64,000 bases of DNA from Candidatus Eiseniibacteriota bacterium (lineage in GTDB: Bacteria; Eisenbacteria; RBG-16-71-46; DASYSL01). Positions within the stretch are counted from its first letter, which is position 1, and each line of letters begins with the position of its first letter. Below are positions 1 through 64,000 of the stretch, piece by piece. The notes beneath the pieces were generated by a model that did not search any database, was not told where the DNA came from, and worked only from the letters and a program-made list of their open reading frames with translations. A program made the position numbers and the translations under genes. Location of the stretch: assembly GCA_031413115.1 (NCBI GenBank), contig JANOEH010000024.1, forward strand, positions 336 to 64,335, given 5' to 3'.

Positions 1-124
1 TGAGGTCACTCCGCCGCGCTCGACGCCTGGCCCGGCACCGTGGCCGTCTGCGACCCGCCGTCCGCCTCGGTGGTAGTCCAGAAGGGCATTGACAGGCAGC
101 GGTCGTTGCGGGGAGAGTGTTCCC

Positions 125-499
125 ATGTTCACTCGTGTGCGCGCACTTGCCCCCGTCGCCCTACTGGTCGCCTTGCTCTCGGGGCCTGCGACTTCCGGCT
201 CGGTCTTCGTGCACATGGTCATGGACCACGCGCCGATGTCGTCTCACCACGATCACCACGGCGATGCCGTGGTCGATCAAGTCCATCTGGCCCATGATGA
301 CGAGCATTCCCACGAGTTGGTGCTCGCGACCGAGGTTGCGGCCAGGCTCACGGGGCAGTCCCTTTCCCTGCACCTTGCGCCTGCCGTCCACCAGAGTCCG
401 TTTGACCTCCCAATCTGGACCGCAACGCTTCGTTCTACGCCCCCCGCGCAACGACCAAATCCCCTCTTATCCAAGCGGCATTCCATCCTCCTGATCTGA
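125..499 (+). CDS. His-rich exported protein (~124 aa), putative periplasmic metal-binding protein upstream of czcC
   Basis: ATG at 125 with GGGGAGAG upstream; N-terminal signal-like segment (ALAPVALLVALLSGPATSGS); His/Asp-rich stretch HMVMDHAPMSSHHDHHGDAVVDQVHLAHDDEHSHE; position immediately 5' of HME-RND operon. Confidence 0.5.
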   Translation: MFTRVRALAPVALLVALLSGPATSGSVFVHMVMDHAPMSSHHDHHGDAVVDQVHLAHDDEHSHELVLATEVAARLTGQSLSLHLAPAVHQSPFDLPIWTATLRSTPPAQRPNPLLSKRHSILLI

Positions 500-643
500 A
501 CGAACGGTCGCACGCCACCGTTTCGCCGTCCGGCATGTGGTCGAGCTTGTTCATTCAGGGGGTTTTATGCGTATGGGAGTTCTACTGCTACTGCGATTGC
601 CGACGTCTGTTCCCGGTGACGCAGGTTTCGCCGCCGGCCTCCG

Positions 644-1960
644 GTGGGGATGCCAGCCATCATGAGCCGAGTGAATCCCGGAGTCGTGTCCATCGCTGCG
701 GCCTGGCTCGCGATTGCTCTCGCATTGACGCCGGATCCGGCCTGGGCTCTGGAGGAGCCGACCGGAGTGCTCACGCTCAGCGACGCGCTGGCATTGGCGT
801 TGACGGAGAACCCGGAGCTCGCGCCCTTCGCCTGGCGTGAGCGGGCAAATGAAGCCCAGCTTCTGCAAGCGAAGCGACGACCGAATCCCGAGCTTGGCCT
901 TGAAGCGGAAAACCTCGGCGGCACTGGGAGCTACAGCGGCTCCGAGCAGCTGCAGACCACGCTGCAGCTCAGCCAACTGATCGAGCTGGGCGGAAAGCGG
1001 GGGGCGCGAATGGCCGTGGCTTCGCAGGCGCGCGCCATCACACGATCCGACTACGAGTCGAAGCGGGTCGAGGTGCTGGCGGACGTGACCCAGCGGTTCA
1101 CCCGAGTCCTGGCGAACCAGCACATGTTGGAGCTGGCGGTGACGAACCGACAGTTGGCGGCGGATGCCCTTCAGACCGTGCAACAGCGCGCGAAGGCAGG
1201 GAAGGCGCCCGCACTGGAGGAGCGAAAGGCGGAGGTCGCGCTGGCTCGCGCCGAAGTCGTCGTCGAGGGGGCCAGGCACGAACTGGGCGCCGCGCGCAAG
1301 ATCCTCACGGCCAGCTGGCAAAACCGGGATCCGGTGTTCGAACGTGCGGGGGCGGACCTCTTCGCCCGCGACAGTCTCCCGCCGTTCGACGACCTCGCGC
1401 GCCTCGTTTCCGGCAGCCCCGAAGTCACCACCTGGGCCTCGGAGACCCAGCTTCGAGCAGCGGAAGTCAAGCTGGCCCGATCCCAACGCCTTCCGGATCC
1501 GACACTGAGCGGAGGAATTCGCCGCTTCGGAAGTTCGGGGGACCAGACATTCGTGCTCGGTCTCTCCATGCCTCTCCTGATCTTCGACCGAAACCAGGGC
1601 GGCTCGGAAGAGGCAGAAGCCAGGCTCGGGCGAGTCGAAGCCGAGCGCAAGGCGGCCGAGGTCCGGCTCCACACCGTGCTGCTCGGCCTGTACGAAGAAA
1701 TGGTTCGTGACCTGCACGTCATGGAGGGGCTGGAAAGGGAGATCCTGCCCAAGGCCGAGGATGCCTTGCGCATCTCGAGGGACGGTTATGCGGAAGGACG
1801 CTTTTCCTATCTCGATGTCCTCGATGCCCAGCGGACCATTTTCGAAGTCCGACAGGAATACATCGAAGCGGCTGCTTCGTATCACCAGTTCCTTGTCGAA
1901 ATCGAACGGCTTCTCGGGCGGCCACTAACCGGCGCACAGCAAGGTGAAACGACCCCATGA
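644..1960 (+). CDS. czcC: Outer membrane efflux factor (TolC/CzcC family) of heavy-metal RND system
   Basis: 438-aa ORF with signal peptide; OEP-family sequence (LSDALALALTENPELA..., paired coiled/repeat halves); ATGA-overlap with downstream membrane-fusion gene. Confidence 0.85.
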   Translation: MGMPAIMSRVNPGVVSIAAAWLAIALALTPDPAWALEEPTGVLTLSDALALALTENPELAPFAWRERANEAQLLQAKRRPNPELGLEAENLGGTGSYSGSEQLQTTLQLSQLIELGGKRGARMAVASQARAITRSDYESKRVEVLADVTQRFTRVLANQHMLELAVTNRQLAADALQTVQQRAKAGKAPALEERKAEVALARAEVVVEGARHELGAARKILTASWQNRDPVFERAGADLFARDSLPPFDDLARLVSGSPEVTTWASETQLRAAEVKLARSQRLPDPTLSGGIRRFGSSGDQTFVLGLSMPLLIFDRNQGGSEEAEARLGRVEAERKAAEVRLHTVLLGLYEEMVRDLHVMEGLEREILPKAEDALRISRDGYAEGRFSYLDVLDAQRTIFEVRQEYIEAAASYHQFLVEIERLLGRPLTGAQQGETTP

Positions 1961-3240
1961 CCACTAACTCGACGAGACGCACCCGGATCGTGGCCGCAGC
2001 CGTCGTCCTCCTGCTGGTCGGAGCCGGCATCACATGGTCCGTGTTGCGAAGCACGAAGTCCACGGCTCCGGCCGCCGACGGGGGACACGGCGGTGAAGGG
2101 GCCGGCGAGGCCGCGAAAGGACTGCACGGTGGACGCCTCCTGAGCGACGGCGACTTCTCGGCGGAAGTGACCATCTTCGAACGCGGCATCCCTCCCGAGT
2201 TCAGGGTGTTCGTGTACGAGAAGGACGAGCCTCTGGACCCCTCCACCGTCGCGCTGACGATCGAGCTCCATCGATTTGGCGGGCGCGTGGATACCGTCGG
2301 CTTCGCCAGGCGCGAGGACTACCTGGTCGGTGACAAGGAGATCGTCGAGCCGCACTCGTTCGACGTGAAGGTCATCGCCGAGCACAAGGGCAAGACCTCG
2401 CGCTGGGAGTACGAATCGTACGAGGGTCGAACCAGCATGTCGCCGGAAGCGGTATCGGCCTCCGAAATCGTCATCGAAACGGCCGGGCCCGCCACCATCA
2501 GAAGCACGATCGCAGTCAACGGTCGCGTCCATCCCAATGAAGACCGCATGACGCAGATCATTCCGCGCTACCCGGGCATCGTGAAGCGCGCGAACAAGCG
2601 CCTCGGGGACCGGGTGGCCAAGGACGAAGTCCTGGCCATCGTCGAGAGCAACGAGAGCCTGCAGGGCTACGAAGTCCGTTCTTCCATCTCGGGGACGGTC
2701 ATCCGGAAGGACGTCACCCAGGGCCAGTTCGTCCGGGAGGGTGAATCCATCTACACCGTGGCTGACCTCGGGACGGTGTGGGTGGACCTCAGCGTTCACC
2801 GTGACGACTTCGACAAGGTCAGGGTCGGCGAAACGGTGACCATTTTCGCCGGCGAGGGGACGTCGGGAACGACCGGTAGGTTGAAGTACATCTCGCCGTT
2901 CGGTTCGGAAGACACGCAAACGATGCTGGCGCGAGTCGAATTGCCCAACCCCAGGGGCCAGTGGCGTCCGGGCTTGTTCGTCACGGGCGAAATTCTCGTG
3001 GAGGAAGTCGGAGTGCCACTGGCCGTCAGGACGAGTGCCATCCAGACCTTTCGCGATTGGGACGTCGTGTTCATGGTGCATGACCGCACGTTCGAGATCG
3101 CCATCCTCGAGTTGGGCCCCCGCGACGACACGTGGACGGCGGTTCTCTCGGGGCTGCCTCCCGGGCAGAGGTACGTCGCCGAGAACAGTTTCCTGATCAA
3201 GGCGGACATTCTGAAGTCCGGCGCATCCCACGACCACTGA
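1957..3240 (+). CDS. czcB: RND efflux membrane fusion protein (CzcB/CusB/HlyD family)
   Basis: 427 aa; N-terminal TM anchor, beta-barrel/lipoyl motifs (ISGTVIRKDV..., VWVDLSVHRDDFDKVRVGETV); start overlaps czcC stop (ATGA). Confidence 0.85.
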   Translation: MTTNSTRRTRIVAAAVVLLLVGAGITWSVLRSTKSTAPAADGGHGGEGAGEAAKGLHGGRLLSDGDFSAEVTIFERGIPPEFRVFVYEKDEPLDPSTVALTIELHRFGGRVDTVGFARREDYLVGDKEIVEPHSFDVKVIAEHKGKTSRWEYESYEGRTSMSPEAVSASEIVIETAGPATIRSTIAVNGRVHPNEDRMTQIIPRYPGIVKRANKRLGDRVAKDEVLAIVESNESLQGYEVRSSISGTVIRKDVTQGQFVREGESIYTVADLGTVWVDLSVHRDDFDKVRVGETVTIFAGEGTSGTTGRLKYISPFGSEDTQTMLARVELPNPRGQWRPGLFVTGEILVEEVGVPLAVRTSAIQTFRDWDVVFMVHDRTFEIAILELGPRDDTWTAVLSGLPPGQRYVAENSFLIKADILKSGASHDH

Positions 3241-3252
3241 GAGCCACGCCCA

Positions 3253-3594
3253 ATGAAAACGATCAAGGCCATCATCCAGCCGCATGTCGTCACCAAGGTC
3301 GTCCGTGCCCTGCACGAACTGCCGCACTTTCCCGGCATGACTCTGACGGACGCACGCGGACAGGGGCGCGGACGCGGTGTGGGCGGTTCCTACAAGGTGA
3401 CCGAGGACGACATCGACTATCACGTCAAGGTCGTACTCGAAGTCGTGTGCGCCGACGCGATGGCAGTCGGCATCGTCGATGCGATTCGTCATGCCGCCCA
3501 CACGGGCAACGGGGACGATGGAATCATCATCGTCAGCGATGTCTCCGAAGTCACGCGCATTCGCACGGGCGACACACAGGACAAAGCGGTATGA
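3253..3594 (+). CDS. P-II (GlnB)-like small protein embedded in the czc operon
   Basis: 113 aa; MKTIKAIIQPHVVTKVVRALHEL...GMTLTDARGQGRGRG... resembles the P-II/GlnB fold (beta-alpha-beta with T-loop-like RGQGRGRG); sits 12 nt after czcB and 9 nt before czcA. Confidence 0.75.
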   Translation: MKTIKAIIQPHVVTKVVRALHELPHFPGMTLTDARGQGRGRGVGGSYKVTEDDIDYHVKVVLEVVCADAMAVGIVDAIRHAAHTGNGDDGIIIVSDVSEVTRIRTGDTQDKAV

Positions 3595-7504
<3,910 letters not shown>

Positions 7505-7514
7505 GGTGCATCTG

Positions 7515-8147
7515 ATGCCGGACTCCACGGTTACACCCCAGAGCCAGCCACCTTCCTCTCGCGCCCTCGTTCGCTCGACGGCAATTGCCGCACTTGTCGC
7601 AGCCGTCCTGCTCGTGACGGTCGTCTTGCCTGCCGAGTACGGGATCGATCCGACGCGAATCGGCAGCGTGCTCCGCCTGACCCCGATGGGGAAGATCAAG
7701 GTTGCGCTGGAGAAGGAAGTCGAGCCCGGCCATTCCGGCACGCCCGGGGTGTTGCCTGTCCTGCCCGAGATCGGTACAACCCAGGACTTCCCTTCCCCGG
7801 CTCCTGCGGAATCCTCGACCACGAAACAGGACATCACCAGGCTCACGCTGCGCCCGAACGAAGGCAGGGAGATCAAGCTCATCATGGAAGAGGGCGACCG
7901 GGCCACCTATCGCTGGTCCGTTGATGTCGGCGCCGTGAACTTCAACACGCATGGCGAACCGCCGAATCCTCCGCGCGGCTTTTATCACGGCTATGGGAAG
8001 GGCGCCGCCGCACGATCGGACGACGGCGTCCTGGTCGCCGCATTCGATGGCATGCATGGGTGGTTCTGGCGGAATGTCAGTGACGCGGATCTGACCGTGA
8101 CGCTCGAGACCGCCGGCGACTACAGCGAGGTACGGATCATGGAGTGA
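7515..8147 (+). CDS. Hypothetical membrane-anchored protein (TM helix + ~150-aa C-terminal domain)
   Basis: ORF 7494..8147, likely start M at 7515; single TM (AIAALVAAVLLVTVVL); no recognisable family; in operon position after HupE. Confidence 0.45.
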   Translation: MPDSTVTPQSQPPSSRALVRSTAIAALVAAVLLVTVVLPAEYGIDPTRIGSVLRLTPMGKIKVALEKEVEPGHSGTPGVLPVLPEIGTTQDFPSPAPAESSTTKQDITRLTLRPNEGREIKLIMEEGDRATYRWSVDVGAVNFNTHGEPPNPPRGFYHGYGKGAAARSDDGVLVAAFDGMHGWFWRNVSDADLTVTLETAGDYSEVRIME

Positions 8148-8162
8148 TGGATTCCGCCGTGT

Positions 8163-8708
8163 CTACGTCCTCCCGGCGACCGTCTTCAGCCGGGCGAGCC
8201 CCTTCTCGATGTCGCCGCCGAGCATGCCGTCCATGTCCATGAACATGCCGAAGGCCTTGCCGATCAAGTTGTGGTTCCCGTCCATCGACCAGGTCCCGAG
8301 CGTGCCGGTCGGCGTCGGTGCGAGGGTGAGCGCCCAGGTTGCGGTGGACTTCATCGGCTCCACGAACTCGAACTTCATGCGAACGCTCTGACCCGGGACG
8401 CTCTCTTCGATCGTCATCGTGCCCTTGCCGACATCCGTGTTGCCCTTCCATGCATACGACTGGCCGACGCCGGCCGGGGGGCCTGCGATGGCTTTCTGCA
8501 TCTTGGGATCGACCGTTTCGAACGGCGAGCCGAACAGGACGATGACACCCGCAAAACGGTGGAGGTCGTTGAGGACTCCGAATACGACATCGGCGGGAGC
8601 TGCGACCTCGAGCTTGCGCTCGACGTGATAGGCGGACGGCCGTGTGGCCACCAGTCCCAGGAAGGCGACCAGCAGACCCGCGATCCCGAAGAGAATTTTC
8701 ACCAGCAT
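8163..8708 (-). CDS. SRPBCC (START/Bet v1/polyketide cyclase-like) family protein
   Basis: 181-aa frame at 3' end of ORF 8163..9683; ATG at 8708 preceded by GGAGGG; N-terminal TM/signal then typical SRPBCC beta-sheet sequence. Confidence 0.7.
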   Translation of the reverse strand: MLVKILFGIAGLLVAFLGLVATRPSAYHVERKLEVAAPADVVFGVLNDLHRFAGVIVLFGSPFETVDPKMQKAIAGPPAGVGQSYAWKGNTDVGKGTMTIEESVPGQSVRMKFEFVEPMKSTATWALTLAPTPTGTLGTWSMDGNHNLIGKAFGMFMDMDGMLGGDIEKGLARLKTVAGRT

Positions 8709-8843
8709 CGAATCCCTCCTTTCACCCGCGCCGGAGCCCGGCGAACGACATCGCCGAGGACGTACGGTATTCCCACCCCGGTTCGCTGGCAAGGGAGGCC
8801 GAGGGCCCCGGATCTTCTCCTCGCTTCGGATGTATGATCGGGT

Positions 8844-9806
8844 GTGAAACGGCTCTTCCCGGGCCGTGGGAAGACGACCTTGGATCGCTCGGAAGAGCAC
8901 CGGCGCGAGCTCGACGCCAAAGGCAGGAACGCCCTGATCAATCGTGACGAGGATCGCAAGAAATGGCTCGTCCCCTGGGTCCTGTCCCTGGGCCTCCATG
9001 CGGTCGCGATCCTCTTTCTGCTGCCGAAACTCATGGCGGCCCCGGCCCCGGCTCCGCGGCCGGAGGTGATCCAGGTCCGGCTCTCGCCACCGGAGGAGTC
9101 GCCGCAGCTCTTCTCCGAGCTCCCAGTGGACCGGGCGGACGCGGCGCCGGAGAAAGCGGACATCCTCAGCAACGTGACGAGCCGCGCGCGCGATATGGTT
9201 CCCGGCGGCGACGACGATCTTCCGAGGATGCAGGGCGAGAGCGGTGCCCCGACGGTGGAACTCACACCCGAGAGGAAATCGTCGCGTTCCCCTGCGGCCT
9301 CCCAGCCGCAGTCGAACGAGCGGGCCGGACTCGAGGCTGCGCAGTCCCGGGTCGCGACCCAGAAGCCGGATGGCCAGGCGCTCGTGGCCGTGCCGGACGA
9401 GGAGGCCATTCTCGGCTCGGCGGGGAACTCGGCCACTCGACAGCCCGGGATGAGGCGTCCCGACGGCAACGCCCTGCTCCTGGGCGACGTGAGCCTCAAC
9501 ACCACGGCCTGGGAGTACGCGCCCTGGCTCCAGCGCTTCGGCATGCAGCTCCAGGAGCGTTGGTATGCGCCTCCCGCGTACACCTACGGAATCCTCAAGG
9601 AAGGGGGCTGGGCCTTGCTCGAGATGGAGATCACGCGATCCGGAAAGGTGCTGCGCATGGATCTCCTCGATGAGCAGGGACATCCGTCGCTGATTCGCGC
9701 CGCGCAGAGCGCGCTTCGCTCGATGAACCCGATCGAACCCCTGCCCGCCAACTTCCCCGAGCCGACGTTGATCCTCCGCATCCGGATGATCTATCCGTCG
9801 AGGTAG
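8844..9806 (+). CDS. TonB family energy transducer (C-terminal TonB domain)
   Basis: 320 aa (GTG start at 8844, start uncertain); TM helix WLVPWVLSLGLHAVAILFLL, Pro/Glu-rich linker, C-terminal GWALLEMEITRSGKVLRMDLLDEQGHPSLIRAAQSALRSMNPIEPLP matching TonB_C. Confidence 0.7.
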   Translation: MKRLFPGRGKTTLDRSEEHRRELDAKGRNALINRDEDRKKWLVPWVLSLGLHAVAILFLLPKLMAAPAPAPRPEVIQVRLSPPEESPQLFSELPVDRADAAPEKADILSNVTSRARDMVPGGDDDLPRMQGESGAPTVELTPERKSSRSPAASQPQSNERAGLEAAQSRVATQKPDGQALVAVPDEEAILGSAGNSATRQPGMRRPDGNALLLGDVSLNTTAWEYAPWLQRFGMQLQERWYAPPAYTYGILKEGGWALLEMEITRSGKVLRMDLLDEQGHPSLIRAAQSALRSMNPIEPLPANFPEPTLILRIRMIYPSR

Positions 9807-9985
9807 TCCGCGTCAGTCAGCCTCGGTCTGCGCCCCCGCGAGCCTTCACGCATCCTCATCCTGCTGCAGCTGCGCGCGCCAGCTCGAGCGGCTGGAAGCG
9901 GGCGGCGAGGGCGCCGATGAATCCGATGGCGAGAACCCCGACATACAGCAGGTTATCGCGCTTGCGATGACCGTCGAGCCGGCGG

Positions 9986-12900
9986 TCATGCGCCGGCCAC
10001 GGGAACGGGCATGCGGTCCGGATGCGCCTCCGGGACCGCCCACTCGACGGCGGCGGGCCCTTCGGTCACTTCCTTGCGGCGCCAGAGGTAGTAGATCGCC
10101 GGATAGACAAGCAGCTCGAGCAGGAACGAGGTGACGAGGCCGCCGACCATCGGCGCGGCGATCCGCTTCATGAGGTCCGAGCCGGTTTCCATGGACCACA
10201 TGATGGGCAGCAGTCCCATGAACGCGGCCGCCACCGTCATGGCCTTGGGGCGGACGCGCTTCACCGCGCCATGGATGATGGCCTCGACGAGATCCCCGGT
10301 CGTGCGCAGGCGGCCGCGTGCCCTGGCTTCGTCGTGGGACAGGTCGAGGAACAGCAGCATGAACACCCCCGTCTCCGCGTCGAGACCCGCCAGCGCGATC
10401 ATGCCCACCCACACCGCGATGGAGATGTTGTAGTCCAGCAGGTACAACAGCCAGACCGCCCCGATCAGGGAGAACGGCACGGCGAGCATGACCATGCCCG
10501 ACTTGAACATCGACCTGGTGTTCAGGAAGAGGAGGCCGAAGATCAGCAGCAGCGTGAGGGGGATGACGAGCTTCATGCGTTCCTTCACGCGCAGCATGTT
10601 CTCGTACTGCCCGCTCCAGGAGACCGCATAGCCGGTCGGCAGCTTCACCTTCGCGGCAACAGCCCGCTTGCCGCTCTCGACGTAACGCCCGATGTCCGTC
10701 CTCGACACGTCGAAGTCGACGTAGACGTATCCCGTGAGCAGCCCGTTCTCGTCGCGGATCATCGACGGTCCCTCGACCATGCGGACGTCCGCAATCTCGG
10801 ACATGGGAATCTGACCGCGGCCGCCCGGCAGCGGCAGCAGCACCCGCTTCAGCGCTTCCACGTCATCGCGATAATCCCGCGCGTAACGCACGTTGACGCC
10901 ATAGCGTTCACGCCCCTCGACGGTCGTCGTCTGGTTGTCTCCACCCACCGCGGTCATGACCATCATGTTTGCGTCGTCCACGGAGAGGCCGTAGCGCGCG
11001 AGTTGATCGCGATCCAGCACGAAGTCGAGAAAGTAGCCGCCCGCGACACGTTCGGCGTAGACGCTGCGGGTGCCCGGAACATCCTGCAGGGCGGACTCGA
11101 TCTCGATCGCCGTCTTCTGGATGATCTGGAGATCCGCCCCGCTCACCTTGATCCCGACCGGCGTGCGGATGCCCGTCGACAGCATGTCGAGCCGTGCCTT
11201 GATCGGCATGGTCCACGCATTGCTGATGCCGGGAAGCTGCAACGCCGAGTTCATCTCGTCGACGAGCTGCTCCTCGGTGATCCGATCCCCCCAGAACGGC
11301 CGAAGGCCCGCCTTGATCCATTCCGGTGCCCAGCTGGAATACCAGCGAGGCCGTGCTCGCCACTGGGACTCCGGTTTGAGCAGGATCGTCGTCTCCATCA
11401 TGGAGAACGGCGCTGGATCCGTGGGCGTGTCGGCCCGACCCGCCTTGCCGAAGATGGTCGCGACCTCCGGGAACGTGAGCAGGAGCTTGTCCTGGACCTG
11501 GAGCGCCTTCTGCGCCTCGGCGACGGACATGCCAGGCTGGACGGCGGAGGGCATGTACAGCAGCGAGCCCTCGCGCAACGGCGGCATGAACTCGGAGCCG
11601 AGCGACAGGTAGACGGGCACGGTCGAGGCGACCAACAGGAGGCTGACGATCACCGTCGCCTTCGCATGGCGGACGACGAATCGGCATGGACCCTCGTAGA
11701 CACGGTGCAGGAGCCGGCTGATGGGATGCCGCTCCTCCGAGTAGTAACGGCCAACCAGGAGCTGCGTCGCGAGCCACGACAGCCAGCGCGGTCGGAACGT
11801 GAACGGTTCGATGCGCGCGAAGAGCATCCGGACGGCGGGATTGAAGGTGATCGCCAGTACCGCCGCGATCGCCATCGCCAGGTTCTTCGAGTAGGCCAGC
11901 GGCCTGAACAGGCGGCCCTCCTGGTCCACCAGCGTGAACACCGGCATGAACGCGACTGCGATGATGAGCAGCGAAAAGAAAACCGATGGCCCAACCTCGA
12001 GGAGTGCCGACAATCGCACCTCGCGGAAGTCGCCCTTCATGCCGTCGGCCTGCCAGTGATGAATCTTGTTGTAGGCGTTCTCGACCTCGATGATCGCCCC
12101 ATCCACCAGCACGCCGATCGAGATGGCGATGCCGGCCATGGTCAGCAGGTTCGCGTTGAGTCCCATCAGGTACATGGGGATGAACGCCAGGGCGACGCTG
12201 ATGGGAATGGTGAGGATGGGGACCGTGGCCGACGGGATGTGCCAGAGGAAGAGCAGGATCACCAGGGAGACGATGATCACTTCCTCGATGATCTTGTTCC
12301 GGACGCTGTGAATCGCCCGATCGATGAGCTCGGATCGGTCGTAAGTGGTCACCAGCTCCACGCCCGGTGGAAGGGAAGGCTTGAGCTCCTCGAGCCGGGT
12401 CTTGACGCGGCTGATGACGTCGAGGGCGTTCTCGCCCTGCCGCATCACCACGATGCCGCCGACCACATCGCCTTCACCGTTGTAATCGGCGATGCCGCGC
12501 CGCATCTCGGGCCCGATCGCCACCGTCGCGACGTCCTTGACCTGAATGGGTGTGCCGTTCTCGGTCTTGAGCACAAGCTTCTCGAGATCGGCAATGGACT
12601 TCACGTATCCGCGGCCGCGCACCATGTACTCGCGGCCGGAGATCTCCACCAGGCGCCCGCCCACGTCGTTGTTGCCCTTGCGTACGGCTTCGACGACCGC
12701 GTCGAGCGGCAGCCCGTACGCCGCCAGGCTGGCGGGGTGCACGGTGATCTGGTACTGGCGTACCTGACCGCCGACCGTCGCGACCTCGGAAACGCCCGGC
12801 ACGCTCTGCACCGCGTAGCGCAGGAACCAGTCCTGGTAGCTGCGGAGCTCGTCGGTGGAGTGCTTCCCGGACCTGTCGACGAGCGCGTACTGGAAGACCC

Positions 12901-13309
12901 ATCCGACGCTCGTCGCATCAGGTCCGAGCTCGGTCTCGACGCCCGCGGGAAGCCGGGACGAGATCTTGGACAGATACTCGAGCACGCGCGAGCGGGCCCA
13001 GTAAGGATCGGTCCCGTCCTGGAAGACGACGTAGACGAAGCTGTAACCGAAGTCCGAGAAGCCGCGGATCGCCTTGACTCGCGGCGCGCCGAGCAGCGAC
13101 GTGATGATCGGGTACGTGACCTGGTCTTCGATGATGTCGGGACTGCGGTCCCATCGTGAATAGACGATCACCTGGGTGTCCGAGAGGTCCGGCAGCGCAT
13201 CCAGCGGGATGTGCTTCATCGTCCAGAACGAGAACAGCAGGGCCACGAGCGTCGCCGCGATGACGAGGTACCGGTTGTTCGCGGAGAATCGGATGATCGC
13301 GTGGATCAT
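9986..13309 (-). CDS. cusA: Heavy-metal efflux RND permease (CusA/CzcA family)
   Basis: 1107 aa; MIHAIIRFSANNRYLVIAATLVALLFSFW... typical CusA N-terminus; 12 TM; ATGA overlap with upstream fusion gene. Confidence 0.95.
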   Translation of the reverse strand: MIHAIIRFSANNRYLVIAATLVALLFSFWTMKHIPLDALPDLSDTQVIVYSRWDRSPDIIEDQVTYPIITSLLGAPRVKAIRGFSDFGYSFVYVVFQDGTDPYWARSRVLEYLSKISSRLPAGVETELGPDATSVGWVFQYALVDRSGKHSTDELRSYQDWFLRYAVQSVPGVSEVATVGGQVRQYQITVHPASLAAYGLPLDAVVEAVRKGNNDVGGRLVEISGREYMVRGRGYVKSIADLEKLVLKTENGTPIQVKDVATVAIGPEMRRGIADYNGEGDVVGGIVVMRQGENALDVISRVKTRLEELKPSLPPGVELVTTYDRSELIDRAIHSVRNKIIEEVIIVSLVILLFLWHIPSATVPILTIPISVALAFIPMYLMGLNANLLTMAGIAISIGVLVDGAIIEVENAYNKIHHWQADGMKGDFREVRLSALLEVGPSVFFSLLIIAVAFMPVFTLVDQEGRLFRPLAYSKNLAMAIAAVLAITFNPAVRMLFARIEPFTFRPRWLSWLATQLLVGRYYSEERHPISRLLHRVYEGPCRFVVRHAKATVIVSLLLVASTVPVYLSLGSEFMPPLREGSLLYMPSAVQPGMSVAEAQKALQVQDKLLLTFPEVATIFGKAGRADTPTDPAPFSMMETTILLKPESQWRARPRWYSSWAPEWIKAGLRPFWGDRITEEQLVDEMNSALQLPGISNAWTMPIKARLDMLSTGIRTPVGIKVSGADLQIIQKTAIEIESALQDVPGTRSVYAERVAGGYFLDFVLDRDQLARYGLSVDDANMMVMTAVGGDNQTTTVEGRERYGVNVRYARDYRDDVEALKRVLLPLPGGRGQIPMSEIADVRMVEGPSMIRDENGLLTGYVYVDFDVSRTDIGRYVESGKRAVAAKVKLPTGYAVSWSGQYENMLRVKERMKLVIPLTLLLIFGLLFLNTRSMFKSGMVMLAVPFSLIGAVWLLYLLDYNISIAVWVGMIALAGLDAETGVFMLLFLDLSHDEARARGRLRTTGDLVEAIIHGAVKRVRPKAMTVAAAFMGLLPIMWSMETGSDLMKRIAAPMVGGLVTSFLLELLVYPAIYYLWRRKEVTEGPAAVEWAVPEAHPDRMPVPVAGA

Positions 13310-14775
13310 GGCGTCTTCTCCGACATGGCGGCGAGCGACGCCCGCAGTTGCGACTCGGAGTCCACCAGGAAGTTGGCCCGTGTCACTACATGCTGGCCCA
13401 CCTCCACACCGCTTCTCACCTCGACGTCACTGCCATTCCGTGCGCCGAGCAGGACTTCGCGCGGCGAGAACTTGCCGTCCCCGAGGGCGATGAAGACGAC
13501 ATCCTTCGTGCCGGCACGAATCACCGCATCCGCCGGGATGCGCAGGCCCTCCCGGTCGCGGCCCTCGAGCACGACGTCGCCATACATCTCGGGCTTGAGT
13601 GCCATGTCCGGGTTCGCGAAGTGCATGTGCACCTTCGCCGTTCGCGTCGCCGGATCGAGCAGCGGATCGATGAACGCGACGCTTCCGCGGAAGGTCCGGC
13701 CCGGGTAGGCCTTGAGCGTCATGGCTGCCAGCATGCCGACACGCACGAACGCGAGGTCGCCTTCATAGGCGTCGGCCATGATCCACACCTCGGCGAGATC
13801 GGTGATCTCGAAGGGGGTGTCCCCGGCCCTGACACTCGCACCCTGCACGACGCTTTTGGCCGTGACGACGCCGCTGATCGGCGAGTGAAACGTGAACGTC
13901 TTCGACGGGGTCCGGGTCCGCTCGAGCCGCTGGATCTCGGCGGCCGGGACATCCCACAGCTCGAGCTTCCGCCGCGAGCCCTCAACGAGGGACGCACCGC
14001 TGTTGTTCGTCGAGCCTGCCTTGTCGAGGGCGTCCCGCGTCTGCAGGGCGAGGACGTACTCGTTCTCGGCGGCCAGCATCGAGGGGCTGTAGAGAGAGAA
14101 GAGGGGCTGTCCGCGGCGCACCGGCCTTCCCACGAAGTCGACGAACATCTGCTCGACGTAGCCCTCCACCTTGATGTTCGCCTTGCGGACACGAGTCGGG
14201 TCGACCTCGACCCGGCCGACCGTCCGCCAGCTGCCCGAGACCGGCCCGGGCGTCACGGGTGCGACCTGCAGCCCGATCAATTGCTGGCGCGCCGGGTCGA
14301 TGGTTACGGACGCACGGCCCTCCACCGAAGGCCCCGCATTGCTCTCCTCGCCCTGGTACACCGGGATGTAGTCCATTCCCATCTCGTCCTTGCGGGGAGT
14401 GGGCGACGTCTGATTGGGATCCATGGGGGAGCGGTAGAACCGGATGCTTCGCTCGCCCGCTCCGGGGGCGCCGGCCTTCGCCGCCGCCTTCACTTCGACC
14501 AGCTTCATTCCGCAGATTGGACAGTCTGCGGGATGATCGGAAGTGATCGTGGGATGCATCGGGCACTGGTACAACGGACTGTCCGCGGAAGCCGACGCAC
14601 TGTCGTGTCCCCCTGCGGAGCGGTGTATCGTCCACCAGGTCGCGCCGCCGCCGACCACGACGCCGGCGAGAAGCAGCCCGGCGCCCATGGCCAGGAGCCG
14701 TGTCGTCGACCACGACGTCCGCGGCCGCGTCGCCTTGCCCGCCCTGTCCCCGAGTTCTTCGTCTTCGGTCTTCAC
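13306..14775 (-). CDS. cusB: RND efflux membrane fusion protein (CusB-like) with N-terminal Cys-rich metal-binding domain
   Basis: GTG at 14775 preceded by GGAGGAG; TM anchor; motif YQCPMHPTITSDHPADCPICGMKL (two CP(M/I)C-type pairs) as in CusB-type heavy-metal-binding N-domains; C-terminal HlyD-like barrel. Confidence 0.85.
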   Translation of the reverse strand: MKTEDEELGDRAGKATRPRTSWSTTRLLAMGAGLLLAGVVVGGGATWWTIHRSAGGHDSASASADSPLYQCPMHPTITSDHPADCPICGMKLVEVKAAAKAGAPGAGERSIRFYRSPMDPNQTSPTPRKDEMGMDYIPVYQGEESNAGPSVEGRASVTIDPARQQLIGLQVAPVTPGPVSGSWRTVGRVEVDPTRVRKANIKVEGYVEQMFVDFVGRPVRRGQPLFSLYSPSMLAAENEYVLALQTRDALDKAGSTNNSGASLVEGSRRKLELWDVPAAEIQRLERTRTPSKTFTFHSPISGVVTAKSVVQGASVRAGDTPFEITDLAEVWIMADAYEGDLAFVRVGMLAAMTLKAYPGRTFRGSVAFIDPLLDPATRTAKVHMHFANPDMALKPEMYGDVVLEGRDREGLRIPADAVIRAGTKDVVFIALGDGKFSPREVLLGARNGSDVEVRSGVEVGQHVVTRANFLVDSESQLRASLAAMSEKTP

Positions 14776-14788
14776 GATCTCCTCCGCG

Positions 14789-16297
14789 CTACATCGTCGG
14801 CATGGCTGACGAAGTGGTCCCCGCGGCCGAGGCGGGGGGCGTGCTGCCAGCGGGCGCCGAGGCTGCACCCATTCCGCTGCGACCGGGCATGGAAGCGCCT
14901 CCCAGCACACCGAGCGCCGGGCCCGGGACCGGGTCGAGACTGAGTTCGCGCTGGGCGATTTCGACTCGCAGAGTGGCGCCGACCGATTCGTAGAAGCCGA
15001 CCAGGTCGGCGAGATAGCCGCTCAGGGCGTCGAGCACCGAGGCGAACGGCACGCGCCCCACGCTGTACTGCGCCATGGCACTCGAAACCGTTGCCTGCGA
15101 CTGGATGAGCACCCCCGAGCGATACAGGCGGTTGGTCTCGAGCAGCGCCGTGAGCATCGCCCGCCGTTCCTCGAGCCTCTGCCGGGCGAGCCGCCGGATG
15201 GTCTCGCAGGCGCTCGCGGCCGCTTTCCGGCGCAGCTGGTACTCATCGACGGCCCGGGACTGCTTGCTGCCGGCCCAGAGCGGAAGGGGAAAGGACACGC
15301 CCGCCTGCCACATCGTCTCGAACGTGCCACCCCGCGGCATCACGCCCCCGATCACCGTCAGGTCAGGGAAGTAGTCCTTCTTCGCGAGCGACACGAGAAC
15401 GCCCGACTGTTCGGCTGCGAACTGTGCCTTCTGCAGCTCCGGAGTGCGGGCCTCGACCTCGGCCTCGGCAATCGAGGAATCCGGCAGCGGGGGATCCGCA
15501 ATGTCCCCCAGGGACACCGTGGTCCGGATCGGTTGATCGAGCGGATGTCCGACGGAACGATTGAGCACGGCCAGTCGACGCCTCTCCTCGGACACCAGCG
15601 CCCAGCGTTGTTGCTGAAGCCGGCTTCGCTCCAGCTGGGTTCGCAACACGTCCGATTGCGCGCCTTCGCCGGTCTCGAATCGTGAGCGGGCGAGCCCTTC
15701 CGCCTGGATCCAGAGAGCTTCGAGCGTCCCGAGGACTCTGCTCTGGTCGCGGACGAGGAGCAAGTCCACGTATCCGCGCTCGACTTCGGCCCGCACCGTG
15801 AGGCGGGCCCGTTCAAGATCGGCTTCGGACTGCTTCGCCCCCAGGGTCTGCGCGTTCTCACGGAGCCCGCGCTTTCCGACCCAGGGAAACGTCTGCGCAG
15901 CCACGATGGACCACCAACTCGTCTCCATCTCCCCGATCTGGAGGCCATTGAATCCGTCGTTCTGGATCCCGAGCGAGATCACGGGATCGGGCAGTGCGCG
16001 CGCCTGCGGGATGCGAGCCCGTTCCGCATCCGCCGTCGCCTGCGCCTGTGCGAGCTCAGGGCGACTGCCGAGGGCCTCGCGCAGCAAGCCTGCGATCACG
16101 GAATCCCGTCCAGGTTCCTCGGCGACCGGCGCCGCACCCACGGGCTGCACCACCCCGAGGCCGAGAGTGACGGCGAGATACGTCACGATCCTGCGCGGGG
16201 CTCGGAGTGCCCGCTCCCGGCCAACTCCTGGAAGGTTCGCGTGGCGCGTGCCAGCCAGGGCCGCCACCCGTGCCACGGTTCCGATGCGGAGCTGCAT
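14789..16297 (-). CDS. cusC: Outer membrane efflux factor (CusC/TolC family)
   Basis: ~503 aa from ATG 16297; signal peptide; OEP repeats (LREALGSRPELAQAQ..., second half ASIAEAEVEARTPELQKAQ...). Confidence 0.85.
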   Translation of the reverse strand: MQLRIGTVARVAALAGTRHANLPGVGRERALRAPRRIVTYLAVTLGLGVVQPVGAAPVAEEPGRDSVIAGLLREALGSRPELAQAQATADAERARIPQARALPDPVISLGIQNDGFNGLQIGEMETSWWSIVAAQTFPWVGKRGLRENAQTLGAKQSEADLERARLTVRAEVERGYVDLLLVRDQSRVLGTLEALWIQAEGLARSRFETGEGAQSDVLRTQLERSRLQQQRWALVSEERRRLAVLNRSVGHPLDQPIRTTVSLGDIADPPLPDSSIAEAEVEARTPELQKAQFAAEQSGVLVSLAKKDYFPDLTVIGGVMPRGGTFETMWQAGVSFPLPLWAGSKQSRAVDEYQLRRKAAASACETIRRLARQRLEERRAMLTALLETNRLYRSGVLIQSQATVSSAMAQYSVGRVPFASVLDALSGYLADLVGFYESVGATLRVEIAQRELSLDPVPGPALGVLGGASMPGRSGMGAASAPAGSTPPASAAGTTSSAMPTM

Positions 16298-16483
16298 GGA
16301 CTTCTCCCGTCTGGCCACGATGGGCCGAGGAGCCCGATGGACGATCAGTCAGTGGAAAAGAGTCTCCCGCTCAAGCCGCAGGACCGCTGATCCGCGCCGC
16401 GGGCCGGCAGCCCGCTGGAACTGTAGCGGCTGGGCAGGGCACACGCACGATGCGCGCGTGCTCAGCCCGGCAATCGGGGAGAA

Positions 16484-16924
16484 CTAGGCGGAAACGGGCG
16501 GCGCGCGCCGGCCATGCGCGCCGGGATCATCGGGGAGTGAGGGTCTCCCGACATCGAGCGCCGGAACCCGCCGGATGGTGATCGTTGGAATGAAGACGAT
16601 GCGAGTGTTGCCGAAGACGATCAGTGCAGTCGTCGGGATGGGGGCCGCGACCAGCTCGATCGCCGAGGCCGGTATCGCACTCGGGAGCCGGAAGCACGCA
16701 CAGCCCGAAGGGCAGGCGTCTTGATCGGGCCGATCGGACGTCGAGGCGTGGCCACTCGTCACCGCCCCGCGGGACACGCAACACTCGCGGGAGGCGGCCG
16801 TTTCGGAGGGGGTCGGCGCCGGGTGCTCCTTGCATCCCATGAAGGGACAGTGAGCCGACTCGACCGGCATGAGCAGCGCGAGCGCGGCCGCGATTGCCAG
16901 CTTGGTGATACGAGTTCGAATCAT
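16484..16924 (-). CDS. Cys-rich exported hypothetical protein upstream of cusC
   Basis: ATG 16924 with GGGAGG RBS; signal peptide MIRTRITKLAIAAALALLMPVESAH then CPFMGCKEH...ECCVSRG...DACPSGCACF; GC3 high in this frame; same strand and 5' of cusCBA. Confidence 0.4.
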   Translation of the reverse strand: MIRTRITKLAIAAALALLMPVESAHCPFMGCKEHPAPTPSETAASRECCVSRGAVTSGHASTSDRPDQDACPSGCACFRLPSAIPASAIELVAAPIPTTALIVFGNTRIVFIPTITIRRVPALDVGRPSLPDDPGAHGRRAPPVSA

Positions 16925-17324
16925 CGGTCCGACCCTGCGCCTCCCGACGGTCCGGGCACGGACCATCCAGGAAGACCAGACTCGCAAGAATCACGCCCGT
17001 GTCTCACGGTGGGGAAGTCCGCCGGGCTTCCGTGTGATCCCTACCCTTGTTTCCGGGCACTTTCAGCCCGCTGCGAGGCGTACCTCAGGAAGTGCGAGAT
17101 GGACCCGTTCCCTGACTCGATGACCGGGTTGACCGCCAGCTTGGCAGGCAGCGCAATGCTCACTACTTCCATGACGCGGGAAGGGCATGGCGGCATCTGC
17201 GCAAAGTCGCCCGTACCGTCAATGCGCCGCATTGCGTCGATGATCCCTTCGCCGGAGTGCTACACTTGTTGCCCCGCCGGGCTTGAGCGAACGGCTCCGG
17301 TCGCACGAGCATCGCGGAGGCAAC

Positions 17325-18215
17325 ATGGCTCGACATCACGGATTCGCCGGCGCGATACGTTTCCGGGCGGTTGCCGGCATCGTCCTGGCCACGCTCCTGG
17401 CGGCGGGCCCGGCGCTCGGCGCTTCGAACACGATCCTCATCACGGAAGTCGAGGCCGATCCGGTCCAGCTCGGCTTCGACTCGCCCTTCGAGTGGTTCGA
17501 AATCCAGAACATCAGCGACCAGACGCGCACGCTCACGGACTGGACGATGGCCGACAACCAGGCCTCGGACGCGCTCCCGACGATCGTGCTCGGGCCCGGG
17601 GAATGTGTCGTTCTGGCCACGAACGGCTCGAACTTCAGCACATCGCATCCGGGCTATTCCGGGAGGGTCGTCCAGGTCGGAAGCATCGGCGCCGGCCTCG
17701 AGAACGCCGCGGACTTCATCGTTCTCCGGGACGACTTGGGGACCGACGTCGACTGCGTCTCCTGGGGAACGAGCACGACCTGCTTCAGTCCCGCAGCCGC
17801 CGTCCCCGCGGCGAACACCGCCGTCACCCTGCAGCGTGCATCGACGGTGGACACGGATTCCGGTGCCGATTGGGCGAGCAACACGAACGAGACTCCCTGC
17901 CCCGGGGCCGTCGGCGTGTCGGATCCGCATTCGAGAGTCGGTGGCCCCCGCATCACCATCACCCCGAACCCGGGCTTCGGGCGGACCACGATCTCATGCT
18001 CCGGTGTCGCCGCGGGCCCGTTGGTGGTCGCGATCCATGACGCCACGGGGCGACGCATCCGGACGCTGCGCGACGAGGGCTCAGTATCGACGCGGAGCAT
18101 CGCCTGGAATGGGCTCGACGAGCAGGGCCGCGCCGTCCCCGCAGGATTCTATCTCGTCACCCTCCCGAAACGCCTCGGGGCGCCGGGGGCGGGACGATTC
18201 CTCCTGCTGCGGTGA
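17325..18215 (+). CDS. Lamin-tail-domain (LTD) protein with C-terminal FlgD-Ig/T9SS-type sorting-like domain
   Basis: Signal peptide; ILITEVEADP...FEWFEIQN...LTDWT matches LTD; C-terminus ...ITITPNPGFGRTTIS...GRRIRTL...WNGLDEQGRAVPAGFYLVTL...RFLLLR resembles FlgD Ig-like/Por_Secre_tail. Confidence 0.75.
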   Translation: MARHHGFAGAIRFRAVAGIVLATLLAAGPALGASNTILITEVEADPVQLGFDSPFEWFEIQNISDQTRTLTDWTMADNQASDALPTIVLGPGECVVLATNGSNFSTSHPGYSGRVVQVGSIGAGLENAADFIVLRDDLGTDVDCVSWGTSTTCFSPAAAVPAANTAVTLQRASTVDTDSGADWASNTNETPCPGAVGVSDPHSRVGGPRITITPNPGFGRTTISCSGVAAGPLVVAIHDATGRRIRTLRDEGSVSTRSIAWNGLDEQGRAVPAGFYLVTLPKRLGAPGAGRFLLLR

Positions 18216-18369
18216 CCGGAGTCCCGGGCGACACGCCACACCGGATCCTGCCCCCGCGACCACCCAGCAGGAAGGCGAGATCCTCCTCGGTGAGGATCTC
18301 CTGCAGCCTCCTCCCAGATTTGACGCAGATGATCCCCCTGCTCCGGGGGCATTGCCCTAGGGTCAAACG

Positions 18370-20037
18370 ATGAATCCTACGATCCGCGTGCCTGCCGCCC
18401 TTCGATTCGTCGCATCTCTCGGCCTCCTGCTGATCCTCGGGGCCTGCTCCGGCTCTTCCCTCGACCAGGCGAAGCTCCAGCCGCGGGTGACCCGGCTCGT
18501 CGAAAAGCCGAAGGAATCCGTCGCCGGGGAGACGCTGCTCCAGCGCGACGCGGTCATCGCGTTCTACCAGGCGCGCAAGTTCAAGCCTGCCTGGGACCTC
18601 GGTCCGGGTGCGGCCTCGATCCGCGAGGCGATCGCCGGGATCGGGCAGGACGGCCTCGATCCCGACGAGTACCACCTCGCGCGGATCGACTCGTTGCTCG
18701 CGCGGCGCAAGGAGCAGCGCACCGACGAGCGCGACGCGGAACTCGAGATCCTGTTCAGCGATGCCGTCGCGGGGATGATCGACCACGCGCGGTACGGTCG
18801 CGTCCTGCCGGCCTCGCTCGACAAGCACTGGAACGTCGATCCGCGCAAGGATGCGCCGCCGATCGCCGCGGCGCTGGCGCGCGTGGCCGAGTCGGTGTCG
18901 CCGGCCGCGGGGCTCGAGAAGGAAAAGCTCGATCACTTCATCTATGCCGGCTTGAGGGGCGAGCTGGACCTGCTTTCGAAGGTCGCGCAGCACGGCGGCT
19001 GGGCGGCGATTCCCGTGGGCAAGGCCCTCGTGCCCGGCACTCGCGATCCGCGGATCGCCCTCGTTCGCGCGCGGCTCGCCGCGACCGGGGAGCTGCCGCA
19101 GGGCACGGCGACGGTGGACGACTCCGTCGGCTACGACAGCGACCTCGCGGCGGCGGTGAAGGGCTTCCAGACACGGCATCGCCTGATCGATGACGGAAGG
19201 CTCGACGCCGGCACGCTCGCCGCAATGAACGTCTCGGTCGAGGACCGGATCGACCAGGTGAAGGTGAACCTCGAGCGTTCGCGCTGGGTCCTGCCCGGGC
19301 TCACGGCCGACTTCGTGCTGGTCAACCTCCCCGCGTTCAAGGCCTACCTGATTCGTGACGGCAAGTCCGTCTGGGAGTCGCGCACGCAGATCGGCAAGGA
19401 GGCGCGCCAGACGCCCATCTTCCGCGCCGACATGAAGCAGGTGATCTTCAACCCGACGTGGACGGTGCCGCCGACGATCCTGGCCGAGGACGTGCTGGGC
19501 GGGATCGCACGCGGCGAGGACATGCTGGCGAAGAAGAATCTCAAGGTCTACGACGGCGATGGCAACCTCGTCGATCCGAAGTCGGTCGACTGGAAGAACG
19601 CGACCGCGGGAAACTTTCCCTACACGCTGCGCCAGGACGCCGGCCTCGACAACGCGCTCGGTCGCGTGAAGTTCATGCTGCCGAATTCGTACAACATTTA
19701 CCTGCACGACACGCCCAGTCGCGAGCTGTTCGCCTCCGAGGAGCGCACGTTCAGCTCGGGCTGCATTCGGCTCGAGGATCCGATCGGATTTGCGAAGCAG
19801 CTCCTCTCCGACCAGGGCTACGATGATGCGAAGGTCAATGAAGTCATCGCGACGGGGGAGACCAAGGCGGTGGACCTGACGACACCGCTTCCGGTGCTCA
19901 TCGTCTACTGGACGGTCAGCGTGGGCGCGTCCGGCGAGGTGCGCTACGGGCCCGACGTCTACGACCGCGACGGCATGATCCTCGCAGCGCTGTCCGCGCG
20001 ACGGGGGCTGGTCGCCGCGGCGGCACCGGCGCGTTGA
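18370..20037 (+). CDS. L,D-transpeptidase family lipoprotein (YcbB-like, PG-binding + YkuD domain)
   Basis: 555 aa; lipobox LGACSG; peptidoglycan-binding-like repeat (LAAAVKGFQTRHRLIDDGRLDAGTLAAMN); catalytic HDTPSRELF...SSGCIRL motif. Confidence 0.9.
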   Translation: MNPTIRVPAALRFVASLGLLLILGACSGSSLDQAKLQPRVTRLVEKPKESVAGETLLQRDAVIAFYQARKFKPAWDLGPGAASIREAIAGIGQDGLDPDEYHLARIDSLLARRKEQRTDERDAELEILFSDAVAGMIDHARYGRVLPASLDKHWNVDPRKDAPPIAAALARVAESVSPAAGLEKEKLDHFIYAGLRGELDLLSKVAQHGGWAAIPVGKALVPGTRDPRIALVRARLAATGELPQGTATVDDSVGYDSDLAAAVKGFQTRHRLIDDGRLDAGTLAAMNVSVEDRIDQVKVNLERSRWVLPGLTADFVLVNLPAFKAYLIRDGKSVWESRTQIGKEARQTPIFRADMKQVIFNPTWTVPPTILAEDVLGGIARGEDMLAKKNLKVYDGDGNLVDPKSVDWKNATAGNFPYTLRQDAGLDNALGRVKFMLPNSYNIYLHDTPSRELFASEERTFSSGCIRLEDPIGFAKQLLSDQGYDDAKVNEVIATGETKAVDLTTPLPVLIVYWTVSVGASGEVRYGPDVYDRDGMILAALSARRGLVAAAAPAR

Positions 20038-20077
20038 GCGGGGGTCGACACGGTCCGCCGAGACCGTACCGGGGTCT

Positions 20078-20833
20078 TCAGCCGAGACACCGCTCGAACC
20101 ACGCGAGCGTTCGCTCCCACGCGGCCTGCGCGGCCGCGGGGTGATACGCCGGGCGCACGTCATTGAAGAAGGCGTGCTTCGCGCCGTCGTACTCGACGAC
20201 TTCGTGCGCGGCTCCGAGCGCGCCCAGCTTTTCGCGGATCGCCCCGACATCCGCCGGCGGGATCCCGCCGTCCTCGGATCCGAACAGGCACAGGAGCGGC
20301 GCGCGAATTCCCTCCGCTTCGTCGAGCAGCGGTGCCAGCGCGAGGCCCGTGCGCGGGCGCACGATGCCTCCTCCATAGAAGGAGACGGTCGCCGCCGGGT
20401 CGAGGCGGCAGGCCGCCAGGAACGCCGCGAAGCCGCCGACGCAGAAGCCAACCACGCCGACACGTGCGGGATCGACGTCGCCGCGGCTGCGCAGGTGCGC
20501 GAGCGCGGCGGCCAGGTCCTGCTCGAGTCCGGCGTTGGTCAACAGCGCGAGCTGCGCCATGGCGGGGGGCATGTCCGAGTACGGAATCTCGATCCCGATC
20601 CCGGCGCGGTGGAAGATCTCGGGCGCGAGCGCGACGTAGCCTACCGCGGCGAAGCGGCGGCAGACGTCGCGGATGTGCGCGTTGACGCCGAACGCCTCCT
20701 GCACCACGACGACCGCGGCGTGCGGGCCTGGGGACGCCGGCGCGACGAGCCAGGCGTCCATCGGTCCGTCGGCGGTGGAGATCGTGACACGGGCTTCCGT
20801 GGGGAGAGCGACGGGATCGGTCATGCGGGACAT
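20078..20833 (-). CDS. Dienelactone hydrolase family protein
   Basis: ~251 aa from ATG 20833; DLH-like sequence with nucleophile elbow GFCVGG and C-terminal ...YDGAKHAFFND... Confidence 0.85.
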   Translation of the reverse strand: MSRMTDPVALPTEARVTISTADGPMDAWLVAPASPGPHAAVVVVQEAFGVNAHIRDVCRRFAAVGYVALAPEIFHRAGIGIEIPYSDMPPAMAQLALLTNAGLEQDLAAALAHLRSRGDVDPARVGVVGFCVGGFAAFLAACRLDPAATVSFYGGGIVRPRTGLALAPLLDEAEGIRAPLLCLFGSEDGGIPPADVGAIREKLGALGAAHEVVEYDGAKHAFFNDVRPAYHPAAAQAAWERTLAWFERCLG

Positions 20834-20874
20834 CGTGCCACGGCCCAGGCGCGCGGTCGATGGGGCTCGTGGCA

Positions 20875-21585
20875 TCACGGCGAGCGGCGCCCCGGCACTC
20901 CGCGGAACGCGAGCCAGAAGATGATCGGCAGCTCGCCGAGTTCGAAGATCAACGCCACCTGCCCCACGGCGGGTGCGAACTGCGGCAGCAGGATCACGGT
21001 GAATGCGTTCACGACGTAGGCCAGGCCGGCGGCCATCACCGCGAACCCGAGGGCGCGGGGGAAGTACCCCGAGCGAACGATGAGCCGCCCGAACGGAAAC
21101 AGCCAGAGCCCCCAGAAGATCGAGGCGACGTTGATTCCCTTGTCGTGCAGGCGCATGAAAAAATAGGCGAGGGCGTCGAGCTGCCCGGGCTCGAAGACCG
21201 CGAGGAAGTCGCCGCCGCCGAGCAGCGTGAGCGCGGCCTGCTCGTTGACGACGTTGAGGAACGTGATCGGGACGGACACCAGGCCGCCGAGGACCACCAT
21301 CTGCTTCGCCAGGCGCTCGTCGACGTCCTTGAACAGCCGGTACAGCGCCAGCACGACGAAGATGGCGATCGCCTGGTGGATCAGCTCGCTCGCGATCCCG
21401 ACGCGGAGCAACCACGTGGAGGCACGGATCCGTTCCGCGGTGGCCGTCGCGTCGCCCGCGACGATGAGTTGACCGGGGACGTACAGAAGTCCGATGGGTG
21501 CGATGAGCCCCATGAGGAAATACAGCCTCCCGGCGACCTTCGCGCGCCGGTCGATCGAGTCCGGGACCACGGCGGGCGCGCTCAC
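20875..21585 (-). CDS. DUF4386 family membrane protein
   Basis: 236 aa from GTG 21585 (4-nt GTGA overlap with upstream ORF stop); several TM helices; AKVAGRLYFLMGLIAPIGLLYVPGQLIV... typical DUF4386 N-region. Confidence 0.65.
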   Translation of the reverse strand: MSAPAVVPDSIDRRAKVAGRLYFLMGLIAPIGLLYVPGQLIVAGDATATAERIRASTWLLRVGIASELIHQAIAIFVVLALYRLFKDVDERLAKQMVVLGGLVSVPITFLNVVNEQAALTLLGGGDFLAVFEPGQLDALAYFFMRLHDKGINVASIFWGLWLFPFGRLIVRSGYFPRALGFAVMAAGLAYVVNAFTVILLPQFAPAVGQVALIFELGELPIIFWLAFRGVPGRRSP

Positions 21586-21947
21586 GCCGACTCCGCCGCG
21601 CCGGCGACGACGAGGCCGCGCAGGGCCTTCCGCACGCGTATGCACCACAGTTTGCGCGCGAGGCGCACCGCTCCACGCGGTGCGCTCGAGCGCATGTGCC
21701 GCAGGCCGCCGATGCCGCTGCGGCTGCCGCCGATCGCCTGGAGTCCGAACCTGAGCATGGTTACCCCCACAAAGAGCGCGACCAGCATCGCCGCGAACTC
21801 GACCCGGCGCGACGCAGTGATCGTCGAACGCACGGTCAACAGCCCCGTGAGCGCAAGACAGGCCGTCACGATCGCGGCCGGGAAGTTGATCACCGCCCAG
21901 GTGGCCTGCCGCAACGCGAGGATGTGGACCAGCAGGGTCGCGTGCAT
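21582..21947 (-). CDS. Small hypothetical membrane protein (operon middle gene)
   Basis: 121-aa ORF, GC3 ~90%; two hydrophobic helices; separated from the upstream ORF by only an in-frame TGA plus one codon; 3' end overlaps DUF4386 start. Confidence 0.4.
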   Translation of the reverse strand: MHATLLVHILALRQATWAVINFPAAIVTACLALTGLLTVRSTITASRRVEFAAMLVALFVGVTMLRFGLQAIGGSRSGIGGLRHMRSSAPRGAVRLARKLWCIRVRKALRGLVVAGAAESA

Positions 21948-21950
21948 CCG

Positions 21951-22187
21951 TCAACGCTCCCCGGCGGTTCCGCGTCGAGCGAGAAACTCGTGCTTGAGCA
22001 CGCGCACGAGGGCCCACGTCGTCTTCACGAAGACGATCCGGCCGCACCGTAGCACGGTCGCGGCCGGTCCGGCGACGCACAGGCGATCGAGGATGCAATT
22101 CGCGGCGGCAGAGCGGGCTCCGCTCCCACATTGCAGGGCGAGGGAAGCCAGGAGCACGAGCATGAGTCTTCGAACGAACGGTTGCAT
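21951..22187 (-). CDS. Small exported Cys-containing peptide (~78 aa)
   Basis: ATG 22187 preceded by GAGGAGGA; signal peptide MQPFVRRLMLVLLASLALQCGSGA; 4 Cys; first gene downstream of LytTR response regulator. Confidence 0.35.
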   Translation of the reverse strand: MQPFVRRLMLVLLASLALQCGSGARSAAANCILDRLCVAGPAATVLRCGRIVFVKTTWALVRVLKHEFLARRGTAGER

Positions 22188-22331
22188 GGCGGTCCTCCTC
22201 GACACGAAGGAATGCTGCATGCGAGGAAGTGTGGCCGCCGCGCCGGGCGTGAGGAAGCCGGTTGCGACGAACGGCGGAATCGAGGGAGCGAACGGCGGTG
22301 GGGGCCGACGAACGGCCGGGCGGGTGAAGCC

Positions 22332-23123
22332 CTACATCTGCCGAAACAGGTGCAGGTAGTTGCGGCTGACGGGCAGAACATCGGCGCGGCCCTTGAGGTG
22401 GATGTCGGCCGTCTCGTTGTCGCCACGGGTGACGTGACTGATGGCGCGCAGGTTGACCACGACCGAGCGGTGCACCTGCGCGAACTGCGCGGGATCGAGC
22501 TGGGAGACGAGGTCCTTGAGCGCGACGCGCACCAGCGCCTCGGCGGGCTGTCCGGCGTCGCCGCGCCACGCCACCAGCGTGTACTTCGTGTCGGAGCGCA
22601 GGAAGTCGACGTCCTCGACCGCGATCAGGCGCAGCGTCTCGCCAACCTGGGCGCGGATCCAGCGCAGCGGTTCCGGGGCGGCGCCGGACTGGAGCTGCGC
22701 GAGGTGCGCGGCGAGTTGCTGCAGCACCGCATCGGCGTCGTGCGTGGGTTGCGCCGAGCGCAGGCGCTCCTGGAGGCGTGCGACCGTCTCGGCGAGCCGC
22801 TCGGGCTCGACGGGCTTCACTACGTAGTCGAGGGCGCCCTGCGCGAAAGCCTGCACGGCATAGTGATCGAACGCGGTGACGAAGATGAGGTGCGCGCGGC
22901 GGCCGATCTTCCGGGCCGCCTCGATGCCGGACATCCCCGGCATGTGCACGTCGAGGAAGCAGATGTCGGGCCGGTGGGCCTCGAAGGACTCGACGGCTTC
23001 ACGACCGTTGCGCGCCTGGGCGACGATCTCGAGCTCCGGCCACGCGCCGGCCAGCTGGCGGGCCAGCGCCTCGCGCAGGAGCGGCTCGTCGTCGGCGATC
23101 AGTGCCGTCGGGTGGGAACGCAT
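22332..23123 (-). CDS. LytTR-family response regulator (REC + LytTR DNA-binding domain)
   Basis: 263 aa; REC domain (LIADDEPLLREALARQL...DICFLDVHMPGMSGIE...) and C-terminal LytTR domain. Confidence 0.9.
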   Translation of the reverse strand: MRSHPTALIADDEPLLREALARQLAGAWPELEIVAQARNGREAVESFEAHRPDICFLDVHMPGMSGIEAARKIGRRAHLIFVTAFDHYAVQAFAQGALDYVVKPVEPERLAETVARLQERLRSAQPTHDADAVLQQLAAHLAQLQSGAAPEPLRWIRAQVGETLRLIAVEDVDFLRSDTKYTLVAWRGDAGQPAEALVRVALKDLVSQLDPAQFAQVHRSVVVNLRAISHVTRGDNETADIHLKGRADVLPVSRNYLHLFRQM

Positions 23124-24208
23124 CAGTGCGTCGACCTGCGGACGGGGATGTCCACCTCGGCGCAGACCCCGCGCGGGGACTGCGCGACGACCCGGAGCTC
23201 TGCCGTCTCGCCGAAGGCCAACCGCAAACGCTCGCGCAGCGTCGCGAGGCCGGTGCCCAGGCCGTTGCCGGTCGGGCGCAGACCCACGCCCGTGTCGCTG
23301 ACACGCAGGATGCAGCGCTCGCCGCGTCGTTCGACGGAGACGTCGATGCGGCCGCCCTCCTCGCCCGGGTCGATCCCGTGGCGCACCGCGTTCTCGACCA
23401 GCGTCAGCAAGGTCATCGGCGGGCAGGGCAGCGCCAGCGCCGCCTCGTCGCCGTCCAGCGAGAACTGCAGTCGATCGGGCATGCGCATGTGCATGAGCTC
23501 GAGGTAGGCGCGGACGAGCTGCAGTTCCTGCCCGAGCGTGGTGGCCGGCTCGTCGAGGCGGGGCACCGCTGCGCGCAGGTAGGCGACCAGGCTCTGCAGC
23601 ACCGCCGGAGCCCGCGGCGATCCCGCCTCGACCAGCGCCTGCACGTTGGCCAGCGTGTTGAACAGGAAGTGCGGAGCGACCTGCGCCTGCAACAGGCGAA
23701 GCCGGGCGTCCAGCGCCTGCCGACCGAGTTCACTGCGTTCCAGGTCGAAGGCGAGCGCCTGGTGGCGTGCCAGCGCCTCCTTCTGCCGCACCAGCGCACC
23801 CAGGGCCATCCAGGGCGCGACGAACAGCCCGAGCACGGTCAGGATGGAGAAGCCTTCCATGCGCGACTTGACGAGATAGAACGCCGGCGCGCCGGCCGGT
23901 GTCGACAGCGCGTAGAGGATCGCGACGCTGGGTGGAATGCACACCCCGACCGCTACCACCTGCAACACCCAGCGCGCGATCCAGCGGGGCAGGCGCCGCG
24001 GCCAGCGCTCGAAGAGCCCGAAGACGAACATCGCAACCAGCCCGAGCGTCACCGTGCGCACGATCGCGGAGGCGGACCCGGACTTCCACCCGGAGTGGCT
24101 CAGCAGGAGGCCGATGGCGCCGGAGACCGCAACCGTGAAGAGGACGCGCCGCCAGTGCAGGATCCCGGGCGGTCCACCAGGCTTCAATGGTTCTGCAAGC
24201 GTGCGCAT
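23123..24208 (-). CDS. Sensor histidine kinase (membrane-integral, His_kinase PF06580 + HATPase; LytS/AlgZ type)
   Basis: ~361 aa from ATG 24208; 4-5 N-terminal TM helices; HFLFNTLANV signature; C-terminal ATPase (LVENAVRHG..., SDTGVGL). Confidence 0.85.
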   Translation of the reverse strand: MRTLAEPLKPGGPPGILHWRRVLFTVAVSGAIGLLLSHSGWKSGSASAIVRTVTLGLVAMFVFGLFERWPRRLPRWIARWVLQVVAVGVCIPPSVAILYALSTPAGAPAFYLVKSRMEGFSILTVLGLFVAPWMALGALVRQKEALARHQALAFDLERSELGRQALDARLRLLQAQVAPHFLFNTLANVQALVEAGSPRAPAVLQSLVAYLRAAVPRLDEPATTLGQELQLVRAYLELMHMRMPDRLQFSLDGDEAALALPCPPMTLLTLVENAVRHGIDPGEEGGRIDVSVERRGERCILRVSDTGVGLRPTGNGLGTGLATLRERLRLAFGETAELRVVAQSPRGVCAEVDIPVRRSTH

Positions 24209-24257
24209 GGCCCGAGGATAGTCCAGACGCGTGCGGGAACCAACGAAGCGTGTGGGG

Positions 24258-24704
24258 CTACTCGCCTTCGCCGCCCCCGTCGAGGAAGCGATCCGGCGCG
24301 TCGGTCGTGGGAAACGTGCAGACATCGTGGCGGCCGAACCAACGGTAGCGCGAGCGGGCGATACGATCGTACGCCCAGTCGCGCAAGGCGCGCGGCGCGA
24401 GCTGCGCGAGTCGTGCGAGGATCGGCCACGGCTGGCGCAGCTGTGCGGCCACCGCGAGCGCCCCGTCGCTGCGCACGAGCATGGCGTCGCCGGCCAGCAC
24501 GACCACGCTGTCGGTTCCCGGTGGGAGTCCGCCGCGTGCCGCGAGGAGCCCGCGCGAGGTCTCCGACTGCAGCTGCGCGAAGACAATGCGCGCGTGGGGA
24601 TCGCGCGCGATCACGAAGCGCACGCCCGTGTGGCACAGGTGGCAGACGCCGTCGAAGAGAACCACGATTCGATCGGACGGGGTGGATAGGTCGGGAGCGC
24701 GCAT
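24258..24704 (-). CDS. DCC1-like thiol-disulfide oxidoreductase family protein (DUF393)
   Basis: 148 aa read from 3' end of the long antisense ORF 24258..26939; VLFDGVCHLCHTGVRFVIARD motif typical of DUF393/DCC. Confidence 0.7.
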   Translation of the reverse strand: MRAPDLSTPSDRIVVLFDGVCHLCHTGVRFVIARDPHARIVFAQLQSETSRGLLAARGGLPPGTDSVVVLAGDAMLVRSDGALAVAAQLRQPWPILARLAQLAPRALRDWAYDRIARSRYRWFGRHDVCTFPTTDAPDRFLDGGGEGE

Positions 24705-24839
24705 GGGGCGAGGATACCCCAGCACCCGAGGGCACTCGCGCCGGAGGCTCCCGCCGCGTCGGCGGGGCGGCCGCAACGAGGAACGACGTGCTAGATTGAT
24801 GCTCCAAACGCAGTTCCACGCCCATCCCGGAGCCAGCCC

Positions 24840-27011
24840 GTGCGCCACGGCCGAATCCGTCATCTTTCCGCCATCGTCAGCGGGGTCCTCGGCATCCTGT
24901 TGATCCTCGCCGCCGTGCTCCTGGGCTACGCGCGGCGCTCGCTGTTCGACGAGCGCGCGTTTGCAGCGCGCGTGGCGGAGAGCTTCGAGGATCCGCGGGT
25001 CGCCAACTTCGCCGCCGAGCAGATCGCCGACGGGATCATCGCGGCGAAGCCGGATCTCGTCGGCCTGCGGCCCATTCTCGTCGGCACCAGCCGGGGCGTC
25101 GTCGCCTCGGCCCCGTTTCGCGCGGCGGTGAAGCGCGCCGCCCGCACGCTGCACCACGCGATCACGACGGGCACGGCCGAGGACATCGTCCTCACGGTGA
25201 AGGATGTCGGAGCGCTGCTCGAGAGCGCCGTCGCGAACCAGCCAGGCATCGCCGGCAAGCTGCCTCGTGGATTGACCGCCGCGGTCGGGACACTCAAGTC
25301 CCTGCCCGGCGGCGATCGTGCCGAGTGGATCGTCCGCGTTGCCAACCGGATGCGCGCGGCCACGCTCGTCTTCCTCCTGCTCGGCATCGCGCTGTGCTTC
25401 GCGTGCGGGTGGCTCGCCCGCGATCGCCGGCGCGCGATCGTCCGGCTCGGCACCGCGCTCATGCTCGTCGCGGTCGCCCTCGGGGTGGTCGCCCGCTTCG
25501 GTGGCGACGCGCTGCAGCTGCTGGCCCGCAACCAGGAGAACGCGCCGGCGCTGGCCGGACTCGGTGGAGCGTTCCTCGGCGGGCTCATGGTGTGGGCCAT
25601 GGTCGTCGGCTTCAGCGGGCTGATCCTCGCCGCCGCCTCGGCTTCGCTGCTCGATCGCGTGCCGCTGGCCGCCCTCGCGCAGCGGACGCGGGCGTGGTGG
25701 TTCGGTCCGCAGCCGCTCATGCGCCTGCGCCTCCTGCGCGGCCTGCTCGGCGCGGTGATCGGCGCGCTGCTCCTGTTCTGGACGCTGCCCACGCTCACGA
25801 TTGTCGGCTGGCTGGGCGGACTCGTGATCGCGTTCGCCGGGATCCGCGAGGCGTTCGCCGCCGGGTTGCATCTCCTGCCGCACTTCGAGCCGAAGACGCA
25901 GGAAGAGCGCGTCGCGCGCCGCGGCACCGCGGGGAGCATGGCGATCTTCGCCGTCGCGACGGTGACGGTCGCGATCCTCGGGACGGCGGTGTGGGCGTTC
26001 GTGCGCTCGCACGACGATGCGGATGCCCCGGTCGTGGTCACCGCGTTCAACGGCCTGCCCGAACTGGGAGACCGGCGCCTGGACGAGGTCGTGTTCGCGA
26101 CTGCGCACAATGCGATGGGCAGCCCCGACACGCCGGGATGGATGTTCCCGAACCAGAGCGCTGGTATCAGGAGCCAGCTCGAGGACGGGATCCGCGGTTT
26201 CCTCATCGACGCCACGTACGGCGCGAAGGCCGGCAACTACGTGAAGACCGAGCTCGACTCGTCGCCGGACGCGATGGCGAAGTACGAGGCTGCCGTCGGC
26301 GCGGAGGGAATGGCCGCCGCGCTCAAGATCCGCGACCGCATGGCGGGCGTCGAGGCCGGCACTCGCGACATCTACATGTGCCACGGCTTCTGCGAGCTGG
26401 GTGCGCTGCGGCTCGTGCCCGTGCTCGCCCAGGTGCGCGACTTCCTGGTGGCGAACCCGGGCGAGGTGCTGGTGTTCGTCATCCAGGACGAGGGGGTCCC
26501 GCCGCCCGAGATCGCCCGCTGCTTCGAGGAGAGCGGGCTGATCGACTTCGTCTATCGCGGACCCGCACAGCCGCCGTGGCCGACGCTGCGCGAGATGGTC
26601 GACAGCGACCAGCGTGTGCTGGTCATGACCGAGCACGAATCGGAGGGCGTGGACTGGATCCACTCCGCCGTCGAGGTGATGCAGGAGACGCCGTACACGT
26701 TCCACCACCGTTCGCAGTTCAGCAACGTCCCCAACCGCGGCGGCACCGCGGGGTCGCTCCTGCTCATGAACCACTGGATCGAGACGACGCCCATGCCCAA
26801 GCCCAGCAACGCCGACACCGTGAACGCGCACGACTTCCTGATGGCGCGCATCAAGGCGTTGCAGAAGGAGCGCGGGAAGCTGCCGAACCTGGTCGCCGTG
26901 GATTTCTATCGCGAGGGCGATCTCGTGGCGGTGGTGCACGAGCTGAACGCCGGAACGCCGGACCTCGCGCAGGCAGCTCGTTCACTGAGCGTGCCGCGGG
27001 AGTCGCGCTAA
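24840..27011 (+). CDS. Membrane protein with C-terminal PI-PLC X-domain-like (PLC-like phosphodiesterase) domain
   Basis: 723 aa (GTG start); ~8 TM helices in N-terminal 400 aa; C-terminal FATAHNAMGSP...GFLIDATYG...IYMCHGFCELG...LVFVIQDEG resembles bacterial PI-PLC X-domain/PLC-like phosphodiesterases. Confidence 0.7.
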   Translation: MRHGRIRHLSAIVSGVLGILLILAAVLLGYARRSLFDERAFAARVAESFEDPRVANFAAEQIADGIIAAKPDLVGLRPILVGTSRGVVASAPFRAAVKRAARTLHHAITTGTAEDIVLTVKDVGALLESAVANQPGIAGKLPRGLTAAVGTLKSLPGGDRAEWIVRVANRMRAATLVFLLLGIALCFACGWLARDRRRAIVRLGTALMLVAVALGVVARFGGDALQLLARNQENAPALAGLGGAFLGGLMVWAMVVGFSGLILAAASASLLDRVPLAALAQRTRAWWFGPQPLMRLRLLRGLLGAVIGALLLFWTLPTLTIVGWLGGLVIAFAGIREAFAAGLHLLPHFEPKTQEERVARRGTAGSMAIFAVATVTVAILGTAVWAFVRSHDDADAPVVVTAFNGLPELGDRRLDEVVFATAHNAMGSPDTPGWMFPNQSAGIRSQLEDGIRGFLIDATYGAKAGNYVKTELDSSPDAMAKYEAAVGAEGMAAALKIRDRMAGVEAGTRDIYMCHGFCELGALRLVPVLAQVRDFLVANPGEVLVFVIQDEGVPPPEIARCFEESGLIDFVYRGPAQPPWPTLREMVDSDQRVLVMTEHESEGVDWIHSAVEVMQETPYTFHHRSQFSNVPNRGGTAGSLLLMNHWIETTPMPKPSNADTVNAHDFLMARIKALQKERGKLPNLVAVDFYREGDLVAVVHELNAGTPDLAQAARSLSVPRESR

Positions 27012-27319
27012 CCCTCGATCTTGTAGATCTCCCGGCGGCCGCGCTCGACGAGGTCGTGGTATCCCTTCATGATCATCTCCATCTTCTTTGTGTCGGCTTT
27101 CTTCATGCTTCCGGCCTGCTCCATCTTCTCCCAGGCGGCGAGGCTCTTCACTTCCATCCCCATGACACAGGTCCAGTAACGCTCGGAGCTCACGTCGGTG
27201 AGGACGCGCATGCGTCCCAGTTTCGACTTCTCCATGAGCTTCGACAGGGCGCTCGCCTTCGCGACCATCGCGCGGACCTTGCCGGGCTTGCAGAACATGA
27301 GCTCGCGAATCAGGTACAT
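27008..27319 (-). CDS. Small Lys/Met-rich protein, possible dimeric alpha/beta-barrel (NIPSNAP/ABM-like)
   Basis: ATG 27319 with GAGGAG 5 nt upstream; 103 aa MYLIRELMFCKPGKVRAMV...; locally lower GC (~60%) than surroundings; family assignment tentative. Confidence 0.5.
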   Translation of the reverse strand: MYLIRELMFCKPGKVRAMVAKASALSKLMEKSKLGRMRVLTDVSSERYWTCVMGMEVKSLAAWEKMEQAGSMKKADTKKMEMIMKGYHDLVERGRREIYKIEG

Positions 27320-27485
27320 GACCACTCCTCGTGGTTCGGGTGGATGACTCGGGACGTCGACGGTGCGCCGAGGCTACTCCCGGCGGGAGAGCGGAGTCTG
27401 CGCCCGTGCTCCCTGAGTCCGCGGTATCGCGGGCAGGGCGCGCAATGGTAACCTTGCTGTCCGCCTGCTCCTGGGAGATCGCTTC

Positions 27486-29558
27486 ATGGCCATGGTGCAC
27501 CCTGCTTCCGCGCTCCTCCTCCTCCTCGCCGCGATCGGGCCGATCCCCGCACCGACCCGTGCGTACGCGGAACCATCCGTGAATCCCGCGGGCGCGGACA
27601 CGCTCCACCACGAACTCGCCCCGCAGATCGTGAGCGCCGCGCGCCCGACGACCACGCCCGGCGGTGCGAGCGCGCTCGAAGTGCAGCTCGATTCGACGCT
27701 CATTCGCCCGGCGGCCACCCTCGAGGATGTTCTCCGCAAGATGCCGCTCGTCGTCATCCGGCGCAACTCGCGCGGCGAGGCGCAGCCCGCGCTGCGCGGC
27801 GGCGAGGATCGCCAGATTGCCGTGCTCGTCGACGGTGTGCCGATCACGCTCGCCTGGGACCAGCGAGCGGACCTCTCCATCGTGCCGGTGATGGCAGCGC
27901 GCAGCGTCACGCTCCATCGCGGACTCTCGTCCCTGCTGCAGGGACCGAACGCGCTCGCGGGCGCGCTCGAGGTGGACCTCGCGCGCGGCACGCGGGCCGA
28001 TGCGCCGCTCCCGCCGCTCGTCCTCGACGTCGGCATGGACCAGAGTGGGGCGGGGAGTGTCGGCCTCGTGGGTGGCATGATGCGCGGTGGCTCGACGGGT
28101 CGCTGGGTGGCCCGTGCAGGTGGTGGCTTCGCCAGTTCCGACGGTGCCGTTCTGGCGCACTCCCTGGCCGACGCCGACCCGGCGACGGCGGCCCGGCTGA
28201 CCTCGGACGGCGACCTGCGTCTCAACTCCGATACCCGGGCCGTGGATGGATTCCTTTCGCTTCGGCGGGTTGCGGGCAACGGGGCGTGGGCCTCCCTGAC
28301 CGGGCTCGGCGCCCGATTCGAGCGCGGTGTGGTACCCGAGGCCCACACAACCGCGCCGCGCCTCTGGCGCTATCCCGAGCAGGCGCGAGGTCTGGGTGCC
28401 CTGGCCATGGGGACGGGCATGCGCCCCACCGCGTGGGGACGGGGGGACCTCGAACTGGCTGTGGGAGCCGACTTCGGACACACGGAGATCGACGAGTACG
28501 CGGACCTCACCTACCAGAACGTGACGCGCACGGAGCGTGCGGATGATCGGACGCTGACGGCACGGCTCCTCGGGGATCACACGATCGGGACGAACGGTGA
28601 CCTGCGCATGGCGGTCACATACGCCGACATCGCGCACCAGGAAGCGATCAATCTGGCGCCCGAGGCGAGCTATCGGCAGCGCCTGTGGAGCCTCGCCACG
28701 GAGGCCGACTGGCGGTTCGAAGTGGGCAGCCCGCTGCGCCTGAGCGCAGGCATCGCGCTGGATGGCGCGGATACCCCCGAGTCGGCCGACAAGCCGCCGC
28801 TCGACCGCATGGACGAATGGGCCGCGCGGCTCGGCGGAACCCTCGTGCTCAGTGGCGGGGCGGTCCTTCTGCACGCTTCAGCCGGGCGGCGCGCGCGTTT
28901 CCCCGGCCTGCGGGAGCTCTACTCTGGAGCGCTCGGGCGCTTTCTCGAGAACCCGAACCTGCGCCCGGAGGTGCTGCGCACCGTCGAACTCGGGGCGACC
29001 TGGCGGTCCGCCCGCCGCGAACTCCAGGTCGTCGTGTTCGACCAGGCGCTCGATGAAGCGATCACCCGGGTCGCGGTCACGACGCCCGAGGGAAACAAGT
29101 TCCAGCGCGTGAACCAGGGAAGGGTCGACGCATTCGGCGTCGAGCTCATCGGCGACCTGGCCCTCGGCGCCTTCGCGGGAGGAGGAAGCATGACGCTGCA
29201 GCGCGCTCGCGGCGAGGATGCGTCGGGCAACGCGACGGAGCTCGAGTACGAACCGGCAATCACCGGTCGCGTGTGGGGCGAAGCGCCCCTCCCCGCTCGC
29301 CTGCGGCTGTCGGCGGAGCTTGCGCTGGTAGGGGAGCAGCAGTTCATCGATCTCGACAGCGGGGAGTTCGCCGTCCTGGCGCCCGGTGCACGGATCGACG
29401 TTCGGGTCGCCCGAGGCTTCGACCTGCGCGCGGCGGGCCCGTGGCGGCGCGTCGAAACGCAGCTCGCCGTCGAGAATGCCGCGGACGTCGCAGTCTACGA
29501 CCAGGCCGGGCTGCCGCAGCCCGGCCGCACGATTCGCCTGCAGCTTCGTCTCTGGTAA
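27486..29558 (+). CDS. TonB-dependent outer-membrane receptor
   Basis: 690 aa; signal peptide; plug domain (TLEDVLRKMPLVVIRRNSRGEAQPALRGG...DGVPITLAWD); C-terminal beta-barrel ending ...RLQLRLW (aromatic C-terminus). Confidence 0.85.
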   Translation: MAMVHPASALLLLLAAIGPIPAPTRAYAEPSVNPAGADTLHHELAPQIVSAARPTTTPGGASALEVQLDSTLIRPAATLEDVLRKMPLVVIRRNSRGEAQPALRGGEDRQIAVLVDGVPITLAWDQRADLSIVPVMAARSVTLHRGLSSLLQGPNALAGALEVDLARGTRADAPLPPLVLDVGMDQSGAGSVGLVGGMMRGGSTGRWVARAGGGFASSDGAVLAHSLADADPATAARLTSDGDLRLNSDTRAVDGFLSLRRVAGNGAWASLTGLGARFERGVVPEAHTTAPRLWRYPEQARGLGALAMGTGMRPTAWGRGDLELAVGADFGHTEIDEYADLTYQNVTRTERADDRTLTARLLGDHTIGTNGDLRMAVTYADIAHQEAINLAPEASYRQRLWSLATEADWRFEVGSPLRLSAGIALDGADTPESADKPPLDRMDEWAARLGGTLVLSGGAVLLHASAGRRARFPGLRELYSGALGRFLENPNLRPEVLRTVELGATWRSARRELQVVVFDQALDEAITRVAVTTPEGNKFQRVNQGRVDAFGVELIGDLALGAFAGGGSMTLQRARGEDASGNATELEYEPAITGRVWGEAPLPARLRLSAELALVGEQQFIDLDSGEFAVLAPGARIDVRVARGFDLRAAGPWRRVETQLAVENAADVAVYDQAGLPQPGRTIRLQLRLW

Positions 29559-29596
29559 CGATGCGCTTGATGGAATGTGCGCCTGCCCGCCTCGAC

Positions 29597-31066
29597 CTAG
29601 TCGGCCCGGCGGACCCGCCCGCGTTCGATCACGCGCACGCCGATCGCCCGATCGGTACAGAAGATGTCGCTCACCTCACGCTGGTTGAAGCCGGCCCTCC
29701 AGGGGGCCTCGCCCGCGGGGGGCGCCGCCAGCGCGCTCGAGACCGCCTGGTTCCACTGCACGACACACCGGCTCAGGTCGAAGCGCAACCGGCTCTTCGC
29801 CTGTTCGAGCAATTCGTCGAGCGCTGCCCGCAGGGCCATGGCTTCCCCCGCCGGCACGAGGTCCTCCACCGCCTGGCGCGACTCCTCACTCCAGGCGAGG
29901 TCGGGGAGCTCGAGGGCGAAGTCGGGCTCGGCGCAGTGCACCTTGCCGACGAGGAATGCGCGGCCGGTCAGGGCCCCCTCGAGCTCGAGCTCGAGGGCGA
30001 GGCGATCGCGCGCGCCGCGCACCGTTGCGCCGGCCACGCGGAGCGATTCCCCACCGCCCGTCCCGATGGGGGCCGCGATGCCGACCAGGCGCGAGGCGAT
30101 CTCCGCGAAGTCCACCCAGCAGTCGACCGGCACGTACGTGTCGGAATCGAACAGTCGCTGTGTGGGCGCCCCGGGGAACTCGACCGCGGTCCCGTTCGCG
30201 CTCGGCAGGATCGTCGGAGCGGCTTCAAACGCGAGATCGATGACCAGCGCGTCGCCCTCGAGACGGGGGCGTTCGGCGCGAACCTCGCCCGGGCGCCAGT
30301 GCAGCCACGCCCCGCCACCCAGCCGCACGGGCCGGGCGAGCCCGGCGTGCAGCGCGTTCACCCGGGGCGCCAGATCGGTGGCGGCCGTGAGCGAGTCGAG
30401 GGTGGGAAGGAGGTGCGCGATGAACCGGCTCTTGATGCGATCGTCGACCAGCTTGGTGAAATTGATGGCCGGGGGCCTGGGTTTGCAGCGCGTGGGGTAG
30501 ATCACCGCCAGCGGACTGCTGCGGGATTCGAGGCGCCAGCCCTCGCCCCAGGCGAAGCGGGTCATGACGCCCACCAGGCCGGTCAGCGAATCGGCCTCGA
30601 CGCCGCACGACGTCGGGGCGAAGCCTTCGCCCTCGATGTCGAGTCGGTAGTGGACGGTGGTTCGTGTATAGAGCGTGTCGCCCCGGGGATCGCTCGCGAG
30701 GCTTCCCCGCAGGATCGGCCCACGCCAGCGCACTCCGGCGCGGGCGGCCTCGCGCTCCTCTTCTTTCCAGACTTCCTCGGGCGTCACCTGCTCCGCGATG
30801 CCGGCGGCGCGGATCTCCCGGGGAAGGAGGCGATCGAGTTCGTGGCGGTACGCCTCGATCGGTACGGTGAGCCGCGCCTGCAGATAGGAGCGCGGCGTCG
30901 CCGCCGGGCCCTCGCCCGGAGGAAGGGTGGGGGGAGCGACCGCGGGAAGCTGCAGCGCGGCGGCGCGCCCGCTGTCCGGGCGCCCGAGCATGGTGATTCC
31001 GGCGAGCACGAGAAGGCGCACGAATGCCGTGCGCGGGCGCGAATGGCTTCGGGAGATCGACGACAC
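29597..31066 (-). CDS. DUF4403 family exported protein
   Basis: ~489 aa from GTG 31066 (GGAGGG upstream; start uncertain); signal-like N-terminus; no catalytic motifs recognised. Confidence 0.6.
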   Translation of the reverse strand: MSSISRSHSRPRTAFVRLLVLAGITMLGRPDSGRAAALQLPAVAPPTLPPGEGPAATPRSYLQARLTVPIEAYRHELDRLLPREIRAAGIAEQVTPEEVWKEEEREAARAGVRWRGPILRGSLASDPRGDTLYTRTTVHYRLDIEGEGFAPTSCGVEADSLTGLVGVMTRFAWGEGWRLESRSSPLAVIYPTRCKPRPPAINFTKLVDDRIKSRFIAHLLPTLDSLTAATDLAPRVNALHAGLARPVRLGGGAWLHWRPGEVRAERPRLEGDALVIDLAFEAAPTILPSANGTAVEFPGAPTQRLFDSDTYVPVDCWVDFAEIASRLVGIAAPIGTGGGESLRVAGATVRGARDRLALELELEGALTGRAFLVGKVHCAEPDFALELPDLAWSEESRQAVEDLVPAGEAMALRAALDELLEQAKSRLRFDLSRCVVQWNQAVSSALAAPPAGEAPWRAGFNQREVSDIFCTDRAIGVRVIERGRVRRAD

Positions 31067-31170
31067 GTAGGAGGGCCCTCCGGCGGTACCGGCTACAACA
31101 GGACGAAGGGGGCGAGCTTCCGCCCCCTTCGCCGGTGTGCGACGCGGCGGATCATCCCGCCGCGAATCGA

Positions 31171-31986
31171 TCAACGATAGTTGTTCTTGATGGTGCCCCA
31201 GCTCGACCGCAGCGCGGGCGTCGAGGGCGGGCACTGCCTGCAGCTCGGCACGATCACTCCGCCGATGGCCGCGCACTGCCCGACAGGCAGCGGCGCGCAG
31301 GTGTAGACGCCGGCAGGGTCCACCGTGCAGCAGAGTTCCTGGTTCGGCGCCGAGAGCAGGTCCGGGGCTTCCGGGCCGTCTCCGGTGGGATAGTTGACGA
31401 CGTCAGTCTGACCATCGTTCTGCCAGGTGTGGTACCACCCGGTGCTGATCGTGACGAGGCGCGGCAGGGTCGAGAACGAGTAGACCTCGGTCTGGCCCGG
31501 GAGCGTGCCACCGCCGACCCCCGCTCCGCCCGAATTGGTGAGATCCCACTCGACCGGCAAGCCCGAGCAGCAGCCAATCAGCCACGGGCCGATGCCATCG
31601 GGAGCGGTCACGTTCGCGAGGTCGGGGACGGCACCGGGAAGCGCGAGCTCGAAGCCCGAGAATCCGTTCGACGACCCAGGGTTCGGCTCGAACCCGCCGT
31701 TCGTCACCGTGTACACCCACTGGTACTTGGTGAAGTCGCCGAGGTAGTTGTTGAAGACATCCACCTTGATGACCACGCCAAACGGATAGAAGTGCGTATT
31801 CGAGAAGATCGGCCCGCCGTTCGGCTGGACGACACCGGACCACTTGACGGCGTCCGCATCCGGTGGCGAAATCTGGGGCGGGTAGGATGCGGCAAGGATC
31901 GGCCCGGCGAAGGTGACCAGGAGCAGCGCAGGGAGTGCGAGCGTGCGGACCAATCGACGTGCAAAGAGCTGAAGCATTGGAGGCAT
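31171..31986 (-). CDS. Secreted Cys-rich protein ending in SSWGTIKNNYR tail
   Basis: 271 aa; signal peptide; 8 Cys incl. CC pairs; weak GEVED-like GQTEVYSF; C-terminal dodecapeptide shared with ORF 42188..43120. Confidence 0.65.
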   Translation of the reverse strand: MPPMLQLFARRLVRTLALPALLLVTFAGPILAASYPPQISPPDADAVKWSGVVQPNGGPIFSNTHFYPFGVVIKVDVFNNYLGDFTKYQWVYTVTNGGFEPNPGSSNGFSGFELALPGAVPDLANVTAPDGIGPWLIGCCSGLPVEWDLTNSGGAGVGGGTLPGQTEVYSFSTLPRLVTISTGWYHTWQNDGQTDVVNYPTGDGPEAPDLLSAPNQELCCTVDPAGVYTCAPLPVGQCAAIGGVIVPSCRQCPPSTPALRSSWGTIKNNYR

Positions 31987-32231
31987 CGGAGGTTCTCCAT
32001 AGCAGGGGGAACTGCGTGGGGAGACAGTCAGAGGAATGCCCTCTGGCCTAGGGGGTCACCAGTTTCCCCTTCCGGTCGCCATGAATGCAAGCAAATTGTG
32101 GATTCGGGATCGACCCGCGGCCGTTCCTGGCGGCGGAACGCGTTTATCGACAACCATTTGCATGCGACGGGGGGCGGCGTCCTCGCGGCCACCGCCCCCT
32201 CGCGCTTCGTTCCTCCTGCCCCGCGGCAGGC

Positions 32232-34928
32232 TCAGGCCGCGCGCGTGATCTCCTCGTCCTCCCCATCGTCGGATTCGTCGCGCCCGGCGCCGCCCTCGAT
32301 CAGGGTCAGCGAGTCCTGCACGTCCGAGTTCATCTTCCGCTCGTCGCGCAGGCCCTCGATCATCGCGTCGGCCTGCTTGAGCAGGAAGCGCAGCGAGCTC
32401 ACCTTCTCGACCGCCTGGTCGACGAGGGCACGCTGGACCTGCAGCGTCTCGAGCCCGGCCTGGACGTCCGCGAGGAATCCCTCCGCGCGGCCCAGGCGTT
32501 CCTCGGCCTTCGACATCTGCCGCTCCTTCTCGTCGAGCGAGCCCGCGAGTTCCCGCACTTCCCCGAGCCGTCCCTGGATCGAGGCCAGTAGTTCGCGGCT
32601 GTCGGCCACCTCGCGCTGCGACGACGTGATCGTGCGCACGCCCTCGCACGCGGTCTCGGCCATCGCGACCATGCGGTCGAGGTCGGCCTGCAGCGTCCGC
32701 ACCGTCGCCTGGCGAGCGTTGATCTGCTCCAGCGCGCGCGTCACCTGCTGGTCCACCAACTCCCACTTCGCCAGGCGCTGCTCGAATCCGCTCAGGCGCG
32801 TATCGACACGGTCGAGCGTTCCGGCGCGGGCCTCGAGTTCCGCGGCGACCACGTCGAGTTCTTCCGCCCGCTCGTTCGCCGAGGCCAGTGTCGCGTCGAG
32901 GCGACCGGCCAGTGCGCCGATCTCCTCGGCCGCATCGGCCGCTTCCTGCCGCGTCGTCGTCGCCCGCGCCAGGTCCTTCGCCGCCGCGTCGAGGGCGGCC
33001 TGACGCTGCGTGATCTCCTCGCCCAGGGCACGGGTGCGCTCGGCCAGCGCCTCGACCGACGTGCAGCGCGCCTCGATCGACTTCACCGACTTGCCGACGC
33101 TTTCGCTCTTCTGCACCGAGTCGGTGACGCTGCCGCGGACGTCGGCGATCGTGTGGCTCAGGCGCTCCGCCTCCTCGGCCTGCGCCGACAGGTGGAGGAA
33201 GCGTTCCTCCGCGGCCGCCATGCGCGTCGACAGGTCGCGACCCTGGTGATCGAGGTCGGCCGACAGCGCCGTGACCTCGGTCAGGCGGCGGTGCATGTCC
33301 TCGAGCCCGTCGCGCCGCGTCTCGATCGAGTCGATCGACTCGGTGATGCGCTGTGCCTGCTGCTCGACGACGGCGAGTTTCGGCGTGACCCCCTCGAGGG
33401 ACGTGAAGCGGCCTCGCACCTCGACCAGCGTGTTCTCGACGTTGAGCAGCCAGGTCCGCGTCTCGGACTGGTGGCTCGACATGCGGCCGATCTCGGCGTG
33501 CGCGAGGCGGGACTGCTCGATCGCGTCGTGCACCATGGCATGCGTGCCGCGCAGCTTCTCGACGTCGGCCAGTGTCGCCTCGACCGTCGGACGCATCTCC
33601 TCCACGCGCGCGGCGCTGGTGCCGAGTTCCTCGGCGGTGCGGGCGACCGCGTCGAGGTCGCGGCGCAGCGCATGCACCTTCTTCACGTCGTCGTCGATGC
33701 GCGCCGCGTCGTTGCGCAGCGACTCGAGGCGCGGCCCCCAGCCCTGCGTCTGGGCGACCAGCTCCTTGACGGTCGCGCTCGAGTCGGCGAGGCCCTTGAA
33801 GCGGCCCTCGAACTCGGTCAGCGCGCCGCGCAGGTCGGCCACGCGCTGGCTCACCGACTCCAGGCCCTTGCTCTCGAAATCGAAGCGCTCGACCGCGTTG
33901 CGCACGTCCTCGCTGGCGCCGGACATCTGCTCGCGGACCTGCGCCATCTGGTCGCCGGCGGCCCGCTGCAGGTGGCCGATGTCGGTGCTCTTGTCGAGGA
34001 CCTCCTGGTGGAGCGCTTGCAGGGCGGCGACCTGGTCGGAAAGCGCGACGAGGCTCCGCTCGTTCTCCTGCTGCTGGCGGACGCCGGCGTCGAGCTGGCG
34101 GATCGCATGGTCGAGCTGCTCGGCCTGGGCGAGCGCACGATCGACCGCTTCGCGCTGGGCCTCGAGCGCGGTGGTCTTCTGGCCGATCGAGTCGCTCAGC
34201 GTCTTCACCGAGCCGACCGAGCGCTTCACCTCGGCGACGGTCTGGCGGATGCCGTCCATCTCCTTGACGACGTGCTCGACGTCGACGACGCGGCGCTCCT
34301 TGTCCGTGAGGTCGCGCGACAGCTCGTCGCGACGGCGATCCAGCGCCTCCATCTTCGACATGCCCGTCTTGTGGGCGTCCATCAGGCGCTCGTGCTGCTC
34401 GCGGATGCGGCCCAGCTGATCGCTGGTGGCCTCGATCTGGCTGCGGATCGATGCGGCCTCGCCCTCGAGCAGCTTGAACGGCTTCTCGACCTCGAGGAAC
34501 GCCTCGAGGCGGTCGCGCAGGCCGTCGGCGACGTCCATCTTGGCGCCCAGCTCCTCGAACACCTCGCGCACGCGCGCCGAGTTCGCGTTGACCTCGGCGA
34601 GCTGCAATGCCGCCGCGGCCTGCCCGACGACCACGTCCTGTGCCTTCGTCTCGAGGTCGTCGACCGATGCGGCGATCGACTCGACCGCCTCGAGGCGGCG
34701 CTCGGTCTCGCCCAGGCGGGCGAGCGCGGCCTCGGCGCCGGTGGTGGCCTGCGCGATCGGCTCGGTCAGGGCGCCGACGCGTTCGGCGACACCCTCGCTG
34801 CGGGCGAGCAGCTGCTCGAAGCGCTCGCACTCGGAACGCATTTCGGTGAGGACGGCGCGCACGTCTTCCGACAGCTCGCGTTCGCGGGCGCCGTTGCTGC
34901 CGAGCAGGTTCTTGAGGATCTGGGCCAT
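32232..34928 (-). CDS. Large coiled-coil protein (~898 aa), Ccrp/SMC-rod-like without ATPase head
   Basis: ATG 34928 with GGGAGGGAG RBS; extremely E/R/A/L-rich heptad-like sequence throughout, acidic C-terminal tail DESDDGEDEE; GC3 very high in this frame; alternative overlapping R-rich frame (32056..35025) rejected. Confidence 0.8.
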   Translation of the reverse strand: MAQILKNLLGSNGARERELSEDVRAVLTEMRSECERFEQLLARSEGVAERVGALTEPIAQATTGAEAALARLGETERRLEAVESIAASVDDLETKAQDVVVGQAAAALQLAEVNANSARVREVFEELGAKMDVADGLRDRLEAFLEVEKPFKLLEGEAASIRSQIEATSDQLGRIREQHERLMDAHKTGMSKMEALDRRRDELSRDLTDKERRVVDVEHVVKEMDGIRQTVAEVKRSVGSVKTLSDSIGQKTTALEAQREAVDRALAQAEQLDHAIRQLDAGVRQQQENERSLVALSDQVAALQALHQEVLDKSTDIGHLQRAAGDQMAQVREQMSGASEDVRNAVERFDFESKGLESVSQRVADLRGALTEFEGRFKGLADSSATVKELVAQTQGWGPRLESLRNDAARIDDDVKKVHALRRDLDAVARTAEELGTSAARVEEMRPTVEATLADVEKLRGTHAMVHDAIEQSRLAHAEIGRMSSHQSETRTWLLNVENTLVEVRGRFTSLEGVTPKLAVVEQQAQRITESIDSIETRRDGLEDMHRRLTEVTALSADLDHQGRDLSTRMAAAEERFLHLSAQAEEAERLSHTIADVRGSVTDSVQKSESVGKSVKSIEARCTSVEALAERTRALGEEITQRQAALDAAAKDLARATTTRQEAADAAEEIGALAGRLDATLASANERAEELDVVAAELEARAGTLDRVDTRLSGFEQRLAKWELVDQQVTRALEQINARQATVRTLQADLDRMVAMAETACEGVRTITSSQREVADSRELLASIQGRLGEVRELAGSLDEKERQMSKAEERLGRAEGFLADVQAGLETLQVQRALVDQAVEKVSSLRFLLKQADAMIEGLRDERKMNSDVQDSLTLIEGGAGRDESDDGEDEEITRAA

Positions 34929-35011
34929 GGTTCGCTCCCTCCCTGGAGGTGGGGTGTCGTGGCGGACCGGCGCGGCCCCTCGTGGGCCGGGTGCGGTCGT
35001 CGGAAGGATGC

Positions 35012-35026
35012 CGTGCAAATTGCACG
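35012..35026. promoter_or_regulatory. 15-bp palindrome CGTGCAA-A-TTGCACG in 455-bp divergent intergenic region (candidate operator)
   Basis: Perfect 7-bp inverted arms with 1-nt spacer, AT-rich core in a GC-rich spacer between the coiled-coil gene (minus) and the acrAB-like operon (plus). Confidence 0.35.
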
Positions 35027-35383
35027 CCATGTACCGCGAAGCGGGGTTTGGTTTCCTAACCGATTCAATGGCAGTGAGTTGACCAGGATGGTCGGGACCC
35101 AAAAGGGGCTTCGCAAGGGGTCCACCGCCCAAGGCGTGGGCGGACCGGCCGGACCTTGTCCACGCCGGGGCCAGACCGCGGAATCGGGCCGGAATGGTCA
35201 AGATTCTGTTCGGCAGGGGTCGGTATCCGGGAAATCGAACGAAAAGGTCCCTCTTTTCATGCATCTTACCCACGTCACGTTGCACCCGCGTTTCGAGGCC
35301 CCCGAGTCCGCAGTGCGTGGACCCCTGCCGCCCGGCAGAGGGTTGCGCGCTCAGCCCGTATCGCGAGGTCAGGAGGCGTCACC

Positions 35384-36517
35384 ATGGCCAAGCGAATGGG
35401 GCTCATGCTCCTCGTCGTCGGGCTCTTCATCGTCGGCATCGGTACCTGGAAATTCCTGCAGATCAAAGCGGCGATCGCCGAGGGTGGCTCCTACGCCCCG
35501 CCCCCGACGACCGTCACGACGCTGGTCGCCGGCGAGCAGGAGTGGGCCTCGACCCTGACCGCAATCGGCAGCGTGGAGGCGGTCAACGGCGTGGTGGTCA
35601 GCGCCGACCTCGCCGGAGTCGTCCGCGAGATCGCGTTCCAGTCGGGAGCGCGCGTAGCGAAGGGCCAGGTCCTGGTCCGCCTCGAGTCCTCGACCGAGCG
35701 CGCGCAGCTCGCCCAGGCGCAGGCCTCGGCTGACCTGGCGAAGCTCAACCTCGATCGCGCCGAGAAGCTGATCGGGCGCGGCGTCATCGCCCAGGCCGAG
35801 CTCGACCGCTTCCGCGCCGAGGCCCGCCAGGCCGACGCCAGCGTCGACGCGGTTCGCGCGGTCCTCGATCGCAAGAACATCACGGCGCCGTTCGCGGGCG
35901 TGCTCGGCATTCGCCAGATCGACCTGGGTCAGCGGTTGAACGAAGGCGACGCGATCGTCCCGCTGCAGTCGCTCGATCCCGTCTACGTGAACTTCTCGCT
36001 CCCGCAGCGCGACGTGAACGCGCTCAAGGTCGGCGCCGCCGTGCACGTCACGTCGGACGAGGCGGTGACGACGCAGACCGGCCGCATCACGTCGATCAAC
36101 TCGGTGATCGACCCCGCGACCCGCAACATCGCCGTGCAGGCCACCTTTGCCAACCGCGGCGAGCTGCTGCGGCCGGGGATGTTCGTCGACGTCACCGTGG
36201 ACCTGGGAGCGGGCAGCCGGGAGATCACGCTGCCGACCACGGCCATCGCCTACGCGCCGTACGGCAACTCGGTGTTCGTCGTCGAGGACCTGCCCAACCC
36301 CAAGGACCCCAAGGGCAAGCCGTACAAGGGCGTGAGCCAGCGCTTCGTCAAGACCGGGCGCGAGCGGGGCGACCAGGTCGCCGTGCTGTCCGGGCTCAAG
36401 CCCGGCGATGAGGTTGTGACCACCGGCGCGTTCAAGCTGCGTCCGGGTGCGAGCGTCGTGGTCGACAACAAGCTCCAGCCGGGCAACGAAGCGACGCCCA
36501 AGCCCGAGGACAACTGA
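35384..36517 (+). CDS. RND efflux periplasmic adaptor (AcrA/MexA family)
   Basis: ATG 35384 with AGGAGG 7 nt upstream; TM anchor, coiled-coil hairpin, lipoyl and beta-barrel segments. Confidence 0.9.
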   Translation: MAKRMGLMLLVVGLFIVGIGTWKFLQIKAAIAEGGSYAPPPTTVTTLVAGEQEWASTLTAIGSVEAVNGVVVSADLAGVVREIAFQSGARVAKGQVLVRLESSTERAQLAQAQASADLAKLNLDRAEKLIGRGVIAQAELDRFRAEARQADASVDAVRAVLDRKNITAPFAGVLGIRQIDLGQRLNEGDAIVPLQSLDPVYVNFSLPQRDVNALKVGAAVHVTSDEAVTTQTGRITSINSVIDPATRNIAVQATFANRGELLRPGMFVDVTVDLGAGSREITLPTTAIAYAPYGNSVFVVEDLPNPKDPKGKPYKGVSQRFVKTGRERGDQVAVLSGLKPGDEVVTTGAFKLRPGASVVVDNKLQPGNEATPKPEDN

Positions 36518-39500
36518 TGCGCTGGACCGACCTCTTCATCAAGCGGCCCGTCCTCGCGATCGTCATCAACCTGCTCATCCTGATCGCCGGCATCCAGTCG
36601 GTCCGCTCGCTCTCGGTGCGCCAGTACCCCCGCACGGACATCGCGCTGGTCACCGTGACGACCGCGTACGTCGGCGCCAACGCCGACCTCGTCCGCGGGT
36701 TCATCACCACGCCGCTCGAGCGCGTGATCGCCAGCGCCGATGGCATCGACTACATCGAGTCGAGCAGCGGCCAGGGTGTGAGCACGATCACCGTGCACCT
36801 GAAGATCAACTACGACACCAACGCCGCGCTCACCCAGATCCAGGCGAAGGTGGCGCAGGTGCGAAACGATCTGCCGCCCGAGGCGCAGGCGCCGATCATC
36901 GAGCTGACCAGCGCCGACGTGGATTTCGCGTCGATGTACATCGGCTTCTCCTCCGCCACGCTCGAGCAGAGCCAGATCAGCGACTACCTGGTGCGCGTCG
37001 TCCAGCCCAAGCTGACGGCGGTCCAGGGCGTGCAGCGCGCCGACATCCTCGGCGGCCGCACGTTCGCCATGCGGGTCTGGCTCAAGCCCGACCAGATGGC
37101 GGCGCGCGGGATCTCGGCCTCGCAGGTGCGCGACGCGCTGGCGGCGAACAACTACCTGTCGGCGCTGGGCCAGACCAAGGGGTCCATGGTCTCGGTCAAC
37201 CTGGTGGCCAACACCGCCCTCAAGTCGCCCGAGGAATTCCGGGCCCTGGTGATCAAGTCCGAGGGCAACGATGTCGTCCGCCTCGGGGACATCGCCGACG
37301 TCGTTCTCGGCTCGGAGAACTACGATCAGGACGTGCGCTTCGACGGCCAGGACGCCATCTTCATGGGCATCTGGGTGCTCCCGGGGTCGAACTCGCTCGA
37401 GGTCATCCGCAAGGTGCGCGAGGCGATGCCCGAGATCGCAGCCGAGCTCCCCACGGGCATGAAGTCGGGCATTCCGTACGATTCGACGCTGTACATCGAG
37501 GAAGCGATCCAGGAAGTGCTCAAGACCCTGGCCGAGACGCTGCTCATCGTCGTCCTCGTCATCTTCCTGTTCCTGGGCTCCGTGCGCGGGCTGATCATCC
37601 CGGTGATCGCGATCCCGATCTCGCTGATCGGCGCGGTTTTCCTGATGGCGACATTCGGCTTCACCATCAACCTGCTGACGCTGCTCGCCATCGTGCTGTC
37701 GGTCGGACTGGTGGTCGACGACGCCATCGTCATGGTCGAGAACGTCGAACGGCACCTGCACGACGGAATGCAGCCGCTGCCGGCCGCGCTGGCGGCCGCA
37801 CGCGAGCTGGTCGGGCCGATCATCGCCATGACCATCACTCTGGCCGCGGTGTACACGCCGATCGCGCTCCAGGGAGGTCTCACCGGCGCCCTGTTCCGGG
37901 AGTTCGCGCTCACGCTTGCCGGCGCGGTCATCATCTCCGGCGTCGTCGCGCTCACGCTGTCGCCGATGATGGGCTCGAAGCTGCTGCGCGCCGGCGACAC
38001 CGAGAAGGGCTTCGCGGGACACATCAACCGCCAGTTCGATCGCCTGCGCATGGCCTACGCCCGGACGCTCGCGGGCAGCCTCGAGTTCCGCCCCGTCATG
38101 CTCGTGCTCTGGGGCCTGGTCATCCTGCTGATCGTGCCGTTCTACATGTTCTCGCAGAAGGAACTGGCGCCGAACGAGGACCAGAGCGTGGTGTTCGGCA
38201 TCATCCAGGCGCCGCCGAACGCGACGATCGACCAGACGAAGATGTTCGCGGCGGAGGTCGAGAAGGTCTACCGCTCGATCCCCGAGTATAAGAACACGTT
38301 CCAGATCCTGTTCCCCGGTGGCGGATTCGGCGGGATGGTCACCAAGCCTTGGAACGAGCGCCAGCGCACCACCGGCGAGATGCAGGTCGAGGCCGCGGAG
38401 AAGCTCTCGAAGATTCCCGGCATCCGCATCATCTCGGTGACGCCACCGGCGCTGCCGGGGGGCGGTTCATTCCCGGTCGACCTCGTGATCTCCTCGACGG
38501 CGCCGCCGGAGCAGGTCGCGGAGTTCGCGGGCCAGCTCGTGGGGAAGGCGTTCGCCAGCGGGCAGTTCATGTTCGCCGACACGGACGTGAAGTTCGACCA
38601 GCCGCAGGCCGAGGTGGTGTTCGACCGCGACATGGTGCGCGCCCAGGGCGTGGACATGGCGCAGGCGGGTCGGGACCTCTCGACGCTTTACGGCGGCAAC
38701 TACGTGAACCGCTTCAGCATCGAGGGCCGCAGCTACAAGGTGATCCCGCAGGTCAAGCGCTCGGAGCGGCTGACGCCCGACCAGCTCGCCGACGTGATGG
38801 TCACCGGTGCGGGCGGCAAGCTGGTTCCGCTCTCCACGTTCGCGACGATCAAGACCACCGTCGAGCCGCGGGAGCTCAAGCGCTTCCAGCAGCTCAACGC
38901 GGTGCGCATCCAGGGGGCGATCCCGCCCGGGGTGCCGCTCGACGGCGCGCTCAAGGTGCTGGAGGACGAGGGCAAGCGGATCCTGCCCCAGGGCTACTCG
39001 CTCGACTACGCCGGCGAGTCGCGACAGCTGCGCACCGAGGGCGGGGGCTTCCTCCTCATCTTCCTGCTGTCGGCGATCCTCATCTACCTCGTGCTTGCCG
39101 CACAGTTCGAGAGCTTCCGCGATCCGTTCGTGGTGCTCGCCGGGTCGGCGCCGCTGGCGGTGGCGGGAGCGCTGTTCTTCTCGTTCATGGGCTTCACCAC
39201 GCTCAACATCTACAGCCAGGTCGGTCTCATCACCCTGGTGGGGCTGGTGGCCAAGAACGGGATCCTCATCGTCGAGTTCGCCAATCACCTGCAGGAGCAG
39301 GGGAGAAGCAAGCTCGAGGCGGTGATCGAGGCGGCGGCGACGCGACTGCGGCCCATTCTGATGACCACGGCGGCGACCGTGTTCGGTCACCTGCCGCTGG
39401 TGTTCGCACACGGTCCGGGCGCCGGCGCGCGCAACTCGATCGGCATCATGCTGGTCTCGGGCATGATCATCGGCACGACGTTCACGCTGTTCGTCGTTCC

Positions 39501-39594
39501 GTCGATCTACATGGCGGTGGCGAAGACGCGCACGCGCACGGTCGAGGACGAGGGCCGGGCGGACCTGCACGGGACGGTGCCGATACCGGTCTGA
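36517..39594 (+). CDS. RND multidrug efflux permease (AcrB/MexB, HAE1 family)
   Basis: 1025 aa; MRWTDLFIKRPVLAIVINLLILIAGIQS... canonical AcrB N-terminus; ATGA overlap with adaptor; no cognate OMF gene follows. Confidence 0.95.
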   Translation: MRWTDLFIKRPVLAIVINLLILIAGIQSVRSLSVRQYPRTDIALVTVTTAYVGANADLVRGFITTPLERVIASADGIDYIESSSGQGVSTITVHLKINYDTNAALTQIQAKVAQVRNDLPPEAQAPIIELTSADVDFASMYIGFSSATLEQSQISDYLVRVVQPKLTAVQGVQRADILGGRTFAMRVWLKPDQMAARGISASQVRDALAANNYLSALGQTKGSMVSVNLVANTALKSPEEFRALVIKSEGNDVVRLGDIADVVLGSENYDQDVRFDGQDAIFMGIWVLPGSNSLEVIRKVREAMPEIAAELPTGMKSGIPYDSTLYIEEAIQEVLKTLAETLLIVVLVIFLFLGSVRGLIIPVIAIPISLIGAVFLMATFGFTINLLTLLAIVLSVGLVVDDAIVMVENVERHLHDGMQPLPAALAAARELVGPIIAMTITLAAVYTPIALQGGLTGALFREFALTLAGAVIISGVVALTLSPMMGSKLLRAGDTEKGFAGHINRQFDRLRMAYARTLAGSLEFRPVMLVLWGLVILLIVPFYMFSQKELAPNEDQSVVFGIIQAPPNATIDQTKMFAAEVEKVYRSIPEYKNTFQILFPGGGFGGMVTKPWNERQRTTGEMQVEAAEKLSKIPGIRIISVTPPALPGGGSFPVDLVISSTAPPEQVAEFAGQLVGKAFASGQFMFADTDVKFDQPQAEVVFDRDMVRAQGVDMAQAGRDLSTLYGGNYVNRFSIEGRSYKVIPQVKRSERLTPDQLADVMVTGAGGKLVPLSTFATIKTTVEPRELKRFQQLNAVRIQGAIPPGVPLDGALKVLEDEGKRILPQGYSLDYAGESRQLRTEGGGFLLIFLLSAILIYLVLAAQFESFRDPFVVLAGSAPLAVAGALFFSFMGFTTLNIYSQVGLITLVGLVAKNGILIVEFANHLQEQGRSKLEAVIEAAATRLRPILMTTAATVFGHLPLVFAHGPGAGARNSIGIMLVSGMIIGTTFTLFVVPSIYMAVAKTRTRTVEDEGRADLHGTVPIPV

Positions 39595-39702
39595 TCGACA
39601 CGAAGACGGACGAAACAGGACCGGCCGGTGGCGCACAGCCCACCGGCCGGTTCGTATTGTTCGTGCGCAGACGACTCCGCTCAGCCCGGACCGGGTGGCA
39701 GT

Positions 39703-40755
39703 CTACTTCGTCGCCGCGGCCTTCGCCGGCGCCTTGGCCGGCGGGTCGGCGGCGTTGTGGTAGTTGTTCGCGATCTCCTTTTCCAGCGCGTCGGCCCGCG
39801 CCGTGCTCATCGAGTGGTCGCCGTAGAAGAAGTTCGTGACCGAATCCTGGTCGCCGTACTTCTCGGCGAACCGCCGCCACAGCAGCGGCGCCTTCTTGTA
39901 GTCGTAGCCAGCCTCGTAGACGTAGCGGAGGCCGACGCGATCCGCCTGGTCCTCGTAGTCGCGGCTGTACGAATTGTTGAATGCCGAGTAGCCGAGTTGC
40001 GTCGCCTGCTGCGCGAGGGTGCGCGCCGTCGAGTTGCCGATCATTCCGGCGTTGGCCGCCGCGAGCTGGCCCGCAAGCCCGCTCATCTGGTTCTTGCTGG
40101 CCTGCCGCCGGCTGTGCTCGTAGGTGGCGTGCGCGATCTCGTGGCCGAGCACGACGGCCAGCTCGTCGTCGTCAAGGTCCGCCATGATCCCCGTGTAGAC
40201 GTAGATCGAGTAGTTGGCCATGGCCATCGCGTTCCACTCCGGATTCTCGACCACGTAGACGCGGACGCCCGCGGGATCGATGTAGTCCGGCAGGACGCGA
40301 TTGACGATGTTGCGTGCGCGATCGACCTGCGGGCCGCCGGTGAGCAGCTTGCCCATGCTCTGCGTCTTCCCATCCGCACCCTGCTCGACGATGGCCTGGG
40401 CGGCGACCCACGTCGACTCGGCCATGTTCGTGCCCACGAGGATCTTCTCCTCGGTGGCGTCGACGTTGTTGGCCTTGGCCTCGAACTCGGAGGCCTTCAC
40501 CGTGCCGTCGGCCTGGCGCACTCCCCTGGCGCGCGCGCCGTAGCCCAGCGGAACGTCGGCGGCCGAGGTGAAGCCGGCCGCCTTGAACTTCATGCCGGGC
40601 AGCGGCTCGACGCGCTGGCCGTCGATGATCAGGTAGGGGCCCTTGTGGAACTCGAGCACGCCCTCGACCTTGATCTTCTTGTCGGCGGCGGCCGCCGGAA
40701 CGGCGAGGGCGGCGAGCAGCCCGAGCGCGATGAGCGACGGATGCAACGAACGCAT
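39703..40755 (-). CDS. M48 family zinc metallopeptidase (BepA/YfgC-like)
   Basis: ~350 aa from ATG 40755; signal peptide; HEIAHATYEH (HExxH) motif and downstream Glu; last gene of a 4-gene operon. Confidence 0.85.
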   Translation of the reverse strand: MRSLHPSLIALGLLAALAVPAAAADKKIKVEGVLEFHKGPYLIIDGQRVEPLPGMKFKAAGFTSAADVPLGYGARARGVRQADGTVKASEFEAKANNVDATEEKILVGTNMAESTWVAAQAIVEQGADGKTQSMGKLLTGGPQVDRARNIVNRVLPDYIDPAGVRVYVVENPEWNAMAMANYSIYVYTGIMADLDDDELAVVLGHEIAHATYEHSRRQASKNQMSGLAGQLAAANAGMIGNSTARTLAQQATQLGYSAFNNSYSRDYEDQADRVGLRYVYEAGYDYKKAPLLWRRFAEKYGDQDSVTNFFYGDHSMSTARADALEKEIANNYHNAADPPAKAPAKAAATK

Positions 40756-40781
40756 GATGTTCGCTCTCCCTGCGAGTGGGG

Positions 40782-41405
40782 TTACGGAGCGCCGCGCGCG
40801 TTCTCGCGGCGGACGCTCTCGATGACTTCGCTGTAGTAGGGCTTCTCCTTGAGGCTGGCGTATTCGCCGGGAAACATGACGAACGTGATGTCCGCGGAAT
40901 GGTCGGAGAAGCCGTTGAGGACGATCGCGCAACGGTGGCCGCCCAGCAGCCGGGTGTTGTCGATCATCGGGAAATCGAAGTAGCTCACCTTGAACGCCGC
41001 GGTCTTGGTCTGCCGTCCCAGCGCCGGGTCCGGCGTCTCGACCGTGAGCTGGACGTCGAGCTCCTTGCTGACCCGGTCGACGGCGTTGATGTCGATCCGG
41101 ATCGTCGACTGCAGCGAGTCGAGCATGAGCGTGGCCTCCTCGAGTGACGTGCCCTCGGGGTCCCCGGTCAGGTCGATGCTGCGGTCGAACTTGCGGCCGA
41201 CGCCCTCGAGCACGATCACCTGCTTGCGACCGATCTCGCGGGCGACACGCTCCAGCCGGTCCATGTAGTCGACGTAGTCGGCGCGAACGCCCGCGTTGGG
41301 CGCGGCGGTGATGCCCCGCGCGATGCGGCGCTTGAGGTCGAGGAACAGGGGCTTCAGGTTCAGCGACTCGTGGAAGTTGTAGACCAGCAGCTCGAGGTTG
41401 AGCAC
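40782..41405 (-). CDS. Hypothetical protein (207 aa), no family recognised
   Basis: GTG start overlapping upstream ORF's end by 8 nt; good GC3; soluble, no TM. Confidence 0.55.
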   Translation of the reverse strand: MLNLELLVYNFHESLNLKPLFLDLKRRIARGITAAPNAGVRADYVDYMDRLERVAREIGRKQVIVLEGVGRKFDRSIDLTGDPEGTSLEEATLMLDSLQSTIRIDINAVDRVSKELDVQLTVETPDPALGRQTKTAAFKVSYFDFPMIDNTRLLGGHRCAIVLNGFSDHSADITFVMFPGEYASLKEKPYYSEVIESVRRENARGAP

Positions 41406-41412
41406 GCTGTTG

Positions 41413-41712
41413 TCAAGGTCGCCACAGGTCCGAGGCGCTGACGAAGCTGCCGATGATCGACTGGAACATGTCCTTGCGCAGCGCGCTCTCCGACTCCTCG
41501 CGTCGGCTCATCAGCTCGGAGTAGAGCCGCGCGTTCGTCTCGGCGGCCTGGCGCCGGTCGAGGAACTCCGACGACTTGAATCCGAGCACGCCGATCGCGA
41601 GCGCGGTGAACAACCCGCCCAGCGGCTGGACGAGGACCGCCAGCTTGTCCCAGGAGTCGCGCCTGGCCGGCACGTGCACGTGCGGCGGCTCGTGACCGGG
41701 GGTCTCGCTCAC
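41413..41712 (-). CDS. Small transmembrane protein (~99 aa)
   Basis: GTG 41712 overlaps stop of upstream gene (GTGA); one TM (LAVLVQPLGGLFTALAIGVLGF) then charged helix; high GC3. Confidence 0.4.
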   Translation of the reverse strand: MSETPGHEPPHVHVPARRDSWDKLAVLVQPLGGLFTALAIGVLGFKSSEFLDRRQAAETNARLYSELMSRREESESALRKDMFQSIIGSFVSASDLWRP

Positions 41713-42056
41713 TTGCGGCGCAGGCTCGGCTTGCCATCCTTCTTCTCGAGGATCAGGTCGTAGCGCGTCGCTTCCTTGTTCGAGAAGATGGCGAGCTCGA
41801 CCGGCTGCTTCTCGTACACGAGGGTGAGCGTGCACTTGCCTTCGCCCTTCACCATCAGCTTGAACGAGCCGAACTTGTCGGTCGTCGTCGTGTCGGCGAC
41901 GGTCGTGGCGCCGGGCAGCGAGACCTTGATCTTGACGCCCTCCGGCAGCGGCTTTCCGTCGAGCTTGATGTCGCCGAAAATGCGTCCCGCGGCGGCGGGC
42001 TGCGCGCCGACAAGGACCAAGCCGACGGTGAGGACGGCGAGAACGAATGAACGCAT
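41709..42056 (-). CDS. Small secreted carboxypeptidase-regulatory-like (transthyretin-fold) domain protein
   Basis: 115 aa; AGGAG RBS; signal peptide; GRIFGDIKLDGKPLPEGVKIKVSLPG...TTTDKFGSFKLMV..GKCTLTLVY matches CarbopepD_reg-like pattern; Lys-rich. Confidence 0.6.
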   Translation of the reverse strand: MRSFVLAVLTVGLVLVGAQPAAAGRIFGDIKLDGKPLPEGVKIKVSLPGATTVADTTTTDKFGSFKLMVKGEGKCTLTLVYEKQPVELAIFSNKEATRYDLILEKKDGKPSLRRK

Positions 42057-42187
42057 GGGACGCTCCTGGGGTCGGGCCTGGCGGGAGGCAATCGGGGCGC
42101 GGCAGCCACCGCGGGGGTGGCTGCGCGCGCTCACGGGTATTCTAGGACGGTTTGCCGATCCGGGCCAGAGCCTTGCTCGCGGCCATA

Positions 42188-43120
42188 TCAGCGATAGGTG
42201 CTCTTGACCCGTCCCCACGACGACCCCGCGCTCGGGGTCGCGGCCTCGATGGCGAAGGGGTAGTCCTCGGTCTCGCCGTTTCGAATCTGGCCACCGGGCA
42301 TCGCCGCCGTGCCGTTCCACGGGAAGTCGACGCCGACCGGTTCCTGCGAGATCGAGATCCGCGTCCACGCCGGGCCCACGTTCGGCCCGACGAGAAATGC
42401 CGGCGAGACCATCGAGTTGCAGCCGGGCAGGAGCGTGATCGGATGATTGCGCACCGCCCACTCCCATGCGCAGCCGCCGGTCGGCGGGGGGCAGGTGAAG
42501 TTGTCGTTCCAGTCCCCGTCGGTGTTGAAGTCGACCAGGATGTTGAGGAAGCCCTGCGCCACCGCATGACAGCTGTACGCCTCGTACGGGACCGTCGCGG
42601 GAGTGCAGGCCACGAACGTCGGTTGGGCCAGCAGCCCCGCGTCGGAGCCGTCGGCGAGGCACTCGTCCTGCTCGAACGAAAGCGGCGGATATCCCGGAGT
42701 GACACAATCGGTGGTGATGGCCGGATTGCAGGACGAGGCGCCCCCGCCGAACGGGTTCGTCTTGCCGTCGGCATCGTCGTCGATGCCCATCGGGCCGGTG
42801 TAGCACCCCAGCCAGAAGCTCCCCGGTACGGCGAGGAAGTGCTTCACGTACCCGGTCGGCCCCGGCGGGGAGCTGACGGCCGGGCAGGTGATCGTCTGGG
42901 TCCCGACGCCGCCGGGTAGCGAGCAGGTCGGGAAGTTGCCGATCGCACTTCCCGCCCAGGTGGGATAAGCGGTGAAGCTCTCGGGGGCGTCGCCCCAATC
43001 ATCGAGAAAGCGGAGGCAGTCGTCCGGGCCGTCGACGTCGGTCGCGGCAGCGGGGGGGGCCAGGAGGGTCGCCAGCACGAGCAGGCTCAATGCGGCGAAC
43101 CCGAAGCGATGAAAGGACAT
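42188..43120 (-). CDS. Secreted Cys-rich GEVED-like protein ending in SSWGRVKSTYR tail
   Basis: ~310 aa from ATG ~43120; signal peptide MSFHRFGFAALSLLVLATLLAPPAAA; 12 Cys; FPWNGTAAMPGGQIRNGETEDYPF resembles GEVED domain; C-terminal tail as in 31171..31986. Confidence 0.65.
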   Translation of the reverse strand: MSFHRFGFAALSLLVLATLLAPPAAATDVDGPDDCLRFLDDWGDAPESFTAYPTWAGSAIGNFPTCSLPGGVGTQTITCPAVSSPPGPTGYVKHFLAVPGSFWLGCYTGPMGIDDDADGKTNPFGGGASSCNPAITTDCVTPGYPPLSFEQDECLADGSDAGLLAQPTFVACTPATVPYEAYSCHAVAQGFLNILVDFNTDGDWNDNFTCPPPTGGCAWEWAVRNHPITLLPGCNSMVSPAFLVGPNVGPAWTRISISQEPVGVDFPWNGTAAMPGGQIRNGETEDYPFAIEAATPSAGSSWGRVKSTYR

Positions 43121-43351
43121 ACGGGGCCTCGAAGGGGGGAGGGATGGAAGCAGTGGCGACTCCATTCGCGGGAAGGGCAGCGGCAGCAACAGTAGCCCCG
43201 GGGGCCCCCGGGGTCACGCGGATTCTGCGACCCGGGGAACGCGGCCGGCCCGGTCGGTGTATTCTTGAGAGGAGCCCGCCATGGCTCGTTCACGGTCGGA
43301 GACGACCGCCTCCCCTTCGAACGATGTCCGTATCCGCATGGAGAACCCGTC

Positions 43352-44209
43352 ATGAAGAAGCCGCTTCAAGTTGCCCTCATCGTTGCCGTCGTGGCCCTGG
43401 CGGGGGTCTGCGCCGTCCTGTTTTCCCAGAATCAACAGAGTGCACGAAAGCTCGCGGCCACCGAGACGGCCGAGGGCGAGATCCGCGATCGCTACGGCGC
43501 CACGATCGAGGCGATCGCCGAGATCCAGGACAGCCTGAGCGCGCTCGCGCTCGAGGAGACCGGCGCCCGCCTCGCGCCCGGCGGTGAGCGCACGGCGGCG
43601 AATACCGAGGATGCGCTGGCGCGGATCGCCGCGCTGCGCTCGAGCATCGACGCGAGCAAGGCGCGGATCAACAAGCTCGAGGCCGACCTCCAGGCCAGCG
43701 GTGCCAAGTCGGCCGGACTGTCGAAGCTGATCGTCAACTTGAAGAAGTCGGTCGCCGAGAAGGAGGAGCAGGTCGCCGTGCTCTCGTCGCGCGTCGACTC
43801 CCTCAACACCGAGGTGTCCGGGCTGACCGTCGCCGTCGCGCAGAAGGACGACACGCTGAAGACGCGCACGACGCAGCTCGAGCAGAAGCGCCGCGACATC
43901 GCGACGATCTGGTACGTGATCGGCTCCAAGCAGGAGCTCGAGGAAGCCGGCGTCATCGAGACGAGGGGCGGTGTCCTCGGCCTCGGCAAGACGATCGTGC
44001 CCAGTCCCAATCCCAACGCGGGCGTGTTCATGGGCCTCGACACCGATCGGCTCGACGTGATCCACATCCCGTCTGCCAAGGCCAGGGTGGTCAGCGCGCA
44101 ACCGGTGACGAGCTACGAACTGCGACCGGTCGAGGGCGCGATGGAACTCAAGATCCTCGATCCCGTCGAGTTCCGGCGCATCCGCCAGGTGGTGATTCTC
44201 AAGGGGTAG
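43352..44209 (+). CDS. Membrane-anchored coiled-coil protein with C-terminal globular domain (hypothetical)
   Basis: ATG ~43352; N-terminal TM; ~180 aa of coiled coil (KLEADLQASGAKSAGLSKLIVNLKKSVAEKEEQVAVL...); C-terminal ~90 aa beta-rich. Confidence 0.6.
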   Translation: MKKPLQVALIVAVVALAGVCAVLFSQNQQSARKLAATETAEGEIRDRYGATIEAIAEIQDSLSALALEETGARLAPGGERTAANTEDALARIAALRSSIDASKARINKLEADLQASGAKSAGLSKLIVNLKKSVAEKEEQVAVLSSRVDSLNTEVSGLTVAVAQKDDTLKTRTTQLEQKRRDIATIWYVIGSKQELEEAGVIETRGGVLGLGKTIVPSPNPNAGVFMGLDTDRLDVIHIPSAKARVVSAQPVTSYELRPVEGAMELKILDPVEFRRIRQVVILKG

Positions 44210-44364
44210 CCGGCGAGTTCGGCAGTGCGAGCGGGGCGGTTCGGCCATCGTGTCGGACCGCCCTTCGCATTCCTCGTGCCCGGACGATCGTGTGCGTGCT
44301 CTTGGCGTCCGTCGCCTGCGCGCTCCGTAGCTTCCCCGCCCCTGCCGGGGGTACAGTGCCCGCC

Positions 44365-44925
44365 ATGAACGCTCGATCGCATGCCGCGTGTGTCAGTGTG
44401 CTCCCCGCGCTCGCGTTCGTACTTGCCCTCGCGCTCGGGGCCTGCAGCCACGGGCCCGCGCCGACGGCTACGCCGCCTGCGCCGCTGCCCCGCGAGTCCG
44501 GGAAGGCGACAAAGCCCGCCGATCGCGAGCCCTCTGGCACCGACGCCACGCTCGAAACGGCCGATCGCGACGAGCCCGACGCGGCCTCCGACGACGCGAC
44601 CGATGCAGATGCCGATGCCGAAGGGGGACAGACCGGGCTTGCCTCGTACTACGCGACGAAGTTCGAGGGCCGGCGCACCGCCAGCGGCGAGGTGTATCGT
44701 CGGGACCGGATGACCGCGGCCCACCGCTCGCTGCCGTTCGGCACGCGCGTGCGCGTGACGCGCCTGGCGACGGGCAAGTCGGTCGAGCTCGTGGTCAACG
44801 ATCGCGGCCCGTTCCGCAAGGGGCGGATCGTCGACCTCTCGCGCCGCGCCGCCGAGCAGCTCGATCTGATTCGCGCGGGCGTCGCACGGGTCCGGCTCGA
44901 GGTGCTCGAGCGTCCATCGGATTGA
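44365..44925 (+). CDS. rlpA: Septal ring lytic transglycosylase RlpA-family lipoprotein (DPBB domain)
   Basis: Lipobox LALGAC; acidic linker; GLASYYATKFEGRRTASGEVY...GTRVRVTRLATGKSVELVVNDRGPF matches RlpA DPBB. Confidence 0.85.
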   Translation: MNARSHAACVSVLPALAFVLALALGACSHGPAPTATPPAPLPRESGKATKPADREPSGTDATLETADRDEPDAASDDATDADADAEGGQTGLASYYATKFEGRRTASGEVYRRDRMTAAHRSLPFGTRVRVTRLATGKSVELVVNDRGPFRKGRIVDLSRRAAEQLDLIRAGVARVRLEVLERPSD

Positions 44926-45100
44926 ATCGCCGGATCCCGCCTTGAATGCCCCCCGCGGAAGTGTGAGAGTTCGCACGATCTCGCAGGGTGCCCGGAGCCC
45001 CCGGATGACGCCGCTCCCACGCGCCCCTGCAACTCCGAAGTGCCCCGCAGCGTAGCCACCCCGTCCGTCCCACCTGCAGCTCCCGTCCCGGAGGTTCTCC

Positions 45101-45991
45101 GTGCTTCGCATTCAGGGTCTGGTGAAGGTCTATCCCGGTCCGGTCACCGCGCTCGCGGGGCTCGAACTCGATGTTCCCGCGGGCATGTTCGGCCTCCTCG
45201 GTCCCAATGGCGCGGGCAAGTCCACGCTGATGAAGATCCTCGCCGGCCTGCTCGAGCCTACCTCCGGCTCGATCACGCTCGACGGGGAGGACGTGGTGGC
45301 GCACCCCGAGCGCGTGCGCGCCCGCCTCGGCTACCTGCCCCAGGAGTTCGGCTTCTATCCCCACCTGAGCGGCGAGCAGATGCTCATCCACCTGCTGCGG
45401 CTCAAGGGCGTCGATGCGCCCGGTGGCATCAAGGCGCTGGCGCGCGAGCTGCTCGAGCGCGTGAACCTGGGCTTCGCCGCCCGCCGCGCGGTCAAGTCGT
45501 ACTCCGGCGGCATGCGCCAGCGTCTCGGTGTCGCCCAGGCCATCGCGGGAAGTCCGCGCCTCGTGATCGTCGACGAGCCGACGGCGGGGCTCGATCCCGA
45601 GGAGCGCCTGCGTTTCTATCACCTGCTGACCGAACTGGCGCAGGACCGGATCGTGCTCCTCTCGACGCACATCGTCGAGGATGTCGCCGTCCTCTGCCCG
45701 CGCTTCGCCGTGATCCGCGGTGGGCGCCTGCTGGTGACCACGACGCCGCATGCAGCGCGCCAGGAGCTGGCTGGCGCCATGTTCGAGGGCACTGCCGACG
45801 GCGCCGCGCTGGCAGAACTGCGTGCCCAGGGCCGCGTCACGCAGTCCGTGCTGGTCGAGGGCGTCAACCGCGTGCGCGTGCACCAGGCCGAGGGCACGCC
45901 GCCGGCGGGCTTCGAGCCCGTTGCGCCCACGCTCGAGGATGCCTACCTCGTGCTCATGAACGAGAGCGCGCTCGTGGCGGCCCGGGCATGA
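45101..45991 (+). CDS. ABC transporter ATP-binding protein
   Basis: GTG 45101 with GGAGG upstream; Walker A GPNGAGKST, signature YSGGMRQRL, Walker B LVIVDEP. Confidence 0.9.
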   Translation: MLRIQGLVKVYPGPVTALAGLELDVPAGMFGLLGPNGAGKSTLMKILAGLLEPTSGSITLDGEDVVAHPERVRARLGYLPQEFGFYPHLSGEQMLIHLLRLKGVDAPGGIKALARELLERVNLGFAARRAVKSYSGGMRQRLGVAQAIAGSPRLVIVDEPTAGLDPEERLRFYHLLTELAQDRIVLLSTHIVEDVAVLCPRFAVIRGGRLLVTTTPHAARQELAGAMFEGTADGAALAELRAQGRVTQSVLVEGVNRVRVHQAEGTPPAGFEPVAPTLEDAYLVLMNESALVAARA

Positions 45992-48900
45992 AGCGGTTCC
46001 TCGAGGTTCTGTGGCTCGACCTGCGGGAGATTCCGCGACGCCCGCTGTTCTGGGTGCTGGTGCTGATCCTCGGCTTCATGGCGTTCGCGCTGTCCAACGG
46101 CAACGCGCGCATCGCCTCGGGCGACATGCGCGTGGGCGGCGATCGCGCGTGGCTCACCAGCGAGTTCGCGCAGACGCAGCTCCTCATGGTGCTGGTCGCC
46201 ATCCTCTATTCGTTCTTCGTCTCGATCGCGGCGGGCATGATCTTCATCCGTGACGAGGAGCAGAAGGTCGGGCCGTTGTTGCACGCGACCCCGCTCACGC
46301 CCGGCCAGTACGTGTGGGGCAAGTACTGCGCGGTGCTGCTGGGATTCTTCGGCGTGCTCGGCGTCCACCTGATGACCACGATCTTGTTCAACCACGCGAT
46401 GCCCCACGCCTCGAACCAGGAGGCGATCGGGCCGTTCGTTCCGTGGAACTACCTGAAGCCGGCGATCATCTTCGCCGTGCCGATGCTGGTGTTCATCTCG
46501 GGAACCGCCTACGCGCTCGGGGCCTTCACGCGAAAGGCCGCGCTGGTGTTCGTCGTGCCGATCGCGCTGGTGATTCTTGGCACGTTCTTCCTCTGGGACT
46601 GGTCGCCCGTGTGGCTGTCGCCGTTGGCCGAGCGCGTCCTGCAGTTCATCGACCTGAGCGGTGTGCGCTGGATCAACGAGAACTGGCTCGTGGTCGATCG
46701 CGGCGTGGCGTTCTACAACCGCGCTCCGGTCGGCCTCGATGCGCTGGCGATCGTGCAGCGCTTCGCCTGCCTCGGGCTCGGTCTGGGCGCGGTCGGCCTG
46801 GTACACCTGCGCTTCCCGGCGCTCTTGCGTGGCCCGCGCACGGTCAAGGTGAAGCGCGGGGCACGTGCCGAGGCGCTGGCGCCGGACACGGCGAGCGCCG
46901 GCCTCGAGCGAAGGTCGGCCGGACTGGCGATGCTGAACATGACTGCAAAGGCGCCGGGCTTCCTGCGGTCGGCGTGGAACGTGGCGCGCGTCGAGTTGAT
47001 GGAACTGAAGAGCCACCCGGGGCTTTACCTCTTCGTTCCGCTCATCCTGGTCCAGACGCTGGGCGAGGTGGTCTCGACGGGCGCGTTCGACACGCCGCTG
47101 CTGATGACGCCCGGCAGCCTCGCCGTGCGGCAGATGGGCGCCTTGACGCTGCTCCTGTGCATGCTGATCCTGTTCTACACCACCGAATCGCTGCAGCGCG
47201 AGAAGTCGGCCGGGTTCGCGCCACTGTTCCTCTCGGCGCCCATCCCGACTTCCGCCATGCTCCTGGGCAAGTCGGTGGCGAACGTGGTCGTCGGCGTGAT
47301 CATCATGCTTGCGGCGTTCGCGGGATCGATGATCCTGCTGCTCGTGCAGGGAACGGTGCCGATCCGCCTCGAGCCGTTCCTCCTGTTGTGGGGCGTGCTG
47401 CTCATCCCCACGTTCCTGCTGTGGACCGCGTTCGTGTGCGCCACGTTCACCGTCACGTCGAGTCGCTATGCGACGTACGCAATCGGACTCGCCGCGATGT
47501 CGCTGACCGGCTGGTTCCAGATGCGCGGCAAGATGAGCTGGGTGACCAACTGGGACCTGTGGGCCTCGACGGTGTGGAGCGACATCAGCGTGCTCGAACT
47601 GGACCGCCAGGCGCTGGTGCTCAATCGCCTGCTGGCGCTGGCGCTGGCGGCACTGTTCTTCGCCATCGCCGTGCGCTTCTTCCCGCGCAGCGAGCGCGAC
47701 GCCGCCCGGATCGTCCACGCGCTGAGCCCGCAGCGCCTCGCCGGCCACGCCCTGCGCCTGGCGCCGCTGGTGATCGCTCCCCTGGTTCTCGCGATCGTCC
47801 TCGGGTTCGCCGTGCACGGCGGCCGGGGCGGAGCGGTCGCGCAGAAGAAGGAGCGCGACTACTGGAAGAGGAACAGCGCCACCTGGCGTGATGCGAAGCT
47901 GCCCACGCTGACCGCCGTCGAGCTCGACCTCGAGGTCGAGCCGGACAAGAGCGCGCTCACGTCGTGCGGCACGTACGCGCTGGTCAATCGCACGGCCGAC
48001 ACGCTGGCGGCAATCCCGCTCACCGGCGGACTGCACTGGAAGGACGTGCACTGGACCGTCGACGGCGAGAGCGCGAAGGTGGAGGACCGGGCCGGATTGT
48101 GGGTCGTGCACCCGAAGCGGCCGCTCGCGCCGGGCGATTCGGTCCGCGTCGGGTTCGCGTTCCACGGGCGTTTCCCCGACGGTGTGAGCAAGAACGGCGG
48201 GACCCTGATGGAGTACGTGCTGCCTTCGGGCGTGGTGCTGACCGGGTTTGCCAGCACGGGGATGGCGCCGCTGCTCGGTTACCAGCCCGAGGTGGGCGTC
48301 GAGGAGGATCGCAACAAGCCCGATCCGCGCGAGTATCCGGAGAATTGGTGGACGCGGACGCTGCCGGCGGGCTCACCGATGTTCGACGGCTGGATCACGA
48401 CTCGCCTGCGCGTGACCGGGCCGGCCGACATGCAGCACAATGCCACCGGATTCTGCGAGTCCGACGTGGTGAAGGACGGCCGGCGCACGACAGTCTGGCA
48501 GAGCGATGCTCCCGTGCGGGTCTTCAACGTCGTCATGGGCCGCTGGCAGGTGAAGAAGCAGAACGGCGCAGCGGTCTACTACGATGCGCGTCACCCGTAC
48601 AACGCGCAGGAGATGCTCGACGCCCTGGTCGCCGCCCGCCGCTGGTACGGCGAGTGGTTCGCACCCTACCCGTATCGCGAACTGCGCCTCTCCGAGTTCC
48701 CGGGGCTCGCCAACTACGCGCAGGGTCCGCCGACCAACATCACGTTCTCGGAGAACATCGGCTTCCTCACCAAGAGCGAACCCAAGGCGAACCTGGCGTT
48801 CTGGGTCGCCGCCCACGAAGCGGCACACCAGTGGTGGCCGCTGATCGTGATGTCCGCCGATGGCCCGGGCGGCGAGGTCCTGTCCGAGGGGATGGCGCAC

Positions 48901-49626
48901 TTCTCGACCATCCTGCTGGTCGAGCAGGCACGCGGACTCGAGCAGCGCCTGGCGTTCTGCCGGCAGATCGAGGATCGCTACGGCAATCTCAGGCGCAGGG
49001 ACAGCGAGCGCCCGCTCGTGCGCATGGATGGCCAGCTTCGCGAAGAGGGTCAGATGATCTACGACCGGGGCGGGTTCGTGCTGTGGATGATGTTCCGGCT
49101 GATGGGCGACGAGGCGGGGCGCGCCGGCCTGCGTGACTACATCGCGACCTACCGCGACTCCGAGGACAAGCCGCTGCTCGAGGACCTGCTCCACGTGATG
49201 CGTCGGCATGCGCCGGATCCCGCGGCGTTCGACGCCTTCACGGCGCAGTGGTTCTTCGACACGGTGGTGCCGGAGTTCCTGGTCGACACGCCGGCGCTCG
49301 CGCACGAGGGCGACACGTGGACCACGGTGGCGAAGGTGCGCAATGTCGGCAGCGGGCGCCTGAGGGTGGTCGTCGCGGCCACGCGTGGCGAACGCTTCCC
49401 CGACGCGAAGAAGACCGCGAAGGGCGAGCCCTACGCCGATGCGCGGACCGTCCTCGAGCTCGGACCGGGCGAGGAGAAACCGGTCATGATCGAGAGCGGC
49501 TTCGAGCCCGAGAGAATCGTCGTCGACCCGGACGTCGAGGTGCTCATGCTGCGGCGGGCGAAGGCGCAGGTGCCGATCGAGAACAAGCCCGCGGCCGGGG
49601 CGGCGCTTGCCGGGAGCGATCGGTAG
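45988..49626 (+). CDS. ABC-2 type permease fused to M1-family (aminopeptidase N-like) zinc peptidase domain
   Basis: ATGA overlap with ATPase; ~12 TM segments in first ~650 aa; C-terminal domain with FSENIGF (GAMEN-like), HEAAHQWW (HExxHxW) and SEGMAHF (second Glu) motifs. Confidence 0.85.
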   Translation: MKRFLEVLWLDLREIPRRPLFWVLVLILGFMAFALSNGNARIASGDMRVGGDRAWLTSEFAQTQLLMVLVAILYSFFVSIAAGMIFIRDEEQKVGPLLHATPLTPGQYVWGKYCAVLLGFFGVLGVHLMTTILFNHAMPHASNQEAIGPFVPWNYLKPAIIFAVPMLVFISGTAYALGAFTRKAALVFVVPIALVILGTFFLWDWSPVWLSPLAERVLQFIDLSGVRWINENWLVVDRGVAFYNRAPVGLDALAIVQRFACLGLGLGAVGLVHLRFPALLRGPRTVKVKRGARAEALAPDTASAGLERRSAGLAMLNMTAKAPGFLRSAWNVARVELMELKSHPGLYLFVPLILVQTLGEVVSTGAFDTPLLMTPGSLAVRQMGALTLLLCMLILFYTTESLQREKSAGFAPLFLSAPIPTSAMLLGKSVANVVVGVIIMLAAFAGSMILLLVQGTVPIRLEPFLLLWGVLLIPTFLLWTAFVCATFTVTSSRYATYAIGLAAMSLTGWFQMRGKMSWVTNWDLWASTVWSDISVLELDRQALVLNRLLALALAALFFAIAVRFFPRSERDAARIVHALSPQRLAGHALRLAPLVIAPLVLAIVLGFAVHGGRGGAVAQKKERDYWKRNSATWRDAKLPTLTAVELDLEVEPDKSALTSCGTYALVNRTADTLAAIPLTGGLHWKDVHWTVDGESAKVEDRAGLWVVHPKRPLAPGDSVRVGFAFHGRFPDGVSKNGGTLMEYVLPSGVVLTGFASTGMAPLLGYQPEVGVEEDRNKPDPREYPENWWTRTLPAGSPMFDGWITTRLRVTGPADMQHNATGFCESDVVKDGRRTTVWQSDAPVRVFNVVMGRWQVKKQNGAAVYYDARHPYNAQEMLDALVAARRWYGEWFAPYPYRELRLSEFPGLANYAQGPPTNITFSENIGFLTKSEPKANLAFWVAAHEAAHQWWPLIVMSADGPGGEVLSEGMAHFSTILLVEQARGLEQRLAFCRQIEDRYGNLRRRDSERPLVRMDGQLREEGQMIYDRGGFVLWMMFRLMGDEAGRAGLRDYIATYRDSEDKPLLEDLLHVMRRHAPDPAAFDAFTAQWFFDTVVPEFLVDTPALAHEGDTWTTVAKVRNVGSGRLRVVVAATRGERFPDAKKTAKGEPYADARTVLELGPGEEKPVMIESGFEPERIVVDPDVEVLMLRRAKAQVPIENKPAAGAALAGSDR

Positions 49627-49632
49627 GCGTCG

Positions 49633-51045
49633 CTAGGGGGCCAGCGTGCCGTCCATCTCCGCCAGCGCGTACATCATGACCGCCATGGCGGCGACGTTCT
49701 TCCGCAACTCGATCGGATCGACGGCGCTCATCGCGTCGGCCGCGGTGTGGTGCCACTCGAAGTAGCGCGCCATCGTCGTCACGTGGCCCACGCCGGGGAC
49801 ACCCAGCTTCATGAGGGGTGAGACGTCGGTCCCGCCCTCGCCGGCCATGAACCGATCGACGCCGATTCCCGCGAACAGCGGAGCGAGGGAGCGCAGTCGC
49901 TCGACGGCGAACGCGGTCCTCGCCGCATCGCTCGAGTCGGGGTTCTGGCCGGGGCCGGTGCGTCGCACCATGGTGTCGAAGCCGACGGGACGCTCGACGC
50001 CGCCGTCGGACTCGATCGCGGCGACGTGCCTCCGCCGTGGGTCCTTCCCGTAGGTATGGGCGTAGGCGTCGGCGCCGCGCGCGCCGTTCTCCTCGTTGGT
50101 CCACAGCACGACCCGCACGGTGCGGCGCGGGCGCAGGCCGAGATCCTTCATCAGGCGCACCGCCTCCATCGCGATCACGCAACCGCCGCCGTCGTCGTGC
50201 GCGCCCTGGCCCACGTCCCACGAGTCGAGGTGACCTCCGGCGACGACGATCTCGTCGGGGCGCTCGTGGCCGCGCAACTCGGCGATCACGTTGTGCGAGG
50301 TTCCGTCGAGCAGCGTGTCGGCCTCCATCTCGAGGCGAACGCGCACCTCCTGCCCGCGAGCCTGCAGGCGGGCGATCATCTCCGCGTCTTCAACCGAGAT
50401 CGCCGCGCCCGGAATGCGCGGGACGCTGTCGTTGTAGGCGCTCATGTTTCCGGTGTGCGGCGTGCGGTGGCCGATCGGCCCCACGGCGCGGACGAGCGAT
50501 GCGACGGCTCCGAGGCGGGAAGCGCGATCGGCGCCCCACGCGCGGTAGCGCACGGTCTCGCCGTAGGTCGTGAAGGGCACGTTCCACAGGACGATCTTCC
50601 CGCGCACGGACTCGGCGGGCAGGGCCTCGAATGCGTCGAAGCTCGACACGGTGACGACCGGCGCTGTGATGCCGCCCTTCGGCGTGCCGACGCTCCGGCC
50701 CAGGCCGAGCATGGCCATCTCCTCGCGGCGGGGGGCAACGATCGTGGCGCGCTCGCGGCCACGCACCCAGCGCGGCACGCGCACCTCCTGCAGCCACACC
50801 GAGTCGGCGCCACCATCGCGCAGCGCTCCGGCGGCCCAGGTCACGGCCTGATCGAGCGACGGCGATCCCGAAAGCCGGTGACCGATCCCGTCGCAGAGTT
50901 CGGACAGCCGTGTCCACGCGCGGTCGCTGGCGAGCGCGGCGCCCGTGAGGCGGGCGGTGGCGTCACGCAGCGCCGGAGGCGCAGGGTCTGCTTTCTCCGG
51001 CGTGGTCACGAGCAAGACTGCGACAAGGAGTGACAGGGCCTTCAT
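49633..51045 (-). CDS. M28 family peptidase (aminopeptidase with PA-like insertion)
   Basis: ~470 aa from ATG 51045; signal peptide; HLDSWDVGQGAHDDGGGCVIAMEAVRLM and later EENG/H ligand motifs typical of M28. Confidence 0.85.
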   Translation of the reverse strand: MKALSLLVAVLLVTTPEKADPAPPALRDATARLTGAALASDRAWTRLSELCDGIGHRLSGSPSLDQAVTWAAGALRDGGADSVWLQEVRVPRWVRGRERATIVAPRREEMAMLGLGRSVGTPKGGITAPVVTVSSFDAFEALPAESVRGKIVLWNVPFTTYGETVRYRAWGADRASRLGAVASLVRAVGPIGHRTPHTGNMSAYNDSVPRIPGAAISVEDAEMIARLQARGQEVRVRLEMEADTLLDGTSHNVIAELRGHERPDEIVVAGGHLDSWDVGQGAHDDGGGCVIAMEAVRLMKDLGLRPRRTVRVVLWTNEENGARGADAYAHTYGKDPRRRHVAAIESDGGVERPVGFDTMVRRTGPGQNPDSSDAARTAFAVERLRSLAPLFAGIGVDRFMAGEGGTDVSPLMKLGVPGVGHVTTMARYFEWHHTAADAMSAVDPIELRKNVAAMAVMMYALAEMDGTLAP

Positions 51046-51126
51046 GGGCTCTCCAAGTGCGGGTTGAGGCGAGACCATCGCACCCTCCCCGCAGTCGAGG
51101 CAAGGCTTCCGATTCGGCGCCCCGCC

Positions 51127-51354
51127 TCAGCTCTCGCGCACCGTCGCCCGCCGGAGCGTCCGCAGGAGCCAGGTGAGTCCGGCCACCAGGAGCATCGCCG
51201 GATCCCGTCGCCCGGCGTAGAGGCCCAACACGGACTCCCAGCCCAGCGGATACGCGCGCCGCGCGATCTTCGCCTGCGCGCCCAGGCGCTCGAAGCCGGT
51301 GTGGGTGGGGACGACCTTGGTCCGAGCGCTCCCTTCGGCGGGTTCGAAGCGCAC
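51127..51354 (-). pseudogene. SRPBCC (AHSA1-like) C-terminal remnant lacking N-terminus
   Basis: Frame continues from arsR-like stop: ...ITAELGTWWPPHRVAFTWHPGREPESAQDVDVRFEPAEGSARTKVVPTHTGFERLGA...; no in-frame start except GTG at 51354; ~45 residues of the domain core missing. Confidence 0.35.
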
Positions 51355-51495
51355 GTCGACATCCTGCGCCGATTCGGGTTCGCGGCCCGGATGCCAGGTG
51401 AACGCAACGCGATGGGGCGGCCACCACGTGCCGAGTTCGGCGGTGATGCATCTGGTCGATCGGGGCCGCGACGAAGACGATCTACACCAGCGGAA

Positions 51496-51823
51496 TCATG
51501 ATGCCTCCTCCTCGAACGAGCGCGCGAATGCCGCGAGCGCATCGGTCCACATGCGATCGGCGTACTCGCGAAGCGCGGCGATCCCGGTGGGATCGGCCGT
51601 GTAGATTCGGCGACGGCCCTCGGCGCGCGCTTGGACGAGCCGGGCGCGCCGGAGCACGGCGAGATGCTGCGAAACAGCGGGCTGCGACACCCCGAGCCCG
51701 CGGGTCAGTTCGCCCACAGAATGCGGCCTCCGGCTGACCCGCTGGACGGCCCCCCCCGGCTCCGTGCTACGCTTGTCGGGCCCATTCGAGGATTTGAGTC
51801 CCCCAAGGACGGTTGCCGCTCAT
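51496..51823 (-). pseudogene. ArsR/SmtB-family wHTH regulator, apparently disrupted (frameshift/insertion at G8 tract)
   Basis: Open frame from GTG 51717 encodes only recognition helix+wing (GELTRGLGVSQPAVSQHLAVLRRARLV); putative N-terminal 18 codons (ATG 51823, MSGNRPWGTQILEWARQA*) lie in +1 frame before TAG; C8/G8 homopolymer at 51750-51757 between them. Confidence 0.4.
51750..51757. repeat. C8 (G8 on minus strand) homopolymer tract inside disrupted arsR-like gene
   Basis: Eight consecutive C at 51750-51757; lies between the two reading frames of the arsR-like fragments. Confidence 0.6.
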
Positions 51824-51835
51824 TCCGGGAGTCCC

Positions 51836-54802
51836 ATGAACGGTTCCATGCCGCCTCGGCGATCGCCGCGAGTCCTTCGTATCCCGCGCGCCGCCGCCAC
51901 GCTCGTGCTGATGTTCTCCCTCGTGCCGGCGCTGCTTGCCGCTTCGACCGGTCCCGACGATCGCGTGCTTGCGCCGATCCCGCTGCCGGTCCTGCGCCCG
52001 GGATTTCCGATCACGGCCAGCACGATTCCCTTCACCTACCCGCCGGTGATGGCCGACCTCGACCTCGATGGTCGCTCGGAGATCATTGCCATCGACGACG
52101 AGGGCAAGATTTTCGTCGTCCGCAACGACGGCGCGCGACACGGTGCATTTCCCAAGACTCTCGGTGTGCCGCCCAGCGGTCCGATCGCAGTTGGAGATGT
52201 TGACGGCGACGGCTTTCTCGAACTCGTGGCGGTCGGGATCAATGGGCGCGTGAGCATCTTCAGCGACGAGGGAGCGATCGAGGCGGACCTCGCCCGCCTC
52301 CCGTGGGCGCCGGTCGGCGCCGCCGTCCTGACCGAGTTCGACACCAGCGGCAAGCTCGCCATTCTCGTCGTTACGGCCGACGGCACACTGCATGCGCTGC
52401 GCGGCGAGGGCGGGGAGTTTCCGGGCTGGCCGGTGAACGGAAGCGCGGTCGCCGCGTCACCACCCTTCGCCTACATCGGCCCGGACAACTTTCCACGGGT
52501 CGGCTACCTCGGCGCCGCGCCGGATCGGGCGCAGATCTTCTTCACCTACGGCGACCTCGACACCGTGGCGTCTTACACGCCGACGTCGCCTTTCTCGGCG
52601 GCGCGACCGGTCGCGGGCCTGCGCGCGATGTCCCTCGGTTTTACCGACGCCGAGCACCAGTACACGTTCACCAGGTCCGGGAAGCTGACGCGGCTCGATC
52701 CCGACCTGCTGAACGGCGCGACGGTCGTGACGCCGCTGGCGCAGCTCCCGGACGACAGCGTCTTCGTCCAGCCCGCGATGATGGACGCGAACGGAGATCT
52801 CGTTCCCGAGCTTGCGGTGCTGAGCGTCCGCGGCGATACGACGCAGGTGTGGCTGCTCGACGGAGCCACCGGGAATCCACTTACCGGATTCCCGCGCCGG
52901 TATCTCGAGGCGCAGCCCGTCGGCGGAATCGTGTGCGCCGACGTGGGGGACAACAACGCGGCGGAAATGATCTTCAACCGCGGCGGTTCGCGCATCTCGT
53001 GCGTGCGCACGAACGGCACCGAGGCATGGACGCTCGGGGGACTTCCGTCGATCGGCGGTCCGGCACTCGGCGATCTCGACGGGGACGGTGGTCCCGACCT
53101 TGCGGTCGTCACCACGACGGGCAAGATCTACGCTTACACGCTGGGTCTATCGGGGACCGGGCCCAGGGCGATGGAGTGGACGAACGCCGGCGGATCGCCG
53201 CGCCACGAAGGGCGCCACCAGATGCGCGATCGCGCCGTCGTCCACTCGTTCTGGCCACCGCCGATCACGCCGGCGGATGCGTTCGTCACGCGGCCCGTGA
53301 TGGGCGGGTTCGACGACGATGGTCGTCCCGACGTCCTGTGGAGCGACTACCTGACGGGCAAGACCTGGGGGTTCGCCGTCGGCGCCGGTCCGATGCCCGG
53401 GATGCCACAGACTTACGGACGGGGCGCCGTGCTCGACGCGCCCGCGGTCGGAGACGTCACCGGCGACGGCATCTATGAAAGCGTTCAGGGCACGGCCCAG
53501 GGCTACCTGGTGTGGGGCAATCGCACCGGCACGACCGACTTCATGCTGATCGACAACGGTCGACAGCTTTCCCCACCGTCGCTGGCGGACCTCAACGCCG
53601 ACGGCGTGCTCGACGTGATCGTCGGCTCGAGCACGGGACGCCTCTACGCGGCGAACCTGAAGACCAAGACGCTGCTCCCCGGGTTCCCCGTGACGACGAC
53701 CGGCGCGATCGTGTTGCCGGCCGCGCTCGGCGACGTCAACGGCGACGGGCAGACCGACATCGTGGTGGTCGGCGGCCCGCGCACGATCTACGCGTATCCG
53801 CGCACCGGTGCGACGGCGCTCACGGGCTGGCCCCGGCAGTTCCCCTCGGGGCATGCGCTCGGGCAGCCGATCCTCGTGCCGATCGCGGGCCAGTCGGGCC
53901 TGTGCGTGGCATTCGCCCGCACGACGGGTGTCGACTCGGTGACCGCGAGCGTCGTCGGCGCGAGCGGGGCGCCGTTGCCGGGCTGGCCGCGGCGGCTCTT
54001 CAATGCGCTCAACATCCTGAGCGGCCCGGTGGCCGGGCCGTTCGACAACGATGCGAGCGTGGATCTCGCCTTCGCCACGGGCGGCGACACGGTGATCGTG
54101 TTCAACGCGATCGGCAATAGGTTGCTCACCAAGGCCCTGCCCACGCCGGGCAGCATCGAGCTCGCCGCGATGGTCGACCTCGACCTCGACCTGCGCCCGG
54201 ACCTGGTCGTGGTCAGCGACGAGTCGGTGATCATCGGCCTGCGCTACGACGGCCTCACCGTGCGTTCATTCACGCGGTTGCTGTTCGGGTTCGAGGCTGG
54301 TGCGACCCCGGCGTTCGGCGACCTGGGCAACGACGGCATCCTCGACATGGCGATCAGCGACCTGGGCTTCCCGCTCGTCTACTCGTGGGGCCCGGGCTCG
54401 TGGAACGGGAACACGGCGCCGTGGCCGATGAAGGGGCACGATCGCTACCGCACGCATGCCTACTCCGGTCCGACCGTGATCGGCGTCGACGGCCCGGGAG
54501 CCGCGGGTCCGCCCGCCCGCGGCACGGGCGCGGTCCGCGCCGTTCCGAACCCGACGCAGGGTGCGGTGGCGTTCGCACACACGCGCGCGCTCGCCGGCGC
54601 CTACGAGGCGGCGATTTTCGATGTACGTGGACGGCGCGTCCGCACGCTCGCGGCGGGGACGCTGCCCGCAGGCGGCGAGGCGGTGACGTCGACGTGGGAT
54701 GGCCGCGACGAGGCAGGGCACGAGGTGCAGGCGGGGATCTACTTCTACCGCGTGCGCGATGCGGCGGGGACGCTCGGCGAAAAGGTCGTGCGCCTGCGTT
54801 GA
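51836..54802 (+). CDS. Large FG-GAP/VCBS-repeat beta-propeller protein with C-terminal FlgD-Ig/T9SS-type domain
   Basis: ~988 aa; signal peptide; many DxDGDG/FG-GAP-like repeats (GDVDGDGFLELV, GDLDGDGGPDLAV, GDVNGDGQTDIVV...); C-terminus VPNPTQGAVAF...FDVRGRRVRTL...WDGRDEAGHEVQAGIYFYRV...KVVRLR. Confidence 0.8.
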   Translation: MNGSMPPRRSPRVLRIPRAAATLVLMFSLVPALLAASTGPDDRVLAPIPLPVLRPGFPITASTIPFTYPPVMADLDLDGRSEIIAIDDEGKIFVVRNDGARHGAFPKTLGVPPSGPIAVGDVDGDGFLELVAVGINGRVSIFSDEGAIEADLARLPWAPVGAAVLTEFDTSGKLAILVVTADGTLHALRGEGGEFPGWPVNGSAVAASPPFAYIGPDNFPRVGYLGAAPDRAQIFFTYGDLDTVASYTPTSPFSAARPVAGLRAMSLGFTDAEHQYTFTRSGKLTRLDPDLLNGATVVTPLAQLPDDSVFVQPAMMDANGDLVPELAVLSVRGDTTQVWLLDGATGNPLTGFPRRYLEAQPVGGIVCADVGDNNAAEMIFNRGGSRISCVRTNGTEAWTLGGLPSIGGPALGDLDGDGGPDLAVVTTTGKIYAYTLGLSGTGPRAMEWTNAGGSPRHEGRHQMRDRAVVHSFWPPPITPADAFVTRPVMGGFDDDGRPDVLWSDYLTGKTWGFAVGAGPMPGMPQTYGRGAVLDAPAVGDVTGDGIYESVQGTAQGYLVWGNRTGTTDFMLIDNGRQLSPPSLADLNADGVLDVIVGSSTGRLYAANLKTKTLLPGFPVTTTGAIVLPAALGDVNGDGQTDIVVVGGPRTIYAYPRTGATALTGWPRQFPSGHALGQPILVPIAGQSGLCVAFARTTGVDSVTASVVGASGAPLPGWPRRLFNALNILSGPVAGPFDNDASVDLAFATGGDTVIVFNAIGNRLLTKALPTPGSIELAAMVDLDLDLRPDLVVVSDESVIIGLRYDGLTVRSFTRLLFGFEAGATPAFGDLGNDGILDMAISDLGFPLVYSWGPGSWNGNTAPWPMKGHDRYRTHAYSGPTVIGVDGPGAAGPPARGTGAVRAVPNPTQGAVAFAHTRALAGAYEAAIFDVRGRRVRTLAAGTLPAGGEAVTSTWDGRDEAGHEVQAGIYFYRVRDAAGTLGEKVVRLR

Positions 54803-54809
54803 TGCGGCA

Positions 54810-55172
54810 TCAGTCGCCGCGGTAGGTGCAGCGCGAAGTGCAGGTCTCGTGCACGGTCAGTGACGTGAGCAGCGGCAGCGTCGGCGCCAGCCGCTCCCAG
54901 ATCCAGCGCGCGAGGTGCTCCGACGTCGGGTTCGCCAGCCCCGCGATCGTGTTCAGGTCGTGATGATCCAGGCGCAGCCGGATCGGCTCGAACGCGTGCG
55001 CGATCTCCGCATAGTCCATCACCCATCCGCTCGCCGGATCCACCGGCCCGGTCACCCGCACGGTGACGCGGAACGAGTGCCCATGCACGCGCCGGCACTT
55101 GTGGTCGGCGGGCACATGCGGCAGGTGGTGTGCGGCCTCGAAGCGGAAGGTCTTCGCCAGTTCCATGTTCAT
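54810..55172 (-). CDS. queD: 6-carboxy-5,6,7,8-tetrahydropterin synthase
   Basis: 120 aa; CxxxHGH motif (KCRRVHGHSF) and PTPS-fold sequence. Confidence 0.9.
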   Translation of the reverse strand: MNMELAKTFRFEAAHHLPHVPADHKCRRVHGHSFRVTVRVTGPVDPASGWVMDYAEIAHAFEPIRLRLDHHDLNTIAGLANPTSEHLARWIWERLAPTLPLLTSLTVHETCTSRCTYRGD

Positions 55173-55205
55173 CGGCTGCGGCTCCTCGTGGCGGTCAAAC
55201 GGCGC

Positions 55206-55925
55206 CTAGACGCCGCGTGCGTTCGGGTCCCAGATCACCTTGTGCATCTGCAACTGGAAGCGGGCCGGCAGGCGGTCGGCCAGCATCCACGCGACGACGT
55301 CGGACGGCGCCAGCGTGCCGTGGGCGACCGACAGCAGTACCGTGCAACGCTTCGCCAGGTCGTGGCGCGCGATCGTATCGCGGGCCCACTCGTAGTCGGC
55401 GCGGTCGGCGAGCACGAACTTCACCTCGTCACGCGCCGTGAGCAGCGCGATGTTCTCCCAGCGATTGCGCGGCTCCTCGCCGCTGCCCGGGCACTTGAGG
55501 TCGACGATGCGCACCACGCGCGAGTCGACCCTGCCGATGTCGAGTGCGCCCGCCGTCTCGAGCAGAACCGTGTGGCCACGATCGCACAGCCCGCTCATCA
55601 GCGGGTAGACACCGGGCTGGAGCAGCGGCTCGCCCCCGGTGATCTCGACCAGGTGGGTGCGGAAGTCGTGCACCTCGGCGACGACATCCACAACCGCGCG
55701 TCGCGTGCCTGCGTCGAACGCATGCGGCGTGTCGCACCACGAGCAGCGCAGGTGGCACGCCGACAGCCGCACGAATGCGCACGGCAGCCCCGCCCACGTC
55801 GATTCGCCCTGGATCGAGACGTAGGTCTCGTGGACGACCAGGGTGTCGGCCGGGCCGAGACCGGCGGGCAGGCCGGGGGCATCGGCGGCGGTCTTGAGGA
55901 TGGACAGGCGCGAGGCGTCGGACAT
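55206..55925 (-). CDS. queE: 7-carboxy-7-deazaguanine synthase (radical SAM)
   Basis: 239 aa; CHLRCSWC (Cx3Cx2C) radical-SAM cluster motif; QueE-like length and sequence. Confidence 0.9.
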   Translation of the reverse strand: MSDASRLSILKTAADAPGLPAGLGPADTLVVHETYVSIQGESTWAGLPCAFVRLSACHLRCSWCDTPHAFDAGTRRAVVDVVAEVHDFRTHLVEITGGEPLLQPGVYPLMSGLCDRGHTVLLETAGALDIGRVDSRVVRIVDLKCPGSGEEPRNRWENIALLTARDEVKFVLADRADYEWARDTIARHDLAKRCTVLLSVAHGTLAPSDVVAWMLADRLPARFQLQMHKVIWDPNARGV

Positions 55926-55948
55926 GCCGGGAATCTAGCAGAGCGCGG

Positions 55949-56770
55949 CTAACGGCCGAAGGTGACGCCGAGGCTGAGGTACGACTCGGGATGTTCCCAC
56001 TCCTGCCCGCGCTCGGACATCCCGTCCGTGTAGCCCAGGTGGATGCGGAGGGCGCGGTTGCCGTCGTCGCCCGCGAGCCGCAGACCGGCCTGGAACGACT
56101 GGTTCAGGCGGTACTCGTTCTCGGCCTTCATGCGCAGGTCGATGGCGAGGTAGGGGTCGGCGTGGCGGCCGTCTCGCGTTCCGTTGAGGTCGGGGCGCAG
56201 CTCGCCGCCGGCCTGGAACTGGAACGCCTGCGTCCGGGGATGCGCGCGATAGAAGAACGCGGGTCCGCCGTAGACGCGGACGTGCGGCCCCGCCTCCCAG
56301 GCGCCGAGGGCGCCGATCGACTCGCGGGAGTAGACGATCCGGTTCTCCTCGATGTCGGCCGCGCCGTCGCCGAGGTGCCCGGACCAGTGCGAGAGCCGGA
56401 CCCGCCACGCGAATCGATCGTGGCGTTGGCCGGCCCAGAAGCCGAAACTGCCGTCGACGGTCTCGAGCGGAAAGTTGAAGTCGGCCCTTCCCGAGAACCA
56501 GAGCCAGACCATGCCGTCGAGTCCGAGCTCGAGTCCGCCGGTGTCGGCTGTGGCGCCGGAGCGACCGAGCGCCAGCGCGGTGCCGACGCGCCCCGACCAG
56601 TACGAGTCCTCGACCGCATCGAGCCCCAGTGTCGGCTCGCGCGGATCGGCCGGCGGGGAGAACGTCGCGCGATCGGGCGGCAGCCACGTCCACGCGCCCA
56701 CGTCGCGCGGCACGGAGGAGAGGATGATGGCGAAGGTGACGAGCGGCACGCGCAGCGAGCGGGGGGCCAT
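55949..56770 (-). CDS. DUF1207-like exported protein (possible OM beta-barrel)
   Basis: ~273 aa from ATG 56770; signal-like N-terminus; ends in aromatic-rich ...YLSLGVTFGR; start overlaps divergent gene. Confidence 0.5.
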   Translation of the reverse strand: MAPRSLRVPLVTFAIILSSVPRDVGAWTWLPPDRATFSPPADPREPTLGLDAVEDSYWSGRVGTALALGRSGATADTGGLELGLDGMVWLWFSGRADFNFPLETVDGSFGFWAGQRHDRFAWRVRLSHWSGHLGDGAADIEENRIVYSRESIGALGAWEAGPHVRVYGGPAFFYRAHPRTQAFQFQAGGELRPDLNGTRDGRHADPYLAIDLRMKAENEYRLNQSFQAGLRLAGDDGNRALRIHLGYTDGMSERGQEWEHPESYLSLGVTFGR

Positions 56771-57497
56771 GGCCGCGCAGTATACACGGCGGCGCGTGCG
56801 GATCCGCGTGGATGCCGCGACGACGGTCTCGGGTGTCCTGGCGGGGCCGAACGGCGAGCGTGGCACGGCGGCGGGCGCACTACCGCTTGCCGGTGTCGCG
56901 GTCGTGCTGGGCCACGGCGCCGGGGCGGACATGACGAACGCATTCCTCTCGGCGGTGCACGAGGGCCTGGCGGCGCAGGGTGCGCTCGTCCTCAAGTTCA
57001 ACTTCGCGTACACGGAAGAGGGGCGGAAGGCGCCCGACTCGCCGGCCCGCCTGCTCGTAACCTATCGCGCTGCGGTCGCGTGGATAACGGCCCGGCCCGA
57101 GGCGAAGGGCCGCGCGCTCGTGCTCGGCGGGAAGTCGATGGGCGGGCGGATCGCGTCGCACGTCGTGGCGCTCGGCGATCCCGCGGACGGTCTCCTGTTC
57201 CTCGGCTACCTGCTCCACCCGGCCGGGCGGCCGGAGAAGCTGCGCGATGCACACCTTGCCGACGTTCGGGTGCCGATGCTGTTCGTCACGGGAACGCGCG
57301 ATCCGTTGTGCGATCTCACGCTGCTGCGCCCGGTGCTGAAGCGAGTGGGGCGCCGCGCAACGCTCGCGCTGATCGCCGACGGCGACCACTCGTTCCACGT
57401 GCGGAAGTCGTCGGGACGCGATGATGCAGCGGCGACGGCCGAGGTGATCGCGGCATGTGGGAAGTGGCTGGGGCGGCGAACGGGCCGCCCGGCGTGA
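56724..57497 (+). CDS. Alpha/beta hydrolase (dienelactone hydrolase/KANL3-like)
   Basis: ATG 56724 with GGAGGAG RBS; GKSMGGRIAS nucleophile elbow; ...DGDHSFH C-terminal His. Confidence 0.75.
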   Translation: MMAKVTSGTRSERGAMAAQYTRRRVRIRVDAATTVSGVLAGPNGERGTAAGALPLAGVAVVLGHGAGADMTNAFLSAVHEGLAAQGALVLKFNFAYTEEGRKAPDSPARLLVTYRAAVAWITARPEAKGRALVLGGKSMGGRIASHVVALGDPADGLLFLGYLLHPAGRPEKLRDAHLADVRVPMLFVTGTRDPLCDLTLLRPVLKRVGRRATLALIADGDHSFHVRKSSGRDDAAATAEVIAACGKWLGRRTGRPA

Positions 57498-57539
57498 CGC
57501 CGAACGGCCCGCTTTGGCGAAATTATCCTCAGGCTGGAT

Positions 57540-58991
57540 TCACTTCACCCGCTCGAAGTCCGGCAGGACCCAGCTTCTGTCGAAGAGCTTTTCGGTGGGG
57601 CCGTAGAAGCGGAACAACACAAACCACCCTTCGCCGGGCTTCGTCTGGATCCAGTTCTTCTCGAGCCCCCTGGGCGCACTCGGTCCGACGTAGATATCCG
57701 TGGAGCCGTCGGTATTCTTCACCACATCCGGATTGCGCGAGGAAATGTCGATGCGCCCGGTTTTGTTGACCAGCATCTGGCGATTCTTCTCGTCATAGAC
57801 GGTCACCGACCAGAACTGTGTGGCCGGGGGGTTGGCGGGCACGTGCAGGCGGTAGTCGTTCCCGCCGACGAGCCAGCCGCCGTCCTTGTCCTGATAGACG
57901 TCCATGTAGCGCTGTCCGAACCCGGAGGTGGTGGAGCGCATCGCTTCGGAAATGGCGACGGCCTCGTAGAAGTAGGAGGCGCGCTCGTCCAACTGCTCGA
58001 AGTCGGGCTCCCGCTGGGTCGTGTTGACAGCAAGCACGTCCTTCCGGTGCGTGCCGGGCCAGTAGGCGTCTTCAAATCGCTTGGTGTAGGTGTTGGCCTT
58101 GGCCATCAATTCGCCCATCTGGGCGGCATCGATCAGGAGTTTCTGCTGACGGGCCGTGGGCTGGAAGGGCTTGCTGTTCTCGAAGCCAAGCGGTTTGAGC
58201 ATCGCCATGAAGAAGCGGTGGCGTTCCTGGACGGGCTCCCTGGCGAGCGCGCTCGACAGGGCTTCCCAAGAGGCCATGCCGGTGGGCGGCGTCTGGCTCC
58301 ATTTGGCCGCTCCGGCCGGCACGACCTGCTCCTTGGGAGGATTCGCGCGCGCGCTCCAGGCGTAGGTGCGCATCTGAGGCACGAGTTCGCGCATGGCGCG
58401 GTCCCGGTCGGGATCCAGCAAGCGTACCCCGAAGAACACGAGGTTGGTCGTCGATCGGATGACGATGAAACCCGTTGCCTTGGGATCCTCGTGGCCGGGG
58501 CCCAGGAGCAGATACTTGCCCCCCTGGCCCTTGTCGGGACCGACCACGCCGACATCGGTGAGCGAGCGTTGCCACGCATCGATCACCATTCCGGCCATCA
58601 GCCCCTTGGGAATCTCGAAGACCAGGGGTCCGCTCTTCGCCAGGTCAGCGAGCGCGGCGACATAGGGCGTATCGAAGTCGGGTGTCATGATGCCGAGCTT
58701 TTCCTCGAAGCTCAGGAAGATGACGAGCTGCCCGTTCCGAACCTTGTAGATACGGTCATGTGTCCTTGCCCATTCGGTGAGGCCGACGATCGGAAGTCCC
58801 CAGAGATACGCCTGGCAGGCGCGCTGGTAGTCCAGCTCGTCGGTCAACTTCGCAAGGCTTGCGGAGCTGGGGTAACCGCTCTCGGTGGTGAGCCTGCCCA
58901 TGCGGGTGTCGAGTTCTTCGGCCTGCGCGCCCGTGAATGCGAACGCCACTGCGCCAACCAGCGCGGCGACGAGAATCCTCCTTGTCCGCAT
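57540..58991 (-). CDS. DUF1254/DUF1214 domain exported protein
   Basis: ~483 aa from ATG 58991 with GGGAGGAAG RBS; signal peptide; YLWGLPIVG motif (DUF1254) and C-terminal DUF1214-like region. Confidence 0.75.
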   Translation of the reverse strand: MRTRRILVAALVGAVAFAFTGAQAEELDTRMGRLTTESGYPSSASLAKLTDELDYQRACQAYLWGLPIVGLTEWARTHDRIYKVRNGQLVIFLSFEEKLGIMTPDFDTPYVAALADLAKSGPLVFEIPKGLMAGMVIDAWQRSLTDVGVVGPDKGQGGKYLLLGPGHEDPKATGFIVIRSTTNLVFFGVRLLDPDRDRAMRELVPQMRTYAWSARANPPKEQVVPAGAAKWSQTPPTGMASWEALSSALAREPVQERHRFFMAMLKPLGFENSKPFQPTARQQKLLIDAAQMGELMAKANTYTKRFEDAYWPGTHRKDVLAVNTTQREPDFEQLDERASYFYEAVAISEAMRSTTSGFGQRYMDVYQDKDGGWLVGGNDYRLHVPANPPATQFWSVTVYDEKNRQMLVNKTGRIDISSRNPDVVKNTDGSTDIYVGPSAPRGLEKNWIQTKPGEGWFVLFRFYGPTEKLFDRSWVLPDFERVK

Positions 58992-59135
58992 CAGTCTTCC
59001 TCCCCGTGGTGGATCCCGCGGGCGTGGGAGATCACAATAGTCCGGGGCGCAGAGCCGACCGGACTGGATGCGGGTCACCATGATGGTCATCTCATCCAGA
59101 CTGGGGCGTTCCGATCCGGCACCAGGGCGGCCGGA

Positions 59136-59951
59136 TCAGGTGCGAACTGTCACCCGCATGAATGTCGCCGGGATCGACGTGCCCCCGGCCTTGTCGGTGT
59201 TCTGCGCGGCGGCCAGCGCGAGGAGCTGCGCCTGTAGATCCTGTTCCGTCCCGTTCTTCTGCGCCGCCTCGAACGCGTTCATCGTCGGGCCATAGAAGCT
59301 GCGGAACATCTCGATGACCTCCGCGGGGCTCTTGTCGGGTGACGTGAAGTTGAAGGTGTCCTTCGCCATCGAGATGCTCTCCGTGGCGATTCCCGCGTTC
59401 CCGAAGCGCTCGAGGATGTGGCTCTCCACGCCCCACGTCATCGGGCTCACGAAGCCCTCTGGCGGGGGCGGCGTGTACGACGAGCTGATCTTGAGCAGCT
59501 GCGAGACGAACGACGTCGGATCGTTCGGAATCCAGTTGCCCATCACGATACGGCCGCCTCGCTTCGTCACGCGCACCATCTCGGCGGCCACGTCGAACGG
59601 CCTGGGAGCGAACATCGCGCCGAAGACGGTGAGCGTGAGGTCGAAAGACTGGTCGGCGACGCCATCCAGCCGGCACGCATCGCCCCCCTGGAACTTCAGT
59701 CGGTCGAGGCCCGCAGCCTTCGCACGTCGATTGCCGGCGGCGACGAGATTTTCTGCGATGTCGATGCCGACCACCTCGGCCCCGAGCTGCGCGAGCGGAA
59801 TCGCGGTCGTGCCATCACCACAGCCGAGGTCGAGCGCCCGCAGCGGCGGCGCAATCCCCAATGACGCGACGAGTGCCTCACCAGACGGACGCATCAACGA
59901 AGCGATCGCGGTGAAGTCGCCCTTCTCCCATAAAGCCTTGTTCGGGTTCAT
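59136..59951 (-). CDS. Class I SAM-dependent methyltransferase
   Basis: ATG 59951 with GAGGAG 5 nt upstream; motif I LDLGCGDGTTAIPLAQLGAEVVGIDI. Confidence 0.85.
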   Translation of the reverse strand: MNPNKALWEKGDFTAIASLMRPSGEALVASLGIAPPLRALDLGCGDGTTAIPLAQLGAEVVGIDIAENLVAAGNRRAKAAGLDRLKFQGGDACRLDGVADQSFDLTLTVFGAMFAPRPFDVAAEMVRVTKRGGRIVMGNWIPNDPTSFVSQLLKISSSYTPPPPEGFVSPMTWGVESHILERFGNAGIATESISMAKDTFNFTSPDKSPAEVIEMFRSFYGPTMNAFEAAQKNGTEQDLQAQLLALAAAQNTDKAGGTSIPATFMRVTVRT

Positions 59952-60072
59952 GATTTCTCCTCTCGAGTCGCGCATGGACCAGGGACTGCGCCCGCGCTTT
60001 CTGTGGTCTGGAAGTGAAGCCTGCGGTCCGCTGCCGGTTGGGATGTCGCGACGAACTCGGGGAAAGGGGCGG

Positions 60073-61323
60073 TCATTCCGTCGCCCACAGGTTACGCAGG
60101 GGGACCGTGAATAGCCCGTTGCGGAAGTCGATGGTCGCGCTGCCATCGTACAGCACGACCCCCGCGACGAAGCGCCTCCCGGCCGCGTCCCGCAGCTTGC
60201 GAAGCCCACGGAGATCCGCTTCGACGACCGTTGCGGCGGCTTTCACTTCGATCCCGGCGACCGCCGATGGTCCCCGCTCCAGCACGATGTCCACCTCGAA
60301 GTCATCTCGATCGCGAAAGTGAGAGAAGCTGAGTGGCACCGGGCGCCAACTCGCCTGACGACGCAGCTCCCGCAGAACGAAGGTCTCCAGCATCGAACCC
60401 AACAACGGCCGGTCCGCATCGAGTTCCACGGCATCGATCCCGAGCAGGGAACAGGCGACCCCCGTGTCGCCCATGTGGAGCTTGGGTCGCTTGACCAGCC
60501 GGCTCAGCCGGTTCGTGTGCCATGACGGCAATCGTTCGAGCAGGAACACGCGTTCGAGCAGCGTGACGTAATCGTGGATCGTCTGGCGTGTCAGCTCGAA
60601 GGGAGCTGCAAGATCCGTGATGTTGATGAGCCGGGCTGTTTGCGTTGCGGCCAGGGTGAGTAGCTTGGGCAGCGCGTCGAGCGAGCGGATGCGGGTCAGG
60701 TCGCGGACGTCGCGCTGAATCTGCGTGTCGACGTAGTCGCGATACCAGGCGCGCCGCCGCGCGGAGGATCGGCGCGCGAGGGCGGCGGGATAGCCGCCGG
60801 CCGCGATGCGCTCGGCGAGGCCGCTGCCCAGGCGGTCGGTGATCCCCGTCCTGAATCCGCCGCGAAACAGCGTGTCGAGGAAACGTGGCCGCCTGTTCTC
60901 GATCTCGCACTGCGCGAAGGGATGGAGCCGTAGAAGCCCCATCCGCCCGGCAAGCGAATCGGCGAGTTTGGGGACGAACAGGACGTTGGCGGAGCCCGTG
61001 AGAATGAAGCGCCCCGGGGTTCTGCGCCGGTCGATGACGGCCTTGAGCGACGTGAACAGCTCGGGGACACGCTGCACCTCGTCGAGGATGGTCTTCGCCG
61101 GGAGGCGGTTCGCGAAGCCGACCGGGTCACTCTTGGCCGCGGCCCGTATGGCCTCATCGTCGAACGACACATATTGGTAGCCGCGGGGCTCGCCGACGGC
61201 GCGTGCCAGCGTCGTCTTTCCGCTCTGTCGCGGCCCGTGAATCAGGACGGCGGGGGTGTCGGCGAGCGCCTCGCGAAGGCGGGGCGCAAGGTAGCGTGGG
61301 ACGTTTGGGGCGGCTCGGCGCAT
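60073..61323 (-). CDS. AAA-family ATPase with DUF4143 (AAA_14/DUF4143 'ATP-binding protein')
   Basis: 416 aa; Walker A GPRQSGKTT; Walker B FILTGSANVL; C-terminal DUF4143-like region. Confidence 0.85.
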   Translation of the reverse strand: MRRAAPNVPRYLAPRLREALADTPAVLIHGPRQSGKTTLARAVGEPRGYQYVSFDDEAIRAAAKSDPVGFANRLPAKTILDEVQRVPELFTSLKAVIDRRRTPGRFILTGSANVLFVPKLADSLAGRMGLLRLHPFAQCEIENRRPRFLDTLFRGGFRTGITDRLGSGLAERIAAGGYPAALARRSSARRRAWYRDYVDTQIQRDVRDLTRIRSLDALPKLLTLAATQTARLINITDLAAPFELTRQTIHDYVTLLERVFLLERLPSWHTNRLSRLVKRPKLHMGDTGVACSLLGIDAVELDADRPLLGSMLETFVLRELRRQASWRPVPLSFSHFRDRDDFEVDIVLERGPSAVAGIEVKAAATVVEADLRGLRKLRDAAGRRFVAGVVLYDGSATIDFRNGLFTVPLRNLWATE

Positions 61324-61489
61324 GGCGGATGGCAGGACCGCCGGGCGGCTGAATGCAAGTTCAGATGTCGGCTGAACGCTAATATTGACGACGGCTGTTC
61401 GCTAGTATGCGAACGAGTTCATCGCGTGGTAAGGGGCCGACAGCTCTCGGTGTCGCGGGCGATGTGAATCAATCCTGGCCAGCCGGAGC

Positions 61490-62881
61490 CTAGTGCGTCG
61501 CATCCGGCGCCGGCAGCGGATGCATCGCCGTCACCGGCCGCTTCGTCTTCCACGTCCCGCGGCGGAACCAGCCGAGCACGATCAGCGCGCGCACCACGCA
61601 GGTGAGCGCGATCGTCCACGCGATGCCGTTCAGGCCCAGGCCCATCGCGTGCGCTGCGAAGCCCGCCAGCGGGAGGCGCAACAGCGACACCGTGACCGAG
61701 ATCGCCGAGGGCGGCAAGGTGTCCCCGGCGCCGGAGAACGCGCCATTGAGCACGATCTCGAGGCAGGCGAACGCCTGGCACGGCGCGAGGATGCGCAGGT
61801 ACGGCACGCCGCGGGCGATCACGTCGCGATCGGCGGTGAAGAACGACAGCAGCGCCTCCGGCGCGAACCACATCCACGCGGCGACGCCGAAGCCGAGCGT
61901 GCACATGAGCCCGACCGACAGCCACGCCGCGCGCTCGGCGCGCTCGGGTTGGCCGGCGCCCAGGTTCTGGCCCACGATCGCCTCGACCGCCAGCCCGAAG
62001 CCGACGGCCACGAGGTACGACAGCGATTCGATGCGATTGGCGATGCCGACCACCGCGAGCGCCGCGGTGCCGAACGTCGCCGCCGTGCGCGCCAGCCCCA
62101 GGTAGACGACTGAGTACAGGATGCCGATGAGCGCGAACGGCGCGCCGATTCGCGCGAGCGCCAGCTGGTAGGCGAGCGACGGCGACTGCAACGCCGCGAA
62201 GCTGAAGGGCAGCGCCGGGTGCATCTGCCAGGCCAGGCGCGCGTAGCACAGGACCGCGAACGTCTGCGCGATCACGGTCGCGATCGCCGCACCCGCGACG
62301 CCGAGCGCGGGAACCGGCCCCCACCCGAAGATGAGCAGCGGATCGAGCAGCGCATTCAGCGCCAGGCTCGACGCGACGATGATCATCGGCGTGCGAGTGT
62401 CGCCGGCGGCGCGCAGGATCGATTCGCCCAGCACATAGAGGAATGAGATCACCGCGCCGCCGACGATGATCTGCAGGAACGACGTGCCGGCGGCGGCGAC
62501 CTCGGGCGCGGCGCCAAGCGTGCGGAACAGCCACGGCACGGCGAACGGCCCCGCGAGCGAGATCACCACGCCCAGCGTGAGCGCGAGCCACAGCGCCTGC
62601 GCAGACGCATACGCCGCGCCGTCGCGCTCGCCGGCACCGATGTGGCGCGACACGGTCGCGGCGACGGCGACGCCAACCAGGTCGGCAAACGCCCACACGG
62701 TCCACACGGCGAAGAACGAGGTCGAGACGGCCGCGGTCGCCGTCGCGCCCAGCCGCCCGACCCACATGACGTCGATCCAGTGGTAGAGCGTGTGGCACAG
62801 CTGCATGATCACGACCGGCGCGGCGAGGCGGACCAGCGCCGACAGCAGCGGGCCGCGCGTCGGGTCGACGGGCTGGTTCAA
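61490..62881 (-). CDS. MATE family efflux transporter
   Basis: 463 aa, 12 TM; TTG start overlapping upstream stop (ATTGA); typical MATE N-terminus ...LLSALVRLAAPVVIMQL... Confidence 0.85.
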   Translation of the reverse strand: MNQPVDPTRGPLLSALVRLAAPVVIMQLCHTLYHWIDVMWVGRLGATATAAVSTSFFAVWTVWAFADLVGVAVAATVSRHIGAGERDGAAYASAQALWLALTLGVVISLAGPFAVPWLFRTLGAAPEVAAAGTSFLQIIVGGAVISFLYVLGESILRAAGDTRTPMIIVASSLALNALLDPLLIFGWGPVPALGVAGAAIATVIAQTFAVLCYARLAWQMHPALPFSFAALQSPSLAYQLALARIGAPFALIGILYSVVYLGLARTAATFGTAALAVVGIANRIESLSYLVAVGFGLAVEAIVGQNLGAGQPERAERAAWLSVGLMCTLGFGVAAWMWFAPEALLSFFTADRDVIARGVPYLRILAPCQAFACLEIVLNGAFSGAGDTLPPSAISVTVSLLRLPLAGFAAHAMGLGLNGIAWTIALTCVVRALIVLGWFRRGTWKTKRPVTAMHPLPAPDATH

Positions 62882-63177
62882 TCGCCCACCGAGCGATCGC
62901 GGGCGAGGAAGTCGCGGACGAACAGGTTGTATCCGGTGCCGCGCTGCGACTTCGCCTGCTCGTTGTAGCGGGCCTTCACCGACGGATCGGCGGACTGCCA
63001 GGCGTGGACGGCGCGGGCGAAGGCGAGACGGGCCGAGCGCTGTCCCGGGGTGCGCGGATTCCTGGGGGCGGCGTAGCGCTTGAAGTAGGGTCGGCCCTTC
63101 CGGCTCGACAGGATGTAGCCGCTGGCGAGGTGGGCGAGCAGTTCGTCGGTCAGGACCGGTGGTCTCTTGCGTGCCAT
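62878..63177 (-). CDS. Small hypothetical basic protein (99 aa), co-transcribed with MATE gene
   Basis: ATG 63177; read from 3' end of ORF 62878..63834; translationally coupled to MATE start. Confidence 0.4.
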   Translation of the reverse strand: MARKRPPVLTDELLAHLASGYILSSRKGRPYFKRYAAPRNPRTPGQRSARLAFARAVHAWQSADPSVKARYNEQAKSQRGTGYNLFVRDFLARDRSVGD

Positions 63178-63315
63178 GACGTCATTGAAACGGAGTTGAT
63201 ACGGACTTGCAAGCCATTGCTCCGGCTGCGGGCCCGCCTTGACCCGGCGCCTCGCTCCGGGCCATGATGCGCCCCACGAAGCGCGCCACGACTGAAGACG
63301 GATACGGAGGTCCAT

Positions 63316-63831
63316 GTGAAGCTGCTGATCCTGCTCATCGTCCTGCTCGCCGGTGCCTGGTTTGCCCCGGCCCCGGTCTCCCATGTCGAAGGCACGATCG
63401 AGATTGCAGCCAATCGCGAGCGCGTCTGGACGGTGCTTTCGGACCTGACGGGGGCCCGCCTGTGGGACCCGCAGATGAAGGAGGCCAAGCTCACGTCCGA
63501 CGCCAAGTCGGGCGTGGGGACCGAGCGATTCTCGGCCGGGGCCCTGGTCAAGACCCGCGAACGGGTCACCGAGTGGCTGCCCTACAATCGGATCGTCCTC
63601 GACGTCACCCATGAGCCGGCGCTGGCGAAGTTCGAGGAGAGCCGGATCGAGATCGAGCCCTCCGGGGCGGCAGGGACCCGCGTGCGCTGGGCGATGAACT
63701 ACCAGGTCAACGGGGGTTACCTGGGCAACCTGGCCGACCAATTTGTCTTTGGCAGCGTCCACCAGGGCCGGATCGACGACGGGCTGAGCAACCTCAAGCG
63801 CTACGCCGAAACGGGCGAAGTGCGTTTCTGA
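63316..63831 (+). CDS. SRPBCC family protein (polyketide cyclase/START-like) with N-terminal signal/TM
   Basis: 171 aa; MKLLILLIVLLAGAWFAPA then SRPBCC-like sequence. Confidence 0.8.
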   Translation: MKLLILLIVLLAGAWFAPAPVSHVEGTIEIAANRERVWTVLSDLTGARLWDPQMKEAKLTSDAKSGVGTERFSAGALVKTRERVTEWLPYNRIVLDVTHEPALAKFEESRIEIEPSGAAGTRVRWAMNYQVNGGYLGNLADQFVFGSVHQGRIDDGLSNLKRYAETGEVRF

Positions 63832-63890
63832 CAAGGGGCTGCGGTGTTGATGGCTGGCGGAATCGCCCCCGGCCGTTGTACCATGAACCC

Positions 63891-64000
63891 ATGGCCGTTC
63901 ATACCGAACACCCGCAAGGACAGCACTCCTTCCTCCTGCGCGAGGGAGTCTGGGAAGCCGAGGGAATGGGCTATGTCGCGGCGGATGCCGTGGAGGCCCG
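63891..64000 (+). CDS. 5' end of an unidentified CDS (partial, runs off window)
   Basis: ATG at 63891 opens a frame with coding-like GC3 to the window end; only ~36 codons visible. Confidence 0.2.
   Translation, partial: MAVHTEHPQGQHSFLLREGVWEAEGMGYVAADAVEA

What the first reader, a model, noticed from the sequence alone, without database searches (positions are those of the whole stretch)
20875..24704. LytTR two-component system directly upstream of a small exported Cys-peptide/membrane/DUF4386 operon
Gene order on the minus strand is DCC(DUF393) thiol-disulfide oxidoreductase, membrane histidine kinase (PF06580-type), LytTR response regulator, then a ~78-aa exported peptide with 4 Cys and a strong RBS. 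This is followed by a 121-aa membrane protein, DUF4386 (GTGA-coupled) and dienelactone hydrolase. Membrane HK plus LytTR regulators with an adjacent small exported peptide is the architecture of peptide-signal or bacteriocin-like circuits. The thiol-disulfide oxidoreductase next to a Cys peptide fits that picture. This arrangement is unusual outside Firmicutes.
Basis: partly seen in the sequence, partly recalled or inferred. Interest (0 to 1): 0.6.

Follow-up and report, generated by a model that had tools for sequence, protein, structure and literature searches.

The report
AlgR-type sensor pair controlling membrane-protein operon
This is an ordinary membrane-sensor/regulator pair of the Pseudomonas AlgZ/AlgR type, with its DNA binding sites directly in front of a neighbouring operon for envelope proteins of unknown function; the small exported peptide is real but occurs in only a few relatives and shows none of the hallmarks of a signalling peptide or bacteriocin.

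Summary
The gene order is as described: DCC, a PF06580 histidine kinase, a REC-LytTR regulator, a 78-aa ORF, a 121-aa ORF, DUF4386 and a dienelactone hydrolase (DLH). Three phased 9-bp boxes (CCGTTCGTC / CCGTTCGCT / CCGTTCGTC, 20-21 bp apart) lie between the regulator's stop codon and the peptide gene. The sequence is the published AlgR consensus. The same box pair sits 44-48 nt upstream of an ATG at 19 of 23 sites in orthologous loci.

The conserved neighbours of this sensor pair are small polytopic membrane proteins: DUF4386, DUF2306-like, and two families with no Pfam match. They are not peptides.

The peptide family has 4 clusters among 1.84 billion representative proteins. The three whose surroundings could be read sit in the same slot, directly after the LytTR regulator gene. 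It has a Sec-type signal peptide and a conserved C-terminal core. Only one of the four Cys is conserved, it evolves almost neutrally, and none of 80 orthologous loci has it.

The "121-aa membrane protein" is an in-frame deletion remnant of a DUF2306-like gene. DCC and DLH are not conserved partners.

Verdict: a LytTR sensor pair with a well-supported regulator-to-operon link, as seen in LytSR-lrgAB and YpdAB-yhjX. The peptide-signal and bacteriocin reading is not supported.

The parts
24258..24704 (-). DCC1-like (DUF393) thiol-disulfide oxidoreductase, 148 aa. Lineage-specific upstream neighbour, not part of the conserved module.
   Evidence: PF04134 E 1e-23. Found next to the sensor pair only in the window and L001; absent from 80 orthologous loci. 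The P0005 contig has a methyltransferase in this position.
23123..24208 (-). Sensor histidine kinase, 361 aa: four TM segments, then a PF06580 phospho-acceptor domain (His180 in PHFLFNTL) and HATPase_c. AlgZ/FimS-like architecture.
   Evidence: Pfam. TM segments 22-40, 44-67, 77-103, 118-141. dN/dS 0.21 against L001. 78 orthologues share the loop motifs FERWPRRLPRW and STPxGAPxF.
22332..23123 (-). Response regulator, 263 aa: REC (Asp58) + LytTR DNA-binding domain. Its start overlaps the kinase stop.
   Evidence: PF00072 E 4e-24 and PF04397 E 1e-17. Best NCBIfam hit is BtsR, below its cutoff. dN/dS 0.09. 34% identity over the full length to an AlgR sequence recalled from memory.
22307..22315 (-). 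Distal regulator box 1, CCGTTCGTC (a perfect match to the AlgR consensus).
   Evidence: Consensus from PMC4064291 and PMC4787818.
22287..22295 (-). Middle regulator box 2, CCGTTCGCT (start 20 bp after box 1).
22266..22274 (-). Proximal regulator box 3, CCGTTCGTC followed by GCAA (start 21 bp after box 2). It ends 45 nt before the ATG at 22220.
   Evidence: The same box-GCA(A) element and the 44-48 nt spacing to an ATG occur at 19 of 23 sites in related loci.
22228..22233 (-). -10-like hexamer CACACT, 7 nt before the ATG at 22220. Inferred promoter of the target operon; a leaderless-type layout in relatives.
   Evidence: Positional equivalence with GATACT, GATAGT, CACTAT and CACAGT in orthologous loci. 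No canonical sigma-70 match. The transcription start is inferred, not shown.
22218..22220 (-). Relic ATG at the position where the first gene starts in relatives. In frame with pep78 here (89-aa form), but out of frame in L161.
22194..22200 (-). Shine-Dalgarno sequence GAGGAGG of pep78.
   Evidence: The equivalents are CAGGAGG in L001 and GTGAGGA in L161.
21951..22187 (-). pep78: a small protein with a predicted Sec signal peptide (cleavage about SGA|R) and a cationic mature part of about 54 aa. Its conserved C-terminal core is GRxxVVxTTxAxxRxxKHE.
   Evidence: 4 clusters among 1.84e9 representatives. Same slot after the regulator gene in L001, L161 and the P0005 contig. Alignment. dN/dS 0.73 overall; core 0.13-0.56. 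No Pfam or NCBIfam hit.
21582..21947 (-). orf121: an in-frame, multiply deleted remnant of a roughly 230-aa DUF2306-like membrane protein gene. Its stop overlaps the DUF4386 start.
   Evidence: Alignment A2. L001 carries a different deletion. L161 has the undeleted N-terminal half; its contig ends inside the gene. No Pfam hit, whereas full-length relatives hit PF10067.
20875..21585 (-). DUF4386 membrane protein, 236 aa, intact.
   Evidence: PF14329 E 8e-43. dN/dS 0.15. AF2 model with pLDDT 90.8 and 7 helices; no PDB fold relative.
20078..20875 (-). Dienelactone hydrolase family protein, last gene of the operon. The exact start is uncertain: GTG 20878, ATG 20875 or ATG 20833.
   Evidence: PF01738 E 2e-51. 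Linked to the sensor pair only in the window and L001.

Best explanation
This is an AlgZ/AlgR-like two-component system that directly switches on the operon next to it.

Working model:
1. The kinase has four membrane helices and almost no extracellular part. It senses a membrane or periplasm-proximal cue that remains unknown.
2. It phosphorylates the LytTR regulator on Asp58.
3. Regulator molecules bind three phased CCGTTCGTC-type boxes at 22266-22315, immediately after the regulator's own stop codon.
4. This activates a promoter whose -10-like element (CACACT) lies about 32-37 nt downstream of the proximal box.
5. Transcription starts near 22220 and runs through pep78, the DUF2306-like remnant, DUF4386 and DLH. 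The last three ORFs are joined by overlapping stop and start codons.

The ancestral and widespread output of this sensor family is a set of small polytopic membrane proteins: DUF4386, DUF2306-like, and two families with no Pfam match. In logic it resembles LytSR-lrgAB and YpdAB-yhjX, where a sensor induces membrane proteins.

pep78 is a recent addition confined to one clade. It was inserted between the old leaderless start codon and the first membrane-protein gene. It is probably exported to the periplasm by Sec and is only weakly constrained. It is not the signal the kinase detects.

Shown here: domain content, boxes, their conservation and geometry, the gene-neighbourhood statistics, and the decay of orf121. 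Inferred: binding, activation, the transcription start, export, and the physiological role.
For: - Domains. Four TM segments in kinase residues 22-141. AlgZ is described with four TM helices in its first 150 aa (PMC4064291).
- The three boxes are unique in the 64-kb window, with 0 of 100 shuffles giving a phased pair. An independent repeat finder also reports them.
- The box sequence equals the AlgR consensus 5'-CCGTTCGTC-3' (PMC4064291, PMC4787818). The architecture matches the general LytTR rule of 9-11 nt repeats with 11-13 nt spacers (PMC4847170).
- Phylogenetic footprint: a phased pair with at most 3 mismatches lies within 260 nt after the regulator stop in 16 of 62 orthologous loci, against 2 of 1110 control pieces.
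- At 19 of 23 sites an ATG follows the proximal box at 44-48 nt, preceded by a -10-like hexamer.
- Neighbourhood: of 35 orthologous loci assessable on both sides, 25 have a DUF4386, DUF2306-like, TM130, DUF2306 or TM140 gene directly adjacent.
- The kinase, regulator and DUF4386 are under purifying selection, with dN/dS 0.09-0.21.
- pep78: the family is confined to 4 clusters and always follows the regulator gene. It is absent from all 80 orthologous loci, even with a profile search of six-frame translations.
Against: - No experiment: binding, activation and the transcription start are inferred.
- No canonical sigma-70 promoter is detected.
- The boxes are partly degenerate in the closest relative L001 (GGTTCGTC / CCATTCAGT / CCACTCGTC). 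The circuit may therefore be decaying in this lineage, as is the DUF2306-like gene.
- The regulator is only 34% identical to AlgR, using a sequence recalled from memory. The shared box could be convergence or deep conservation.
- The window's own DUF4386 is closest (67%) to homologues that lack the sensor pair.
- The functions of all output proteins are unknown. DUF4386 has no structural relative in the PDB.
Confidence: 0.65

Rival explanations
1. Peptide autoinduction loop. pep78 would be exported, perhaps processed, and sensed by the adjacent kinase. The LytTR regulator would then raise pep78 expression through the direct repeats, as in Agr, Com or Pln circuits.
For: The formal layout matches: a peptide gene with a signal sequence directly downstream of a LytTR sensor pair and under LytTR-type direct repeats. 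The peptide keeps this position in the three members whose surroundings could be read, and on the P0005 contig. It has a conserved C-terminal core.
Against: - The kinase is PF06580 with four TM segments. From my own knowledge, known peptide receptors belong to a different kinase class.
- There is no AgrB-like or C39-ABC export gene in the cluster, and the leader is Sec-type.
- 80 orthologous loci (61-80% kinase identity, with conserved sensor loops) lack the peptide.
- The kinase is 98% identical while the peptide is 55-60% identical between the window and L001.
- The host is diderm: TonB receptor, OEP and HlyD genes are in the window. A Sec-exported protein of about 54 aa would therefore stay in the periplasm.
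Confidence: 0.08
2. pep78 is a periplasmic feedback modulator or co-sensor of the kinase. It would be induced by the system and act back on the four-TM kinase, in the way MgrB acts on PhoQ or CpxP on CpxA.
For: It is the first gene of the regulator-controlled operon and has an export signal. In other clades the same slot holds a small 4-TM protein (TM130), which in some loci is co-operonic with the kinase and regulator, in the order boxes-TM130-kinase-regulator. That suggests the slot tends to hold accessory proteins. The C-terminal core is under purifying selection between L001 and L161 (omega 0.13).
Against: There is no direct evidence. pep78 has no detectable similarity to TM130. Overall dN/dS is 0.73. 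The structure model is of low confidence, pLDDT 58. The comparison with MgrB and CpxP is an analogy from general knowledge only.
Confidence: 0.15
3. pep78 is not a functional gene product. It would be an open frame in GC-rich, nearly neutrally evolving DNA between the promoter and the decaying DUF2306-like gene.
For: - dN 0.33 and dS 0.45 against L001, giving dN/dS 0.73. The N-terminal two thirds are at about 1.0.
- Nucleotide identity collapses across the whole interval from the regulator stop to the DUF4386 start, to intergenic-like levels.
- GC3 is only 0.76.
- By my own estimate, an 78-codon open frame has roughly a 1 in 5 chance in 70% GC sequence.
Against: - Four divergent versions (40-60% identity) all keep the ORF, a signal-peptide-like N-terminus with an AxA-type site, and the GRxxVVxTTxAxxRxxKHE core. 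The SD-ATG could be checked in the three with DNA.
- The indels between the window and L001 are 3 and 15 nt.
- Core omega is 0.13-0.56.
Confidence: 0.2
4. Bacteriocin plus immunity. pep78 would be a Sec-dependent cationic toxin and the downstream membrane protein(s) would protect the producer.
For: The mature part is cationic (+5 to +8), is modelled as helical at low confidence, and is followed by membrane-protein genes under LytTR repeats.
Against: - The directly following membrane gene is independently deleted in the window and in L001, while pep78 is kept.
- The membrane families are the conserved partners of the sensor pair where no peptide exists.
- No export route across the outer membrane is encoded here.
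- The hydrophobic moment is modest, 0.36-0.41.
Confidence: 0.04

Closest known systems
FimS(AlgZ)/AlgR of Pseudomonas aeruginosa
   Same: A kinase with four TM helices in the first ~150 residues and no large periplasmic domain. A REC-LytTR regulator. A 9-bp recognition sequence identical to the AlgR consensus CCGTTCGTC. Several boxes per promoter. (PMC4064291, PMC4787818.)
   Different: The regulator is only 34% identical to AlgR, using a sequence recalled from memory, so it is not an orthologue. The boxes here are tightly phased at 20-21 bp and fixed 45 nt from the start codon, whereas the algD and algC sites are scattered and distant. The targets are DUF4386 and DUF2306-like membrane proteins, not pili or alginate genes. 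The host is a Ca. Eisenbacteria-like soil bacterium.
LytS/LytTR-type nutrient or membrane sensors: YpdA/YpdB-yhjX and BtsS/BtsR (E. coli), LytSR-lrgAB (Staphylococcus)
   Same: A PF06580 kinase with a LytTR regulator. Tandem repeats of 9-11 nt with 11-13 nt spacers. The output is one or a few genes for polytopic membrane proteins (PMC4847170 for YpdAB-yhjX; the BtsSR and LytSR targets are from general knowledge). The best NCBIfam hit of the regulator is BtsR at 146 bits, below the 246-bit cutoff.
   Different: Pfam detects no 5TM-LytS sensor domain or GAF domain, only four TM segments. The box sequence differs. The output families differ and have no known function.
Peptide quorum-sensing and bacteriocin LytTR circuits (Agr, ComCDE, PlnABCD, Sil)
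   Same: A LytTR regulator binds direct repeats upstream of a small exported-peptide gene next to the sensor pair (PMC4227749 for AgrA repeats).
   Different: The kinase class is different. There is no dedicated processing or export gene. The leader is Sec-type rather than double-glycine or AgrD-type. The peptide is missing from 80 orthologous loci. Peptide and kinase do not co-vary.
DUF2306 (PF10067) membrane proteins
   Same: Full-length relatives of orf121 hit PF10067: 26.9 bits for the ~230-aa form (below the 31.6-bit cutoff) and 53 bits for the 313-aa form found next to orthologues.
   Different: orf121 itself lacks TM1-2 and the most conserved HLWRMCFALFIAAGSFFS segment, and gives no Pfam hit. 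The only functional report for the family is a fungal epoxidation helper, PraC (PMC12895699), which is far from this context.

Membership tests
LytS/LytTR-type two-component system | Kinase with a PF06580 (His_kinase) phospho-acceptor domain plus HATPase_c | tested here: met
   PF06580 E 1.5e-20 and PF02518 E 9e-8. H box PHFLFNTL, N box LVENAVRHG, G boxes DTGVG and GLGTGL read from the sequence.
LytS/LytTR-type two-component system | Regulator with REC + LytTR domains, encoded next to the kinase | tested here: met
   PF00072 and PF04397. TGATG overlap with the kinase gene.
LytS/LytTR-type two-component system | Target promoter carries 9-11 nt repeats separated by 11-13 nt (PMC4847170) | tested here: met
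   Three 9-bp boxes with 11- and 12-nt spacers at 22266-22315. 0 of 100 shuffles. Conserved in orthologous loci.
LytS/LytTR-type two-component system | 5TM-LytS-type sensor domain (as in LytS, BtsS, YpdA) | tested here: not met
   Pfam reports no such domain. Only four hydrophobic segments in residues 22-141.
AlgZ(FimS)/AlgR | Four TM helices in the first ~150 residues of the kinase | tested here: met
   compare PMC4064291.
AlgZ(FimS)/AlgR | Regulator recognises CCGTTCGTC | tested here: inconclusive
   Perfect consensus boxes are present and conserved at the expected place. Actual binding cannot be tested with these tools.
AlgZ(FimS)/AlgR | Orthology to AlgR and an AlgR-type regulon (fimU-pil, algD) | tested here: not met
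   34% identity to an AlgR sequence recalled from memory. The adjacent targets are DUF4386 and DUF2306-like genes.
Peptide quorum-sensing LytTR circuit (Agr/Com/Pln type) | Peptide-receptor kinase of the AgrC/ComD class | tested here: not met
   The kinase is PF06580 with four TM segments. That AgrC/ComD form a different class is from my own knowledge.
Peptide quorum-sensing LytTR circuit (Agr/Com/Pln type) | Dedicated peptide processing or export gene, and a matching leader (double-glycine or AgrD-type) | tested here: not met
   None among the seven cluster genes or their immediate neighbours. The leader is Sec-like with an AxA-type site in all four family members.
Peptide quorum-sensing LytTR circuit (Agr/Com/Pln type) | Peptide gene under the regulator's direct repeats | tested here: met
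   The boxes lie 79-128 nt upstream of the pep78 ATG. The same holds in L161.
Peptide quorum-sensing LytTR circuit (Agr/Com/Pln type) | Peptide accompanies the sensor pair across orthologues and co-varies with the receptor | tested here: not met
   0 of 80 orthologous loci carry it. The kinase is 98% identical against 55-60% for the peptide, window versus L001.
Class II bacteriocin with immunity gene | Intact immunity (membrane) gene following the toxin gene | tested here: not met
   The following gene is an internally deleted remnant, with different deletions in the window and L001.
DUF2306 (PF10067), for orf121 | Match to the family profile over its conserved helices | tested here: not met
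   No hit for orf121. L001's version scores 22.7 bits and L161's 21.3 bits, both below the 31.6-bit cutoff. Alignment A2 shows three missing segments.
DUF4386 (PF14329) | Full-length match to the family profile | tested here: met
   147 bits, profile positions 1-210 of 210.
Bacterial lipoprotein, for pep78 | Lipobox [LVI][ASTVI][GAS]C at the end of the signal peptide | tested here: not met
   ALQC in the window and ALLC in L001 do not fit. That Cys is absent in P0005 and P0006.

The most novel reading that the evidence does not exclude
The pep78 family may be a newly evolved periplasmic partner of an AlgZ-type four-TM kinase. It would be a small Sec-exported protein induced by the system that feeds back on, or co-senses with, the kinase. 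It would have arisen by insertion between a leaderless start codon and the first target gene in one Ca. Eisenbacteria-like clade. More broadly, the first slot of this operon (pep78 here, the 4-TM TM130 protein elsewhere) would define a third component of a widespread, unstudied soil-bacterial envelope-sensing module. That module's outputs, DUF4386 and DUF2306-like proteins, would thereby gain a first functional context.
Probability: 0.15. Interest if true: 0.55.

Novelty: new member of a known kind. Interest (0 to 1): 0.33.

Why it matters
The sensor pair itself is a standard type. Three things are useful.
- A precise, testable regulator-to-operator-to-operon link, conserved in many soil metagenome contigs and seen in one other Ca. 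Eisenbacteria genome, using the same 9-bp word as Pseudomonas AlgR.
- A recurrent association that gives DUF4386, DUF2306-like and two families with no Pfam match their first regulatory context. A full-text search found no paper mentioning DUF4386.
- A small case study of operon turnover: a young exported mini-protein inserted behind a leaderless start, next to a gene caught in the act of decaying by in-frame deletions.

It does not provide evidence for peptide signalling or bacteriocin production in this phylum.

Tried and rejected
- **pep78 as a remnant of TM130**, the protein that occupies the same slot elsewhere. A profile search of all frames gave E 0.25-0.6, so there is no support.
- **pep78 as a lipoprotein.** The lipobox does not fit and the Cys is not conserved.
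- **Word-indexed homologue search with pep78.** It found only pep78 itself. The exhaustive search was needed to find the other three members.
- **AF2 model of pep78 from a 4-sequence alignment.** pLDDT 58, two long helices, not usable; no fold search was run.
- **Rfam scan of 20000-25000.** Nothing meaningful.
- **Sigma-70 and terminator scan.** No promoter. The terminator-like hits all lie inside coding regions and are weak.
- **AlgR box upstream of the kinase gene.** There is only one imperfect half-site (CGCTTCGTT, 24242-24250), at the wrong distance (33 nt rather than 45). Autoregulation, which is seen in some orthologous loci (L133, L134), is therefore not supported for this window.
- **Literature.** DUF4386 returned no papers. 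DUF2306 returned only a fungal epoxidation helper.

Full report
**1. What is there**

The minus strand between 20078 and 24704 carries seven tightly packed ORFs:
- DCC1-like protein, 24258-24704
- histidine kinase, 23123-24208
- response regulator, 22332-23123
- a 78-aa ORF (pep78), 21951-22187
- a 121-aa ORF (orf121), 21582-21947
- DUF4386, 20875-21585
- dienelactone hydrolase (DLH), 20078-20875

It gives nothing for the two small ORFs.

The overlaps are as described: TGATG between kinase and regulator, GTGA between orf121 and DUF4386, and TGATG between DUF4386 and DLH. pep78 has GAGGAGG 6 nt before its ATG. Third-position GC is 0.85-0.92 in the five annotated genes, 0.89 in orf121 and 0.76 in pep78.

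The cluster is bounded by a convergent L,D-transpeptidase gene and a divergent 723-aa membrane protein gene. The window also encodes a TonB-dependent receptor, an OEP and a HlyD/CusB protein, so the host has an outer membrane. A contig from a Candidatus Eisenbacteria MAG (L001) is collinear at about 93% nucleotide identity, which suggests the window's origin.

**2.

Three 9-bp direct repeats lie between the regulator's stop codon and pep78:
- CCGTTCGTC, 22315-22307
- CCGTTCGCT, 22295-22287
- CCGTTCGTC, 22274-22266

Their spacers are 11 and 12 nt. A phased pair of this kind occurs nowhere else in the 64 kb, and in none of 100 shuffles. The general repeat finder reports the same copies.

CCGTTCGTC is, letter for letter, the consensus AlgR-binding sequence of Pseudomonas aeruginosa, established by footprinting and ChIP-seq (PMC4064291, PMC4787818). 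The 9 + 11-13 layout is the general LytTR rule (PMC4847170).

The kinase has four hydrophobic segments in residues 22-141 and no extracytoplasmic domain. AlgZ is described the same way, with four TM helices in its first 150 residues (PMC4064291). The regulator aligns end to end with an AlgR sequence that I recalled from memory, at 34% identity. That makes it a relative in architecture and DNA word, not an orthologue. Its best NCBIfam match is BtsR, below the cutoff.

**3. The link is conserved**

A metagenome scan with the kinase returned 80 loci at 61-80% identity, out of more than 500 relatives.

- In 16 of the 62 loci that hold at least 80 nt after the regulator's stop, a phased box pair with at most 3 mismatches lies within 260 nt after it. 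In 14 of them it begins within 35 nt, typically as ...CAGATGTAGCCG-CCGTTCGTC-N12-CCnTTCGTC-GCAA... The control rate was 2 of 1110 pieces from the same loci.
- Across 23 such sites, 19 have an ATG 44-48 nt (mode 45) after the proximal box. That ATG is preceded at 6-8 nt by a -10-like hexamer such as GATACT, GATAGT, CACTAT or CAACAT. This geometry implies leaderless or near-leaderless transcripts.
- The window has exactly this geometry: proximal box, 45 nt, ATG at 22220, with CACACT 7 nt upstream.

What follows the boxes elsewhere is not a peptide. It is a set of small polytopic membrane proteins:

| Family | Loci (of 80) |
|---|---|
| DUF4386 | 19 |
| ~230-aa DUF2306-like family | 17 |
| ~130-aa four-TM protein, no Pfam match (TM130) | 14 |
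| 313-aa bona fide DUF2306 | 7 |
| 140-aa membrane protein, no Pfam match (TM140) | 5 |

Of 35 loci assessable on both sides, 25 have at least one of these directly adjacent.

Looked at from the other direction, four of the 80 loci chosen for their DUF4386 gene also carry an orthologue of this sensor pair: L001 itself, a second Eisenbacteria MAG, a Steroidobacteraceae MAG and Roseateles. It is met for DCC and DLH, which accompany the sensor pair only in the window and L001.

**4. orf121 is a gene remnant**

Its only homologue in the word-indexed search is the L001 counterpart, at 43% identity, although the flanking genes are 95-98% identical.

Alignment with full-length relatives shows what happened. 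The window copy lacks TM1-2 (43 residues), a 24-residue segment, and the most conserved block (RMCFALFIAAGSFFS... through the last helix). The L001 copy keeps TM1-2 but lacks everything from the fourth helix to the C-terminal WRVR motif. A short metagenome contig (L161) from the same clade carries the N-terminal half with neither deletion up to the contig end.

So two different sets of in-frame deletions arose after the two genomes split. Both retain the last codons that overlap the DUF4386 start. I infer that the reading frame is kept because translation through the remnant helps DUF4386 expression; this is not shown. The identical orf121 product is on record from three contigs, which argues against a one-off assembly error. 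Read-level confirmation is still needed.

**5. pep78 is probably a real gene, but young, rare and weakly constrained**

An exhaustive HMMER search of 1.84 billion representatives found four clusters: pep78 itself, the L001 version (60%), P0005 (45%) and P0006 (44%).

- P0005 lies in the order methyltransferase, kinase (361 aa), regulator (263 aa), peptide, next gene.
- P0006 is on L161, in the order regulator 3' end, three boxes, peptide, DUF2306-like gene.

The slot is therefore conserved. All four share:
- a basic and hydrophobic N-terminus ending in an AxA-type site (SGA|R, AEA|R, AEA|G, AAA|G);
- a variable region of about 25 residues with indels;
- the core GRxxVVxTTxAxxRxxKHE;
- a cationic mature part, +5 to +8.

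Only one Cys aligns (C[IV]L). The "lipobox-like" Cys is absent in two members.

Against L001, dN is 0.33, compared with 0.012-0.083 in the neighbouring genes, and dN/dS is 0.73. The N-terminal two thirds are at about 1.0 and the core at 0.13-0.56, depending on the pair. Nucleotide identity between the window and L001 collapses exactly between the regulator's stop and the DUF4386 start, to levels otherwise seen only in intergenic DNA.

A profile of the four peptides found no further member in six-frame translations of all 161 fetched loci. The ATG at 22220 corresponds to the start codon of the first gene in other lineages. pep78, with its own Shine-Dalgarno sequence, lies just behind it, and in L161 the relic ATG is out of frame. 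I read this as pep78 having been inserted behind an ancestral leaderless start.

**6. Why not a signalling peptide or bacteriocin**

- The kinase belongs to the PF06580 class, whose studied members sense metabolites or membrane state (YpdA responds to pyruvate, PMC4847170). It is not of the peptide-receptor class.
- Its short loops (FERWPRRLPRW, STPxGAPxF) are conserved in 78 orthologues whether or not a peptide is present.
- The kinase does not co-vary with the peptide.
- No processing or export gene is present.
- The host is diderm.
- The adjacent "immunity-like" gene is decaying.
- The DCC protein has no signal sequence (read) and is not a conserved neighbour.

A periplasmic feedback or accessory role for pep78 is possible but untested. 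So is the null reading, that it has little function.

**7. Mechanism proposed**

An unknown membrane-proximal cue activates the four-TM kinase, which autophosphorylates on His180. The phosphate passes to Asp58 of the regulator. Regulator molecules occupy the three phased boxes and activate the promoter about 45 nt downstream. The result is a pep78-(remnant)-DUF4386-DLH transcript.

Steps shown: domains, boxes, conservation, geometry and neighbourhood statistics. Steps inferred: binding, activation, transcription start, export and physiological role. By analogy with LytSR-lrgAB and YpdAB-yhjX, the output is probably a change in membrane transport or envelope chemistry. I cannot say which one. 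DUF4386 models confidently as a seven-helix bundle (pLDDT 90.8) but has no relative in the PDB.

**8. Verdict**

This is a new member of a known kind. The attractive peptide-circuit interpretation is not. Interest is modest. The value lies in a clean, testable operator and in the first regulatory context for several unstudied membrane-protein families.

Noticed in passing
L146 448-934; L127 1298-1885 and 1414; L122 7906-8316; L135 4099-4500; L152 1925-2347: A ~130-aa four-TM protein with no Pfam match (motif LLLTLHITDDIVRGISKAE) is the commonest first gene after the AlgR-type boxes (14 loci). In some loci it is co-operonic with the kinase and regulator, in the order boxes-TM130-kinase-regulator. 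It may be a third component of the system.
   Followed up: partly
window 22173-22181 (minus strand): A fourth box-like copy, CCGTTCGTT, lies inside pep78 codons 3-5 (Pro-Phe-Val), 93 nt downstream of box 3. It is partly conserved in L001 (CCGTTCATC) and L161 (TCGTTCGTT). It could be a downstream regulator site, as at algC, or merely the coding of the conserved PFV motif.
   Followed up: no
window 24209-24257: The DCC-kinase gap carries a -10-like ACTATCCT about 7-9 nt before the kinase ATG. It resembles GGTATCCTC before the kinase genes in L133 and L134. The paired boxes those loci have are missing here: there is only one imperfect half-site, CGCTTCGTT, at 24242-24250.
   Followed up: partly
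window 21586-22331 versus L001 3099-3861: Nucleotide identity between the two genomes is 93-100% in the flanking genes. It drops to 4-78% exactly between the regulator stop and the DUF4386 start. Within the peptide core, the window groups with P0005 (ALVRV[LM]KHEF) while L001 groups with L161 (AFARALKHEAL). This could reflect recombination or uneven loss of constraint.
   Followed up: partly
L091 8813-9943, L023 64-1212, L123 2333-3484, L158 241-1362 and others: A zinc-dependent alcohol dehydrogenase or quinone-oxidoreductase-type gene (PF13602/PF00107/PF08240) recurs next to orthologues of the sensor pair in 7 loci, often on the opposite strand.
   Followed up: no
window 24840-27011 (+): A 723-aa predicted membrane protein, divergently transcribed from the cluster, has no Pfam match at E <= 0.001.
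   Followed up: no
window 27008-27325 (-): A 105-aa ORF (MVMYLIRELMFCKPGKVRAMVAKASALSKLMEK...) with no Pfam match and an amino-acid composition less GC-driven than its surroundings.
   Followed up: no
window 13306-16318 (-): A HlyD/CusB-type membrane-fusion protein with an N-terminal heavy-metal-binding domain (PF19335) sits next to an OEP. This is probably a metal efflux system.
   Followed up: no
window 17283-18215 (+): An exported protein with a lamin-tail domain and a C-terminal FlgD-Ig-like domain. I wondered whether that domain is a secretion-sorting tag, but did not test this.
   Followed up: no

What the first reader, a model, noticed from the sequence alone, without database searches (positions are those of the whole stretch)
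31171..31209. Shared C-terminal dodecapeptide SSWG(T/R)(I/V)K(N/S)(N/T)YR on two unrelated secreted Cys-rich proteins (first copy)
The secreted proteins at 31171..31986 and 42188..43120 are not detectably similar over their bodies, yet both terminate in ...SSWGxhKxxYR directly followed by the stop. No hydrophobic helix follows, so this is unlike exosortase, sortase or GlyGly-type anchors. It is also not the FlgD/T9SS-type CTD seen in two other proteins in this window. A conserved extreme C-terminal tag on otherwise unrelated exported proteins usually signals a dedicated sorting, processing or recognition system.
Basis: seen in the sequence. Interest (0 to 1): 0.75.

Follow-up and report, generated by a model that had tools for sequence, protein, structure and literature searches.

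The report
Widespread C-terminal TWGxIKxLYR protein tag
Two unrelated exported proteins in this window end in the same ~10-residue tail, and this tail is a widespread, apparently uncatalogued C-terminal tag on very diverse secreted proteins of Eisenbacteria and related uncultured bacteria, occupying the slot that known surface-anchoring signals occupy in homologous proteins.

Summary
ORFs 31171..31986(-) and 42188..43120(-) share nothing but their last 17-19 residues (...SSWGTIKNNYR*, ...SSWGRVKSTYR*). Both refutation conditions fail. About 190 homologues of the two proteins keep the tail at the extreme C-terminus. Codon-pattern scans of genomes and metagenomes found about 200 further ORFs ending in it. 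Consensus: P-[VT]-[PAS]-[VT]-[EQR]-x-x-[ST]-W-G-x-[IV]-K-[AS]-[LIM]-Y-R-COOH. Carriers are signal-peptide proteins of at least 79 unrelated clusters (beta-helix, LTD, GEVED, propellers, adhesin domains). Named source MAGs are mainly Eisenbacteria, plus Latescibacterota, Krumholzibacteriia, Zixibacteria, Fibrobacteraceae and Gemmatimonadota. In homologues the tail is exactly replaced by a FlgD-type T9SS C-terminal domain (GEVED family) or by PEP-CTERM (the other family). It has no transmembrane helix and no fold, and nothing matched it in Pfam, NCBIfam, the PDB or the searched literature. AlphaFold predicts a short detached helix at moderate confidence. Rare proteins carry 2-4 tandem copies, or one copy behind the signal peptide. 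Best reading: a portable envelope-retention or sorting tag read by a conserved envelope partner. No partner or machinery was identified, so the mechanism is inferred.

The parts
31171..31986 (-). Protein 1 (271 aa): signal peptide, beta-sandwich body of unknown function, Cys-rich linker, tail
   Evidence: 115 homologues found; AF2 pLDDT 83.8, strands 59-234, tail helix 260-270
31174..31206 (-). Tail of protein 1: SSWGTIKNNYR; the stop codon is at 31171..31173
31207..31227 (-). Pro/Thr-type lead-in of the tag in protein 1 (PSTPALR), matching logo positions -9 to -3 relative to W
   Evidence: logo; hhalign covers residues 254-271
31888..31986 (-). Signal peptide of protein 1 (MPPMLQLFARRLVRTLALPALLLVTFAGPILAA)
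   Evidence: N-terminal helix 3-26; read from the sequence
42188..43120 (-). Protein 2 (310 aa): signal peptide, GEVED-like Cys-containing body ending GETEDYPFAI, short linker, tail
   Evidence: AF2 pLDDT 91.9; orthologues are annotated GEVED
42191..42223 (-). Tail of protein 2: SSWGRVKSTYR; the stop codon is at 42188..42190
43040..43120 (-). Signal peptide of protein 2 (MSFHRFGFAALSLLVLATLLAPPAAAT)
   Evidence: N-terminal helix 3-20
17283..18215 (+). Context: LTD protein with a FlgD-type (T9SS-like) C-terminal domain. This is the alternative C-terminal module used in the same genome. LTD proteins elsewhere carry the tail instead.
51764..54802 (+). Context: large exported protein with a FlgD-type (T9SS-like) C-terminal domain
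29597..31102 (-). DUF4403 gene directly downstream of protein 1. The pair is conserved with orthologue P0032. It is specific to this family and not linked to the tag.

Best explanation
The SSWGxhKxxYR tails are two instances of a portable, extreme-C-terminal tag. Its consensus is P-[VT]-[PAS]-[VT]-[EQR]-x-x-[ST]-W-G-x-[IV]-K-[AS]-[LIM]-Y-R-COOH, and it is used by Eisenbacteria and related uncultured lineages. Shown here: the tag is selected at the protein level. It sits on a flexible Pro/Thr-rich linker after the last folded domain of Sec-exported proteins from dozens of unrelated families. It is kept by orthologues. In homologous proteins it is exchanged one-for-one with a T9SS-type C-terminal domain or a PEP-CTERM anchor. 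Inferred: after Sec export, the roughly 9-residue basic/aromatic segment (predicted as a short detached helix) docks non-covalently onto a conserved envelope component. That component could be a receptor or shuttle protein, or an envelope polymer such as LPS or peptidoglycan. The passenger is thereby sorted to, or retained at, the cell envelope or surface. This is the job that the A-LPS anchor left by a T9SS CTD, or the PEP-CTERM anchor, does for homologous passengers. Extra copies (tandem or N-terminal) would raise avidity. Whether the tag is later cleaved or modified is unknown.
For: 1. Conservation. 86 of 115 homologues of protein 1 and 106 of 120 homologues of protein 2 keep W-[G]-x-[IVLM]-K-x-x-[YF] within 0-4 residues of the C-terminus.
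2. Modularity. In family 1, at least 21 more distant homologues carry PEP-CTERM (PF07589) at the same position. Shorter homologues that lack the Cys-rich linker still end ...TWGxIKSL... In family 2, six homologues replace the tail with an ~85-aa FlgD_ig CTD that starts at the same point after GETEDYPxxI, and they have no tail.
3. Breadth. None carries the title of a well-studied phylum except one Nocardia chance hit (TGG rather than a stop) and one 2.6-kb contig labelled Limnocylindria. Named MAGs are Eisenbacteria, Latescibacterota, Krumholzibacteriia, Zixibacteria, Fibrobacteraceae, Gemmatimonadota and Effluviviaceae; roughly half are titled only 'bacterium'. In those 859 kb, 158 of 174 relaxed motif hits lie 0-3 residues from a stop.
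4. Independent sample. A metagenome scan with other codons gave 77 real ORF ends with the same logo, on contigs of GC 0.27-0.69.
5. Positions not fixed by the search patterns are also conserved: L/I/M at +6, A/S at +5, E/Q at -4, P at -6.
6. Wobble bases vary and nothing is conserved after the stop codon.
7. Carriers fall into 79 BLAST clusters among 142 ORFs. By a crude heuristic, 111 of 137 have a signal-peptide-like N-terminus, against 181 of 616 control ORFs.
8. Passenger domains are typical of surface or secreted proteins: Beta_helix/NosD, LTD, PD40, MAM, Chlam_PMP, TED, Cleaved_Adhesin, CBMs.
9. 42 of 119 loci also encode FlgD-type CTD proteins.
10. AF2 models of both window proteins place the tail as a short helix after an unstructured linker, pLDDT about 60-66, outside the folded body.
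11. Tandem (2-4 copies) and N-terminal copies exist.
Against: 1. No partner, receptor or enzyme was identified. Recurrent neighbours are only generic families: ABC ATPase, Ser/Thr kinase-TPR and response regulator.
2. The last 9 residues are not significantly amphipathic as a helix or as a strand compared with shuffles, so a simple membrane-surface helix is not supported.
3. The near-absolute rule that nothing follows the final R (94% in the genome sample) is stronger than a plain sticky peptide needs. It hints that the free C-terminus is read, as in a true terminal signal.
4. Lys at +4 is almost never Arg, which hints at chemistry or very specific recognition rather than charge alone.
5. Localisation of any carrier protein is unknown.
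6. The multi-copy proteins were the top scorers of a search that rewards several copies, and most belong to one lipoprotein family, so they may not be representative.
Confidence: 0.45

Rival explanations
1. True terminal secretion or sorting signal. The free C-terminal ...IKxLYR-COOH is recognised by a dedicated machine and then removed or modified. The machine could be a T9SS-related route, for which the tag would act as a minimal mimic of the last CTD strand, or a new sortase-like system.
For: The position at the extreme C-terminus is very strict. It is exchanged one-for-one with T9SS-type CTDs and with PEP-CTERM. Every named carrier lineage also shows FlgD-type CTD proteins nearby. The window genome has both kinds. 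CTD ends ([RK]-h-V-L-[LV]-[RK]-COOH) loosely resemble the tail end (K-[AS]-L-Y-R-COOH). The tag meets five of Haft's seven criteria for C-terminal sorting signals.
Against: T9SS signals known so far are folded 70-100-aa domains, whereas this is a segment of 17 residues or fewer with no HMM match. Internal, tandem and N-terminal copies cannot present a free C-terminus. No candidate enzyme lies in any neighbourhood. The resemblance to the CTD end covers only 3-4 positions.
Confidence: 0.27
2. Covalent cross-link acceptor. The invariant Lys is the nucleophile for an envelope transpeptidase. This could be an L,D-transpeptidase tethering the protein to peptidoglycan, as with the C-terminal ...YRK of E. 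coli Lpp, or a PorU-type or other transpeptidase linking it to another surface molecule.
For: Lys at +4 is about 100% conserved and is not replaced by Arg in orthologue sets that no search pattern forced. The tag ends in Y-R, which recalls Lpp's Y-R-K (my own knowledge, not tested here). The multi-copy carriers are mostly lipoproteins, giving an Lpp-like topology of N-terminal lipid plus C-terminal Lys motif. A YcbB-like L,D-transpeptidase is encoded in the window at 18361..20037, but such enzymes are common.
Against: The Lys is not C-terminal, unlike in Lpp. Only 4 of 142 carriers have a lipobox. Passenger domains (beta-helix, CBM, adhesin-like, GEVED, LTD) and the swap with T9SS CTD or PEP-CTERM point to the cell surface rather than the periplasmic face of the wall. 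There is no enzyme linkage.
Confidence: 0.1
3. Intrinsic protein element without a partner: a C-terminal cap that protects linker-ended exported proteins from tail-specific proteases, a degron, or a self-association or oligomerisation peptide (for example N- and C-terminal copies pairing).
For: The tag is short, predicted helical and detached. Some proteins have copies at both ends. A Cys is enriched just upstream, in 42-50% against 18-20% expected, which could staple the end of the passenger.
Against: This does not explain why the same slot is filled by two different anchoring or secretion signals in homologues. It also does not explain such precise sequence conservation across lineages spanning GC 0.27-0.69.
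Confidence: 0.1
4. Chance resemblance, or a DNA-level element (repeat, terminator, cassette junction) that happens to be translated.
For: None beyond the shortness of the motif.
Against: 2 matches against 0.00 expected in the window. About 190 homologues and about 200 further ORF ends carry it. Synonymous positions vary and the sequence after the stop codon is unconserved. The taxonomic distribution is restricted, whereas roughly 70 scattered chance hits were expected (my own estimate from the information content of the pattern).
Confidence: 0.01

Closest known systems
T9SS C-terminal domains (type A/B CTD; here the FlgD_ig-type, PF13860)
   Same: C-terminal position on Sec-exported, surface-type passengers. 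Both occur in the same lineages and in the same genome. Homologous passengers carry either one or the other, starting at the same residue. Both end in basic-hydrophobic-hydrophobic-hydrophobic-basic-COOH.
   Different: The CTD is a folded 70-100-aa beta-sandwich that is cleaved by PorU. The tag is 17 residues or fewer, predicted as a short helix, matches no CTD model, and can occur in tandem or at the N-terminus.
PEP-CTERM/exosortase and the other tripartite sorting signals (LPXTG, GlyGly-CTERM, MYXO-CTERM, PGF-CTERM)
   Same: A short C-terminal signature on many unrelated signal-peptide proteins, with several per genome. It swaps with PEP-CTERM in the protein-1 family. A Pro-rich lead-in (P-V-P-V-E) precedes the signature.
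   Different: There is no transmembrane helix and no Arg cluster, so an intramembrane sorting protease cannot act on it in the known way. No cognate enzyme was found.
Braun lipoprotein (Lpp) C-terminal ...YRK peptidoglycan-attachment motif
   Same: An extreme C-terminal basic/aromatic motif with an essential Lys and a Y-R dipeptide on an exported protein. The multi-copy carriers are lipoproteins.
   Different: In Lpp the Lys is the last residue, and the protein is a small coiled-coil lipoprotein of Gammaproteobacteria. Here the Lys is fifth from the end, most carriers are not lipoproteins, and the passengers look extracellular. The resemblance comes from memory and was not tested.
Short C-terminal docking helices (secretin S-domain bound by pilotins; PBP5/6 or MinD-type terminal amphipathic anchors)
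   Same: A disordered linker followed by a 10-20-residue terminal helix that docks a protein to a partner or membrane.
   Different: The tag's amphipathicity is not significant. It is shared by dozens of protein families rather than one. No pilotin-like partner is known.

Membership tests
Tripartite C-terminal sorting signals (criteria listed by Haft, bioRxiv 10.1101/2023.06.07.544157) | [quoted passage not shown] | tested here: met
   158 of 174 motif hits lie 0-3 aa from a stop; 94% end exactly at R
Tripartite C-terminal sorting signals | [quoted passage not shown] | tested here: met
   2 in this 64-kb window; several loci per MAG and up to 7 in 8 kb (L069). The full per-genome count was not measurable.
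Tripartite C-terminal sorting signals | [quoted passage not shown] | tested here: met
   W, G, K, Y and R, plus [ST] before W and [IV] at +3
Tripartite C-terminal sorting signals | Hydrophobic segment long enough for a transmembrane helix after the signature | tested here: not met
   Only 8 residues follow W, two of them charged; the stop codon follows
Tripartite C-terminal sorting signals | Cluster of 2-5 basic residues (mostly Arg) at the end | tested here: not met
   A single terminal R plus K at +4; net charge of the last 9 residues is +2.2
Tripartite C-terminal sorting signals | Most members have an N-terminal signal peptide | tested here: met
   111 of 137 against 181 of 616 controls, by a crude heuristic rather than SignalP
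Tripartite C-terminal sorting signals | Many member pairs lack homology outside the signal | tested here: met
   79 BLAST clusters among 142 ORFs; hhalign of the two window families aligns only the tail
Tripartite C-terminal sorting signals | Cognate sorting enzyme co-occurring across genomes | not testable with these tools
   Whole genomes cannot be fetched. No conserved neighbour was seen in 213 loci.
T9SS C-terminal domain (TIGR04183 / PF18962 / PF13860 type) | A 70-100-residue beta-sandwich domain recognised by the family HMMs | tested here: not met
   No Pfam or NCBIfam hit at E<=10 on tails or at E<=1 on the full proteins. AF2 gives a short helix.
T9SS C-terminal domain | Found on secreted proteins of lineages that use T9SS-type CTDs | tested here: met
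   FlgD-type CTD proteins occur in the window and in 42 of 119 loci
T9SS C-terminal domain | Secretion depends on the T9SS; the CTD is cleaved by PorU and the cargo attached to A-LPS | not testable with these tools
   Needs genetics and proteomics
Lpp-type peptidoglycan attachment motif | C-terminal residue is the Lys that is cross-linked | tested here: not met
   The terminal residue is R in 96-99% of cases; the Lys is fifth from the end
Lpp-type peptidoglycan attachment motif | N-terminal lipobox (outer-membrane lipoprotein) | tested here: not met
   4 of 142 carriers; the exception is the multi-copy family
Outer-membrane beta-barrel beta-signal | Terminal aromatic residue closing a beta-barrel | tested here: not met
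   The terminal residue is Arg. The passengers are soluble beta-sandwich, beta-helix or propeller domains.

The most novel reading that the evidence does not exclude
The tag defines a new class of bacterial protein-sorting signal, with no transmembrane helix and no folded domain. It would be read through its free ...IKxLYR-COOH end by a dedicated and still unknown envelope machine or receptor in Eisenbacteria, Latescibacterota, Zixibacteria, Gemmatimonadota, Fibrobacterota and relatives. That machine could be a branch or short-cut of type IX secretion. The tag would mark a large, previously invisible surface proteome in these uncultured phyla.
Probability: 0.3. Interest if true: 0.85.

Novelty: new variant of a known kind. 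Interest (0 to 1): 0.68.

Why it matters
C-terminal tags have repeatedly led to new envelope machinery: sortase, exosortase, rhombosortase, T9SS/PorU and myxosortase. This tag passes most of the bioinformatic criteria that led to those discoveries, yet it lacks the transmembrane helix or folded domain that every known class relies on. Its reader must therefore work differently. It is abundant in phyla known almost only from metagenomes, and most of its carriers (about 100 of 139) have no Pfam domain. A simple 16-residue model would label a large set of 'hypothetical proteins' as envelope or surface proteins. The same model would give a handle for phylogenetic profiling to find the partner. Because it is so small, it could also serve as a display or retention tag if its function is confirmed.

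Tried and rejected
- Chance or a DNA-level repeat: rejected.
- Membership in known families: Pfam and NCBIfam scans of the full proteins and of eight 45-residue tails at E<=10 found nothing relevant. A PDB profile search gave nothing below E = 1.8.
- Literature: three motif-string or topic searches gave nothing relevant. One broad search was uninformative. A Fibrobacteres paper (PMC4814513) mentions only ordinary Por domains.
- Source contig: a look-up for the two window proteins found them not on record.
- Third homologous-protein search, using a tail profile: effectively wasted. The word filter passed only 15 candidates and returned 3 tiny proteins. Earlier attempts failed on parameter limits.
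- Conserved neighbour or dedicated enzyme: all-vs-all clustering of 3,429 ORFs from 119 loci plus the window gave only generic families and the shared CTD. Paralogue arrays and low-GC loci gave nothing either.
- Amphipathic-helix or amphipathic-strand anchor: the hydrophobic moment is not above shuffles.
- Tail as a remnant upstream of a CTD: rejected. CTD-bearing homologues lack it, and no ORF has the tail followed by a CTD.
- Fold of protein 1: Foldseek against the PDB gave no significant match, only generic Ig-like sandwiches, best E = 0.012.
- The LTD and beta-helix 'swaps' hold only at the domain level; BLAST links in that cluster run through the CTD.

Full report
**1. Observation**

The two ORFs are real, with high GC3 typical of this 68% GC window. 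ORF 31171..31986(-) encodes 271 aa ending ...CPPSTPALRSSWGTIKNNYR*. ORF 42188..43120(-) encodes 310 aa ending ...IEAATPSAGSSWGRVKSTYR*.

- A six-frame regex for WG.[IVLMF][KR]..[YFW] hits the window only at these two places, each directly before a stop.
- The codon pattern WSNTGGGGNNNNRTNAAGNNNNNNTAYCGNTRR occurs twice, against 0.00 expected in shuffles.
- BLASTP and hhalign of the two family alignments align only the last 17-19 residues (hhalign E 6.4e-6). The bodies are unrelated.
- Both proteins start with a signal peptide.
- The two tails differ at synonymous sites (GGC/GGA, CGT/CGC), so they are not copies of one DNA element.

**2. Conservation in homologues**

Neither holds.

*Protein 1.* It has 115 homologues, and 86 keep W-[G]-x-[IVLM]-K-x-x-[YF] within 0-4 residues of the end.
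- A subgroup of about 215 aa lacks the Cys-rich linker yet still ends ...PKTWGAIKSLNL or similar.
- At least 21 more distant homologues carry a PEP-CTERM domain (PF07589) at exactly that position.

*Protein 2.* It is a GEVED-like protein (Pfam GEVED only at E 0.29 for the window copy, while orthologues are annotated GEVED). It has 120 listed homologues, and 106 keep the tail.
- Six homologues carry instead an ~85-residue FlgD_ig (PF13860) T9SS-type C-terminal domain.
- In the alignment the passenger ends at GETEDYPxxI. Eight to ten residues later either the tail or the CTD begins. CTD versions have no tail.

**3. Breadth**

I estimated about 70 chance hits, scattered over all phyla, from the information content of the pattern.
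- Only one locus is a chance hit: Nocardia, where the 'stop' is TGG.
- One locus is a 2.6-kb contig labelled Limnocylindria.
- All the others are MAGs. Named ones are mostly Candidatus Eisenbacteria, plus Latescibacterota, Krumholzibacteriia, Zixibacteria, Fibrobacteraceae/Fibrobacter sp., Gemmatimonadota and Effluviviaceae. About half are titled only 'bacterium'.
- In the 859 kb fetched, a relaxed protein regex hits 174 times, 158 of them 0-3 residues before a stop. The rest are wrong-frame chance hits, a few tails with 4-8 extra residues, and one fusion of tandem paralogues.

*Metagenome scan.* A second, independent scan of metagenome contigs used low-GC codons (AAA, AGA). It gave 94 stretches, 77 of them ends of real ORFs, on contigs of GC 0.27-0.69 (28 below 0.45).

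*Logo.* Both samples give the same logo: P-[VT]-[PAS]-[VT]-[EQR]-x-x-[ST]-W-G-x-[IV]-K-[AS]-[LIM]-Y-R-COOH. Positions that neither pattern constrained are conserved too. At the DNA level the wobble positions are free, and conservation stops at the stop codon. Selection therefore acts on the peptide.

**4. Who carries it**

- The 142 tail ORFs of the genome sample fall into 79 BLAST clusters.
- 111 of 137 have a signal-peptide-like N-terminus by a crude heuristic, against 181 of 616 control ORFs. Only 4 of 142 have a lipobox.
- Pfam finds domains in about 40 of 139: Beta_helix/NosD, LTD, PD40, MAM, Chlam_PMP, NHL, TED, Cleaved_Adhesin, Big_1, PPC, CBMs. This is the repertoire usually seen on surface or secreted proteins.
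- Tandem arrays of tagged paralogues are common (L069 has 7, L056 has 4).
- 42 of 119 loci also encode proteins with FlgD-type CTDs.
- The window itself has two CTD proteins, 17283..18215 (LTD + FlgD_ig) and 51764..54802. LTD proteins elsewhere carry the tail, so the two modules coexist in one genome and are alternatives at the domain level.
- A Cys lies 6-14 residues before the W in 42-50% of carriers, against 18-20% expected. It is optional, and protein 2 lacks it.

**5. What the tag looks like**

- AF2 with deep alignments gives confident bodies: protein 1 is a beta-sandwich, pLDDT 83.8; protein 2 has pLDDT 91.9.
- In both models there is an unstructured linker followed by a short terminal helix (residues 260-270 and 302-309) at pLDDT about 60-66, outside the fold.
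- The last nine residues carry net charge +2.2. Their hydrophobic moment is not significantly above shuffles, either as a helix or as a strand. A generic amphipathic membrane anchor is therefore not supported, and the precise W-G-x-[IV]-K...Y-R signature points to specific recognition.
- A full HMMER search of 1.84 billion representatives with a 16-position profile can only surface the very best scorers (17 at E<=1e-3). These are mostly proteins with several copies:
  - P0239 ends in four tandem copies.
  - P0244, P0246, P0247 and P0255 end in two.
  - P0243, P0245 and P0253 have one copy just behind the signal peptide and one at the C-terminus.
  - P0242 and P0249 are two-domain duplications in which each domain is followed by the motif.
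- Most of these belong to one lipoprotein family with no Pfam match.

**6. Known families**

- No Pfam or NCBIfam model matches the tails, even at E<=10, or the full proteins.
- The PDB holds nothing similar.
- Motif strings and topic searches found nothing in 8 million papers and preprints.
- Against the criteria Haft lists for small C-terminal sorting signals, the tag meets five: C-terminal location, several per genome, at least three invariant residues, signal peptides on members, and unrelated passengers. It fails the two architectural criteria, the transmembrane helix and the Arg cluster.
- It is not a T9SS CTD, since it has no fold and no HMM match.
- It is not an Lpp-type terminus, since the Lys is not terminal.
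- It is not a beta-signal, since the terminal residue is Arg and the passengers are soluble.

**7. Mechanism**

*Shown.* The tag is modular, selected as a peptide, and terminal on a flexible linker. It sits on exported proteins and is interchangeable with two different surface-anchoring or secretion signals. It is restricted to a set of related, mostly uncultured lineages.

*Inferred.* It is read by a conserved envelope partner.
- I favour a non-covalent docking or retention tag (0.45), because copies can be tandem, internal or N-terminal.
- A true terminal signal that is recognised and processed, possibly T9SS-linked, is the main rival (0.27). This is because the rule that nothing follows the final R is so strict, and because CTD ends loosely resemble the tail end.
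- A Lys-based covalent cross-link (0.10) and a partner-less stability or self-association element (0.10) remain possible.
- No reader was found. Neighbours in the window are unremarkable: a TonB-dependent receptor, DUF4403, coiled-coil proteins and a YcbB-like L,D-transpeptidase 11 kb away. Neighbours in 213 fetched loci are generic.

**8. Verdict**

The tag appears uncatalogued and differs in architecture from every known C-terminal sorting signal. A whole-genome census with phylogenetic profiling, and C-terminal proteomics in a cultured carrier, are the decisive next steps.

Noticed in passing
window 29597..31102 (-) and L120 10846..12312: A DUF4403 gene lies immediately downstream of protein 1, both in the window and next to orthologue P0032 on a 1.7-Mb contig. 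This is a conserved gene pair of two proteins of unknown function.
   Followed up: partly
window 31171..31986 (-), residues ~57-210; P0085-P0115: The beta-sandwich body of protein 1 behaves like a 'choice-of-anchor' domain. Close homologues carry the tail, and distant ones carry PEP-CTERM. Foldseek against the PDB finds no significant match (best E 0.012, pilin/adhesin-like Ig domains).
   Followed up: partly
L069 1649..7850 (MAG F1F2.bin.167); P0239, P0242-P0247, P0249, P0253, P0255: A family of ~230-aa lipoproteins with no Pfam match (weak DUF4440/NTF2-like hints). It occurs in arrays of up to 7 tandem paralogues and carries the motif in 1-4 copies, sometimes also right after the signal peptide. 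The last gene of the L069 array ends ...EIKDLYR, without the W-G.
   Followed up: partly
tails in L001-L119, positions -14..-6 relative to W: A cysteine is enriched about 2.3-fold just upstream of the tag's Pro-rich lead-in (42-50% against 18-20% expected). Carriers are Cys-rich for bacterial exported proteins (about 2.3% Cys).
   Followed up: partly
P0240 (653 aa): This 'protein' repeats ASPSSWGRVHRG, LALFLGASSSR and RPLPGGEFIEA many times. It looks like the three reading frames of one DNA repeat, probably a CRISPR-like array mis-called as a gene. It is unrelated to the tag.
   Followed up: no
window 18361..20037 (+): A YcbB/LdtD-like L,D-transpeptidase (Scaffold + PG_binding_1 + YkuD) lies directly after the LTD-FlgD_ig protein at 17283..18215.
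   Followed up: no
window ~31105..31140 (-), just after the stop of protein 1: A GC-rich inverted repeat (AAGGGGGCG-GAAG-CTCGCCCCCTT) resembling a terminator hairpin sits between protein 1 and the DUF4403 gene.
   Followed up: no
L141, L143, L153, L173, L175, L177, L195, L214 (metagenome contigs, GC 0.35-0.41): A ~238-aa tagged protein ending ...QP[MT][SF][VI]QNRSWG[RS]IKSIYR recurs with conserved flanking genes (611-, 670- and 255-aa ORFs) in low-GC contigs, several of them from digester-type samples. The lineage was not identified.
   Followed up: no
L168 284..1602 (+): Two adjacent ORFs carry tag variants. One ends ...SSTWGKIKQEYR and the next ends ...SSTWGKIKSF, a shortened form. A neighbour ends ...RKMLIVK, like a T9SS CTD.
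   Followed up: no

What the first reader, a model, noticed from the sequence alone, without database searches (positions are those of the whole stretch)
39703..42056. Four-gene translationally coupled operon: CarbopepD_reg-like secreted protein, small TM protein, 207-aa unknown, M48 peptidase
Consecutive minus-strand genes are joined by a GTGA start/stop overlap (41709-41712), an 8-nt overlap (41405/41413) and a 27-nt gap before the M48 gene. The middle two proteins have no recognisable family. The first is a Lys-rich transthyretin-fold (carboxypeptidase-regulatory-like) domain with a signal peptide. Such tight coupling implies a stoichiometric envelope complex built around a Zn-protease, whose composition is not one I recognise.
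Basis: partly seen in the sequence, partly recalled or inferred. Interest (0 to 1): 0.65.

Follow-up and report, generated by a model that had tools for sequence, protein, structure and literature searches.

The report
Split gene in a conserved envelope pair
The "four-gene protease operon" is really three genes: a widely conserved but uncharacterised pair (a small secreted beta-sandwich protein plus a membrane-anchored protein, the latter broken by a one-base frameshift in this assembly), followed by an ordinary zinc protease that is only an incidental neighbour.

Summary
The ORFs, the GTGA overlap (41709-41712) and the M48 protease are real. The claimed 8-nt overlap at 41405/41413 is not: it is a 7-nt gap.

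- **One gene, not two.** The "small TM protein" and the "207-aa unknown" are two halves of one ~309-aa gene. One extra base within 41424-41427 splits it. More than 4,500 homologues are single proteins; the 120 listed are 283-337 aa.
- **Conserved unit.** It is a two-gene cassette: a secreted transthyretin-like protein followed by this single-pass membrane protein. They sit together in 85 of 86 fetched loci from more than ten phyla, usually -4 to +10 nt apart.
- **M48 is a passenger.** It is intact here, broken in a 91%-identical relative and absent in a 95%-identical one. It recurs next to the pair in only one of about 75 other distinct loci.
- **Gene 2 family is unplaced.** It has no Pfam, NCBIfam, PADLOC, PHROG or PDB relative, and Foldseek finds no solved fold match.

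The protease-centred complex is not supported. What remains is an undescribed, probably periplasmic two-protein module of unknown function. Interest is moderate to low.

The parts
41709..42056 (-). Gene 1: secreted 115-aa transthyretin-like (CarboxypepD_reg-like) protein. It has a signal peptide ending AAA|G, a Lys-rich mature part and a conserved C-terminal LRRK. An AGGAG ribosome-binding site lies at 42067-42063.
   Evidence: ORF and sequence. 36 of 80 family members hit PF13620, best E 8.9e-8. AF2 model pLDDT 72.7. Foldseek against PDB gave 75 hits at E<=1e-3 to transthyretin-like folds, with query-normalised TM of about 0.43-0.6 among those listed. Found directly upstream of gene 2 in 85 of 86 loci.
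40782..41712 (-). Gene 2: one ~309-aa single-pass membrane protein of an unnamed family, read here as two ORFs (41413-41712, 99 aa; 40782-41405, 207 aa). The true start is the GTG at 41712, which overlaps the gene 1 stop (GTGA).
   Evidence: A fused query found >4,500 single-protein homologues; the 120 listed are 283-337 aa and cover 91-100% of the query. The alignment runs across the junction. AF2 model of the 95%-identical P0001: pLDDT 81. No Pfam, NCBIfam, PADLOC, PHROG or PDB match; Foldseek PDB best TM 0.2.
41424..41427 (-). Frameshift site: one extra base. The window reads GAC-CTGT-GGC where relatives read GAC-AAG-GGC. Deleting the T at 41426 restores ...SASDRGDLDNS...
   Evidence: DNA alignment to L001, L007, L003 and L009. 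Protein alignments. The deposited 68,084-bp NCBI contig carries the 99-aa and 207-aa calls separately.
39703..40755 (-). Gene 3: secreted 350-aa M48 zinc metalloprotease (LoiP/YcaL/BepA-like catalytic domain, residues 165-327; HEIAH at 40143-40129). It has an unassigned N-terminal domain. A GGGAGAG ribosome-binding site lies at 40770-40764, and the gene starts 26 nt after the gene 2 stop. It is a lineage-specific neighbour, not part of the conserved module.
   Evidence: PF01435 E 3.8e-23. NCBIfam LoiP and BepA hits fall far below their cut-offs. Absent in L007, broken in L001, and not found downstream in the other 75 loci surveyed.
39618..39653 (.). Bidirectional terminator hairpin (12-14 bp stem) between the M48 gene and the convergent RND pump gene. 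It marks the end of the transcription unit.
   Evidence: Terminator scan. The same hairpin region follows gene 2 directly in L007.

Best explanation
**Shown**
- The locus is a three-gene minus-strand transcription unit.
- Its core is a two-gene cassette conserved across many diderm phyla:
  - gene 1, a small Sec-secreted transthyretin-like beta-sandwich protein;
  - gene 2, translationally coupled to it, a ~309-aa protein with one N-terminal transmembrane helix, a long and highly conserved juxtamembrane helix, a helical bundle and an eight-strand beta domain.
- In this assembly gene 2 is interrupted by a single extra base. This created the illusory 'small TM protein' and '207-aa protein'.
- The M48 protease gene downstream is co-transcribed here but is a lineage-specific passenger.

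**Inferred**
- Gene 2 is oriented N-in/C-out, so its ~260-residue body sits in the periplasm.
- There it binds the secreted gene 1 protein in a fixed ratio. Together they form an inner-membrane-anchored periplasmic complex with a structural or adaptor role rather than an enzymatic one.
- The frameshift is either an assembly error or a very recent loss-of-function mutation. A C-terminal fragment made without the anchor would stay in the cytoplasm and be useless.
For: **One gene**
- All listed homologues are single proteins covering both halves.
- The alignment is continuous across the junction.
- The DNA shows one extra base relative to four relatives.
- There is no start codon in the 207-aa frame upstream of 41405 and no ribosome-binding site there.
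- Both halves have pN/pS of 0.10-0.28 and no other lesion.

**Pair conserved**
- Gene 1 lies directly upstream in 85 of 86 loci.
- ORF clustering finds only these two genes shared across loci.
- The stop-to-start distance is -4 to +10 nt in 65 of 74 loci.
- The pair was found in 406 GTDB species genomes. The loci fetched come from Eisenbacteria, Krumholzibacteria, Latescibacteria, Ignavibacteria, Zixibacteria, NC10, Nitrospinota, Acidobacteriota, Proteobacteria, Verrucomicrobia and Bacteroidota.
- It is also on the Ralstonia solanacearum CFBP2957 megaplasmid, with a 4-nt overlap.

**M48 incidental**
- The downstream neighbour is on the opposite strand in 45 of 76 loci.

**Topology**
- There is a single hydrophobic segment.
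- K+R counts are 3.4 on the N-terminal flank and 2.2 on the C-terminal flank.
- Some members have charged N-tails of up to about 70 residues with no signal peptide.

**Probably not an enzyme**
- The conserved Cys261 and His114 are replaced in some members, for example P0160 and Ralstonia.
Against: - No direct evidence that the two proteins bind each other; co-folding could not be run.
- The topology rests on a modest charge bias.
- A non-enzymatic role is argued only from the absence of invariant catalytic-type residues. Asn112 is invariant, and several Arg, Glu and Asp residues are nearly so.
- Two independent M48 adjacencies (this lineage, and L044 upstream) are slightly more than chance would predict. 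A loose functional link to periplasmic M48 proteases cannot be excluded.
- Whether the frameshift is an error or a real mutation cannot be decided from the assembly alone.
Confidence: 0.7

Rival explanations
1. One reading: four separate, translationally coupled proteins form a stoichiometric envelope complex organised around the M48 zinc protease.
For: All genes are on one strand with short spacers and a single terminator after M48. All products are predicted to be secreted or membrane-bound.
Against: Two of the 'four' are halves of one gene. M48 is absent from the 95%-identical relative L007 and broken in L001. It was not found beside the pair in the other loci except one unrelated copy in L044.
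Confidence: 0.04
2. The pair is a substrate adaptor or regulator for periplasmic M48-type proteases. The protease is usually encoded elsewhere in the genome and only occasionally lands next to the pair.
For: There are two independent adjacencies with different M48 lineages on different sides: the window/L001 lineage downstream, and L044 upstream on the same strand with 28% identity. My rough expectation by chance is about 0.2 events in about 75 loci.
Against: The statistic is post hoc. The closest relatives lose or degrade the M48 gene while keeping the pair intact. No protease family recurs among the 76 upstream or 76 downstream neighbours.
Confidence: 0.12
3. The split is genuine and tolerated: this strain makes a 99-aa membrane stub and re-initiates at the GTG at 41405 to make a separate 207-aa protein.
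For: The GTG lies 7 nt after the stop, so termination-reinitiation is conceivable. The C-terminal half shows no decay. The deposited contig carries the split.
Against: None of the 120 listed homologues, nor any of the 86 fetched loci, shows this split. There is no ribosome-binding site. The 207-aa product would lack both anchor and signal peptide and would be in the wrong compartment. A single-base indel in a MAG consensus is a common error.
Confidence: 0.08
4. The pair is a horizontally mobile accessory cassette, such as a defence, competition or immunity module, rather than a core envelope component.
For: It is a patchy, self-contained two-gene unit with no conserved neighbours. An IS transposase lies next to it on the Ralstonia megaplasmid and an integrase lies about 4 kb downstream of it in L003. 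Only one of 72,556 plasmids carries it.
Against: No PADLOC or PHROG hit. None was found in 2.9 million viral contigs or 50,697 phage records. Identity falls roughly with phylogenetic distance: 60-64% to Krumholzibacteria, about 55% to Ignavibacteria and about 50% to Acidobacteria and Proteobacteria. This fits mostly vertical descent under strong constraint.
Confidence: 0.1

Closest known systems
Periplasmic M48 metalloproteases of the LoiP/YcaL/BepA type (Pfam PF01435)
   Same: Gene 3 has the M48 catalytic domain with HExxH (HEIAH) and a signal peptide, and no membrane-spanning HtpX-type helices.
   Different: Scores are far below the NCBIfam equivalog cut-offs: LoiP 72.6 against 365, BepA 67 against 570. 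It has an unassigned ~140-residue N-terminal domain, no TPR domain as in BepA, and no lipobox as in LoiP.
Carboxypeptidase regulatory-like / transthyretin-like domain (PF13620; also DUF6795, PF20598)
   Same: Gene 1 is a single seven- to eight-strand beta-sandwich. 36 of 80 family members hit PF13620. The model superposes on transthyretin-like structures.
   Different: It is a free-standing ~91-residue secreted protein, not a domain of a larger enzyme or TonB-dependent receptor. The window copy itself is below every Pfam cut-off: DUF6795 20.3 against 27.4 bits, PF13620 E 0.039. It has its own conserved motifs (GxIFGDI, TDKFGSY, GKC, RYDL, LRRK).
Bitopic periplasmic scaffold proteins with a TM helix, helical region and beta domain (MreC, PilN/PilO, GldM/PorM). 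The comparison of architecture is from my own knowledge.
   Same: Short cytoplasmic tail, one TM helix, then a periplasmic helical part followed by a beta-rich domain, working with partner proteins in the envelope.
   Different: No sequence match to any Pfam model of these families in 123 members. No Foldseek match to any solved structure: best TM 0.2, rmsd above 11 A. The genomic context is different, with no mre, pil or gld genes.
Phage Rz/Rz1 spanins (from my own knowledge)
   Same: Overlapping genes encoding a type-II inner-membrane protein with periplasmic helices and a small secreted partner.
   Different: The gene order is reversed. Gene 1 has a signal-peptidase-I site and no lipobox cysteine. 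No PHROG hit, and none found in phage or viral collections.

Membership tests
Peptidase M48 (gene 3) | Match to the PF01435 profile above the gathering score | tested here: met
   82.7 bits against a cut-off of 20.3, E 3.8e-23, residues 165-327
Peptidase M48 (gene 3) | HExxH zinc-binding motif | tested here: met
   H205-E-I-A-H209, window 40143-40129
LoiP or BepA orthologue (gene 3) | NCBIfam equivalog/exception score above the curated cut-off | tested here: not met
   LoiP 72.6 against 365; BepA 67.1 against 570
CarboxypepD_reg / transthyretin-like fold (gene 1) | Profile match to PF13620 | tested here: inconclusive
   Window copy E 0.039, below the cut-off. However, 36 of 80 orthologues match at E<=0.01, best 8.9e-8.
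CarboxypepD_reg / transthyretin-like fold (gene 1) | Prealbumin-like beta-sandwich structure | tested here: met
   AF2 model pLDDT 72.7. Foldseek hits: 4v4c_B E 2.3e-7, E. coli transthyretin-related protein 2g2n, human transthyretin, 6hif_Y; TM 0.55-0.73.
DUF6795 (gene 1) | Score above the Pfam gathering threshold | tested here: not met
   20.3 against 27.4 bits. Only 3 of 80 orthologues match at E<=0.01.
Any described family for gene 2 | Sequence-profile match in Pfam, NCBIfam, PADLOC, PHROGs or PDB | tested here: not met
   No hit for P0001 or for 123 diverse members. The family profile against PDB gave best E 0.42-0.87.
Any described family for gene 2 | Fold match to a solved structure | tested here: not met
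   Only genes 1 and 2 co-occur. M48 is absent in L007.
Phage spanin pair | Outer-membrane lipoprotein partner and a phage lysis context | tested here: not met
   No lipobox in gene 1. No phage or viral occurrence.

The most novel reading that the evidence does not exclude
The gene 1/gene 2 pair defines an undescribed, ancient periplasmic two-protein complex of diderm bacteria. Its membrane-anchored subunit has a fold not represented among solved structures. It works in envelope maintenance, possibly as an adaptor that presents substrates to periplasmic M48-type proteases.
Probability: 0.25. Interest if true: 0.55.

Novelty: categorically new. Interest (0 to 1): 0.33.

Why it matters
For annotation, the practical result is a correction. 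Two 'hypothetical proteins' in the deposited contig are one frameshifted gene, and the protease is not part of a conserved system.

Beyond that, the work delimits a compact, strongly conserved gene pair. It keeps 46-50% identity between phyla, is present in at least 406 species genomes, and forms 1,128 clusters at 50% identity. It has no Pfam or NCBIfam model, no solved relative and no literature.

Most carriers are uncultured soil and sediment lineages. One copy sits in culturable Ralstonia solanacearum, which makes the function testable. "Categorically new" here means only that no described family or system could be matched. No new mechanism has been demonstrated, so the interest score stays modest.

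Tried and rejected
- **Programmed frameshift:** rejected, because every relative is in frame at that site.
- **Riboswitch or other RNA element in the region:** nothing in Rfam.
- **Anti-phage defence or a phage gene:** no PADLOC or PHROG hit, and no phage or IMG/VR occurrence.
- **Spanin-like pair:** rejected on gene order, lack of a lipobox and context.
- **Cys-His enzyme:** the conserved Cys261 and His114 are substituted in some members.
- **Gene 2 beta domain homologous to gene 1:** hhalign probability 0.3%.
- **Conserved third partner:** none among 76 upstream and 76 downstream neighbours. Only lineage-local synteny appears, such as hisS and pdxT in Ignavibacteria and Ser/Thr kinases in a few FCB lineages.
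- **Finding the frameshift allele in other assemblies:** two metagenome DNA scans returned nothing, and exact-protein look-ups failed.
- **Literature:** a search for DUF6795 found no papers.
Full report
**Observation**

The window is G+C-rich (63-72%, about 67% at this locus), so long ORFs alone prove little.

- The GTGA stop/start overlap at 41709-41712 is correct.
- The spacer before the M48 gene is 26 nt and is preceded by GGGAGAG.
- The stated "8-nt overlap (41405/41413)" is wrong. The 99-aa ORF ends with TGA at 41415-41413 and the next GTG is at 41405. That is a 7-nt gap (CAACAGC) with no ribosome-binding site.
- The 207-aa frame is open upstream to 41507 but contains no start codon before 41405.

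**The two middle ORFs are one gene**

I joined the two translations and searched the protein collection.

- More than 4,500 proteins matched. The best 120 are all single proteins of 283-337 aa that cover 91-100% of the fusion at 67-95% identity.
- In the alignment the homologues read ...SFVSASDKGDLDNSVLNLELL... without interruption. The window gives ...SFVSASDLWRP* in one frame and ...GDLDNSVLNLELL... in the other.
- At the DNA level the window has GGACCTGTGGCGACC where four relatives have GGACAAG-GGCGACC or an equivalent. That is one extra base within 41424-41427.
- Removing the T at 41426 gives ...SASDRGDLDNS..., exactly as in the 94%-identical P0277.
- The 99-aa and 207-aa products are on record as separate calls from an NCBI contig of 68,084 bp. 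The frameshift is therefore in the deposited assembly.
- Apart from this one lesion the gene is intact. pN/pS against two relatives is 0.17-0.28 for the N-terminal half and 0.10-0.18 for the C-terminal half.

The break is therefore either a consensus error or a very recent mutation. It is not a programmed frameshift, because no relative shares it. The GTG at 41712 is the true start, since homologues begin at the same place and often with the same 4-nt overlap. The GTG at 41405 is not a real start.

**What is conserved**

A scan of one genome per GTDB species found 406 genomes encoding a relative. I fetched the best 80.

- They come from Eisenbacteria (the nearest, at 95% and 91%, so the window is almost certainly from that candidate phylum), Krumholzibacteria, Latescibacteria, Ignavibacteria, Zixibacteria, NC10, Nitrospinota, Acidobacteriota, Alpha- and Gammaproteobacteria, Verrucomicrobia and Bacteroidota. 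All are diderm lineages.
- A homologue of gene 1 lies immediately upstream of gene 2 in 85 of 86 loci held. The exception is a contig that begins inside gene 2.
- All-against-all clustering of every ORF in these loci found only these two genes shared. The next clusters occur in 17 and 10 loci.
- Where a start could be assigned, the gene 1 stop and the gene 2 start are -4 to +10 nt apart in 65 of 74 loci.
- In many loci the last codons of gene 1 (CGG-AGG-AAG, encoding RRK) double as the ribosome-binding site of gene 2.
- The immediate downstream ORF is on the opposite strand in 45 of 76 loci.
- No Pfam family recurs among downstream or upstream neighbours beyond lineage-local synteny: hisS and pdxT in Ignavibacteria, and a Ser/Thr kinase in four.
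- The pair also occurs, with a 4-nt overlap, on the megaplasmid of Ralstonia solanacearum CFBP2957, next to an IS transposase.
- It was not found in 50,697 phage records or 2.9 million viral contigs.

**The M48 gene is a passenger**

Gene 3 is a genuine M48 metalloprotease: PF01435 at E 3.8e-23, HEIAH, and a signal peptide. Its closest NCBIfam models are LoiP and BepA, but the scores fall far below their cut-offs. In this genome it is probably co-transcribed with the pair, because a strong hairpin terminator follows it at 39618-39653. Its association with the pair is not conserved, however.

- In the 95%-identical relative L007, the gene 2 stop is followed directly by the sequence homologous to window 39698-39541. 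That is the terminator and the end of the convergent RND pump gene. The whole M48 gene is absent there.
- In the 91%-identical relative L001 the M48 homologue carries a 29-residue deletion and a frameshifting deletion.
- Among all other loci only L044 has an M48 nearby. It is a different, lipoprotein-type M48 (28% identity) lying upstream of gene 1.
- Two independent adjacencies are a little more than my rough chance expectation of about 0.2. That estimate is post hoc, and I record it only as a weak lead.

**The proteins**

*Gene 1*
- It has a signal peptide ending AAA|G, and 14 of its 91 mature residues are Lys.
- Its motifs are conserved across phyla: GxIFGDI, TDKFGSY, GKC, RYDL and a terminal LRRK.
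- The window copy is below all Pfam cut-offs. However, 36 of 80 orthologues match CarboxypepD_reg, best E 8.9e-8.
- An AF2 model (pLDDT 72.7) superposes on transthyretin-like structures: 75 PDB hits at E<=1e-3, with query-normalised TM of about 0.43-0.6 among those listed.

*Gene 2*
- No match in Pfam, NCBIfam, PADLOC or PHROGs, either for the close homologue or for 123 members down to 31% identity.
- No PDB relative by sequence profile.
- The family comprises 1,128 clusters at 50% identity at E<=1e-3.
- The AF2 model of the 95%-identical P0001 has pLDDT 81 and pTM 0.64. It shows a 76-residue helix (TM segment about 26-46 plus a long juxtamembrane helix), three further helices to residue 171, eight beta strands (173-280) and a C-terminal helix.
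- There is a single hydrophobic segment. K+R is enriched on its N-terminal side (3.4 against 2.2), and some members carry charged N-tails of up to about 70 residues without a signal peptide. I infer an N-in/C-out orientation, which puts the body in the periplasm with the gene 1 product.
- Asn112 is invariant, but the conserved His114 and Cys261 are replaced in some members. A Cys/His enzyme is therefore unlikely.
- The gene 2 beta domain is not related to gene 1.

**Most likely mechanism**

*Shown:* a translationally coupled, phylogenetically widespread pair consisting of a secreted transthyretin-like protein and a single-pass membrane protein.

*Inferred:* the two proteins assemble in a fixed ratio at the periplasmic face of the inner membrane, as a structural or adaptor module. 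In this genome a periplasmic M48 protease gene has been inserted between the pair and its terminator, or has been lost from the relatives. No experiment or co-fold supports the interaction yet. I put about 0.7 on the anatomical account, and much less on any specific function.

**Comparison with known systems, and novelty**

- Gene 3 is an ordinary member of M48.
- Gene 1 is a free-standing member of the transthyretin-like/CarboxypepD_reg fold class.
- Gene 2 could not be placed in any described family or fold.
- Architectural analogies (MreC, PilN/PilO, GldM/PorM, spanins) are from memory and failed every test available here.
- By elimination the pair is an undescribed kind of module. All public copies I examined are labelled 'hypothetical protein', and the only literature search I ran, for DUF6795, found no paper.

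This is novelty of the 'unknown family' sort, not a demonstrated new mechanism. I therefore score interest at 0.33.

Noticed in passing
window 42188-43120 (-): A 310-aa secreted, Cys-rich protein lies 131 nt upstream of gene 1 on the same strand. Its only hit is a weak GEVED-domain match (E 0.28). It was found only in the nearest relative genome (L001, L002, L008) and is not part of the conserved pair.
   Followed up: partly
L001 7065-7835 (GCA_031431875.1, Eisenbacteria MAG): The M48 homologue of the 91%-identical relative has a 29-residue in-frame deletion plus a frameshifting deletion. It is either a pseudogene or another assembly error. The same contig also carries extra genes (a 117-aa ORF, an S8 peptidase and a Ser/Thr kinase with TPR repeats) between M48 and the RND pump.
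   Followed up: partly
L007 5592-5810 (JBKJNH010000198.1): In the 95%-identical relative the M48 gene is absent. Gene 2 is followed directly by the terminator and the convergent RND pump gene. This defines a clean ~1.09-kb presence/absence polymorphism corresponding to window ~39699-40786.
   Followed up: yes
L044 4749-5534 (+): A lipoprotein-type M48 peptidase (lipobox LGC, HEAAH) sits about 65 nt upstream of gene 1 on the same strand, in an unrelated lineage. This is a second, independent adjacency between an M48 gene and the pair.
   Followed up: partly
L087 4579-5915 (Ralstonia solanacearum CFBP2957 megaplasmid NZ_CP115953.1): A divergent copy of the pair (33% identity for gene 2, 4-nt overlap) lies in a culturable plant pathogen. 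It is flanked by an IS transposase and an unassigned 342-aa ORF. It is the only hit among 72,556 plasmid records.
   Followed up: partly
many loci, e.g. L048 5665-5690, L051, L052, L083: The conserved C-terminal Arg-Arg-Lys codons of gene 1 (CGG-AGG-AAG) also form the GGAGG ribosome-binding site of gene 2. The LRRK motif is nevertheless kept where the codons are not SD-like, as in the window (CGC-CGC-AAG).
   Followed up: partly
window 45040-49626 (+) and 45101-45991 (+): An ABC-transporter ATPase gene is followed by a very long ORF whose translation contains a HEAAHQWW zinc-aminopeptidase-like motif. The homologous gene in L001 hits ABC-2 permease models. It is syntenic with L001 and unrelated to the finding.
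   Followed up: no
window 35156-39594 (+): An RND efflux system (membrane-fusion protein and a 1025-aa ACR_tran pump) converges on the M48 gene and shares the bidirectional terminator at 39618-39653.
   Followed up: no
P0160 residues ~290-500; P0216 residues ~165-400: Some gene 2 family members carry large insertions in loops of the beta domain or between the helical and beta parts. One of these is a ~200-residue His/Asp/Glu-rich stretch that looks like a metal-binding region.
   Followed up: no
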